Shown here: positions 1-32,000 of the stretch, in pieces
Position numbering within the stretch: position 1 is the stretch's first letter
Layout: each line of letters starts with the position of its first letter
Position numbers and translations under genes: made by a program
Notes under the pieces: model-generated
Told to the model about the DNA's origin: nothing
The model's input: only the letters and a program-made list of their open reading frames with translations
The model's database searches: none
Assembly (NCBI RefSeq): GCF_000020025.1
Contig: NC_010628.1
Coordinates: 840,001 to 872,000, forward strand
Reading direction: 5' to 3'
DNA length: 32,000 nt
Origin: Nostoc punctiforme PCC 73102
GTDB taxonomy: Bacteria; Cyanobacteriota; Cyanobacteriia; Cyanobacteriales; Nostocaceae

Positions 1-148
1 GTAGTACTTTCAATGCTACCGCCGCCGATGGAACTGCCATAACGGTGCCTCCATCAGCTTCTAACACGGTAGTAATGTAAAAGCGGCTATCGTCATCATC
101 ATCAACTACGAGGATGTTTAAGCCAGCAAGGGGGAGAGGAGGTTCCAT
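1..148 (-). CDS. Response regulator receiver-domain protein, N-terminal ~49 codons only (gene runs off the left edge)
   Basis: Reverse complement of 148..1 reads ATG then MEPPLPLAGLNILVVDDDDDSRFYITTVLEADGGTVMAVPSAAVALKVL. This is the beta1 'ILVVDD' acidic pocket and alpha1 of a CheY-like receiver. It is absent from the ORF track because it is truncated. Confidence 0.6.
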   Translation of the reverse strand, partial: MEPPLPLAGLNILVVDDDDDSRFYITTVLEADGGTVMAVPSAAVALKVL

Positions 149-570
149 AACATCTCCATAAATGTTTATCAAATGAAAGTTATTTCTAATGAGCTGCTGG
201 TTTTTGTCTTTTACCACACCCTTGGTAATTTTACTGCGATCGCGCCTATTTTCCTAGACAATAATTCAATTTTTCTAGCCACCATCTAATTGATGGTTAA
301 TTATTCGCTGGAATTTATAATTCTTGACTGGATAAAATTATATTTGTGTTTAAATTCATTTTCACAAATAATTGTTTTACAAAATTATTTGGATAATCGC
401 TGCCTATTTTATTACAAAAAACTTGCGATTTTGCTGGGACTTTTCAATTTAGCAATTATGACATTTTTAACATCTAATTTGTATAAATTAAATCAAGCTC
501 TTATAGGGGGTCATCTTGCCCGCCATAACTATTTAAGTTAAATGTAGAGTAGCTTACCAAAGCTATAGCC

Positions 571-618
571 AAAAAAAATAGACAATGCCAAAACTCAAAA
601 CCAGTCAGCTCGGCATTG
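571..618 (-). terminator. Candidate intrinsic terminator downstream of guaA
   Basis: On the minus strand the stem is CAAUGCC (589-583) / GGCAUUG (618-612) with a 22-nt loop. After 4 nt it is followed by a run of 8 U (A-run 571-578 on plus). The long loop lowers confidence. Confidence 0.4.
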
Positions 619-708
619 CCATTTAAAATATGTGAATCTAAATTACTGCAAAGAACATGAATAATCGGAAAGAGGATGAGCTATTAGTTAACTCAACTCA
701 AAACTTAA

Positions 709-2331
709 TTACTCCCATTCAATGGTTCCAGGCGGCTTAGAGGTGATGTCATAAACCACCCGATTCACCCCTTTCACTTCATTTACAATCCGCGTGGAAA
801 TCACTTCCAGGACATCGTAAGGCACTCTCGCCCAATCAGCAGTCATGCCATCTTCACTGGTAACAATTCGCAAGACAATGGGGTAAGCGTAAGTACGTTG
901 ATCGCCCATAACGCCAACACTACGGATTGGCAGCAATACAGCAAATGCTTGCCAGAAATCATGATACATACCGCGTTGGTTAATTTCTTGCCGCACAATC
1001 AAATCAGCATCGCGCAAAATATTTAACCGCTCAGATGTAACTTCCCCCAAAATGCGAATTGCCAAACCAGGCCCAGGAAAAGGTTGTCGTTGGACAATTT
1101 CTTCTGGTAAACCAATGGAACGCCCAACTTTGCGGACTTCATCTTTAAATAATTTCCGCAGTGGTTCCACCAATTTAAATCTTAGGTCTTTGGGTAAACC
1201 GCCAACATTATGATGGCTCTTAATTTTCACCGCTACCCGCTCACCAGTTTGAGGATCGGCGTTGGTGTCAGCAGATTCGATGACATCTGGATAAAGAGTG
1301 CCTTGAGCTAGATAGTCAAAATGACCAAGGCGCTTGGATGTTTCCTCAAATACATTGATAAATTCGTGTCCGATGCGGCGGCGTTTTTCTTCAGGATCCG
1401 TAACACCAGCAACCTTAGCTAAAAAGCGATCGCGGGCATTCACATACTCTACAGGAATGTGAAACTGCTCTTGGAACAGCTTTACTAATCGCTCTGGCTC
1501 ATACTTTCGCATAAAGCCTTGATCGATAAACACACAAGTTAGTTGCTCGCCAATGGCTTTATACAGTAAGAACGCCAGGGTAGAAGAATCAACTCCCCCA
1601 GATAGTGCCAAAAGCACTCGCTTCTCGCCAACTCTGGTGCGAATTTCCCGAATTGCCTCTTCAACAAAAGCCGCAGTTGTCCAAGTGGGTTCGCAATCGC
1701 AGATATGGTAGACAAAATTACGAATTAATGCTATGCCACCAATAGAATGCACCACCTCTGGATGGAATTGAACGCCGTAAAGTTTCCTTTCGTGGTCAGC
1801 GATCGCAGCACAGGGGGTATTTTCTGTATGTGCCAGCAATTCAAACCCTGATGGCATTTGGGTAACTGAGTCTCCGTGACTCATCCACATCGTGGTACCA
1901 TCTTCAACATTAGTGAGCAAATCTGTGGGATCGTCAATATATAATGAGGCTTTGCCGTACTCACCTCGGTCAGCCTTTGCAACTTCGCCACCGAGTTGGT
2001 TTACCATTAGCTGCATCCCATAGCAAACACCCAAGACGGGTATTCCTAAATTCCAGATTTCAGGATCGCAATGAGGAGCGTTGTCACCATAAACCGAACT
2101 CGGTCCACCAGAGAGGATAATTCCCTTGGGATTGAGTTGGCGCAATTGTTCAGAAGTAGTGCGATAGGATAAAACTTCAGAGTATACTTGAGTCTCGCGG
2201 ATGCGGCGGGCAATCAACTCAGAATATTGAGAGCCGAAGTCCAGAATTATAATTAATGGGCGATCAAACCGCCCAACATTTTCCAATGTTTGGGGCGCTT
2301 GTTCTGTCGGTAGAGTCACCACTGTATTCAT
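709..2331 (-). CDS. guaA: GMP synthase (glutamine-hydrolysing)
   Basis: 540 aa. N-terminal class-I glutamine amidotransferase (GVCYGMQ catalytic Cys, HPE), ATP-pyrophosphatase P-loop SGGVDSS, and the C-terminal dimerisation domain ending [11 protein letters not shown] start. Confidence 0.97.
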
Positions 2332-2424
2332 GATGGAAGTGTTATGTCTGTTAAGGATAGATGCTTTATGGTCTATGGTGATGCTATTATTCAGCCTGCT
2401 TAGGCTGATAATGGTATATAAGCC

Positions 2425-2458
2425 CTAGACAAACGCGAGGTTATGTGCGTTGGTCTAG
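2425..2458 (-). terminator. Stem-loop between cbiD and guaA (possible terminator/processing hairpin)
   Basis: CTAGACAAACGC (2425-2436) pairs with GCGTTGGTCTAG (2447-2458), 11 of 12 bp, 10-nt loop. There is no U-run after it on the minus strand, so it is not a canonical intrinsic terminator. Confidence 0.3.
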
Positions 2459-2555
2459 TCCCGGAGCTAGAGATGGTATGAAAATGATAAACTTACCCTA
2501 GAGTGGTTACTTAAAAGATTATTTATTTGGATTGTTTACGATTATTCATAATAAA

Positions 2556-3668
2556 TTAACATAATTTTCCCATCAACAGACCAGCAGTTTTACTCTTCAC
2601 GATAATTTTGCGATCGCGATCGAAGAGAATTGAGCCACAGACTGTAACCTCTGTGCGCCTTTCACTATGGCTTTGAATGTATTCTTGGGAACGAACATCG
2701 ATAGTTTCTGCGATCGCACTATAAACTTGATTTACCCAATCACTGCCGGTTGAAGCATCTAGGGATTTTAGATATATTAGTGCTGCTTCGGCAGTAGCAC
2801 TATTAAATACAGCTTGGATATCTGGTGATTTTAAACCTGCGATCGCACAGTGCGCGGCCAAAATTTCTCGCCGTCCATCAGCTAAGTAGTGATGCGTGTG
2901 AAAAATCCCTCCAGCCAGCTTCATCAGCTTACCGTGATAGCCAAATAATAAGATTTCTTTCACGCCCATCACATCAGCTTCTACTAACATTGGGCCAAGC
3001 CAGTTAGCAGTTTTGACCAATTGTTCGGGATTAATCCCTAGTTTACGCGCTAAATCTAGGCCATTCTCGCCGATACAGAATACTAAACTCTCAAAACGAC
3101 TAGCTTTATTTTGTAATTCTGCCCGAAAAACTGCAAGCTGATCGGGTGTACTCAAAGGTTGAGAAATGCCGGTTGTGCCTAAAAGAGAAAGTCCTTCAAC
3201 CACACCAAAAGCAGAATTTGAAGTCCGAACAGCAAGCGATCGCCCTTCGGGTAGAATAATCGTCACTGTGATTTTTTCCCCTGGTGCTAGCATTCGTTGC
3301 AAGTTTTCTTTTAAAAGTCTTTGAGCATAAGCATAAATAGCAGGTTTGTCACCAGCATTCATCTGTCTGCCAATCCCTTCCCCACCTTTTATAATTACAG
3401 TCTCCCCCTGTTCTCGCCATTCCACCAATGCCCAAATCGGTGTATCTTTAGTCAAATCGAGATTATCACCGGGATCGCTGCGAGTTATTGCTAAAGCTGT
3501 ATGTTCAGATAGTCCTGCTACTTGTTCAATTGGGATTTCGGCGATTTGAGCCGGTTCAATCAAATCTACAGAGGCAAAAGTTAGGGATTTGCGATCGTGT
3601 AACCAGTGTAAAGCTGCAACAGCAGCAGCGCAGGCAAATACGGGAAGTGTGTATCCAGAACGGGACAT
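2556..3668 (-). CDS. cbiD: Cobalt-precorrin-5B (C1)-methyltransferase
   Basis: 370 aa. The N-terminus MSRSGYTLPVFACAAAVAAL, the motifs GGEGIGRxT-like and GLSLLGTTGI, and the overall length are typical of CbiD. Confidence 0.88.
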   Translation of the reverse strand: MSRSGYTLPVFACAAAVAALHWLHDRKSLTFASVDLIEPAQIAEIPIEQVAGLSEHTALAITRSDPGDNLDLTKDTPIWALVEWREQGETVIIKGGEGIGRQMNAGDKPAIYAYAQRLLKENLQRMLAPGEKITVTIILPEGRSLAVRTSNSAFGVVEGLSLLGTTGISQPLSTPDQLAVFRAELQNKASRFESLVFCIGENGLDLARKLGINPEQLVKTANWLGPMLVEADVMGVKEILLFGYHGKLMKLAGGIFHTHHYLADGRREILAAHCAIAGLKSPDIQAVFNSATAEAALIYLKSLDASTGSDWVNQVYSAIAETIDVRSQEYIQSHSERRTEVTVCGSILFDRDRKIIVKSKTAGLLMGKLC

Positions 3669-3869
3669 TTTGTAAATTTAAAAGTCAAAATAATTATTTA
3701 AAATTGTTCGCGCAGCGTCTCGTAGAGAAGACAGTTTTAGATGGCAATTTAGACCGAACTGTAGCTTACTTAAAGGTAACGACCCAAATCAGCAGCAGTA
3801 GTGAGCCTTCAACCTACAACCAACAGACTACGACTGTCCTCTGTATTTGATTGATTATGCAACCGCTTA

Positions 3870-4328
3870 CTAAAAACTAGGATAGTTCTGACTACCTTCA
3901 AACATCGATTCTAGCTGCTCAACTGTTGAAAGAATTGCCTCTATATCTCCATCTGAAGCCAACTCCTTAATTTCCTTGAGACGTTCCAATACTGCTGCTT
4001 TCCCATCTGCAAGTAATACATTGAACTGATACCAATTGTACAGGTGATACAGCAAGTGATACGCAACACCCATATCTAGTTCATGACTGGGTTCACGTAG
4101 AAATAACTCTAAATCAACTAACCAGTCTATTGCGGCTCCAATCCCATCAACATAAGTGTGAAAAACAGCAGTTTTCAGCATCTCTTCTGGTGCATTGGGA
4201 TAAGCTTGGTGGAATGCCTGTTTTGCCTCACTACTCAGGTTACTACGTTGTAGCAAGGTTTGTACAATTTCCCAACGTTGTTCTCGACTGAATTGTTTTG
4301 GCGTGTTCGCATCCTGTGACTGTTGCAT
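3870..4328 (-). CDS. Hypothetical protein (helical, acidic; family not recognised)
   Basis: 152-aa ORF with ATG start (cat at 4326-4328) and coding-like composition. Same strand as its neighbours. I could not assign a motif. Confidence 0.6.
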   Translation of the reverse strand: MQQSQDANTPKQFSREQRWEIVQTLLQRSNLSSEAKQAFHQAYPNAPEEMLKTAVFHTYVDGIGAAIDWLVDLELFLREPSHELDMGVAYHLLYHLYNWYQFNVLLADGKAAVLERLKEIKELASDGDIEAILSTVEQLESMFEGSQNYPSF

Positions 4329-4476
4329 CTAAGCCCATCCAATAAAGCTCACAGTATAACCAGTCTGCCTTAACTGCGATCGCCTAACCAAGTAATTCAT
4401 AAATAGTCAAGATATTTGTTTAATCTATGAGGGTTGCTTTAGTCAGTCTATCAACTAACTTAAGACAAAATTTTAG

Positions 4477-4773
4477 TTAGACTCCCACTTCTGATAAGAG
4501 AGCTTCCATAGCTTCCCAAGAAATTCCTTGTTGAATATAACGAGGTGCTTCAGGATTATAAGGACTGGCTACTCGGTCAATATTGAGGATAATTGCCTCA
4601 TCTGGTAGAACTGGTACATCTGCATCAAATGCGGTTGGACGCATCAAGGAACTGGAAAAGCCTTTGAAAATAGCAATTGTATCTTCCTCATCGGCAATTT
4701 CTACCGTTACAATTAGGACTTCTTGGGGGCGTTTAGCGGTGTATTGTTCCAGTCGCTTACCAATGGAATTCAT
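4477..4773 (-). CDS. Small conserved-looking hypothetical protein
   Basis: 98-aa ORF with ATG start at 4773. It lies 36 nt downstream of the membrane-protein gene on the same strand and has non-repetitive acidic composition. Family not recognised. Confidence 0.6.
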   Translation of the reverse strand: MNSIGKRLEQYTAKRPQEVLIVTVEIADEEDTIAIFKGFSSSLMRPTAFDADVPVLPDEAIILNIDRVASPYNPEAPRYIQQGISWEAMEALLSEVGV

Positions 4774-4809
4774 TTTTTTAAAAGTATGGGTATGGTTGCG
4801 TAGCGACAG

Positions 4810-5406
4810 TTATTGTGGTGAGGCTGAACGTCCCTGTTTGCCAAGCTTAATTAGAACAAAATAGCTTAAGTAAACCACATAAATTACTAAACTAGTTATG
4901 CCAAGAAAACCTAAAAACTCAGCTTTGCTATTAGCATGAAAATATTCTTTGAATAATAATGGAATCTCAAACCAGACCTTACAATAGGCAGTCTTCATCA
5001 CACTGGCAGAAAAAGCACAACCCAAAAATGGGATCAACGCTAGTGTACCCAAAATACAATAAACAGTTGTAGCCCAGCGCCAAGAGGTAAAAATAAATTT
5101 CAAAACTCCACTGGTTTGATACTCAATTTCATCATTGATATCTACCCAGAACCACAGTGAAATTGGGATTAAAATCTGAGCCATCAATCCAGAGATAAAG
5201 CTAACTGGATACTGGGCAATCATTAAGTAAATCGTGATTGCCACCAAGCTTGATACTTTCCAGTATATAGTCAATAAGCGTTGTATACTTTCTGCTTTTT
5301 GCACAAATGCCCAAATTAAAAGAATTAACGGAATAATTACCAGAAATAATACTGCCAATCGGTAATCAATCCAGATGAAAGGGCGAAACCAAACGTTATA
5401 GTCCAT
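4810..5406 (-). CDS. Multi-pass integral membrane protein (unknown function)
   Basis: The track ORF 4810..5418 starts at TTG, and the first ATG is at 5406 (MDYNVWFRPF...). It has about five to six hydrophobic helices, e.g. LAVLFLVIIPLILLIWAFV and VSSLVAITIYLMIAQ. Confidence 0.65.
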   Translation of the reverse strand: MDYNVWFRPFIWIDYRLAVLFLVIIPLILLIWAFVQKAESIQRLLTIYWKVSSLVAITIYLMIAQYPVSFISGLMAQILIPISLWFWVDINDEIEYQTSGVLKFIFTSWRWATTVYCILGTLALIPFLGCAFSASVMKTAYCKVWFEIPLLFKEYFHANSKAEFLGFLGITSLVIYVVYLSYFVLIKLGKQGRSASPQ

Positions 5407-5622
5407 AGTTTTTCTCAAGCGATAAATAAAACAATTTAAACTAAGAGCAAGTATCCATAACTGACAAACTTGTAAGCTATTAGCTAGCTAGTAGTCTATC
5501 TATATTACAAACAGTTTAATCAAAGCACAAAATCTAGCCTTAAGACTGCGCTCTAACTTTTTGGGGAAAGCAAGTGGCTACCCAACTTATACCATTTCAC
5601 GCAGTTTCTACTATAAACACGT

Positions 5623-5654
5623 TTGTAGGGGCATACAGATGTATGCCCCTACAA
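5623..5654. repeat. Perfect 14-bp palindromic hairpin element TTGTAGGGGCATAC-AGAT-GTATGCCCCTACAA
   Basis: Arms 5623-5636 and 5641-5654 are perfectly complementary. A related copy, TGTAGGGGCA-N10-TGCTCCTACA, sits at 30241-30270. This looks like a dispersed small palindromic repeat family. Confidence 0.8.
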
Positions 5655-6080
5655 CCAATTCATGCCTTGCAAAGATTTTTGGAAAAATTTTTAAATGGTA
5701 AGTTGTTTAATTTACTTTCCTAAATCTCTCAATTTGGCAAATAAACAAGCAACTCAAAGATCCTTAACTTAGATTTACACTTACCTGTAGTAGCGTTAGG
5801 GAACCTGTTAAAAGCCCACCTAGCAGCTATATACTTGATACTCGCGGACAAAAACCAATTTTTGTGAGTGTAAAGGTTTCCTTTTAAGAGAAAAATTCTC
5901 AAAGCTTAACCCTGATACATCCGTAACTTCAGATATTTCACCATTTTTTGTCCATTGGAGAAAATAATGAAACAGAGAGAGTACGGTTTTAGCCGGAAGT
6001 AGCGTAAAAGTGCGAAATCTCAGTAAGTAAATCTTGGTTGCTTGGTGATAAACGAACAGAAAATTCACTTATTTAAATTT

Positions 6081-6326
6081 CTAGTCGTCATAAACCCGGC
6101 ATTCAATTGCATCTGGGTTGTCATCACAATACTGTTCTAGAGAATTTTTGGGCTTGCTTTGGCGCTTGTGGGAAGCTTCGGCTTGCAATTCTTCTACTGC
6201 ATCCCAAGCAGCAGCACATTCTGGTGAACCGCTACCGTTAATGTCACAGACAGTACGCGCTTGTTCTACTTCTTCTTGGATTTTCTCTTGGATGTCGCTT
6301 GTTGCTGTTTCTTGGATGTTGGTCAT
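6081..6326 (-). CDS. cp12: Calvin-cycle regulator CP12
   Basis: 81 aa. It has the core AWDAVEEL motif, an N-terminal Cys pair (C..GSGSPEC) and the C-terminal Cys pair in YCDDNPDAIECRVYDD. All three are diagnostic of CP12. Confidence 0.92.
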   Translation of the reverse strand: MTNIQETATSDIQEKIQEEVEQARTVCDINGSGSPECAAAWDAVEELQAEASHKRQSKPKNSLEQYCDDNPDAIECRVYDD

Positions 6327-6699
6327 TGCTTTAGTCTCGTTGTGTGTTGTTAATACTAGTATAGAAAAACTTCAGAAATGGCAGATTTTAGCTTGATTAC
6401 TAACCATTCTAACTATTCAGTTCATAAGTTAGTACTTTAGCCTATTGATTTATAACCAATATAGTAAACTGCCGCATCTATAATGCATTCATCTTTATGT
6501 TTTAAGATTTTGTGGGATTAGTACCATAGATAAACAATCATACAATATATTTAGATGCATCTATTAGGGAATAACAACCCCAGCTTCTTGGGATGGAGGA
6601 GACAAAAGGCTGGCACTAATTCTTGTAGGATGCAATTCTTCCCAAAATAAAAATACATCAAAATCTACTAGCACAAAAAGAGAAAGAAGCTCAAAACTC

Positions 6700-7935
6700 A
6701 TGGCAGACCAAATGCAGTGGGCAAATGCCCTATCAACCCGTCATTCTTTAGAAGCCGCCGTTACAGATGTGGTGGAACGAGCTGTCTCATTGTTAACAGC
6801 ACCTGCGGATCTAGGACTGGTATTCATTTCGTCTGCTTTTACGAGTGAGTATTCCCGATTGTTACCTTTGTTAGCTGAGAAACTTTCTGTACCAGTGCTA
6901 ATTGGCTGTAGTGGTGGAGGTGTGATTGGGACAACAGTTAACGGAGAAATCCAAGAACTCGAAGCTGAACCAGCTATTAGCTTGACTTTAGCACATCTTC
7001 CAGGGGTGAAGGTTCAAGTTTTTCATGTTGTTGCTGAAGAATTACCTGACTTAGATAGTTCTCCAGATGCTTGGGTTGATTTGATTGGTGTGCCAGCATC
7101 ACCAACACCCCAGTTTATTTTGCTATCTAGTTCCTTCGCCTCTGGAATCAACGATTTGTTGCAGGGGTTGGATTTTGCTTATCCAGGATCGGTGATAGTG
7201 GGAGGACAAGCTAGTGGTGGGGGTATGGGTGGTCGTGTTGCCCTATTTTGTAATGAGAGTGACGGCGAGGAATGTCAAAGCCTTTATCGTGAGGGCACTG
7301 TTGGGATAGCTTTGACTGGCAATATTGTTTTGGAAACGATTGTAGCCCAAGGATGCCGACCGATTGGCAAACCGTTGCAAGTTACAAAAGCCGATCGCAA
7401 CATCATCTTAGAGTTAGATGAGCAAGTACCGCTAGTGGTGTTACGAGATTTGATTGCTAGTCTTAGCGAACACGAACGAACTTTAGCACAGCACTCTTTG
7501 TTTGTTGGTGTGGCGATGGATGAGTTTAAGCTGGCTTTGCAGCAGGGAGACTTTTTAATTCGTGGTATTCTTGGGGTCGATCCAACAGCTGGAGCGATCG
7601 CAATTGGCGATCGTGTTCGTCCTGGTCAAAGGCTACAATTCCACCTACGCGATGCCCAAGCCTCTGCTGAAGACCTAGAATTACTCCTCCAAAGTTATCA
7701 AACCCAACGAGAATCTGAACCCTCTGCCGTCGCTGCCTTAATGTTTGCCTGTCTGGGACGAGGCGAAGGACTCTATGGTAAACCCAATTTCGATTCTGAA
7801 CTATTTCGCCGCTACCTCAGCGATATTCCTGTAGGTGGCTTTTTCTGTGGTGGTGAAATCGGCCCTGTTGGTGGCAGAACCTTCTTACACGCCTACACTT
7901 CCGCATTTGGAATTTGTCGCCAGAATCAGTTATGA
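6700..7935 (+). CDS. FIST-domain (FIST_N + FIST_C) sensory protein, stand-alone
   Basis: 411 aa. The N-terminal 'LGLVFISSAF' block and the C-terminal 'ALMFACLGRGEGLYG...GGFFCGGEIGPVGG' block are typical of FIST N and C domains. No output domain is attached. Confidence 0.8.
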   Translation: MADQMQWANALSTRHSLEAAVTDVVERAVSLLTAPADLGLVFISSAFTSEYSRLLPLLAEKLSVPVLIGCSGGGVIGTTVNGEIQELEAEPAISLTLAHLPGVKVQVFHVVAEELPDLDSSPDAWVDLIGVPASPTPQFILLSSSFASGINDLLQGLDFAYPGSVIVGGQASGGGMGGRVALFCNESDGEECQSLYREGTVGIALTGNIVLETIVAQGCRPIGKPLQVTKADRNIILELDEQVPLVVLRDLIASLSEHERTLAQHSLFVGVAMDEFKLALQQGDFLIRGILGVDPTAGAIAIGDRVRPGQRLQFHLRDAQASAEDLELLLQSYQTQRESEPSAVAALMFACLGRGEGLYGKPNFDSELFRRYLSDIPVGGFFCGGEIGPVGGRTFLHAYTSAFGICRQNQL

Positions 7936-7998
7936 ATTATGAATTAGACTGTTGACCATACAGCAATCTTATCTAATTCGTGAAAATTCGCCGTGTCC

Positions 7999-8031
7999 AG
8001 ATCCCCGACTTCTTTAAGAAGTCGGGGATCT
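7999..8031. repeat. Palindromic hairpin AGATCCCCGACTTC-TTTAA-GAAGTCGGGGATCT (dispersed Nostoc-type palindrome; possible terminator of the FIST gene)
   Basis: Perfect 14-bp arms at 7999-8012 and 8018-8031, 64 nt after the FIST stop codon. No clean U-run follows. Confidence 0.6.
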
Positions 8032-8308
8032 AACTTTTCACTGTCCTTCTATATTTGCAGATATATATCGAGATAAACGCTCTGAATACTTATCTATATA
8101 GACAAATATATTTTTTGTATAGGCTAGTTTAAATATTAATTTATACCTTGTATTCTCTAACAAAAAGCTCGATGATTGATTGAGGAAAGACATAGCTATA
8201 GGTTAGCTAATAATAATGCCAATATAATTCATTATTGTTTCTGATTAATTTCCCGAAAATATCTGATATTTCTCTGAAATTTATTCATGTTGGAGTGGAA
8301 ATAGTCCA

Positions 8309-10054
8309 ATGTTAGAAGGATGGATTCAAATTGCCTTAACGCTGTTAATTATAGTAGCGATTACTCCATTTTTTGGGAGCTATATGGCGCGTGTATACCT
8401 AGAGCAGAGTACTTTTCTCGACCCAGTTTTGAATCTGGTTGAGCGAGTGCTTTATGCTTTAGTTGGTGTTAAAGCCAAAGAAAATATGACGGGTTGGCAG
8501 TATGGGCGGGCAATCGTTTACAGCAACGTAGTCATGGGATTGCTACTTTTCTTTATCATCATGAGTCAAGGATGGTTGCCCCTCAATCCCACGGGGATAA
8601 ATGCCCCAACTTGGGATACAGCGCTGCATACTACCATTTCCTTTATTACTAATACTAACCAGCAACATTATTCTGGTGAAACCTACATGAGCTACGCCAG
8701 CCAAATGTGGGGGTTGGGTTATCACATGTTCACCTCTGCTGGTACTGGTTTGGCAGTAGGAATTGCTTTTATTCGGGGATTGACGGGTAGATCGTTAGGC
8801 AACTTTTATGTAGACCTAATTCGCTCAATTACCCGAATTTTGCTGCCTATTTGTATTGTTGGCGGCATTGTCTTGATAGCTGCTGGTGTTCCCGAAACCC
8901 TGGCGGGTGTAGCTGTATTTCCGACTTTGGAAGATCCGAATATTAGTCAGGCGATCGCACGTGGCCCTGTTGCCCATTTTGAAATTATCAAGCAATTAGG
9001 AGAAAACGGCGGTGGCTTTTTCGCCATCAACTCAGCACACCCCTTTGAAAATCCCAGCGGATTTACTAATTTAATTCAGATCGTGGCAATGCTTTCGATT
9101 CCCACGTCCCTGATCTATACATACGGTTTGTTTGCCAATAACACCAAACAAGCGTTGTTACTCTACGGCATGATCGGGGTAATTTTTCTAGGATTTCTGA
9201 TTGTTACTGCCATTGGTGAATATAACGGTAATCCTGCTGTAAATGCGCTTTTGGGCAGTCAGCAACCGAATCTAGAGGGGAAAGAAGTCCGGTTTGGTTG
9301 GGCACAATCTGCATTATTTGCCGTAAGTACAACTGGTACTATGTGCGGCGCAGTCAATAGTTTACACGACTCCTTTATGCCCGCCGGCGGTTTTATCTTT
9401 CTTTCTAATATGTTCCTGCAAATCATGTGGGGTGGACAGGGTACAGGAACAGCTTACTTGTTTGCCTATAGCATTCTGGCGGTATTTGTAACAGGTTTGA
9501 TGGTGGGACGCACGCCAGAATTTTTGGGACGCAAGATTGAAAAGCGGGAAGTCGTACTTGCTAGCTTCTTGATTTTGCTAGTTCACCCCATTGCCATTTT
9601 AATTCCGGGGGGAATCGCCTTAGCTTTTCCTGACCAATTGGCAGGGATTAGTAATCCTGGCTTTCATGGCTTTTCTCAGGTGATTTACGAATATGCCTCA
9701 GCTGCTGCGAACAACGGTTCTGGCTTTGAAGGTTTAGGAGATTCACAACCTTCACCATTAGCGATCGCTAATGGTACTCAACCAACTGCAACCGCTTTGT
9801 GGTGGAACTTGAGTACCTGCTTCAGTTTACTCGCTGGACGCTATATCCCAATTTTAGGTTTGCTGTTATTAGCAGATAGTATGTCTCGCAAGCAAGCTGT
9901 TCCTTACACAACTGGTACATTACGAACCGACACCGGACTATTTACAGGCGTTACCGCAGGCGTAATTTTAATCTTGGGCGCACTTACATTCTTCCCAGTG
10001 CTGGCATTAGGCCCCATCGCTGAAGCCTTTTTTATCGCCAAAGGTATTGGCTAG
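8309..10054 (+). CDS. kdpA: Potassium-transporting ATPase subunit A
   Basis: 581 aa polytopic membrane protein. It has KdpA selectivity-filter-like motifs ([35 protein letters not shown]) and is followed by kdpB and kdpC. Confidence 0.95.
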
Positions 10055-10056
10055 TA

Positions 10057-10085
10057 GGGAGAGGGGAGGGGCGAGGGAACAAGGG
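10057..10085 (+). other. G-run tract matching the G-quadruplex consensus
   Basis: GGGAGAGGGGAGGGGCGAGGGAACAAGGG has five runs of at least 3 G (10057-59, 10063-66, 10068-71, 10075-77, 10083-85) with loops of 7 nt or less. It begins 3 nt after the kdpA stop codon, on the sense strand. Confidence 0.6.
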
Positions 10086-10098
10086 AAATTAGAAAGTT

Positions 10099-10329
10099 GT
10101 TCATCCACCTCTGAACTCCGTCGTTCCACCTTTGAACTCCGTTCATCCACCTCTGAACTCCGTCGTTCCACCTTTGAACTCCGTTCATCCACCTCTGAAC
10201 TCCTTCGTTCCACCTTTGAACTCCGTTCATCCACCTCTAAACTCCGTTCATCCACCTCTGAACTCCGTTCATCCACCTTTGAACTCCGTTCATCCACCTT
10301 TGAACTCCGTTCACCCACCTCAAAGACTC
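10099..10329 (+). repeat. Tandem repeat, 11 x 21 nt (consensus GTTCATCCACCTCTGAACTCC)
   Basis: Head-to-tail units begin at 10099, 10120, 10141, 10162, 10183, 10204, 10225, 10246, 10267, 10288 and 10309. Units 2, 4 and 6 are the variant (G/T)TCGTTCCACCTTTGAACTCC and the last unit is degenerate. Each unit holds the inverted pair GTTCA...TGAAC. Confidence 0.97.
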
Positions 10330-10347
10330 ATGCTCAAAATTTAATAT

Positions 10348-12489
10348 ATGCCAATCACTACTGATTCTCCTTCGCCCCGTATTCCTTCTGGAACTCGTGA
10401 CTCGCGCAAGCACACCCCCAAGACAGATATGCGGGGACTTTATCAAAGAGCAATTCGTGAGTCATTTGTCAAGCTAGATCCTCGAATTACTGTTAAAAAT
10501 CCAGTTATGTTTGTTGTTTGGGTGGGGACAATTGTCACCTTTTTAGTAACCCTTAACCCAAATCTCTTTGGCACAATCCAGGCAGATATCAGCCAACAAC
10601 GCTTGTTAAATGGGTTAATTACCTTCATTCTCTTTTTCACCCTCGTTTTTGCCAACTTTGCCGAAGCCGTAGCTGAAGGACGCGGCAAAGCACAGGCTGA
10701 TTCACTGCGATCGACGCGATCGGATACGATCGCTAATAAAATCCTCCCTGATGGTTCTGTACAACAAGTCAATTCTACGGAACTGCGACGGGGCGATTTG
10801 GTTAAGGTGGTTGCAAATAATATGATTCCCGCCGATGGGGATGTGATTAAAGGCATTGGCTCAGTAGATGAGTCTGCAATCACTGGGGAATCTGCGCCAG
10901 TACTGAAGCAACCAGGTACAGATATTGCCAGTTCAGTCACAGGAGGTACACGCCTACTCTCAGATGAGTTGACAATTCGGATTAGTGCCGATCCTGGTCA
11001 AGGCTTTATCGATCGCATGATTTACTTGGTAGAAGGGGCACAACGCACCAAGACTCCCAACGAGATTGCTTTGACGGTATTGTTGGCAGTGCTAACGCAG
11101 GTGTTCTTGATTGTAGTGGCAACTATGCCGCCATTTGTTGGCTACATCGCCAACTTTATCACCACAGCCTTTGGCCCGGAAGCGGGAAACAGTTTACGTA
11201 CTGGTGGTAGCGTTGCCATTCTCATTTCCCTACTGGTAGCTTTGATTCCCACAACTATCGGTGGTTTGCTCAGTGCGATCGGTATTGCAGGGATGGACAG
11301 GGTTGCCCAATTCAATGTCATTGCTACCTCCGGTCGGGCAGTAGAAGCTTGCGGCGACATCAACACCTTGGTGCTGGATAAGACGGGTACAATCACCTTG
11401 GGGAACCGAATGGCTGATGAGTTGATTCCTCTGGATAATCACTCGCTAGAAGATGTGGCGCGAGTCTCTCTAGCTGCTAGCTTGTTTGACGAAACGCCAG
11501 AGGGCAAGTCAATTGTAGTTTTAGCAGAAAAGTCTCAGGCTGCGGTAGATTTTAATATTGACAAAGCCGAAGGTGTAGAATTTTCGGCGAAAACCCGAAT
11601 GAGTGGCACAAATCTACCCGATGGCAAACAAGTTCGCAAAGGAGCGGTAGATGCCATTAAGGGATTTGTCCGTTCTCGTGGCGGCTACGTTCCTGATGAT
11701 ATAGACGCAGCTTATGAGCGAGTTTCCCGGTTAGGCGGTACACCTTTAGCTGTTTGCCAAGATGACAAAATTTATGGTGTCATTTACCTCAAAGATATTG
11801 TCAAACCTGGTCTGCGGGAGCGATTTGACCAACTCCGCCGCATGGGTGTTCGCACCGTCATGCTCACAGGTGACAACCGAATTACTGCTTCGGTAATTGC
11901 TGAAGAAGCTGGGGTGGATGATTTCATTGCCGAAGCGACTCCAGAAGACAAAATTGAGGTGATTCGCTCCGAACAATCTCAGGGTAAACTGGTGGCAATG
12001 ACCGGGGATGGTACTAACGATGCACCTGCTTTGGCTCAAGCAAACGTCGGTGTGGCAATGAACTCTGGGACGCAAGCTGCCAAAGAAGCTGCTAACATGG
12101 TGGATTTAGACTCTGACCCCACGAAGTTAATTGACTTAGTAACCATAGGTAAACAGTTGCTAATTACCCGTGGAGCCTTGACAACATTCTCCATCGCTAA
12201 CGATATTGCCAAGTATTTTGCGATCATTCCGACTATCTTTGCGGCGGCTGGAATCGGCGCACTTAATATTATGGGATTAAAGAGTGCCCAATCTGCGATC
12301 GTCTCGGCGTTGATTTACAATGCCTTGATTATTCCGGCACTCATTCCGTTAGCACTCAAAGGGGTGAAATTCTTACCTTTAACGGCAGATCAACTGCTAC
12401 GCCGCAACATCTTCATCTATGGACTTGGTGGCATTGTTGCTCCCTTTATTGCTATCAAACTGATAGATATTATCTTACCTTTGTCTTAA
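10348..12489 (+). CDS. kdpB: Potassium-transporting P-type ATPase subunit B
   Basis: 713 aa. P-type ATPase motifs are DKTGTIT (phosphorylation site), TGDN and [15 protein letters not shown]. It is collinear with E. coli KdpB from '[10 protein letters not shown]' onward. The start could instead be the ATG at 10429 (MRGLYQRA...). Confidence 0.95.
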
Positions 12490-12495
12490 TTTACT

Positions 12496-12765
12496 ATGAA
12501 ACCTGTTCGTATCCGCCGCACTATCCTTGCATCGCAAGTACTTGAAGAAATAACTGATATCTGGTGTCAATGGCGTAGACAAAAACTGCCACTGTATTTA
12601 TTCTTGGCAATGTGTTTCAACCTAGTGGTTGCACCTCTAGTCTATGCAGCTACTGGCGAACAACTTTCCCGCAGTCAATCTTGGGGATTGGGACTGTTAG
12701 GAATAGTGACGCTAGGGCTTTCTATCTATTTATTTTTTGTAATGTTTGTACCGGAGAAATTCTAA
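12496..12765 (+). CDS. kdpG: Small two-helix membrane protein in the cyanobacterial 'kdpG' position, with a KdpF-like C-terminal helix
   Basis: 89 aa. The ATG lies 6 nt after the kdpB stop and the stop overlaps the kdpC ATG (TAATG). The C-terminal WGLGLLGIVTLGLSIYLFFVMFVPEKF resembles KdpF peptides, which end ...PEKF or ...AEAF. Confidence 0.7.
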   Translation: MKPVRIRRTILASQVLEEITDIWCQWRRQKLPLYLFLAMCFNLVVAPLVYAATGEQLSRSQSWGLGLLGIVTLGLSIYLFFVMFVPEKF

Positions 12766-13403
12766 TGAGTTTTGCACGTGAAGCTAGTAGAGCAGTTCGT
12801 TCTACCCTGGTACTTTGGGTTATTGGAGCGATTATTTATCCTTTTGGGATGATTGCCATTGGGCAGACTGTGTTTCCGTTTCAAGCTAATGGTAGTTTAC
12901 TAAAAAATAGCGCAGGTCAAGTTGTGGGTTCTGCTTTGATTGGTCAACCTTTTACTAGCGATCGCTATTTTAACAGTCGTCCCAGTACCACTAGTTACAG
13001 CACAGCCGATCCCAAAAAGGACGATGGGGGAGTTTTGAAAACTGGGGTTTCTGGCGCTAGTAACTTGGCTCCCAGTAATCCCGCATTACTCGAACGCATC
13101 AAAGGTAAAGATGACCCAGATCCAAGTAAAAAAATTGAAGGCGATCTGACTCGTCTGAAAACAACAGGTGTACAGCCGACTGGCGATTTAATCTACACCT
13201 CTGGTTCTAGCCTTGACCCCCACATTACCCCCGAAGCTGCGATCGCACAAATTGCGCGAGTAAGCAAGGTACGAGGATTTCAGCCAAACCAACTAGAAAC
13301 TTTGATTGCCCAAAACACAGATGGACGCTTTCTCGGCATCTTTGGTGAGTCTGGAGTTAATGTGTTGAAGCTGAATTTAGCTTTGGATCAGATTAAGAAA
13401 TAA
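12765..13403 (+). CDS. kdpC: Potassium-transporting ATPase subunit C
   Basis: 212 aa from the ATG at 12765 (MSFAREASRAVRSTLVLWVIG...). It has an N-terminal TM anchor, GQPF, SGASNLAPSNP and the SGSSLDPHITPEAA signature. The upstream part of track ORF 12612..13403 overlaps kdpG and is rejected. Confidence 0.9.
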   Translation: MSFAREASRAVRSTLVLWVIGAIIYPFGMIAIGQTVFPFQANGSLLKNSAGQVVGSALIGQPFTSDRYFNSRPSTTSYSTADPKKDDGGVLKTGVSGASNLAPSNPALLERIKGKDDPDPSKKIEGDLTRLKTTGVQPTGDLIYTSGSSLDPHITPEAAIAQIARVSKVRGFQPNQLETLIAQNTDGRFLGIFGESGVNVLKLNLALDQIKK

Positions 13404-13416
13404 AGTTATGGGAAAT

Positions 13417-13446
13417 AGTAGAGACGAGAAATTTTGCGTCTCTACT
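13417..13446. repeat. Palindromic hairpin AGTAGAGACG-N10-CGTCTCTACT just after kdpC
   Basis: Perfect 10-bp arms at 13417-13426 and 13437-13446, 14 nt after the kdpC stop. There is no U-run. It resembles dispersed GAGACG...CGTCTC palindromes of Nostocales and probably marks the operon 3' end. Confidence 0.55.
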
Positions 13447-13957
13447 GTTCAGAATTATCTCAGACTCGTTTTTCATGATTAATATTGAAAGCCTCAATAT
13501 CTCGTATTAATGAACAACGTAAGCAGTTACTATAATTGTTTACTAAGAACTCATCGAGAGTATTTTATGGGTTAGAAACCGAGTTTTTTCAACAAAATTT
13601 TTCCAAAATTATTGATGATGTCATTAGCCAATGTCATGGTTCTTTAAAAATATAGCCAACTCTAGTTCAAATTTGCTACTCTTACAAAGATAAAAAGGAT
13701 TTACCGCAAATAAGAGTCAAAAATAAGAAGATAAAGTCAAAAAATGGCGCAAAATTGAGCGAAATTCCATCATAAACTCTTAATCTGGCAAACAAAGCAT
13801 AAGCAAGTCTTTACGATTCTTCATCTGTAAAAATTTTGTCAGATATGGCTTAAATAACAGCAATCTGATAAGATTTCAAATTAAGTAGAATAACTGCTTG
13901 TTATCTTTTTCTTTAACCCATTAATTTCGGGTATTTTTTAGGAAAGGAAAATAAAAA

Positions 13958-15733
13958 ATGTCTCATCTATTGTGGAAAACTCTGGTACTAAGTCCAGTAG
14001 TTTTGGGAGTGACGGTGTTGGTTTCCGCTAGGGCTATAGCTACCGAAGTAGCAGGCTCTTCTGAAGATATAAAGGCAAAAACTGCTCAGACAGAAGCACC
14101 AATATCTTCTGATGCTTCAACATTTATTCAAACAGAGCAACCAAAAGTTAATCAGCTATTGGTTGCCCAAAAGACTGATGATAATAAGGTTTTAGAAGAG
14201 GTTAACCGCTACAGCACTGAGGGTAAGAACCAAAATTCACTGTCTCAAGTTACATCAGTTTCTCAGTTTTCTGATGTACAGCCGACTGACTGGGCGTTCC
14301 AAGCTTTACAATCCCTGGTTGAACGCTACGGTTGTATTGCTGGATACCCAAATTCTACCTATCGTGGCAATCGGGCACTGACTCGTTATGAATTTGCCGC
14401 AGGTTTGAATGCTTGTTTAGATCGGGTTAATGAACTGATTGCCACAGCGACTGCTGACTTGGTGACAAAACAAGATTTGGCGACCCTCCAGCGTTTGCAA
14501 GAAGAATTCTCGGCAGAACTAGCAACTTTGCGTGGTCGAGTTGATGCTGTAGAAGCACGGACTGCTGAACTAGAAGCAAATCAGTTTTCTACTACAACCA
14601 AGCTTGTGGGTGAAGCTATTTTTGCCGTTAGTGATATTTTTGGCGGCAACACTGGCGATGCTAATAATACTGTTTTCCAGGATAGGGTACGTTTAGACCT
14701 GCAAACCAGCTTCACAGGTAAAGACGTTTTACACACCCGTCTTGCAGCCGGTAATGCACTAGCCTTTAATCAAGTGGATAATGCTGGTGTTCCTATCAAT
14801 ACTGCTGAAGGCACACAAACTTTTCAAATCGGTAGCAGTGTTAACAACAGTGTCAATATAGACTGGTTGGCATATTACGTACCCATAGGCCCAGTTGAAG
14901 CTTATTTTGCGGCTACCGGAGGTATTCATAGCGATTATGTTGCCACTAATAATCCTTACTTTGAGGACTTTGATGGTGGTAATGGTGCTTTGTCTACCTT
15001 TGCTTCTGAAAGTCCCATATATCGCATTGGTGGTGGTGCCGGTGCTGCATTGACTATACCTTTTAGTAGCGGTGGCAGCTTTTTCAAACCAAGTTCATTG
15101 ACTGTTGGTTACTTGGCATCAAATGCTAATAATCCTGGAGCCAATCAAGGTTTGTTGGAGGGTAACTATGCGGCTCTTGGACAGTTGAACTTTAGTGTTG
15201 GCGATCGCTTGGCGATCGCTGCTACCTACGTTCATGGTTATCATGGTGCTGGAGGCGGTAATTTATTTGATCTAGGTGGTGGTTTGGCTAGTGCTAACCG
15301 CGTCGTAGGTACTAATCAAGCTAACACCCTAAGTACTCTCAGCGCATCTTCGAGTAATTCTTACGGTATAGAAGCAGCCTTCAGACCCAGCGACAAACTT
15401 TCAATTAGTGGCTTCGTTTCTTACCACGATATCTCCGGCTTTGGTGCTGGTGATGATTATGAAGCTTGGAGCTACGGTCTTGGGGTAGCGTTACCTGACT
15501 TCGGTAAAAAAGGTAACGTTTTAGGTATTTTTGCTGGTGCAGAACCATATTCGTTTAACCGACCAGGTTTTGTTGGTAATGATATCCCTTATCACTTTGA
15601 AGGCTTCTACAAGTATCGCGTGTCAGATAACATCTCAATTACCCCTGGTGTCATCTGGTTGACCTCGCCTGGTCAAAGCAGCGCTAACGACGATGCAATT
15701 ATCGGTACTCTGAGAACAACTTTCACCTTTTAA
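13958..15733 (+). CDS. Outer-membrane porin, N-terminal SLH domain + coiled coil + OprB-type beta-barrel
   Basis: 591 aa. It has a signal peptide (LVLSPVVLGVTVLVSARAIA), an SLH motif (FSDVQPTDWAFQALQSLVERYGCIAGYP...TRYEFAAGLNACL) and a heptad linker. The Gly/Asn/aromatic-rich barrel ends in GTLRTTFTF (terminal Phe). Confidence 0.87.
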   Translation: MSHLLWKTLVLSPVVLGVTVLVSARAIATEVAGSSEDIKAKTAQTEAPISSDASTFIQTEQPKVNQLLVAQKTDDNKVLEEVNRYSTEGKNQNSLSQVTSVSQFSDVQPTDWAFQALQSLVERYGCIAGYPNSTYRGNRALTRYEFAAGLNACLDRVNELIATATADLVTKQDLATLQRLQEEFSAELATLRGRVDAVEARTAELEANQFSTTTKLVGEAIFAVSDIFGGNTGDANNTVFQDRVRLDLQTSFTGKDVLHTRLAAGNALAFNQVDNAGVPINTAEGTQTFQIGSSVNNSVNIDWLAYYVPIGPVEAYFAATGGIHSDYVATNNPYFEDFDGGNGALSTFASESPIYRIGGGAGAALTIPFSSGGSFFKPSSLTVGYLASNANNPGANQGLLEGNYAALGQLNFSVGDRLAIAATYVHGYHGAGGGNLFDLGGGLASANRVVGTNQANTLSTLSASSSNSYGIEAAFRPSDKLSISGFVSYHDISGFGAGDDYEAWSYGLGVALPDFGKKGNVLGIFAGAEPYSFNRPGFVGNDIPYHFEGFYKYRVSDNISITPGVIWLTSPGQSSANDDAIIGTLRTTFTF

Positions 15734-16112
15734 AAGATTTGGCGATCGCAAGTCCAATCTAGGAAAAGGTTAAAAGGCAAGGGGGAAAGGTGAATTTAAA
15801 TCCTTTCCCTCTAACCGAAAAGTTTTGTATTTGGGTTGAAATAGCGTTTTTACTGTCTGGAGTAATAGACAACTGGAAGAAATGCCAGGACAAATAGTTT
15901 ACCAATCCAGATAAACCTTCAAATATCGGCCCGGAATACCATTTAAAATTACCTTATTCACCTCTATATGAAGATACTGGATGTCTCTTGACTTACTTAG
16001 TCTTGTAGAGTGCCAGACATAGCAGCAAATATGATTCGACATCCAGCTTAAGGGCTGTGATATTATGGGAGACTGCTGCATACATTTAGAAAAACTAGCA
16101 ATTGAATCAATC

Positions 16113-16382
16113 ATGGCCCTGACGCAACTGCGGAAACAAGAAATAATTTCCAATTACCAAGTTCACGAAACCGACACTGGTTCGGCTGATGTCCAAGTTG
16201 CCATGTTAACTGAGCGCATTAACCGCCTCAGCGAACATCTCCAGGCAAATAAAAAAGACCATTCTTCTCGACGGGGACTGTTGAAGCTAATTGGTCAGCG
16301 TAAGCGTCTTCTAGCCTACATATCGCAGGAAAGCCGTGAAAAGTATCAAGCTTTGATCGCTCGCCTCGGTATTCGTGGATAA
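16113..16382 (+). CDS. rpsO: 30S ribosomal protein S15
   Basis: 89 aa from the ATG at 16113: [70 protein letters not shown]... This is the canonical S15 sequence. The 16 extra N-terminal codons in the track ORF are rejected. Confidence 0.94.
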
Positions 16383-16394
16383 GGACTACCGCTT

Positions 16395-16865
16395 ATGTCT
16401 GCTGAAGAATCTGAACGCAGTCGCTTGCCCTTTGAACCAAACAAAAAGCGCCAAAAACCCGCAAAAACTCAAAGTAAACCAGCAGCACAGCCACAAGAAT
16501 CTGGCAAACAGGCTGATAAAAAACTGACTTACACCAAACAAGAGATGGCTATTCCTCAAGTAGTCAGCCAGAGGATGATCCGACGGGTGGCTGGTTTCTG
16601 TGGCGTACCAACAGCTTTGGGCATTAGTGTCCTGGTTGTTAGCTATCTGCTTGCTATCTACTCCGACATCCAACTAGCTCCCATCGCCGTGTTATTGGTG
16701 AACATGGGATTATTTGGTTTGGGGGTCTTAGGCATAACTTATGGCGTTCTCTCTGCCTCTTGGGATGAAGAAAGAGTCGGAAGTTTGCTTGGTTTGGGTG
16801 AGTTCAACACCAATTGGGGACGAATGGTGACAGTTTGGCGCGAAACTCGCCAAAAAAACTCATAA
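16395..16865 (+). CDS. PAM68-like photosystem II assembly factor (Sll0933/DUF3464-type)
   Basis: 156 aa. A basic, disordered N-terminus is followed by IPQVVSQRMIRRVAGFCGVPTALG and two TM helices with a C-terminal W-rich tail, matching the PAM68 family pattern as I remember it. The ATG is 12 nt after the rpsO stop. Confidence 0.72.
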   Translation: MSAEESERSRLPFEPNKKRQKPAKTQSKPAAQPQESGKQADKKLTYTKQEMAIPQVVSQRMIRRVAGFCGVPTALGISVLVVSYLLAIYSDIQLAPIAVLLVNMGLFGLGVLGITYGVLSASWDEERVGSLLGLGEFNTNWGRMVTVWRETRQKNS

Positions 16866-16917
16866 TTAATGGCGCTCAGGTATTAGGTAACTGCGGTATT
16901 GGGTAAATGAAGAAGTG

Positions 16918-16951
16918 AATGTTGAAGTTGAAATTTTATAACTTCAACATT
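16918..16951 (+). terminator. Perfect 12-bp stem-loop after the rpsO/PAM68 pair
   Basis: AATGTTGAAGTT (16918-16929) and AACTTCAACATT (16940-16951) flank a 10-nt loop, 53 nt after the stop codon. The stem is AT-rich and there is no U-run. Confidence 0.45.
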
Positions 16952-17146
16952 GCTAATTAAAATTACATAATCTTTTTATACCTACATCCAGCTACCCAGT
17001 AGTAAAACTACTGACTGAGCGCTATAATTTTGTCTATTTATTTTGTAAATAAATTTTGTTTTTAACTATTCGTAATTAGGGCAATAGGCAACAATAAAGT
17101 TAGCCCATTTACAAAAAATTTTACTCCATTAATCAGGAAATTTCAC

Positions 17147-18205
17147 ATGATTATAGTAATGAAAACTGGTTCCCCAGAAGCGGAAATAAACCGCATTGAT
17201 GAGGAACTAACTAGCTGGGGGCTAACTCCAGAAAAAATTGTTGGTCAACATAAAGTAGTTATTGGTCTTGTAGGTGAAACTGCTAGCTTAGATCCATTAC
17301 AAATTCAGGAACTTAGCCCCTGGATTGAGCAGGTGTTACGGGTAGAGCAGCCTTACAAACGAGCCAGTCGCCAATACCGTCACGGTGAGGCTTCGGAAGT
17401 AGTAGTTAATACTCCTAATGGAGCAGTGGTATTTGGTGAACATCAGCCTTTGGTAGTCGTTGCCGGTCCTTGCTCAGTAGAAAATGAAGAAATGATTGTA
17501 GAGACGGCACGGCGCGTCAAGACAGCTGGAGCAAAATTTTTGCGCGGAGGGGCATATAAACCCCGAACTTCACCTTACGCCTTCCAAGGACACGGCGAGA
17601 GTGCTTTGGATTTATTAGCAAGGGCGCGGGAAGTTAGTGGGCTAGGTATTATTACAGAAGTGATGGATGCGGCTGACCTGGATAAAATTGTCGAAGTTGC
17701 TGACGTGATTCAGGTAGGAGCAAGAAATATGCAGAATTTCTCCTTGCTCAAAAAAGTGGGAGCGCAGCCGAAACCAGTTCTCTTGAAGCGGGGAATGGCG
17801 GCTACTATTGAAGATTGGTTGATGGCAGCCGAGTATGTTTTGGCATCTGGCAATTCCAATGTAATTTTGTGTGAAAGGGGAATACGCACCTTTGACCGCC
17901 AATATACGCGAAATACGCTGGATTTATCGGTAGTGCCAGTGTTGCGGAAACTGACTCACCTGCCAATTATGATTGACCCCAGCCACGGCGTAGGTTGGTC
18001 TGAGTTTGTGCCTTCAATGGCAATGGCTGCGATCGCAGCTGGCACAGATTCCCTGATGATAGAGGTTCACCCCAATCCTGCCAAAGCCTTATCCGACGGG
18101 CCCCAATCTCTCACACCAGACCGTTTCGATAACTTGATGCAAGAATTAGCAGTAATTGGTAAGGCAGTGGGACGTTGGCAGCAACCAGCTGTGGCTCTGG
18201 CTTAA
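17147..18205 (+). CDS. aroF: 3-deoxy-7-phosphoheptulonate (DAHP) synthase, type I-beta with N-terminal regulatory domain
   Basis: 352 aa. It starts MIIVMKTGS (ferredoxin-like regulatory domain). The motifs AGPCSVE, LRGGAYKPRTSPYAFQG, LLKRG, CERGIRTF and DPSH are collinear with Thermotoga/Bacillus-type DAHPS. Confidence 0.93.
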   Translation: MIIVMKTGSPEAEINRIDEELTSWGLTPEKIVGQHKVVIGLVGETASLDPLQIQELSPWIEQVLRVEQPYKRASRQYRHGEASEVVVNTPNGAVVFGEHQPLVVVAGPCSVENEEMIVETARRVKTAGAKFLRGGAYKPRTSPYAFQGHGESALDLLARAREVSGLGIITEVMDAADLDKIVEVADVIQVGARNMQNFSLLKKVGAQPKPVLLKRGMAATIEDWLMAAEYVLASGNSNVILCERGIRTFDRQYTRNTLDLSVVPVLRKLTHLPIMIDPSHGVGWSEFVPSMAMAAIAAGTDSLMIEVHPNPAKALSDGPQSLTPDRFDNLMQELAVIGKAVGRWQQPAVALA

Positions 18206-18302
18206 AATTTAATTGCAACTTCTTGCTAGGCATAAATAAATAAATTAGGCGTTGCAGAACAGTGGGATGAATTGTGGCAAGCTCTTGAGGCAGGGGCTAG
18301 TA

Positions 18303-18402
18303 AGTCAAAAGGTAAAAGTAAAAAGTAAAAAGAAAAGAATTAAGAATTAAATTTCAAGACTTCATCAGTTCTCTTTTGCCTTTTGCCTTTTTACTTTTGA
18401 CT
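18303..18402. repeat. Imperfect inverted array of A-rich heptamers (AGTCAAAAGGTAAAAGTAAAAAG ... CTTTTTACTTTTGACT)
   Basis: The left arm 18303-18332 and right arm 18373-18402 are near reverse complements, built from (A)AAAGT(A/C)A-type short repeats. It sits 98 nt after the aroF stop. Confidence 0.7.
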
Positions 18403-18524
18403 TCATCTTGGGGAGGCAGAGGAAGCGGGGGGGGAATTTAAAAGTTGCCAAATCATCCGTAAATATGCAACTCCGGATTTTTTTGTATATTGTAATCATG
18501 CCTACCTGTTTATTGCAAATATGA

Positions 18525-18563
18525 AATAAATCCCCTTTAGAATATTTCTAAAGGGGATTTATT
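18525..18563. terminator. Perfect 18-bp hairpin between convergent aroF and the small secreted-protein gene (likely bidirectional terminator)
   Basis: AATAAATCCCCTTTAGAA-TAT-TTCTAAAGGGGATTTATT has arms 18525-18542 and 18546-18563. A/T-rich tails on both sides give U-tracts in either orientation. Confidence 0.6.
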
Positions 18564-18641
18564 AACACAAACTAAAGCTATGAAAAAAGAACTCTGCAAT
18601 CAATATTAATGGGTAATACTTTTTTGCAGTTGTAGACTTTT

Positions 18642-18893
18642 TTATCTATATATATAGCGAGCAGGTATCCACTGCTGACCACGATTTGTTCGCACCCAAC
18701 GTCCAGGAACCAATATCCTCCTTCTCGCTTGAACAGGGGTATAAACCCTAACTGGCGCTGGTTTTTTGATTATTCTAACTGGAGTATGCCGCCTAACTGG
18801 TGGTCTGATTTGAGCATCAGCTTGGGAAGGGATAAAGGTAACAGCAATTGGTAAAATCAGTGCTGCGCTAGCAAGAATTCGCTTAATATTCAT
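18642..18893 (-). CDS. Small secreted, highly basic Pro/Arg-rich protein with a single PGxW...W motif
   Basis: The first ATG is at 18893 (the track ORF starts at an upstream TTG). The signal peptide is MNIKRILASAALILPIAVTFIPSQADA|Q. The ~57-aa mature part has 15 Arg/Lys, no Asp/Glu and repeated xPVR(R/I/V) units, and it ends VPGRWVRTNRGQQWIPARYIYR. Confidence 0.6.
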   Translation of the reverse strand: MNIKRILASAALILPIAVTFIPSQADAQIRPPVRRHTPVRIIKKPAPVRVYTPVQARRRILVPGRWVRTNRGQQWIPARYIYR

Positions 18894-19174
18894 TGTCAAA
18901 TCTTTCTTCTATGATTTAGACATCAAATAGATTAAATTCAATTCAAAGTTTTATCTATTTGATAACCAAATAATAGCACTTGAAATAGCTATTCACTAGT
19001 GAAAAAGGTAACTAGCTTAACCCTGACTAATGTCATGATTAAAAAAAATTAAAAATGGCTAGTCTATGAGTTTTGATAGAATATTTAGTCTCAGTATCTA
19101 ATTTAAAAGTCAAAGATTTCGATGTTTATGGCAGTGCATAATCTATGGTTATTGCAACTCAACTTTGCCACCTG

Positions 19175-19203
19175 AAAAAAAAGGACGGGCACAATACCCA
19201 TCC
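19175..19203 (-). terminator. Intrinsic terminator of the htrA-like gene
   Basis: The minus-strand RNA is GGAUGGG-UAUUGUG-CCCGUCC (7 bp including one G-U), followed directly by 8 U (A-run 19175-19182 on plus). It starts 38 nt after the stop codon. Confidence 0.72.
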
Positions 19204-19240
19204 GAGAAAATTCCCTGTTAATCAATTGATAGTCAAACTT

Positions 19241-20503
19241 TTATTGCACTTGCGTGGGGAAAGCACCAGGTTGCACAGCTATGTTAAGATTCTGCCCATT
19301 GCGACGTAATTCCATACGTAAATCGCCCCCGATTTGGCTATTTTCTACTACCTTTTGGACACTGTTGGCATCTGTGACTGCTTGCCCGCCAAGCTTTTGG
19401 ATAACATCACCAGCACGTATCCCTGCTTTAGCAGCTGGTGAATTTGGCACAACTTTTACAACTAATACACCTTTATCTTCATCCACACTCAAACCGCTAT
19501 TGGGATCTGAGTTGATATTTTGTTTTAGCTGAGGTGTTAACCCCACCATTTGAATTCCCAGGTAAGGATGTTCTACTTTACCTGTAGCTATTATTTGACT
19601 GGAAATGCGTTGTGCTGTGTTGATGGGAATAGCAAAGCCTAATCCTTGTGCCCCTTGGATTATAGCTGTATTCATGGCAATTACTTGACCACGGGAATTT
19701 AGTAGGGGACCGCCGGAGTTACCGGGGTTAATAGCTGCATCAGTTTGAATATACTCTACTCGCTTATCAGCAGCGCCGATTAGATTGCTACTGCGTCCGG
19801 TAGCACTAATGATTCCGGTAGTTACTGTATTATCTAGTCCAAGGGGGTTGCCGATCGCGATCGCCCATTCTCCCGGTTGCAGTTGATCTGAGTTACCCAA
19901 TGCTACTAACGGCAGATTATCCGCCTGAATTTTGATCACAGCAACATCGGTCAACTCGTCTTTTCCTAACACTTTTCCTTTAAAGCTACGCCCATCTTTG
20001 AGTGTTACTGTCACTGTATCAGCACCATCGACTACATGGGCGTTGGTAAGAATACGACCATCAGCACTAATAATAAAACCTGAACCAGTACCTCGTTCTA
20101 CCCGATTCTGTTGTTCTGGCATTTGAGAGCCAAAGAAACGTTGGAAAAATGGATCGTTAAATTCATTTGGTATCTGACTTTTTACGGTTCGGGAAGAATC
20201 AATTCGTACTACAGCCGGCCCGACCTTTTGCACAACTTGGGTAACAAAGTTAGGATCTGTGGCAGCTGATAATGGAGGAGCGGCATTTACTCGACTCGCT
20301 GCCAAATTAGATGCACTCTCAGACACCTGCTGAGAATGTCCAGCCATGTAGCCACCTGCCAATGTCATACCTGATCCCAGCAGCACCAGCGATAGAGAGG
20401 CGGCAGCCTTTTTCCAGGGTGCTTGATTATGGTATTTGGTGTCAGCAGTGTTGGATAAAATGCTATTTGATGGGTGTTCTCCATCACGAGATTGGTTTTG
20501 CAT
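19241..20503 (-). CDS. HtrA/DegP-family periplasmic serine protease (trypsin-like domain + PDZ)
   Basis: 420 aa with an N-terminal TM/signal segment. The catalytic triad context is TNAHVV, DVAVIKI and GNSGGPLL. The C-terminal PDZ contains [24 protein letters not shown]. Confidence 0.9.
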
Positions 20504-20746
20504 TGCTGTCTGGAAGGATATTTAAAGGATATTTAGATGTATTACTAATGTAGATATGATTTGTGACAGTTTTGTTGCAGAGGTATTGCGTTGTTGTGAA
20601 AGCTTTGGTATTTTACTAAACCTTATTGGAATATACTCATTCGTAGGGTTACACAGTTGTCATGCTTGTCAACTTAGAGCCAGAGCGGTTTCTAACCAAC
20701 AATTTTACGTTAAGTTGACTGCATGTTTTATACCATGTGTGAAGGA

Positions 20747-21649
20747 ATGAAAATGCCACAGGGGAAAATCTTACTGAAACCTGGCACTTTATGGAAAAGT
20801 GTTAAAGAACGAACTGAACATGCTTTGCAATGTGGGGCGTTACTGTCGATTCCGACAGAATTTGAATTTATCGAACAGGATGGCATACGCTTTTTAGTGC
20901 GGATTTTGTCTAATCTGAATCGTAAAAAAGCAGCTAAGGAGAAACAGGAAAAACAATCTGTTGTCTCTGGTCAAGAATTTAATCCTTTTTTGCCTTATGA
21001 AGAGGATTTATTTGTGGCGGATATCTCTGATACTCATGTATGTATTTTAAATAAATATAATGTTGTCGATCGCCATCTGCTAATCATCACCCGTGCCTTC
21101 GAGGAACAGGAAAGTTTACTGACTCTGGAAGATTTTGCCGCTATGTGGGCGTGTTTAGCTGATTTCGATGGTTTAGCATTTTACAACAGTGGCAAAAGTG
21201 CAGGTGCTAGTCAGCGACACAAACACTTACAGTTAGTTCCACTACCACTTGTACCTTCAGGACCGCAGATACCTATTGAACCTCTACTGAAGGCAGGACA
21301 ATTTCAGGAAGCGAACGTAACTTTAGCAAAACTTCCTTTTGTAAATGCTTTTGCGCCGCTAAATCCTGATTGGATGCGATCGCCATTTACAGCAGCCCAA
21401 GCAACACTAGAAGTTTATCGCAGTTTGCTAGGGGCTGTGGGTTTAGATGCAAAGCAATTGGGTGCTTACAATCTACTAGCGACACGAGAATGGATGTTGA
21501 TCGTACCGCGATCGCAGGAGCATTTTGAGTCTATCTCTGTGAATTCATTAGGATTCGCTGGTACTTTGCTAGTGCGAAACGCAGCAGAAATGGAAATTCT
21601 CAAAGCCCAAGGGCCGATGACTATCCTCAAGAATGTTGCTATATCCTAA
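20747..21649 (+). CDS. ATP adenylyltransferase / Ap4A phosphorylase-like HIT-superfamily protein
   Basis: About 300 aa. Motifs are NPFLPYEEDLFV, NKYNVVDRHLLIIT and the HIT-like histidine motif QRHKHLQLVP. The start is ambiguous (ATG at 20723, 20747 or 20753; GAAGGA at 20741-20746 favours 20753). Confidence 0.72.
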   Translation: MKMPQGKILLKPGTLWKSVKERTEHALQCGALLSIPTEFEFIEQDGIRFLVRILSNLNRKKAAKEKQEKQSVVSGQEFNPFLPYEEDLFVADISDTHVCILNKYNVVDRHLLIITRAFEEQESLLTLEDFAAMWACLADFDGLAFYNSGKSAGASQRHKHLQLVPLPLVPSGPQIPIEPLLKAGQFQEANVTLAKLPFVNAFAPLNPDWMRSPFTAAQATLEVYRSLLGAVGLDAKQLGAYNLLATREWMLIVPRSQEHFESISVNSLGFAGTLLVRNAAEMEILKAQGPMTILKNVAIS

Positions 21650-21690
21650 TATTGATTAGTCATTTGTCCAATATTAAATTTGTGAAGCCT

Positions 21691-22458
21691 CTACTTGACG
21701 ACTGTTAATTTTCTCTCTAGATCGAATAAGAAGCCGTGGATATATTCTTCAGTCCATTCGGCACCATAGAAGCGTTTAAACATCCCTCGTGCTGGGTCTT
21801 TTTCAGCCCGATATCGTAGATATCGCAGTTGGGCTTGCTTAATGGCTACTAAATTTTGGGAATCTGTTACAGCTTCTGCCTGCTCTACGAAATCTAGATA
21901 AGCTTTTAAATAGTCTTTGAAAGCGGCAAACACCTGAGTTTCTACTACAGCCGTTTCTTGGGGACGAGTCCACAGAAAAGCGGGAGAGAAAAAGGGCTGT
22001 GCTTCTTCTGGGAAATCTCCTCCCCAAGATAGATGCTGTTGATGGGCGTGGAAAATAGGCAGAATTGGTTCAGTATATTTTGCCTGATATGCTGAATCAT
22101 CCCGAAATAGGGGCTGCATATCCAAAGCAATTAGGTGTCCTCCTGGTAATGTCACCAGATCCGCCCCAAAAAAGGGTAAATCGTAGTTGAGGTGGGGGAA
22201 AATCACAAAATTCAGCACTTGTAGCGAATTACCACCCTGGACATGAGCTGCACGAATTTGGCGCAATTTTGCGGTTTGAAAGGCGTAACTAGTGGTGACA
22301 ACTTCTTCTTGATTTTTGCCCTTGCCCACAACAGCACTGTTGGACTCAAACCCAGTGGGGATGGGATAGGGTTCTAAATCCAAGCGCGATCGCATGTAGG
22401 CGATCGCATAATCGAGAAATGGCTGATACAGTGTCACGTCGCTTCGCTCCGAATTCAT
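21691..22458 (-). CDS. pebB: Phycoerythrobilin:ferredoxin oxidoreductase
   Basis: 255 aa from the ATG at 22458 ([17 protein letters not shown]...). It has the ferredoxin-dependent bilin reductase fold pattern ([17 protein letters not shown]...LDMQP) and sits second in a pebA-pebB pair. The track ORF's 5 extra codons start at TTG inside a heptamer repeat. Confidence 0.85.
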
Positions 22459-22461
22459 AAT

Positions 22462-22489
22462 CCCAATGCCCAATGCCCAATGCCCAATT
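22462..22489. repeat. STRR-type heptamer array (CCCAATG)x3 + CCCAATT filling the pebA-pebB spacer
   Basis: Direct reading gives cccaatg cccaatg cccaatg cccaatt. The whole 35-nt intercistronic gap (22459-22493) is essentially this repeat. Confidence 0.95.
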
Positions 22490-22493
22490 CCTG

Positions 22494-23228
22494 TTATCTT
22501 TTACTTGCACTAACTGCTAGAGGAACGGCATCTTCAAATAAGAACTCATGAAGAAAACGCTCCGCCCATTCATGACCAAAGTAACTGCTAAACAAACCAG
22601 ATGCTGGATCTCGGTCTGCACTATATTGGTCATAGTCTTTTTGGGCTTTGACAATCCGTTGGATATCTTCTGGATCGTGAAGCGCTTGGGCATCTGCTAG
22701 CATTTGCCAATACAAGTTTAAATAATCTTGAAAAGCTTCAAAGACTCGCGTTGAAACTGTTTCAGCATCTGTTTTGGCAAACAAGAGGTACTTAGAAAAA
22801 TACTGGTTGGCATCGTAAAACTTCATTTCTAAGTTTTGCGCCAAATCCGGGTATTTATTATGGAGATATTTTAGCGGAGCTATATATTTGTTTTGATAAT
22901 CTTCATCCTGGAACAAAGGCTGAAAGTCAAGCACAATTAGATTTTTGACTTTGCCAAAGGATAAAAAATCAATCCCTAACAGAGGTAAATCGTAGTTATG
23001 ACTAGGATAAACCACGCTGTTAAAAATTTGGGCGCTTTCCCCGGCATCAATATAGGTATAGCGAATTTTCCGCAACTCTTGAGATTGGTAACACCAACTG
23101 CGAATAGTTGCAGGGTTTCTGCCGCGATCGCTAACTTTGAATTCCAAACCAGGGGGAATGACCCTACTTTGTAAATCAAAGCGCTGAAATAGCTCTTTTT
23201 CTAAAAATTCCAGGAAAGGTTTATACAT
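22494..23228 (-). CDS. pebA: 15,16-dihydrobiliverdin:ferredoxin oxidoreductase
   Basis: 244 aa from the ATG at 23228 ([17 protein letters not shown]...). It has bilin-reductase family blocks ([20 protein letters not shown]...LDFQP) and sits first in the pebAB pair. The 36 extra N-terminal codons in the track ORF run through a repeat and are rejected. Confidence 0.85.
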
Positions 23229-23313
23229 GGAACATGATTTGTTAACCCTTGCATGAAAATAAGTGATGGCAATCATACACGTCTCATTTATGAGAAACAA
23301 AGCAACATTCCTT

Positions 23314-23396
23314 AATGGGGATTGGGAATTGAGCATTGGGTATTCTTTCTTAATTCCCTATTCCCCATTCCCCATTCCCCATTCCCCATTCCCTAC
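23314..23396. repeat. Inverted STRR heptamer arrays (AATGGGG/ATTGGGA... facing (TTCCCCA)x4) forming a potential long stem-loop
   Basis: The left arm 23314-23340 is aatggggattgggaattgagcattggg. The right arm 23352-23396 is aattccctattccccattccccattccccattccccattccctac. It lies in the 167-nt spacer between the CpcS/U-type lyase gene and pebA. Confidence 0.9.
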
Positions 23397-23947
23397 TAAC
23401 GCCTAGCATGATTCTGAGCGATCATTTGCTCTAGCAGTTCTTGGGAAACACAGCGACGTTCAGAACAATAAGCCATTAAGTTGACACCGTTCATCATTCG
23501 CACGGTACTAACCCTGACACGAAAATCATCAGTAATAAACCAACAACGTTCTTGACCTTGGTTATTGTCATAGTCAGTATCAATCGTCAGCACTCCATCA
23601 TCGGCAAACCGATACTGGCTGACAACGGGAATGCTCTCAACATAGCCTTGGTTACGGATCAGTTTTCCAGAACGCCTCGTTTCGTCGGGAATATCAACCA
23701 AAATGGCAGCATTATCATTAGGTAGCCTGGTGTCTAAGTTAGCCTGCCATGCAAAACTCGCACCGCCTGTTGCTTTAGTTGGGTCTATGCCTTGGTCTTT
23801 ACAGACTTCTTGGACTTTAGGATCGTCCTTTTCCATGACTTTAACGATCAAATTCGACTGCCCAGACTCATCCGCCGCCGAGTCAAAATGGTGAACGGAA
23901 CGTTCCGTAAACCATGTACCCTCACTTTTACGGAAGAAGTCGATCAT
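23396..23947 (-). CDS. CpcS/CpeU-family (S/U-type) phycobiliprotein lyase
   Basis: 183 aa from the ATG at 23947 (MIDFFRKSEGTWFTERSVHHF...). The FFxxSxGxWxxxRxxHH start and the GKLIRNQGY...RCWFITDDFRVRVS blocks are typical of the lipocalin-like S/U lyases. An alternative ATG lies at 23971. Confidence 0.8.
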   Translation of the reverse strand: MIDFFRKSEGTWFTERSVHHFDSAADESGQSNLIVKVMEKDDPKVQEVCKDQGIDPTKATGGASFAWQANLDTRLPNDNAAILVDIPDETRRSGKLIRNQGYVESIPVVSQYRFADDGVLTIDTDYDNNQGQERCWFITDDFRVRVSTVRMMNGVNLMAYCSERRCVSQELLEQMIAQNHARR

Positions 23948-24087
23948 TGACAAGGGCGGTATTAGATGCATCTGTTTTAAAACCTCTTTTTATCAAATTT
24001 TGCCGTTATTGAATACTGAGCAATGAGATGAAGTCCCAATTTCGCTAAAGTGTAGAATAACTCCAAAAGTTATATTTTTATCAACTG

Positions 24088-24936
24088 ATGACAAATAGTG
24101 AAATTCAACTTATTACTAGCGATGCCTACGGCAACGGCTTTGCCGAACGCTCCAGTCCAACTCCAGAAATATTAAAAGCCCTCAAAGCCGGAATCCCTCT
24201 GGATTGGGTCGATTTGTACCAATTCAATCTCAAGGAAGTTGATTTACAACAAGCTAACTTGAGCAAAGCCAAGCTACTAGGAGCCGACCTCAGTGAGCTA
24301 GTCTTGAGTAATGCCGATTTGAGTGGCGCAGATTTGCGAGGCGCTAATCTGCAAGGAGCCGATTTGAGTGGGGCTAATTTGCAGGGAGCCTATTTAAACC
24401 GTGCGAACCTCCAACAAGCCAATCTCAGTGGCGCAAATTTGGAAGGAGCCAAATTGCAAGTAGCACGTTATGATGCACATACGAAATGGCCCCAAGAATA
24501 TAACTACAAAGCTTCGGGAGCTGTAGGTCCGGGTGCTAATCTCAATGGTGCTTTTCTTAACACAGCTTCTTTACGAAATGCAGATTTACAAGGTGTTAAT
24601 CTGCGTGGAGCCTACCTGAGTGGTGCTGACTTGACAGGAGCAAATTTGCAAGGTGCGGCTTTAAGTGGCGCTGATTTGACGAAAGCTTATTTGACTGGGG
24701 CTTGTTTGCGGAATGCTCGATTGACTGGAGCCGATTTGCGGGATGCAGACCTGCGAGCAACTGACCTCTGTGATGCAGAGATGGAGCATCTTCAAAGTAT
24801 CGCTGGTGCAGATTTTACTTTAGCCCAAGGACTTACAGAAGCAACTAAAGCTATGCTTAAAAGCCGCCCATATTCAGAACTTGACGTTTGGAACGCTTAC
24901 ACTCGCACAACAACTCGTGAGAGTTTGAGTGCTTGA
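24088..24936 (+). CDS. Pentapeptide-repeat protein
   Basis: 282 aa. Two blocks of A(D/N)LxG-type pentapeptides (ADLSGADLRGANLQGADLSGANLQGAYLNRANLQQANLSGANLEGAKL, then a second block) are separated by a ~35-aa linker. Confidence 0.92.
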   Translation: MTNSEIQLITSDAYGNGFAERSSPTPEILKALKAGIPLDWVDLYQFNLKEVDLQQANLSKAKLLGADLSELVLSNADLSGADLRGANLQGADLSGANLQGAYLNRANLQQANLSGANLEGAKLQVARYDAHTKWPQEYNYKASGAVGPGANLNGAFLNTASLRNADLQGVNLRGAYLSGADLTGANLQGAALSGADLTKAYLTGACLRNARLTGADLRDADLRATDLCDAEMEHLQSIAGADFTLAQGLTEATKAMLKSRPYSELDVWNAYTRTTTRESLSA

Positions 24937-25121
24937 TCGTGGCAATTTTAGATTTTAGATTTGGGATATCAATATCAAGTTCGCTTAATTACTTGATAAT
25001 TCAAAACTCTCCGCGTCAGCCGTCATTAGAAGTACTTATCCGAATATGGTATGAGTGCAAGCCGTGCTCCTAGTGGGCTAAATAAATCTAAAATCCAAAA
25101 TTTTTTTGTTCTGTTGTGACT

Positions 25122-25322
25122 TTACAACAGTTGCCAGTTCTTTTTTAAGAGTGCTAAAAACGTAGCGTATCCTTCAGAAAAACCCGGTGGATCGGGTAAA
25201 GCATATTGGGGAAATTCTTTATACGATCGCCAGGCTTCCGAAGCTTTATGTCGCAAATGTAAAGCAGATTCTGAGGAACCTGGTGGTCGCCAAGTCATTT
25301 GACCAGTTTGTATCTCAGTCAC
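25122..25322 (-). CDS. Candidate small protein (66 aa), unknown function
   Basis: GTG start preceded by GAGGAGG (25334-25328) with a 5-nt spacer. Codon choice is Nostoc-like (CAA, TTA, AAA, GAA). The sequence is non-repetitive and W/P-rich, and it lies 146 nt downstream of the HEAT-repeat gene on the same strand. Confidence 0.42.
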   Translation of the reverse strand: MTEIQTGQMTWRPPGSSESALHLRHKASEAWRSYKEFPQYALPDPPGFSEGYATFLALLKKNWQLL

Positions 25323-25468
25323 AAATGCCTCCTCATCTCGAAAAAGTTGATCTTTTCTTCCAGATTTTGGCAGATTACCCGGATATTTTGGTCAAATTTA
25401 AGGTAAAAAAACATTTTGCCTATTGTTGAAATAAATCTTATCACAAGATTCGGCACAAACCCACATCG

Positions 25469-26131
25469 CTATTGTGGCAACAAGTCTTCTAAAGCAGCTC
25501 CGACAACTCGGTGATCCTCATCCTGTCTAAGTTGGTTCAGGGCTGCTTTTGCTTCCGGCTCGTCAAAGCGCTTGAGGGCATAGCTAACTCGCACGCGCAT
25601 CCGCCAAGATTCATCATTCACTAACGTTAGTATTTGGGATAGTGCCGCAGTATGTTGGCTAGAATCAGCTAGTAAACTGAGTCCATCAACAGAGGATTCC
25701 TGAACTGTGAAATCTTCATCTTTTAAACCTTGAACGCAGATATCGAATAGCTCTTCAGGACAATTCATTTCAGCGATCGCAGCTAAAATACTCCGCTTAA
25801 CTAGCCAATGGTCATCTTGATAAAATGCCATAACTAGATGAGAAACTGCGACTCTACCAAATAGTGACAAAGAATTGGCCGCCTCAGCTCGCACGTTGGG
25901 GGTATCGTCAAATTTCATAATTTGCATCAAAGCAGCAAAGGATTCTGCTGATTGTTGATTACCCAAACCCCTGGTTACAAAAGAACGCACCAAAAATTCT
26001 GAGTCATGAAGTTTACTTGCTAAAAGAGGAACTGCAACTTCTGATTCATAATCATTGAGGGCTGCGATCGCCTTCAAACGAGAGTGAAAATCCGGGTTCT
26101 TCAGTTCAGTTTGGATTTGATCGATTTCCAT
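25469..26131 (-). CDS. HEAT-repeat protein of the phycobilisome-lyase E/F clan (CpeZ/NblB-like)
   Basis: 220 aa. It has about five HEAT-like repeats with the recurring (D/N)xxxxVRxxAaxaLg pattern (e.g. DSEFLVRSFVTRGLG, TPNVRAEAANSLSL, SWRMRVRVSYALKRF, DHRVVGAALEDL). Its size is similar to CpeZ. Confidence 0.78.
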   Translation of the reverse strand: MEIDQIQTELKNPDFHSRLKAIAALNDYESEVAVPLLASKLHDSEFLVRSFVTRGLGNQQSAESFAALMQIMKFDDTPNVRAEAANSLSLFGRVAVSHLVMAFYQDDHWLVKRSILAAIAEMNCPEELFDICVQGLKDEDFTVQESSVDGLSLLADSSQHTAALSQILTLVNDESWRMRVRVSYALKRFDEPEAKAALNQLRQDEDHRVVGAALEDLLPQ

Positions 26132-26231
26132 AGGTGCATTTGGTAGAGCTATCTTTACTTTATTTTACAGATGTCAAAAAATAGCGATCGCATTTGGGAA
26201 GATTTAACGCAATACCCTAAACTCTTAACCA

Positions 26232-26813
26232 ATGACTCAATTAAGCGAAACCGTCAAAGAATTAATCGCCAAAGCTAGAATTATTAGCTTTGCTGAGTGG
26301 GATAAGTCTCATACCAAAGCAGCGATCGCCATATTTCAAGCTGCGGATGATGCTTTTCGTTATCTGAGCGACGAAGATTTATTACAGATTCAAACCAAGT
26401 CATCCGATAATTCTGAGTTGATTCCTGTTGCTGTGTTGTTACGCGATCGCGCCGCCGAAATTGTTGATGAAGCTAGAGAGCAGGTTTTGACGACCTATCC
26501 TGAAATTATCCAGCCTGGAGGTGGTCTTTATCCACCTGAACGCGCCCAAGCTTGCTGGCGAGATTTTTGGCATTTTCTCCGTTGTATTACTTATGGCATA
26601 GCAGGTGGACACGCTGACTATACAAATCCCACAGGACTGCACTATATGAACTTACTCTATCAGGAATTACAAGTTCCATTAGATGCAATGCTCTTAGGTT
26701 TAAAAAGCATTAAAGCTGCTAGTTTGAAACGCTGTCCAGCCAATCAGCAAGAAATTCTTAATCCTTATTTTGACCATTTAATCACCCAACTGGATACTTT
26801 TCAAGTTCGGTAA
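26232..26813 (+). CDS. Orphan phycobiliprotein-family (globin-fold) paralogue with an N-terminal extension
   Basis: 193 aa. By eye it is collinear with allophycocyanin/phycocyanin subunits: FRYLSDEDLLQIQ (cf. ARYLSPGELDRIK), PEIIQPGGGLY, QACWRDFWHFLRCITYGIAGG (cf. xxCLRDxxYYLRxxTYGxxxGD), YQELQVPLDA and YFDHLI. Confidence 0.8.
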   Translation: MTQLSETVKELIAKARIISFAEWDKSHTKAAIAIFQAADDAFRYLSDEDLLQIQTKSSDNSELIPVAVLLRDRAAEIVDEAREQVLTTYPEIIQPGGGLYPPERAQACWRDFWHFLRCITYGIAGGHADYTNPTGLHYMNLLYQELQVPLDAMLLGLKSIKAASLKRCPANQQEILNPYFDHLITQLDTFQVR

Positions 26814-27471
26814 GGTAAGTGAGCGTGAATAATTCAAGGTTTTTAGTCACGGCTAGAGTTGCTTACTAAGAACCAATTTAATTGAATTTACATTACGTAA
26901 TATAGTTTGATTTATTCTTGCCCACTTACCAAAATTAACTTTGGTGAATCAGCACTATAAATACTCTTGCTCAAGGGAAAACAACAATAGGATCGCCTGC
27001 ATCCCAATCTCAAATCAAATTCTAAAAACAAGCTTAAATTTCTCTAAAGTATTATCTAACTTCACAAAAATTAATAAATATGGTTTCGGCATCGTATCAG
27101 AATGTGTAAAGGCATTTGATGTAAAAACTTAAATAATTAAAACTAATAAGGATTTAAAGTCTCTATGACCTCTCCTTTTTCACAAAGATGTAAAGTTTTT
27201 TAACATCTGCTGAATTCCTTCTCATAAAAAAATCTAGTTGTTAACTGGGAGATAGTTTGAATAGCTTTTAGACCAGCATCATGATTAGGGTTTGCTCAAT
27301 TCTGCCGTCAGTTGTCATATAGAAAGATATTTAACGCACTTTAAAAAAATAAAGTTTTACAAATGCTAGTCAGTAGCAAAAATAACTGACAACTGAGGCT
27401 AAATTCTACCCATTATGGGGTTAGGATACTCAAAAATTTCATTTAATTCGCGTTTTTAAGGAGATACTTCA

Positions 27472-28230
27472 ATGTCACTATGGGCTATTGATTCACCTAA
27501 TGTTGAACTGCGTCCGAATACCAGCGAAAGTGAATTACAAACACTGATTCGGGCGGTTTACAAACAGGTTTTGGGGAATGCTCACTTGCTAGAAAGTGAG
27601 CGCCTAGCTACTGCTGAATCGCAATTGCGCGATCGCAAAATCAGCGTCCGCGAATTCGTCAACATCGTTGCGAAATCAGAACTCTATCAATCCCTGTTTT
27701 TCAGTTCCTCTTCCCAGTATCGGTTCATTGAACTGAACTTCAAACACCTGCTAGGTCGTGCTCCTGCCGATCAAGCAGAAATCGCCGAACACGTCCGTAT
27801 ATATAACGAACAGGGCTATGATGCTGAGATCGAATCCTATATCGATAGCCAAGAGTATCAGCAGAATTTTGGCGAGAATATTGTTCCTTATCCTCGCAGC
27901 ACTAGCTCCCAAATAGGAATTAAGAATGTTACCTTTAACCGCACCTTTTCCTTATTGAGAGGAGTAGCAAGCAGCGATAGCGATCGCAAAGCCAAACTGA
28001 TCAGCGATATAGGTGCAAATTTACCTACATCCATCAAGCGTCCCGTTGCTGGTTCTAGTGTAAGCAGCACTGGCAAACGCTTCTTGATTAAGGCAGTCAA
28101 AGGTTCAGGTAATCTCCGTACTCGTGTGGGCAACCTTGAATATGTAGTTAACTACAACCAACTGTCTGGACAAGTGCAAAACATTCATAGAACGGGCGGC
28201 AAAATCATCAGTATTACTGAAGTTGCTTAA
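27472..28230 (+). CDS. Phycoerythrin-associated rod linker (CpeC/D/E family): linker domain + C-terminal CpcD-like domain
   Basis: 252 aa with AAGGAG 8 nt upstream of the ATG. The linker domain reads IRAVYKQVLGN...SVREFVNIVAKSELY...FIELNFKHLLGRAP...YIDSQEYQQNFGENIVPY. The CpcD-like end reads RFLIKAV...HRTGGKIISITEV. It lies directly upstream of cpeS-cpeT-cpeR. Confidence 0.88.
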   Translation: MSLWAIDSPNVELRPNTSESELQTLIRAVYKQVLGNAHLLESERLATAESQLRDRKISVREFVNIVAKSELYQSLFFSSSSQYRFIELNFKHLLGRAPADQAEIAEHVRIYNEQGYDAEIESYIDSQEYQQNFGENIVPYPRSTSSQIGIKNVTFNRTFSLLRGVASSDSDRKAKLISDIGANLPTSIKRPVAGSSVSSTGKRFLIKAVKGSGNLRTRVGNLEYVVNYNQLSGQVQNIHRTGGKIISITEVA

Positions 28231-28240
28231 GTAGATGAAT

Positions 28241-28302
28241 GGGGAGTCAGGAGTGGGAGGAGGATAATAACTTCTAACTCCCTACTCCTAACTCCCTACT
28301 CA
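28241..28302 (+). repeat. Imperfect ~20-bp stem-loop built from inverted heptamers, between the linker gene and cpeS
   Basis: GGGGAGTCAGGAGTGGGAGGAGG (28241-28263) faces TAACTCCCTACTCCTAACTCCCTACTCA (28275-28302). The reverse complement of the right arm matches the left arm except for 2-3 positions. Confidence 0.75.
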
Positions 28303-28444
28303 GTACAGGCCAAACGCCCCGATACCGCTAACAGCACTCCCAAGTGCAGTTGTAGTCAAGGAAGCTAGTATATAGACTGGGAGAATAACTATTTAGCCAA
28401 AATATCTTTTGGATTGTAAGCTACTTTTTAAAATCACTTTTCTA

Positions 28445-28981
28445 ATGGAAATTACTGAATTCTTTGAACTTTCAATTGGACGATGGCGATCGCAACGTAG
28501 CGGTCATCATTTGGCATTCGCTCACTTTGAACAAGTGCTGTCTAACATTGACATTGAGTCTCTATCCACCGACGATCCGGCGGTACTATCAATTTGTCAA
28601 TTGTATGACACCGACCCCGGCAGTATCACTCACCCCTTTCGGATGACTTGGAAAGGTGAGTCAGACTGGGACGATAAACCAATCTCTGGTAGTACCGTGC
28701 TGGTGCCAATTCCAGATATAGAAAATCCTTCTAGGGGAAAACTTTTACGCGACCAAGGATACGCTGAGACAATCCCCGCAGTGGGTAAATACCACTTGAG
28801 TGAAGATGGGATTTTTACCCTGCTGACGGAGTATGAACACGCTGCTGCTGAAGAGCGAATTTGGTTTGCCACACCAAATCTGCGATTTCGGGTAGCAACA
28901 ATTAAAACCAGTGATGGTAAAGGTGTGACAACAGCTTCCTTTTCTTCAGAGATTCGCTCTTTGTCTAGTTCAACCAGTTAG
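28445..28981 (+). CDS. cpeS: S-type phycobiliprotein lyase (CpeS/CpcS family)
   Basis: 178 aa from the ATG at 28445 (MEITEFFELSIGRWRSQRSGHH...). It has GKLLRDQGYAE and ERIWFATPNLRFRV blocks, and the synteny is linker-cpeS-cpeT-cpeR. The track ORF starts at an upstream TTG. Confidence 0.85.
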   Translation: MEITEFFELSIGRWRSQRSGHHLAFAHFEQVLSNIDIESLSTDDPAVLSICQLYDTDPGSITHPFRMTWKGESDWDDKPISGSTVLVPIPDIENPSRGKLLRDQGYAETIPAVGKYHLSEDGIFTLLTEYEHAAAEERIWFATPNLRFRVATIKTSDGKGVTTASFSSEIRSLSSSTS

Positions 28982-29038
28982 TAATATCAGGTTAAAACAT
29001 AGAAGGAATCATCTAGTTTGTCACTACCGAGATTGAAT

Positions 29039-29668
29039 ATGACAATAGCACCCAGTGAATCTAGCAGCAACGCTAGTGATTTGCTCACCTTAGCCTGTTG
29101 GATGTCAGGAGATTTTAGCAACTACAAGCAATCTTTTGCAAATCCCCAACTTTACGCCCACATTCACATTTTTTTTCGTCCTTTACCGATTGAATTTTTT
29201 TCTGCCATCGGTTTTTATTCAGAACAAGCTTATGACCACGATTTATGGACACCCTACCGCCAAGGAGTACATAAACTGGTAGATTGTAGCGATCGCATTT
29301 ATATCGAAAATTACAGCTTGAAAGACCAGATGCTTTATGCAGGTGCGGCTCGTGAATTAGATATCCTCAAAACTATCACCCCAGATTGTATCGAACGGCG
29401 TTATAACTGTTCGATGGTTTTTATGCGAGAGGGTGAAATGTTTCGGGGTAGCGTGGAACCGGGTAATCAATGTCTGATTAACCGCAATGGCTGCCAGACA
29501 TATCTAGTCAGTGACGTAGAAATAACCGAGCATACTTGGATAAGTCTAGATAAAGGTATGGATATTGAAACCCACAAGCAGATATGGGGGTCAACTGCTG
29601 GACCTTTGCGATTTGAAAAACGGGAAAGTTTTGCTGATGAATTACTTGCAGTGAGAGCATTATGTTGA
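29039..29668 (+). CDS. cpeT: T-type phycobiliprotein lyase (CpeT/CpcT family)
   Basis: 209 aa from the ATG at 29039 (MTIAPSES...). The motifs LACWMSGDFSNYKQSFANPQLYAHIHIFFRPLP and FYSEQAYDHDLWTPYRQGVHKL are hallmarks of CpcT/CpeT. Confidence 0.85.
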   Translation: MTIAPSESSSNASDLLTLACWMSGDFSNYKQSFANPQLYAHIHIFFRPLPIEFFSAIGFYSEQAYDHDLWTPYRQGVHKLVDCSDRIYIENYSLKDQMLYAGAARELDILKTITPDCIERRYNCSMVFMREGEMFRGSVEPGNQCLINRNGCQTYLVSDVEITEHTWISLDKGMDIETHKQIWGSTAGPLRFEKRESFADELLAVRALC

Positions 29669-30000
29669 TTCAGCTTGAATCTGTTAAATATAAAAAGTTA
29701 CCTCCACAGGCTGAAAAAAAGATGCGCTGTTGGATTCGTAGTCGGCACTTGATTTGTTCAGGTAACTTTTTTATATTCGAGACATTAGAATATACGACCA
29801 TTGAAAGATTTTCTGAATGTGTCGCTTCTTTAGGAGGAACAGTAATATCCGTTGACCCCATTAATAAAATCTGGATGGGCGCTCATCGCCAAGTAATTTT
29901 ATATCAGGCCAAAGCTAGTTTACATACTCCTCATCATACTTTGAAACAATACTGGATAAAATACGGTGGTTTCTACACTAGATTTGATGAGCGTGTTTAG
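29662..30000 (+). CDS. cpeR: Putative phycoerythrin operon activator CpeR
   Basis: 112 aa. The ATG overlaps the cpeT stop (ATGTTGA). Its size and its position after cpeS-cpeT match the cpeCDESTR arrangement known from Fremyella/Calothrix. The CWIRSRHLICSGNFFIFE...LGG block resembles CpeR as I recall it. Confidence 0.62.
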   Translation: MLIQLESVKYKKLPPQAEKKMRCWIRSRHLICSGNFFIFETLEYTTIERFSECVASLGGTVISVDPINKIWMGAHRQVILYQAKASLHTPHHTLKQYWIKYGGFYTRFDERV

Positions 30001-30060
30001 AGCGACTTTCCTACGGAAATCCTTCTGGCATTTGAATTTTAAATAGTCCCCTTGGGGATT

Positions 30061-30133
30061 GACGGCTAATTGTTAATGTTTAATTGCTAATTATTTACTA
30101 TGATTAGTTGTTACTTATTAACAGTTAGCCGTC
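30061..30133. repeat. 73-nt imperfect palindrome immediately downstream of cpeR
   Basis: GACGGCTAATTGTTAA (30061-30076) faces TTAACAGTTAGCCGTC (30118-30133), 15 of 16 complementary. There is an inner CTAAT/ATTAG stem, and the element contains two TTGTTA hexamers and one TTGCTA. Confidence 0.7.
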
Positions 30134-30650
30134 TAAGTTTGTTAGAAATACATACTGTGCAAAAGAATCCAATACTGCATAGGTTTTGTCTAACAAATAA
30201 ATTTTTATTAATCATTCTTTGATAGTAAATAAACTTACACTGTAGGGGCAATTCATGAAGTGCTCCTACAATATGTATTGTATGTAGTTTATGCAAAAAA
30301 TTATACAAAATATAGATAAATCGAAATTCTCTCTATCTAATTGGTGGTGCAATGTTTACGATGGGCTACACCTACGCAGGCTTTTTTATGTCCTAAAGCA
30401 CCACACCTTATGCAATATTAATTAACGACAACAAGAGAAAACTAAATTTTTTATTATAAACCATTACTAAATCCTTTGAGTAACTATTAATTTTTCATGA
30501 GAGTAAAATCTGTAACCGATAAATACATTTAAGTACAGAGAAAATAATATTCGTGTTTGATTGATAAGTATTTGGCAATTTGGCAGCTACTGATTAGAGT
30601 ATTTTGATATACTGCAGAAATTACCAAGATGTTTTTACTTTTTATACAGA

Positions 30651-30676
30651 AGACGGGCTAATGCCCGTCTTTTTTG
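30651..30676 (+). terminator. Intrinsic terminator T1
   Basis: AGACGGGC-TAAT-GCCCGTCT (8-bp GC-rich stem) followed by TTTTTT. Confidence 0.72.
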
Positions 30677-30876
30677 TTGTTAATTGTTTGGCATTTTGAC
30701 ATTAAATTATAATTAAGCTGTGATATATTAGCTAGAATGCAAATGATTGAAACATTAAGAATAAGCTCAACTAGCATTCTTTTTGTTCATATTATTTGTT
30801 TGTCTTACAACCTATTAAGTTTTATTTGTGCTGTTTTTTGCATATTCCAAGGTGTATTGCCACTTTCAAGCTATTT

Positions 30877-30908
30877 AGACGGGATAAACTATCCCGTCTT
30901 TTATTTTG
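30877..30908 (+). terminator. Intrinsic terminator T2 (stem related to T1)
   Basis: AGACGGGAT-AAACT-ATCCCGTCT (9-bp stem) followed by TTTTATTTTG. It shares the AGACGGG...CCCGTCTTTT core with T1. Confidence 0.62.
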
Positions 30909-30990
30909 TTTACTAGTTGAAAAAATTGCTTTCATGCAAGTTTTGCATGTAAAAATATTTTGAGTTGTTTTACTATCTTTAATATCTAAA

Positions 30991-31036
30991 TTAATCTGCC
31001 ATAGCTTCTAACATCTGGCAGATTAATTTTCTGTTT
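30991..31036 (+). terminator. Stem-loop T3 with U-rich tail (terminator or leader/attenuator hairpin)
   Basis: TTAATCTGCCA (30991-31001) and TGGCAGATTAA (31016-31026) form 11 bp with a 14-nt loop, followed by TTTTCTGTTT. It ends one nt before a GAGG plus ATG. Confidence 0.45.
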
Positions 31037-31046
31037 GAGGTATTCA

Positions 31047-31184
31047 ATGATACTAGAAAAATATCCTATCAGGTTTGAGGATATTTGCACACATCCTATA
31101 GGAAGATGCCCTATGAATATAATAATGAGTAAATTAATTCGGGATGTTGTTATGCACTGGATTTATATAGAGGTTTGGCGGTGA
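31047..31184 (+). CDS. Candidate 45-aa micro-ORF (MILEKYPIRFEDICTHPIGRCPMNIIMSKLIRDVVMHWIYIEVWR)
   Basis: GAGG (31037-31040) lies 6 nt before the ATG, and the TGA stop falls in the loop of terminator T4. Against it, 5 of 8 Ile codons are ATA and it uses AGG/CGG codons, so it may be a non-coding RNA instead. Confidence 0.25.
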   Translation: MILEKYPIRFEDICTHPIGRCPMNIIMSKLIRDVVMHWIYIEVWR

Positions 31185-31199
31185 GCCAAACCTTTTTTT
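31171..31199 (+). terminator. Intrinsic terminator T4
   Basis: AGGTTTGGC-GGTGA-GCCAAACCT (9-bp stem) followed by TTTTTTT. Confidence 0.72.
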
Positions 31200-31302
31200 A
31201 TATCTCCAGAACTCACACAAAAATCGCCAAAAAATTTAATTTATCAGATGGCTCTCTCGTCTTATATGCTGTAAGCTCTATAATGTTTGTCTGCAAGCAA
31301 AA

Positions 31303-32000
31303 TTAAAAACTAAAAGTACTCCGCAGAATGCCGATGGTAACTGAGTCACTATCTGGTGTATTACCAGGCTGCAAGAGATGAATTATTCCTGGTGTAATGC
31401 TAATATTATCTGTTAGCTGGAAACGATAAAATGCCTCAATTTGAGTGGTAGTCCCTGGTTGTCCACCTGCACGTCCTAAACCGGTATTAATAAAATCAGG
31501 GACATTATTCCCCACAGGTAGGTCGCTACTAGTGATTTTAGGAGGTTGACCGACATAAATTCCCCCCAAATTTCCTTTAGCAAATAAATCAGGGAAATTC
31601 ATAAACACCATATAATTCGTCGTTTCTACATTTCCCGATTGCCCAGGAATGTAAGATTTAGTATAACCACCCCACGCACCTGCGCTAATGCGAGGTGAAA
31701 TTTGCCAAGTGACAGTCGCACCCACAGCATTAGTTTGCAAAGGTGCTGATTTTCCGGTAGTGGTATTAACTGTAGTTAAGCATTCATCGCCAACAAAGGT
31801 TAGCAAGCAACCATCCGAAGAATAATTGTTGACGTAATATAAGCTTAAATCTAGAGTGTCAGTTGGTGTTAGCAGCAATTGCACACCAGTAGTTGTGGTT
31901 CCATCGAATAAACCGCTACTGTTACCGGGATTACCTGGTTTATAACTCGTATAAATTGCCTGCAAACTAGCGCGTTTAGCAAATTGCCAATCAATAGCTA
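31303..32000 (-). CDS. OprB-type outer-membrane porin, C-terminal part (gene continues past the right edge)
   Basis: The reading frame stays open upstream of the track's TTG 'start' (...AIDWQFAKRASLQAIYTSY...). The beta-barrel-like Gly/Asn/Thr/aromatic pattern has a C-terminus, ITPGIIHLLQPGN...GILRSTFSF, that parallels the porin at 13958-15733 (ITPGVIWLTSPGQ...GTLRTTFTF). Confidence 0.82.
   Translation of the reverse strand, partial: AIDWQFAKRASLQAIYTSYKPGNPGNSSGLFDGTTTTGVQLLLTPTDTLDLSLYYVNNYSSDGCLLTFVGDECLTTVNTTTGKSAPLQTNAVGATVTWQISPRISAGAWGGYTKSYIPGQSGNVETTNYMVFMNFPDLFAKGNLGGIYVGQPPKITSSDLPVGNNVPDFINTGLGRAGGQPGTTTQIEAFYRFQLTDNISITPGIIHLLQPGNTPDSDSVTIGILRSTFSF

What the first reader, a model, noticed from the sequence alone, without database searches (positions are those of the whole stretch)
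26232..26813. Orphan, N-terminally extended phycobiliprotein paralogue that keeps the Cys-x-Arg-Asp bilin-binding site
The 193-aa product aligns by eye over the whole globin fold with allophycocyanin/phycocyanin subunits. This includes QACWRDFWHFLRCITYGIAGG, which corresponds to the Cys-82 chromophore site and the Arg/Asp that hold the bilin, followed by the LRxxTYG helix. It differs from canonical subunits in three ways. It is encoded alone, with no alpha/beta partner gene. It has ~27 extra residues before the FRYLSxxxL helix. It has diverged in the positions that make alpha-beta contacts. It sits inside the phycoerythrin accessory island, next to lyase genes and pebAB. It could be a PEB- or PCB-binding minor phycobiliprotein, a photoprotective or terminal-emitter element, or a bilin carrier or sensor rather than a rod building block.
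Basis: partly seen in the sequence, partly recalled or inferred. Interest (0 to 1): 0.72.

Follow-up and report, generated by a model that had tools for sequence, protein, structure and literature searches.

The report
Known allophycocyanin-like protein (AplA type)
The gene is real and encodes a lone, bilin-binding relative of allophycocyanin with an extra N-terminal segment, but it belongs to the allophycocyanin-like (Apl/AplA) class first described in 2004, whose function is still unknown.

Summary
The ORF at 26232-26813 (+) is real. It encodes 193 aa and matches Pfam PF00502 at E 6.6e-50. The product is identical to ACC79487.1 / WP_012407512.1 of Nostoc punctiforme PCC 73102, annotated only as "phycobilisome protein".

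- It is closest to allophycocyanin alpha/alpha-B.
- Cys108-Trp-Arg-Asp aligns with the Cys81 bilin site.
- It has 27 extra N-terminal residues, which are conserved and under purifying selection.
- No partner phycobiliprotein gene lies in the 32 kb window.
- It sits among pebAB, cpeS-like/cpeT lyase genes and a phycoerythrin linker gene.

These are the published hallmarks of the allophycocyanin-like (Apl) proteins (AplA; Montgomery et al. 2004). The window protein aligns end to end, extension included, with the marine Synechococcus protein encoded between unk4 and cpcG2/cpcL, the position the literature gives for aplA. Relatives turned up in 503 places in species-representative genomes, and nuclear-encoded copies exist in red algae.

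So the description is right, but the class is not new. I did not find a function for it in the literature available here. My best inference is a soluble bilin-binding protein outside the phycobilisome that acts as an accessory or regulatory factor for rod and bilin genes. Interest is low to moderate.

The parts
26232..26813 (+). apl gene (AplA-type allophycocyanin-like protein), 193 aa plus stop codon. Identical to ACC79487.1 / WP_012407512.1 / UniProt B2J9I8 of Nostoc punctiforme PCC 73102.
26232..26312 (+). Codons 1-27: the family-specific N-terminal extension. In the model it forms a helix at residues 6-14 and a short helix at 21-25. Canonical phycobiliproteins lack it.
   Evidence: query 35 = ApcD 8; invariant L11 I12 I17 F20 W23; pLDDT about 79-93; dN/dS 0.10-0.24 in 11 of 12 pairs; also aligned in marine and red-algal homologues.
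26553..26564 (+). Cys108-Trp109-Arg110-Asp111: the predicted thioether bilin-attachment Cys (Cys81/82 equivalent) with the Arg/Asp that hold the bilin. Trp109 is an Apl signature; canonical subunits have Leu/Ile there.
   Evidence: alignment. C in 24/25 cyanobacterial and 21/21 eukaryotic Apl-like sequences; R in 23/25 and 20/21; D in 24/25 and 21/21; W in 22/25 and 19/21, against L/I in canonical subunits.
25469..26131 (-). 220-aa HEAT-repeat protein (PBS-lyase HEAT-like repeats, weakly NblB/CpcE/F-like), transcribed divergently from apl across a 100-bp spacer. It is the most constant neighbour of apl in Nostocales.
   Evidence: HEAT(-)/apl(+) pair in most loci that extend that far, including Mastigocoleus (L077, L079, L080); in Tolypothrix (L081) the HEAT gene is still nearby but a DUF1838 gene lies between.
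26132..26165 (.). 34-bp block of the HEAT/apl intergenic spacer that is at least 90% conserved in 41 Nostoc loci. It is a candidate shared regulatory or 5'-UTR element; its function was not tested.
24088..24936 (+). 282-aa pentapeptide-repeat protein. It is 48% identical over 201 aa to the marine Synechococcus pentapeptide protein ('unk5') that lies near aplA.
21691..23971 (-). pebB (21691-22473), pebA (22494-23336) and a CpeS-family lyase gene (23396-23971): phycoerythrobilin synthesis and attachment. These are context genes.
27472..30000 (+). Rod linker gene (PBS_linker + CpcD domains, 27472-28230), cpeS (28409-28981), cpeT (29018-29668) and a 112-aa ORF (29662-30000). The last is called cpeR here only by its position after cpeS-cpeT. 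These are context genes downstream of apl.
   Evidence: The operon name cpeCDESTR is cited.

Best explanation
The ORF is the Nostoc punctiforme member of the allophycocyanin-like (Apl, AplA-type) class. This is a third, single-gene lineage of the phycobiliprotein superfamily, alongside the alpha and beta subunits.

Shown here:
- It has the phycobiliprotein globin fold and is closest to allophycocyanin alpha.
- It keeps the Cys-x-Arg-Asp bilin site.
- It carries a conserved 27-residue N-terminal extension.
- It replaces several residues that are near-invariant in canonical subunits.
- It has no partner gene in the window.
- It is under purifying selection.

Inferred mechanism: a bilin (phycocyanobilin or phycoerythrobilin) is thioether-linked to Cys108. 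The lyase is most plausibly an S/U-type enzyme such as the CpeS-family products encoded nearby, or else the divergently encoded HEAT-repeat protein. Because its surface differs from that of canonical subunits, the holoprotein does not form an alpha-beta protomer and stays outside the phycobilisome. There it acts as a soluble bilin-binding accessory or regulatory factor for rod and bilin genes, not as an antenna subunit.

The family assignment is well supported. The accessory-factor role is my preferred inference, not a demonstrated fact.
For: Fold and nearest relatives. The globin core of the model superposes on smURFP at 2.2 A.

Bilin site and extension conserved. Purifying selection, extension included. 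No partner gene in the window.

Not a canonical subunit: all six NCBIfam phycobiliprotein equivalog models score 26-76 bits against cut-offs of 225-279. Canonical subunits split from all Apl-like sequences in a neighbour-joining tree, with bootstrap 0.68.

Link to named aplA: the window protein aligns over residues 6-189 with marine cluster P0150/P0302 (E 1.7e-20 over 1.8 billion proteins). The gene for that cluster lies between a 140-aa ORF with no Pfam hit and a PBS_linker gene, followed by a CpeT-family gene and a pentapeptide gene. That is the unk4-aplA-cpcG2/cpcL-...-unk5 arrangement described by Six 2007 and Grebert 2022.

Literature on the class: homologous to ApcA, not linked to the phycobilisome, has lost partner-interaction residues; 'variants of unknown function'.

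Accessory-factor reading: gene order is conserved with lyase, pebAB, linker, HEAT and pentapeptide genes across about 70 Nostoc loci. Other lineages place apl next to cpcBA, cpeBA, pcyA or a PAS-GAF kinase. Red-algal homologues are transcript-derived, or sit on a 1.85-Mb genome scaffold, and carry long N-terminal presequences. From general knowledge, red-algal linkers and lyases are nuclear-encoded, whereas the structural alpha/beta subunits are plastid-encoded.
Against: I could not retrieve the Fremyella diplosiphon AplA sequence or the 2004 paper. Assignment to the class therefore rests on its published hallmarks and on the marine aplA link, not on a direct comparison with the founding member.

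Nothing here shows chromophorylation, oligomeric state or cellular location for this protein.

The residues I recall as the alpha-beta salt-bridge pair (D39, R117) are retained, so loss of heterodimerisation is not proven by sequence.

The AlphaFold models place the X-Y hairpin about 20 A from its canonical position both with and without the extension. This could be a monomer-prediction artefact, and I could not run a control on a canonical subunit.

Genomic linkage to rod and lyase genes fits a sensor as well as it fits an assembly factor.
Confidence: 0.8

Rival explanations
1. Apl is a light sensor, as the 2004 authors proposed. The bound bilin would report light colour or intensity and signal to the chromatic-acclimation machinery through protein-protein contacts.
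For: [quoted passage not shown] In Tolypothrix tenuis and a Calothrix strain, apl lies convergent to a PAS-GAF histidine kinase plus a single-domain response regulator; the Calothrix locus also has pcyA in between. The bilin site is strictly conserved.
Against: There is no output domain. No photochemistry is known for the phycobiliprotein fold. In Nostoc and marine Synechococcus the neighbours are biosynthetic or structural genes, not signalling genes. No later paper in the searched library reports a sensory function.
Confidence: 0.25
2. Apl is a red-shifted terminal emitter or energy-transfer element of rod-only (CpcL-type) phycobilisomes, which lack an allophycocyanin core.
For: In marine Synechococcus, aplA lies immediately upstream of cpcG2/cpcL. 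In the window, apl is followed by a rod linker gene. The protein is allophycocyanin-like with an intact bilin pocket.
Against: In N. punctiforme the linker after apl has the rod-linker architecture (PBS_linker + CpcD) and is not a CpcL. Many Nostoc loci have zero to three linker genes there. A 1:1 structural role fits poorly with nuclear, accessory-like encoding in red algae. AplA was reported as not linked to phycobilisomes.
Confidence: 0.08
3. It is a canonical minor core subunit (of the ApcD, ApcF or alternative ApcA kind) whose partner gene lies elsewhere in the genome.
For: The best sequence and structure matches are ApcD and ApcA.
Against: It scores 76 bits against the ApcA cut-off of 270 and 70 bits against the ApcB cut-off of 228. 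It has a 27-aa conserved extension. Near-invariant canonical residues are replaced: GGN.Y becomes GG[GA]LYP, D-Y becomes W-H, a Gly becomes Tyr/Ala, and a Ser becomes Glu. It branches apart from canonical subunits. The class is reported as outside the phycobilisome.
Confidence: 0.03
4. It is a decaying, non-functional phycobiliprotein gene copy.
For: It stands alone without a partner gene and is strongly diverged from canonical subunits.
Against: The reading frame is intact, and orthologues of 65-91% identity occur in hundreds of genomes. dN/dS is 0.11-0.23 in all but the closest pair. Forty columns are invariant in 69 sequences. Homologues are retained in marine picocyanobacteria and red algae.
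Confidence: 0.01

Closest known systems
AplA of Fremyella diplosiphon and the Apl class (Montgomery, Casey, Grossman & Kehoe 2004, J Bacteriol 186:7420)
   Same: Both are allophycocyanin-alpha-like, with an N-terminal extension of about 28 residues, retained chromophore-binding residues, altered residues conserved in canonical subunits, and no partner gene. The class is reported not to be in phycobilisomes (and my recollection of the abstract). The positional orthologue in Tolypothrix tenuis PCC 7101, a Nostocales strain that I recall as a close relative of F. diplosiphon, is 68% identical to the window protein.
   Different: The founding sequence itself could not be retrieved, so percent identity to it is unknown. 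In the Tolypothrix/Calothrix group the gene sits next to a PAS-GAF kinase. In N. punctiforme it sits inside the pebAB / lyase / linker cluster.
Marine Synechococcus AplA (the gene between unk4 and cpcG2/cpcL in the phycobilisome rod region)
   Same: Homology runs the full length, including the extension (residues 6-189 to 6-189). Both have the same CWRD motif. Both are followed by a linker gene and have a related pentapeptide-repeat gene nearby, 48% identical.
   Different: Identity is only about 33%. The marine protein has 201 aa and a CWND/CWRD-C-W variant of the motif. There is no HEAT-repeat neighbour in the marine locus.
Allophycocyanin alpha-B (ApcD) and ApcA
   Same: Same fold and same bilin-binding Cys/Arg/Asp. 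They are the best PDB matches, at E 1e-21 and about 30% identity.
   Different: They have 160-162 aa and no extension. They pair with ApcB and assemble into the phycobilisome core. The window protein is far below the equivalog cut-offs and differs at canonical signature columns.
Red-algal nuclear 'allophycocyanin alpha chain'-annotated proteins (e.g. Porphyridium purpureum KAA8495026.1)
   Same: They share the ACWRDFW.F motif, the GG.LYP loop and a segment homologous to the N-terminal extension. Core identity to the window protein is about 40%.
   Different: They are eukaryotic, and the sequences are transcript-derived or on a large genome scaffold. They have 40-100 extra N-terminal residues that look like targeting peptides. 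The Asp13-equivalent is replaced by Gln/Glu.

Membership tests
Apl (allophycocyanin-like) class | Phycobiliprotein (PF00502) fold, closest to allophycocyanin subunits | tested here: met
   PF00502 at E 6.6e-50. The best NCBIfam and PDB matches are ApcA/ApcD. The Foldseek top hits are allophycocyanin B and allophycocyanin.
Apl (allophycocyanin-like) class | N-terminal extension of about 28 residues relative to allophycocyanins | tested here: met
   Query residue 35 aligns with ApcD residue 8 and Pfam profile position 3, giving 27 extra residues. The extension is conserved and under purifying selection.
Apl (allophycocyanin-like) class | Residues critical for chromophore attachment and interaction are retained | tested here: met
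   C108, R110 and D111 align with the ApcD bilin site. They are invariant in 69 orthologues and near-invariant across marine and red-algal homologues.
Apl (allophycocyanin-like) class | Substitutions at positions needed for alpha-beta interaction and canonical tertiary structure | tested here: inconclusive
   Many near-invariant canonical columns are replaced: Asn72-type GGN, the D-Y after the bilin site, a Gly, a Ser, and the Arg at column 63. However, D39 and R117, which I recall as the salt-bridge pair, are kept. No coordinates were available to map contacts. The model's X-Y hairpin is displaced, but there was no control.
Apl (allophycocyanin-like) class | Full-length homology to a protein that the literature names AplA | tested here: met
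   It aligns over residues 6-189 with marine cluster P0150/P0302. The gene for that cluster occupies the published aplA position between unk4 and cpcG2/cpcL.
Apl (allophycocyanin-like) class | Direct sequence relationship to the founding member, F. diplosiphon AplA | not testable with these tools
   Neither the paper nor the sequence is held. The sequence was not recognisable among named hits or cluster members.
Apl (allophycocyanin-like) class | Covalently bound bilin in vivo and absence from phycobilisomes | not testable with these tools
   These are experimental properties. They are reported for F. diplosiphon AplA only (and the recalled abstract).
Canonical allophycocyanin subunits (ApcA/ApcB/ApcD/ApcF) | Score above the curated equivalog cut-off | tested here: not met
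   ApcA 76.2 bits against a cut-off of 270; ApcB 69.9 bits against 228. For comparison, a bona fide ApcA (P0212) scores 299 and an ApcB (P0247) scores 246.
Canonical allophycocyanin subunits (ApcA/ApcB/ApcD/ApcF) | About 160-170 residues starting at helix X, encoded with or matched to a partner subunit | tested here: not met
   193 aa with 27 extra residues. No second phycobiliprotein gene in the 32 kb window.

The most novel reading that the evidence does not exclude
Apl proteins are an ancient third lineage of the phycobiliprotein superfamily, retained from cyanobacteria into red-algal nuclear genomes. On this reading they are neither antenna subunits nor photoreceptors. They would be bilin-handling or assembly factors for phycobilisome rods, for example holding bilin or a nascent subunit for the lyases. 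They would work with a conserved HEAT-repeat partner (in Nostocales) and a conserved pentapeptide-repeat protein (shared by Nostoc and marine Synechococcus).
Probability: 0.3. Interest if true: 0.6.

Novelty: already known. Interest (0 to 1): 0.25.

Why it matters
As a discovery it matters little. The protein class was published in 2004, and this exact protein is already in GenBank and UniProt under a generic name. Its value is as annotation: the N. punctiforme "phycobilisome protein" ACC79487.1 and its hundreds of similarly labelled relatives should be called Apl/AplA-type rather than treated as antenna subunits.

The wider question stays open. What does a conserved, chromophore-competent, non-phycobilisome phycobiliprotein do? 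I found no function for it in the literature available here. The comparative data gathered here give concrete handles for experiments:
- a constant HEAT-repeat neighbour in Nostocales;
- a pentapeptide-repeat neighbour shared with marine Synechococcus;
- red-algal nuclear homologues.

Tried and rejected
- **Founding paper and sequence.** I tried to read Montgomery et al. 2004 by DOI and PMC id, and Hirose et al. 2010; none is held.
- **Finding F. diplosiphon AplA.** I looked among named hits, used two cluster look-ups, and ran a second homologue search seeded with the Tolypothrix tenuis orthologue. It was not recognisable. NCBI now files F. diplosiphon under Microchaete diplosiphon.
- **Literature on this gene.** Searches for its accessions and likely locus tags found nothing. 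A search for AplA together with RcaE also found nothing.
- **Promoter and terminator scan around the gene.** Counts were no higher than in shuffled sequence, so it was uninformative.
- **Phylogeny.** The first attempt timed out. The second had a distance-formula bug that gave NaN values and should be ignored. One search is the valid run.
- **Does the extension cause the displaced X-Y hairpin?** I modelled residues 29-193 alone. The hairpin stays displaced. So that idea is rejected in silico, and the displacement may be a monomer-prediction artefact.
- **Strict phycoerythrin linkage.** I considered it and rejected it. In Kovacikia, apl lies next to cpcBA, and in a Calothrix strain next to pcyA.

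Full report
**Observation**

The window has an ATG-to-TAA ORF at 26232-26813 on the + strand, encoding 193 aa. It matches Pfam PF00502 (Phycobilisome protein) at E 6.6e-50, with residues 35-187 covering profile positions 3-155 of 155. Against solved structures, the best sequence matches are allophycocyanin alpha-B (ApcD) and ApcA, at E 1e-21 to 1e-19. In those alignments Cys108 of 'AQACWRDFWHFLRCITYGI' lines up with the bilin-binding Cys of 'YNQCLRDYGWYLRLVTYGV'. Query residue 35 lines up with ApcD residue 8, so the protein has 27 extra N-terminal residues.

A tblastn search of the whole window with ApcA-, ApcB-, ApcD-, CpeA- and CpeB-like queries hits only this ORF. There is therefore no partner gene within 32 kb.

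The neighbours are:
- pebB (21691-22473, -) and pebA (22494-23336, -);
- a CpeS-family gene (23396-23971, -);
- a pentapeptide-repeat gene (24088-24936, +);
- a HEAT-repeat gene (25469-26131, -);
- after the ORF, a rod linker gene (27472-28230), cpeS (28409-28981), cpeT (29018-29668) and a 112-aa ORF in the position of cpeR (29662-30000).

The exception is the statement about alpha-beta contact positions, which I could test only partly.

**Identity of the sequence**

The product is identical, residue for residue, to ACC79487.1 / WP_012407512.1 / UniProt B2J9I8 of Nostoc punctiforme PCC 73102, annotated 'phycobilisome protein'. The window is therefore N. punctiforme chromosome or a near-identical strain. 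Nostoc sp. LEGE 12450 has a 99% identical copy in the same gene order.

**It is not a canonical subunit**

All six NCBIfam phycobiliprotein equivalog models match far below their cut-offs. ApcA scores 76 bits against a cut-off of 270, ApcB 70 against 228, and the phycocyanin and phycoerythrin subunit models 26-44 against 225-279. Genuine ApcA and ApcB sequences pass those cut-offs.

I aligned 25 cyanobacterial and 21 eukaryotic relatives with 11 canonical subunits. Columns that are near-invariant in canonical proteins are replaced by different conserved residues:
- canonical GGN(A/C)Y becomes GG(G/A)LYP;
- C(L/I)RD becomes CWRD;
- the following D-Y becomes W-H;
- a canonical Gly becomes Tyr/Ala;
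- a Ser becomes Glu;
- an invariant Arg in helix A is lost.

A bootstrapped neighbour-joining tree on 156 core columns separates the 11 canonical sequences from all the others with 0.68 support. It places the window protein with its Tolypothrix, Calothrix, Mastigocoleus and Kovacikia counterparts at 0.80-0.90. Searches were failed attempts and should be ignored.

**It is a functional gene**

Orthologues of 65-91% identity and 190-200 aa are abundant. A second search seeded with the Tolypothrix orthologue found 1946 proteins at E <= 1e-40. A pattern scan of one genome per species found 503 places that encode a relative.

In 69 orthologues, 40 columns are invariant. They include C108, W109, R110 and D111, a second Cys (C118), and five positions in the extension (L11, I12, I17, F20, W23). 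Nei-Gojobori dN/dS against 12 Nostoc orthologues is 0.11-0.23 overall in all but the closest pair. For codons 1-28 alone it is 0.10-0.24 in those same comparisons, and 0.70 in the closest pair, where there are few substitutions. The extension is therefore translated and constrained, and the pseudogene reading is excluded.

**What is already known**

These features define the allophycocyanin-like (Apl) proteins: allophycocyanin-like sequence, an N-terminal extension of about 28 residues, retained chromophore residues, altered residues conserved in canonical subunits, and no partner. Their first member, AplA of Fremyella diplosiphon, was described by Montgomery, Casey, Grossman and Kehoe (J Bacteriol 2004, 186:7420). 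I could not read that paper here. Its abstract is cited from memory: a 28-aa extension, chromophore residues kept, alpha-beta interaction positions substituted, a covalently bound chromophore, and not detected in phycobilisomes.

Papers I could read say the following:
[quoted passage not shown] Unlike an extra CpcB, it has not kept the ability to interact with a partner subunit (Six et al. 2007).
- Scheer and Zhao call these proteins 'variants of unknown function'.
- No later functional study surfaced in the library.

**Independent membership test**

Six et al. and Grebert et al. place marine Synechococcus aplA between unk4 and cpcG2/cpcL. They place unk5, a pentapeptide-repeat protein, downstream of cpcG2.

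The exhaustive representative search returned a 201-aa marine cluster (P0150/P0302). It aligns with the window protein over residues 6-189 of both, at 33% identity and E 1.7e-20. On marine contigs its gene lies between a 140-aa ORF with no Pfam hit and a 237-aa PBS_linker gene. A CpeT-family gene, a pentapeptide gene, phycoerythrin linker genes and cpeS follow. That is the published aplA locus.

So the window protein is homologous, extension included, to a protein the literature calls AplA. A direct comparison with the F. diplosiphon sequence remains undone, because I could not retrieve it.

**Genomic context across lineages**

In about 70 Nostoc and related loci the order is conserved: pebB-pebA-cpeS-like (-), pentapeptide (+), HEAT (-), apl (+), zero to three linker genes, then cpeS-cpeT-cpeR. 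In many of these loci cpeBA lies just beyond pebB; in N. punctiforme it does not.

The divergent HEAT/apl pair is the most constant feature. It persists in Mastigocoleus. In Tolypothrix tenuis a DUF1838 gene has come between the two.

Other lineages show different neighbours:
- In T. tenuis and a Calothrix strain, apl is convergent to a single-domain response regulator and a PAS-GAF histidine kinase. In the Calothrix locus pcyA lies between them.
- In Kovacikia it is divergent from cpcBA plus a HEAT gene.
- In Aphanocapsa feldmannii it is divergent from cpeBA plus a HEAT gene.
- One metagenomic locus shows no phycobilisome context.

The window's pentapeptide protein is 48% identical over 201 aa to the marine unk5-position protein. 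The common denominator is linkage to bilin and rod genes generally, not strictly to phycoerythrin.

**Wider distribution**

The representative search also returned 220-290-aa proteins with long N-terminal presequences that carry the same ACWRDFW.F and GG.LYP signatures. Cluster look-up shows they come from red algae: Porphyridium purpureum KAA8495026.1 on a 1.85-Mb scaffold, and Porphyridium aerugineum and Rhodosorus marinus transcriptomes. Their core identity to the window protein is about 40%.

The lineage is therefore old. In red algae it is encoded in the way accessory factors are rather than structural subunits. From general knowledge, red-algal alpha/beta subunits are plastid-encoded, while linkers and lyases are nuclear-encoded.

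**Structure**

An AlphaFold2 model built from 69 orthologues is confident (mean pLDDT 91.3, pTM 0.89). It shows an extra helix at residues 6-14 and a short helix at 21-25, ahead of the usual X, Y, A, B, E, F, G and H helices.

Foldseek against the PDB gives allophycocyanin B and allophycocyanin as top hits, but with rmsd about 8.5 A over about 158 columns. In contrast smURFP, an engineered allophycocyanin alpha without the X-Y hairpin, superposes at 2.2 A over 131 columns. By arithmetic on those numbers, the roughly 28 hairpin residues are displaced by about 20 A from the canonical extended position.

**Most likely mechanism**

Shown here: the protein has a bilin-competent globin domain with a constrained extra N-terminal element, a surface unlike that of canonical subunits, and no partner gene.

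Inferred:
- A bilin made by PcyA or PebAB is attached to Cys108.
- The lyase is most plausibly an S/U-type enzyme. From my own knowledge of the field, that lyase class serves Cys-82-type sites; Scheer and Zhao 2008 review the S-, T- and E/F-type lyase classes. Two such genes sit in the cluster. The divergent HEAT-repeat protein is the alternative candidate.
- The holoprotein remains soluble and outside the phycobilisome.

I favour an accessory or regulatory role in rod and bilin metabolism over a dedicated photoreceptor. The reasons are the biosynthetic and structural neighbours in Nostoc and marine Synechococcus, the lack of any output domain, and the accessory-like encoding in red algae. The kinase-adjacent arrangement in Tolypothrix and Calothrix keeps the sensor hypothesis alive, at about 0.25. 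A terminal-emitter role for CpcL-type rods is possible but weakly supported, at about 0.08. A canonical core-subunit role or a pseudogene is effectively excluded.

**Verdict**

The residual interest lies in the unsolved function of Apl proteins and in the comparative leads listed below.

Noticed in passing
proteins P0131, P0135, P0136 and relatives (no window coordinates): Red algae (Porphyridium purpureum KAA8495026.1, P. aerugineum, Rhodosorus marinus) have Apl-type homologues with long N-terminal presequences. The sequences are transcript-derived or sit on a large genome scaffold, so they are apparently nuclear-encoded. One is annotated 'allophycocyanin alpha chain'. I found no mention of this in the searched literature.
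   Followed up: partly
window 25469-26131 (-) and loci L001-L081: A 220-aa HEAT-repeat gene is transcribed divergently from apl in most Nostocales loci that extend that far. It is weakly NblB/CpcE/F-like, at 100 bits against a cut-off of 300. It is a candidate dedicated lyase, chaperone or partner.
   Followed up: partly
window 24088-24936 (+); L083 9883-10572: The pentapeptide-repeat protein in the cluster is 48% identical over 201 aa to the marine Synechococcus pentapeptide protein in the 'unk5' position near aplA. This accessory gene is conserved across very distant phycoerythrin clusters.
   Followed up: partly
L081 10593-13095; L088 9718-13182: In Tolypothrix tenuis PCC 7101 and a Calothrix strain, apl is convergent to a 123-124-aa response regulator and a 705-707-aa PAS-GAF histidine kinase. 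By architecture these resemble RcaF/RcaE, but the name was not verified. In the Calothrix locus pcyA lies in between.
   Followed up: partly
window 26132-26165: A 34-bp block at the HEAT-proximal end of the HEAT/apl spacer (A.GTGCATTTGGTA.AGCTA.TCTTT.A.TTTA) is at least 90% conserved in 41 Nostoc loci, while the rest of the spacer varies in length from 70 to 322 bp.
   Followed up: no
window 26814-27471 and loci L005-L075: The number of linker genes between apl and cpeS varies from zero to three among Nostoc genomes. N. punctiforme has one, preceded by a 658-bp gap containing only a 63-aa ORF.
   Followed up: no
window 30725-30898 and 31141-31196 (+): Rfam matches above gathering score: NsiR8 (67.4 bits) and the cyanobacterial heterocyst sRNA (86.3 bits), downstream of the cpeR-position ORF.
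   Followed up: no
protein P0433 (352 aa); L088 14992-15468: One metagenomic homologue is called as a fusion of DUF2656 with the Apl domain, and a separate DUF2656 gene lies 5 kb from apl in a Calothrix locus. This may be a functional link or a gene-calling artefact.
   Followed up: no
window 8309-13403 (+) and 6700-7935 (+): A kdpA/kdpB/kdpC potassium-transport operon and a FIST-domain gene occupy the left part of the window. They are unrelated to the finding.
   Followed up: no
window residue C118 (codon 26583-26585): A second cysteine, in LRCITYG, is invariant in 69 close orthologues. It is Val/Ile in marine and red-algal homologues and Tyr/Leu in canonical subunits. Its role is unknown.
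   Followed up: no

Follow-up and report, generated by a model that had tools for sequence, protein, structure and literature searches.

A probable island of same-strand small RNA genes at an AT-rich locus of Nostoc punctiforme and other heterocyst-forming cyanobacteria

In Nostoc PCC 7120, the sRNA NsiR8 is transcribed from the start site 4547556r as an RNA of 171 nt (Brenes-Alvarez et al., 2016; PMC4734099), and Northern blotting and a PnsiR8-gfp fusion have demonstrated that its expression is HetR-dependent and heterocyst-specific (PMC4734099). A second start site, 4547237r, lies on the same strand at a distance of 319 nt (~4.547 Mb) and gives rise to a ~51-nt sRNA, RF02596, that accumulates in stationary phase or upon prolonged nitrogen deprivation. 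Both sRNAs were verified in PCC 7120 by Northern blot and primer extension, and the oligonucleotide NC-7-6 served in both types of experiment. Another described row of sRNA genes is the NsiR1 tandem array upstream of hetF, which, as cited in the 2016 study, consists of direct repeats, nearly identical to one another, whose -35 element is DIF1 (TCCGGA) (Ionescu et al., 2010, cited in PMC4734099).

We compared these systems with a locus in a 32-kb stretch of N. punctiforme DNA (the window). It is quite probable, with the regulation proposed below included, that positions 30571-31200 of the plus strand constitute an sRNA gene island of heterocyst-forming cyanobacteria composed of four same-strand modules, each with its own intrinsic terminator. 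In addition to homologues of NsiR8 and RF02596, the locus provides a candidate third, widely conserved sRNA gene.

Extent of the locus and its known sRNA genes

The first-pass annotation of the window had described a 1.3-kb AT-rich region without a convincing ORF of 60 aa or more, occupied by tandem small transcription units. The composition is as described, with a GC content of 0.29-0.30 compared to ~0.42 across most of the window. The ORF list contains a 65-aa ORF on the minus strand (30111-30308) and ORFs of 59 and 55 aa on the plus strand, and comparison among homologues revealed conservation in none of the region's ORFs. The extent had to be reduced: conservation beyond the closest relatives is confined to 30571-31200, whereas the first 570 nt (30001-30570) are a fast-evolving spacer, of which 30001-30470 can be aligned, with indels, in L009 and L043 only among the loci listed. 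The block 30570-30910 is alignable across Nostoc, Calothrix, Cylindrospermum, Sphaerospermopsis, Trichormus azollae, Anabaena, and other genera, and the block 31068-31140 in nearly all loci listed. The upstream flank encodes CpeS and CpeT (Pfam) and a 112-aa protein whose cluster members carry the name 'CpeR family transcriptional regulator'; this CpeR identity comes from the cluster names, Pfam and NCBIfam holding no CpeR model. The downstream flank is a convergent gene for an OprB-family porin (Pfam), the start codons of which are ambiguous. Among the loci listed, the cpeR side is common to L009 and L043 only, and the porin adjoins in 43 of 93. No tRNA or tmRNA genes were found.

All four plus-strand stem-loops with U-tails that had been reported are present, essentially where they had been placed. 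The terminator scan called the T1 stem at 30648-30673 (11 bp, followed by TTGTTGTT), the T2 stem at 30877-30899 (10 bp, followed by TTTATTTT), and the T4 stem at 31169-31195 (11 bp, followed by TTTTATAT). T3 has 14-bp perfect arms at 30988-31001 and 31016-31029 and is followed by TTTTCTGTTT; it was not called because its 14-nt loop exceeds the 8-nt limit of the scan, and was recovered as the inverted repeat I7 with a fold of -19.6 kcal/mol (z = -3.7). A stem of 10 or more pairs, with 5 or more of them G-C, occurs at only five sites in the 32-kb window. T1, T2, and T4 account for three of these sites and lie on the plus strand within 550 nt, a clustering that exceeds chance. The sole direct repeat among the units (27 nt, 78% identity) pairs the 3' half of the T1 terminator with that of T2.

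In the first-pass annotation, nothing in the region had been recognised by eye as a known RNA family. This view is overturned by two Rfam matches above their gathering thresholds. As judged by the first match, unit 2 (30725-30908, plus strand) is NsiR8 (RF02593), a rediscovery that warrants plain annotation: the match covers 30725-30898 and model positions 1-172 of 172 with E = 4.7e-10, and its score of 67.4 bits is just 6 bits over the gathering score of 61. Terminator T2 closes the unit, with a U-tail that extends to 30908. Unit 2 matches the whole covariance model and retains the conserved 3' part CCAAGGUGUAUUGCCACUUUCAAGCUA and the terminator; in the cmscan alignment the 3' hairpins fit, whereas the 5' half is strongly diverged, with many non-canonical pairs in the 5' helices. 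From promoter geometry, transcription is predicted to start near 30736, while the Rfam model begins 11 nt upstream, at 30725; should the latter be the published start, the assignment of the NsiR8 -10 element would shift.

The second match identifies unit 4 (31141-31199, plus strand), to the extent that sequence can, as the RF02596 sRNA ('cyano_het_sRNA'), likewise a rediscovery to be plainly annotated, scoring 86.3 bits where the gathering threshold is 35.7 (E = 8.6e-16), with model positions 1-56 of 56 aligned to 31141-31196 of the plus strand. Its terminator is T4. Reverse-complemented, the published probe NC-7-6 agrees with 31159-31189 at 29 of 31 positions. The window copy resembles the described RNA in its near-identical sequence, its two-hairpin structure, and 75 conserved bp upstream; a difference is the upstream insertion of the T3 hairpin, which characterises this clade. 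Searching with a 19-nt core of unit 4 yielded at least 120 species-level genome loci, and the RNA is real in 119 of the 120 listed; the remaining one, L069, labelled 'Bdellovibrionales', is not a contamination and represents a chance 19-mer match without the sRNA. The 119 loci listed, among which RF02596 is confined to heterocystous cyanobacteria, nearly all carry labels of Nostocales genera, together with a few cyanobacterial MAGs; those labelled 'Chroococcales' (L093 and L108) and 'Leptolyngbyaceae' (L115) contain the full Nostocales-type cluster. Unit 4 would be driven by a separate, very conserved promoter of ~75 bp. Column conservation in 114 distinct sequences over the promoter region 31040-31140 revealed a moderately conserved GTA-N8-TAC (31040-31053), the conserved elements TATCAGGTTT (31067-31076) and TCCTATAGGAAGATGC (31094-31109), and a conserved -10 element TAAATT (31130-31135), all on the plus strand, with GGAAGATG and TATCAG conserved at 95% or more.

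On these matches, the NsiR8-RF02596 gene pair of PCC 7120 (4.547 Mb) recurs in the window with its order and shared strand preserved, the Rfam starts in the window being 416 nt apart. NsiR8 homologues occur in 68 of the loci listed, in 66 of which NsiR8 lies upstream of RF02596 on the same strand; in the two others (L001 and L062) it is inverted. Unlike the described arrangement, NsiR8 in the N. punctiforme window is preceded by a second gene-like unit with the same promoter type (unit 1). Nostoc sp. LEGE 12450 and NMS2 also carry the full set of four units.

The proposed analogy to the NsiR1 repeats was borne out in part. The two loci share a row of same-strand sRNA units with promoters and terminators, heterocystous hosts, and, going by NsiR8 in PCC 7120, at least one heterocyst-specific unit. 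Membership in the NsiR1 family is not indicated: RF02399 (NsiR1) gave no match in 29900-31400 at E <= 10, no near-identical direct-repeat array was found in the region, and the sole TCCGGA of the window is at 18472, away from the sRNA units. In contrast to the NsiR1 array, the four units are unlike in sequence, and only the T1 and T2 terminator halves repeat.

The T3 hairpin upstream of unit 4

Unit 3 (30988-31036, plus strand) consists of the covarying T3 hairpin and its U-rich tail. In 29 distinct homologues, changes on both sides were observed in 8 of 15 pairs, 91.5% of the cells being paired, and the covariation score is 0.295, as compared to 0.134 for shuffles and a maximum of 0.12 on sliding. 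T3 is always located directly upstream of the unit 4 promoter. A candidate weak promoter (TTGCTT at 30927-30932, 17 nt, and TAAAAA at 30950-30955, plus strand) precedes it without a scan call, and is not conserved in the N. linckia clade. We propose that unit 3 is a selected hairpin and U-tract that most likely halts read-through from upstream, in which case unit 4 would answer to its own promoter only; it may also terminate a ~75-nt transcript from the weak promoter.

There is slightly less than an even chance that T3 is not a gene, being instead an insulating terminator or a protein-bound palindrome of the RF02596 regulatory region, which would reduce the number of sRNA genes at the locus from four to three. 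This reading agrees with the fixed location of T3, with a candidate promoter that is weak and differs between clades, and with deletions sparing just the 3' half of T2: there, where units 1 and 2 are lost, T3 is kept together with unit 4, and a protein-coding gene reads toward T3. A purely regulatory element fits less well with a U-rich tract found 3' of the hairpin on the plus strand only, with the excess of G-U over A-C cells on that strand (12 vs 8, a weak strand signal), and with ~60 nt of upstream sequence that is conserved within the Nostoc clade and could be a transcript body. The earlier picture of tandem small transcription units was largely right, in that two units are homologues of known sRNAs and a third is gene-like; T3 may end a transcript of its own.

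Unit 1 and the promoter layout common to units 1 and 2

Units 1 and 2 have a common promoter layout, TTTGGCAnTTTGGCA followed after 19 nt by TGnTAnnnT. For unit 1, the upstream box TTTGGCAATTTGGCA occupies 30571-30585 and is nearly invariant in the 56 T1 homologues listed, and the extended -10 element (TG-A-TATACT, 30605-30613) begins exactly 19 nt past it. For unit 2, the box TTTGGCATTTTGACA (30687-30701) is likewise followed after 19 nt by TG-A-TATATT (30721-30729), all on the plus strand. The box comprises 15 bp, TTTG(G/C)CA-N-TTTGGCA, and the window contains 3 occurrences of the pattern TTTGSCANNNNGRCA, where 0.13 would be expected. In alignment A1 of the T1 homologues, columns G47, T49, A50, and T54 are invariant, which gives TGnTAnnnT. 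Among 127 boxes in 0.96 Mb, 92 have TGnTAnnnT at exactly 19 nt, and all 92 are inside the cluster; the NsiR8 genes of the PCC 7120-like loci L060, L081, L115, and L117 have the same box upstream. A sigma-70 pair called by the scan for unit 1, TTGGCA-17-TAGAGT (30572-30600), was rejected because its -10 element sits in the variable spacer, while TGnTAnnnT is invariant.

Activators that replace a -35 contact usually bind around that position, as in class II promoters. The centre of the box is located ~37-42 nt upstream of the predicted start, and the layout resembles class II NtcA-type promoters in having a conserved 14-15-bp site ~40 nt upstream of the start, set at constant spacing from a TAnnnT -10 element, and in lacking a recognisable -35 hexamer 17 bp away. 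It differs in its site, TTTG(G/C)CA-N-TTTGGCA (TGSCA half-sites 8 bp apart) rather than GTA-N8-TAC, and in the TG upstream of the -10 elements of units 1 and 2. Candidate identities of the box as DIF1 (TCCGGA) or as the CnfR motif TGAGTACA were ruled out, as neither matches. The layout of box and extended -10 was derived in the present analysis and was not found in searchable literature text: an exact-string search with the full box returned no relevant paper, and among matches for TTTGGCA with 'heterocyst' the example opened was a primer.

Given the common box at an activator-like position, a putative box-binding factor may switch on units 1 and 2 together. From the HetR-dependent, heterocyst-specific expression of NsiR8 in PCC 7120, we infer that this activation would take place in developing heterocysts, such co-regulation and cell specificity being predictions for the window. 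The precise, testable signature that unit 1 has in common with NsiR8 predicts their co-regulation and would give experimental access to a heterocyst-specific promoter devoid of DIF1 (TCCGGA).

Unit 1 (30620-30679, plus strand) is predicted to yield a ~57-nt sRNA composed of an unpaired 5' core, AUUACCAAGAUGUUUUUAC, and the T1 terminator, its start being placed to within ~5 nt; transcription in the N. punctiforme strain and the exact start sites of the units are likewise predicted. Homologues were identified with nhmmer in 56 of the 119 loci listed, in addition to the window, with E-values of 1e-10 to 1e-23 and one copy each. The RNA folds at -18.9 kcal/mol (z = -4.7) with the core left unpaired. 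Across the 56 homologues the core is invariant or nearly so, whereas the stretch between the box and the -10 element is variable. The T1 terminator has compensatory changes in 5 of 8 pairs, with 94.4% of the cells paired and a covariation score of 0.309, as compared to 0.169 for shuffles and a maximum of 0.111 on sliding. The original claim had been made dependent on conservation in close relatives and on compensatory changes in the stems; the island is conserved, and T1 and T3 covary. The T4 loop flips its orientation between close relatives (CGGTGAG in the window, CTCACCG in the closest relative, L009), which indicates that hairpin template switching occurs at the locus; such switching could imitate compensatory change without selection on RNA structure.

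Unit 1 is apparently an undescribed sRNA gene that carries all the sequence hallmarks of one. In the Rfam search of 29900-31400 at E <= 10, T1 and T3 gave only sub-threshold matches to unrelated families, and an exact-string literature search with the T1 core returned no relevant paper. The near-invariant unpaired core is presumed to be a base-pairing seed, so trans-acting pairing and all targets would be predictions; within the window, no site complementary to the core was found beyond chance. Since the PCC 7120-like genomes sampled lack unit 1 at the locus, it has been invisible to model-strain work.

Paralogy of unit 1 and NsiR8 was considered and not adopted: their similarity is significant through the terminator only (43 vs 20.2 +/- 3.6), and with the terminator removed the bodies are not significantly similar (22 vs 19.1 +/- 3.4), so common descent is unproven. 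Similarities between T1 and T4, T1 and T3, and NsiR8 and T4 were not significant.

Rather than an independent trans-acting sRNA gene, unit 1 could act in cis on NsiR8, as a tandem promoter-terminator module through which NsiR8 is tuned by promoter occlusion, competition for a common activator, or read-through. Units 1 and 2 adjoin in 45 of the loci listed, the NsiR8 box begins ~10 nt past the T1 U-tail, both units share the box and a nearly identical terminator sequence, and the two are inverted as a whole block in two Anabaena species (L001 and L062). The modules are, however, gained and lost independently: among the loci listed, 11 have unit 1 but lack NsiR8, and ~23, the PCC 7120-like ones included, have NsiR8 but lack unit 1. 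Moreover, the strongest conservation in unit 1 resides in the transcribed unpaired core and not in the promoter spacer, the pattern expected of a functional RNA rather than of a purely cis-acting spacer. We therefore regard the cis-acting reading as improbable and favour unit 1 as an sRNA gene of its own; the modular gain and loss would offer a natural experiment for the role of each RNA.

The suggestion that the units are toxin-antitoxin or micro-protein cassettes is very unlikely and was abandoned. A hydrophobic 59-aa ORF (30737-30916) does coincide with NsiR8, and a 10-codon ORF starts from an AUG in the unit 1 core. However, the former remains intact nowhere but in the window, L009, and L043 and is reduced to 10-21 aa in L090, L074, and L103, the median longest ORF across 67 NsiR8 homologues being 10 aa, and the latter has no Shine-Dalgarno sequence and is shifted out of frame by single-base indels in L019, L022, and L090. 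No antisense partner promoter was found in the promoter scan. Least likely of all is that the hairpins arose by chance in AT-rich, functionless sequence flanked by the cpe operon end and a convergent gene, or that they are simply the cpeR and porin terminators. The comparative data already contradict this reading: units 1, 2, and 4 with their promoters are conserved in genomes without adjacent cpe genes, the cpeR stop codon is 650 nt away from T1, a separate 74-nt hairpin directly follows cpeR, the porin is no constant neighbour, and the T1 and T3 stems covary.

The composite promoter in other contigs

In a metagenome scan, further small RNAs of cyanobacterial contigs that end in a terminator were found to have the composite promoter upstream, a hint of an sRNA regulon. 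Tentatively, and with somewhat more doubt than confidence, we suggest that a dedicated putative transcription factor (or sigma-associated factor) recognises TTTGGCAnTTTGGCA-N19-TGnTAnnnT and drives a mostly-sRNA regulon across cyanobacteria. The members of this regulon would be NsiR8 and the unit 1 RNA in heterocystous strains, and at least two more undescribed RNAs with terminators, X1 and X2. If this regulon exists, the heterocyst-specific expression of NsiR8 would run via a factor other than HetR or sigma-HetZ/DIF1. For X1, no Rfam family was found at either gathering or E-value thresholds, apart from a weak RybB-like match to its terminator, and an exact-string literature search with its core returned no relevant paper. 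X1 (GCGAAUGUCUUUGUGCGA...CGACUUGCAGAAUCCCUCGG and a terminator) is present at 25 metagenome loci, and X2 at 4.

Terminators and known small RNA families

The interval 30001-31302 lies between the stop of a 112-aa ORF (29662-30000, plus strand) and a convergent gene (31303 onward, minus strand) for an OprB-family porin. The 112-aa ORF is located downstream of the CpeS and CpeT genes (Pfam), and proteins in its cluster carry the name 'CpeR family transcriptional regulator'. The GC content is 0.29-0.30 in the interval versus roughly 0.42 across most of the window, and none of the ORFs in the interval was conserved when checked among homologues. All four hairpins that the first-pass annotation had reported on the plus strand were found there. 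The terminator scan recovered T1 (30648-30673), T2 (30877-30899), and T4 (31169-31195), which account for three of the five terminator-like sites with at least 10 pairs and at least 5 G-C pairs in the whole window. T3 is a perfect 14-bp inverted repeat (arms 30988-31001 and 31016-31029) followed by TTTTCTGTTT, and it falls outside the definition of the scan because its loop is 14 nt long.

The first-pass impression that nothing here resembles a known RNA family was overturned by an Rfam scan of the window, which at curated thresholds gave exactly two matches, both inside this interval and on the plus strand. RF02593 (NsiR8; 30725-30898, 67.4 bits, gathering score 61) corresponds to unit 2, terminated by T2, and RF02596 (cyano_het_sRNA; 31141-31196, 86.3 bits, gathering score 35.7) corresponds to unit 4, terminated by T4. 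Both families originate from the study of Brenes-Alvarez et al. (2016; PMC4734099), in which NsiR8 of Nostoc PCC 7120 starts at 4547556r with a length of 171 nt, its induction after nitrogen step-down requires HetR, a PnsiR8-gfp fusion gives a signal in developing heterocysts, and an RNA of ~51 nt starts at 4547237r. The reverse complement of the oligonucleotide published for the latter RNA matches window positions 31159-31189 at 29 of 31 positions; RF02596 is therefore the 4547237r RNA. The two published starts are 319 nt apart on one strand; PCC 7120 thus has NsiR8 and the short RNA paired in this way, and this part of the finding is already known. The stretch from the T4 hairpin to the porin stop (31303), positions 31200-31302, yielded no terminator on the minus strand, and the porin mRNA may therefore extend into this hairpin, antisense to the 3' end of the RF02596 RNA.

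Conservation and modularity of the units

A search of one-genome-per-species contigs with the 19-nt RF02596 core yielded at least 120 loci, 119 of which contain the RF02596 RNA; the remaining one, L069, was rejected as a chance match. Among the loci listed, these 119 belong to Nostocales or to MAGs with the same cluster, and the window is closest to Nostoc sp. LEGE 12450 (L009, 96%) and Nostoc sp. NMS2 (L043, 93.5%). The conserved parts have sharp limits: about 30570-30910 was alignable over many genera, and 31068-31200 in nearly every locus listed; positions 30001-30470 were alignable, with indels, only in L009 and L043 among the loci listed. The flanking genes are not the conserved part. The cpe side is common to only two of the loci listed, and the convergent porin adjoins in 43 of the 93 loci with sufficient downstream sequence, with a large plus-strand ORF in its place in 22 others.

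All four units occur in the window and in L009, L043, L074, L083, L090, and L103; units 1, 2, and 4 in many genera; units 2 and 4 in PCC 7120-like strains, Dolichospermum, and Nodularia; units 1 and 4 (with or without unit 3) without NsiR8 in 11 loci; and units 3 and 4, or unit 4 alone, in the remaining loci. Gain and loss are independent from unit to unit, which speaks against unit 1 as no more than the leader of NsiR8 and against a role of any of the terminators for the flanking protein genes. In five Dolichospermum/Anabaena loci (L004, L026, L046, L057, L091), about 147 nt before the RF02596 core, the hairpin of a terminator (GGACGG..CCGTCC TTTATTTTT) comes almost directly behind a promoter box TTTG(G/C)CATTTTGGCA; the NsiR8 body appears to have been deleted, so that the box and the terminator are left.

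Unit 1 and the shared box promoter

Homologues of unit 1 (query 30565-30685) were found in 56 of the loci listed, in a single copy each. They share the strand of the RF02596 gene and precede it. The exceptions are two Anabaena species (A. catenula, L001, and A. lutea, L062), in which unit 1, NsiR8, and their two box promoters have been inverted together as one block with respect to that gene. The alignment of these 56 distinct sequences has the layout of a predicted gene: a nearly invariant 15-bp box ATTTGGCAnTTTGGCA, a variable spacer of 19 nt, a TG-n-TA...T that does not vary, a core stretch GCAGAAATTACCAAGATGTTTTTAC that hardly varies, and a variable linker leading to the T1 hairpin and its U-tail. 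This hairpin shows changes on both sides in five of eight pairs (e.g., GACGGG/CCCGTC, GCACGG/CCGTGC, GATGGG/CCCATC), with 94.4% of cells paired and a covariation score of 0.309 versus 0.169 when shuffled and at most 0.111 when slid. When the predicted RNA (30620-30678) is folded in isolation (-18.9 kcal/mol, z = -4.7), the terminator is the only structure, and the conserved core stays unpaired; an unpaired core followed by a terminator is the usual design of base-pairing sRNAs. A 10-codon ORF from the AUG of the core was rejected, being broken by single-base indels in several homologues. On these sequence features, unit 1 is a credible prediction of a new sRNA gene. At E <= 10, Rfam gave only sub-threshold matches to unrelated families, none of them credible, and the core sequence was absent from the searchable literature. 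The 2016 supplement contains only the two known sRNAs at 4547xxx (PMC4734099). Unit 1 is absent upstream of NsiR8 in the PCC 7120-like loci L060, L081, L115, and L117, which would explain why work in the model strain missed it. Unit 1 and NsiR8 share the promoter and an almost identical terminator but have no significant similarity elsewhere; a common origin of the two is possible.

NsiR8 is preceded by the same box as unit 1, both in the window (30687-30701) and in further genera, the PCC 7120-like loci among them. Within 0.96 Mb (the loci plus the window), 92 of 127 box matches have TGnTAnnnT exactly 19 nt downstream, and all boxes with this spacing lie within the sRNA cluster. Some strains carry TTTGCCAnTTTGGCA, which turns the site into the palindrome TGCCA-N3-TGGCA; it can therefore be read as two TGSCA half-sites, 8 bp apart. 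The conserved TA...T after TG places the -10 elements at 30608-30613 and 30724-30729, so that transcription would start near 30620 and 30736. In Rfam, the model of NsiR8 starts at 30725; if this were the start mapped in PCC 7120, the -10 of NsiR8 would shift upstream by 5 nt. No -35 hexamer was found at 17 bp from the -10 of the box promoters. The box centre would be about 37-42 nt upstream of the predicted start, as is typical of class II activator sites, and we infer that the box is a putative site of this type. The box differs in sequence from, and was rejected as, both the CnfR-associated TGAGTACA and the DIF1 element TCCGGA, which is now attributed to sigma-HetZ (PMC13342950). No description of it was found in the literature searched, and the shared promoter signature is previously unremarked.

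A metagenome scan for TTTGGCANTTTGGCA-N19-TGNTANNNT returned 75 loci (L121-L195), with unit 1 in 8 and NsiR8 in about 6. Another 25 loci (19 distinct sequences, e.g., L127:1246-1362) carry X1, a ~62-nt terminator-ended sequence behind the box promoter, although the query included the promoter, so that only promoter-bearing X1 genes are counted and no fraction can be derived. X1 (GCGAAUGUCUUUGUGCGAUAAUUCCGACUUGCAGAAUCCCUCGG...) reads GCGAATGTCTTTGTGCGA(T/C)AAT(T/A)CCGACTTGCAGAATCCCTCGG-loop-CCGGGGGTCTTTTTT, and its conservation starts 6-7 nt past the -10. A different hairpin RNA, X2, stands behind a box-N19-TGnTAnnnT promoter in 4 of the 75 loci. The X1 and X2 contigs are cyanobacterial by their density of HIP1 (GCGATCGC; 0.2-1.4 per kb). 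Neither RNA is in Rfam, and a scan of X1 matched no family. The remaining matches were dismissed as tandem repeats or coding sequence that look like chance. These findings suggest that the box promoter defines an sRNA promoter class wider than this locus.

T3, the unit 4 promoter, and the upstream spacer

The reading of the interval as tandem sRNA genes is right at its core, with the status of T3 uncertain. The T3 hairpin occurs in the Nostoc clade of the window, the N. linckia clade, Komarekiella, and Nostoc MG11, always immediately before the unit 4 promoter, and is followed by a U-rich tract on the plus strand only. Its arms vary by clade yet remain complementary (AATTAAT/ATTAATT, AATTGTT/AACAATT, AATTCTT/AAGAATT; CTGCC/GGCAG, CTGTC/GACAG, GAGCC/GGCTC), with 8 of 15 pairs changed on both sides, 91.5% of cells paired, and a covariation score of 0.295 versus 0.134 when shuffled and at most 0.12 when slid. 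The candidate promoter TTGCTT-17-TAAAAA (30927-30955) is weak and not common to the N. linckia clade. In seven loci, where a deletion took out units 1 and 2 as far as the T2 loop, the gene that now reads towards T3 and unit 4 is ThiS/MoaD-like. We therefore favour T3 as a read-through barrier shielding the unit 4 promoter; that T3 ends a fourth small RNA is a live alternative. In L015, L033, L047, and L076, where unit 1 and NsiR8 have been deleted as far as the T2 loop, 'TATCTCGTCTTTTATTTGG' is the sole remainder, right after the ThiS/MoaD-like gene ending ...VAGG*.

Template switching in hairpins at this locus can mimic compensatory substitution. The RF02596 terminator loop (31177-31187) occurs in both orientations among close relatives, including L009, L043, L074, and L083 (CGGTGAG / GGCGGTGAGCC in the window versus CTCACCG / GGCTCACCGCC in L009), and template switching within hairpins therefore occurs here. 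Across the 119 loci listed, YGGTGAR was found in about 30 and YTCACCR in about 45; since both orientations are frequent, the loop has flipped repeatedly, probably by template switching.

About 75 bp upstream of 31141 are conserved among 114 distinct sequences, and conservation of the RF02596 promoter region (31040-31140) extends over about 75-100 bp. The elements are TATCAGGTTT (31067-31076), an invariant TATCAG at about -72, TCCTATAGGAAGATGC (31094-31109), which holds the 10-bp palindrome TCCTATAGGA centred at -42.5, and the -10 TAAATT (31130-31135). A moderately conserved GTA-N8-TAC (31040-31053, about -95) resembles an NtcA site, but its spacing is unlike that of NtcA promoters of class II. 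The unit 4 promoter bears no relation to the box promoter, so unit 4 would be under separate control, and the composition of its promoter suggests that the RF02596 gene is under several regulators.

Conservation of 30001-30570 stops at the two closest relatives among the loci listed, and we regard this segment as a spacer. It contains a near-perfect AT-rich hairpin of 74 nt (30061-30134; -36 kcal/mol, z = -10.8, no U-tail), 60 nt past the cpeR stop and kept only in L009 and L043 among the loci listed; possible explanations are the 3' terminus of the cpe operon and a palindromic insertion. The spacer also holds a palindrome, GTAGGGGC...GCTCCTAC, of a type that recurs at 5623-5654. Palindromes of the type GTAGGGGC...GCCCCTAC, located at 30241-30270 and, on the minus strand, at 5623-5654, seem to be copies of a short repeat dispersed in this genome.
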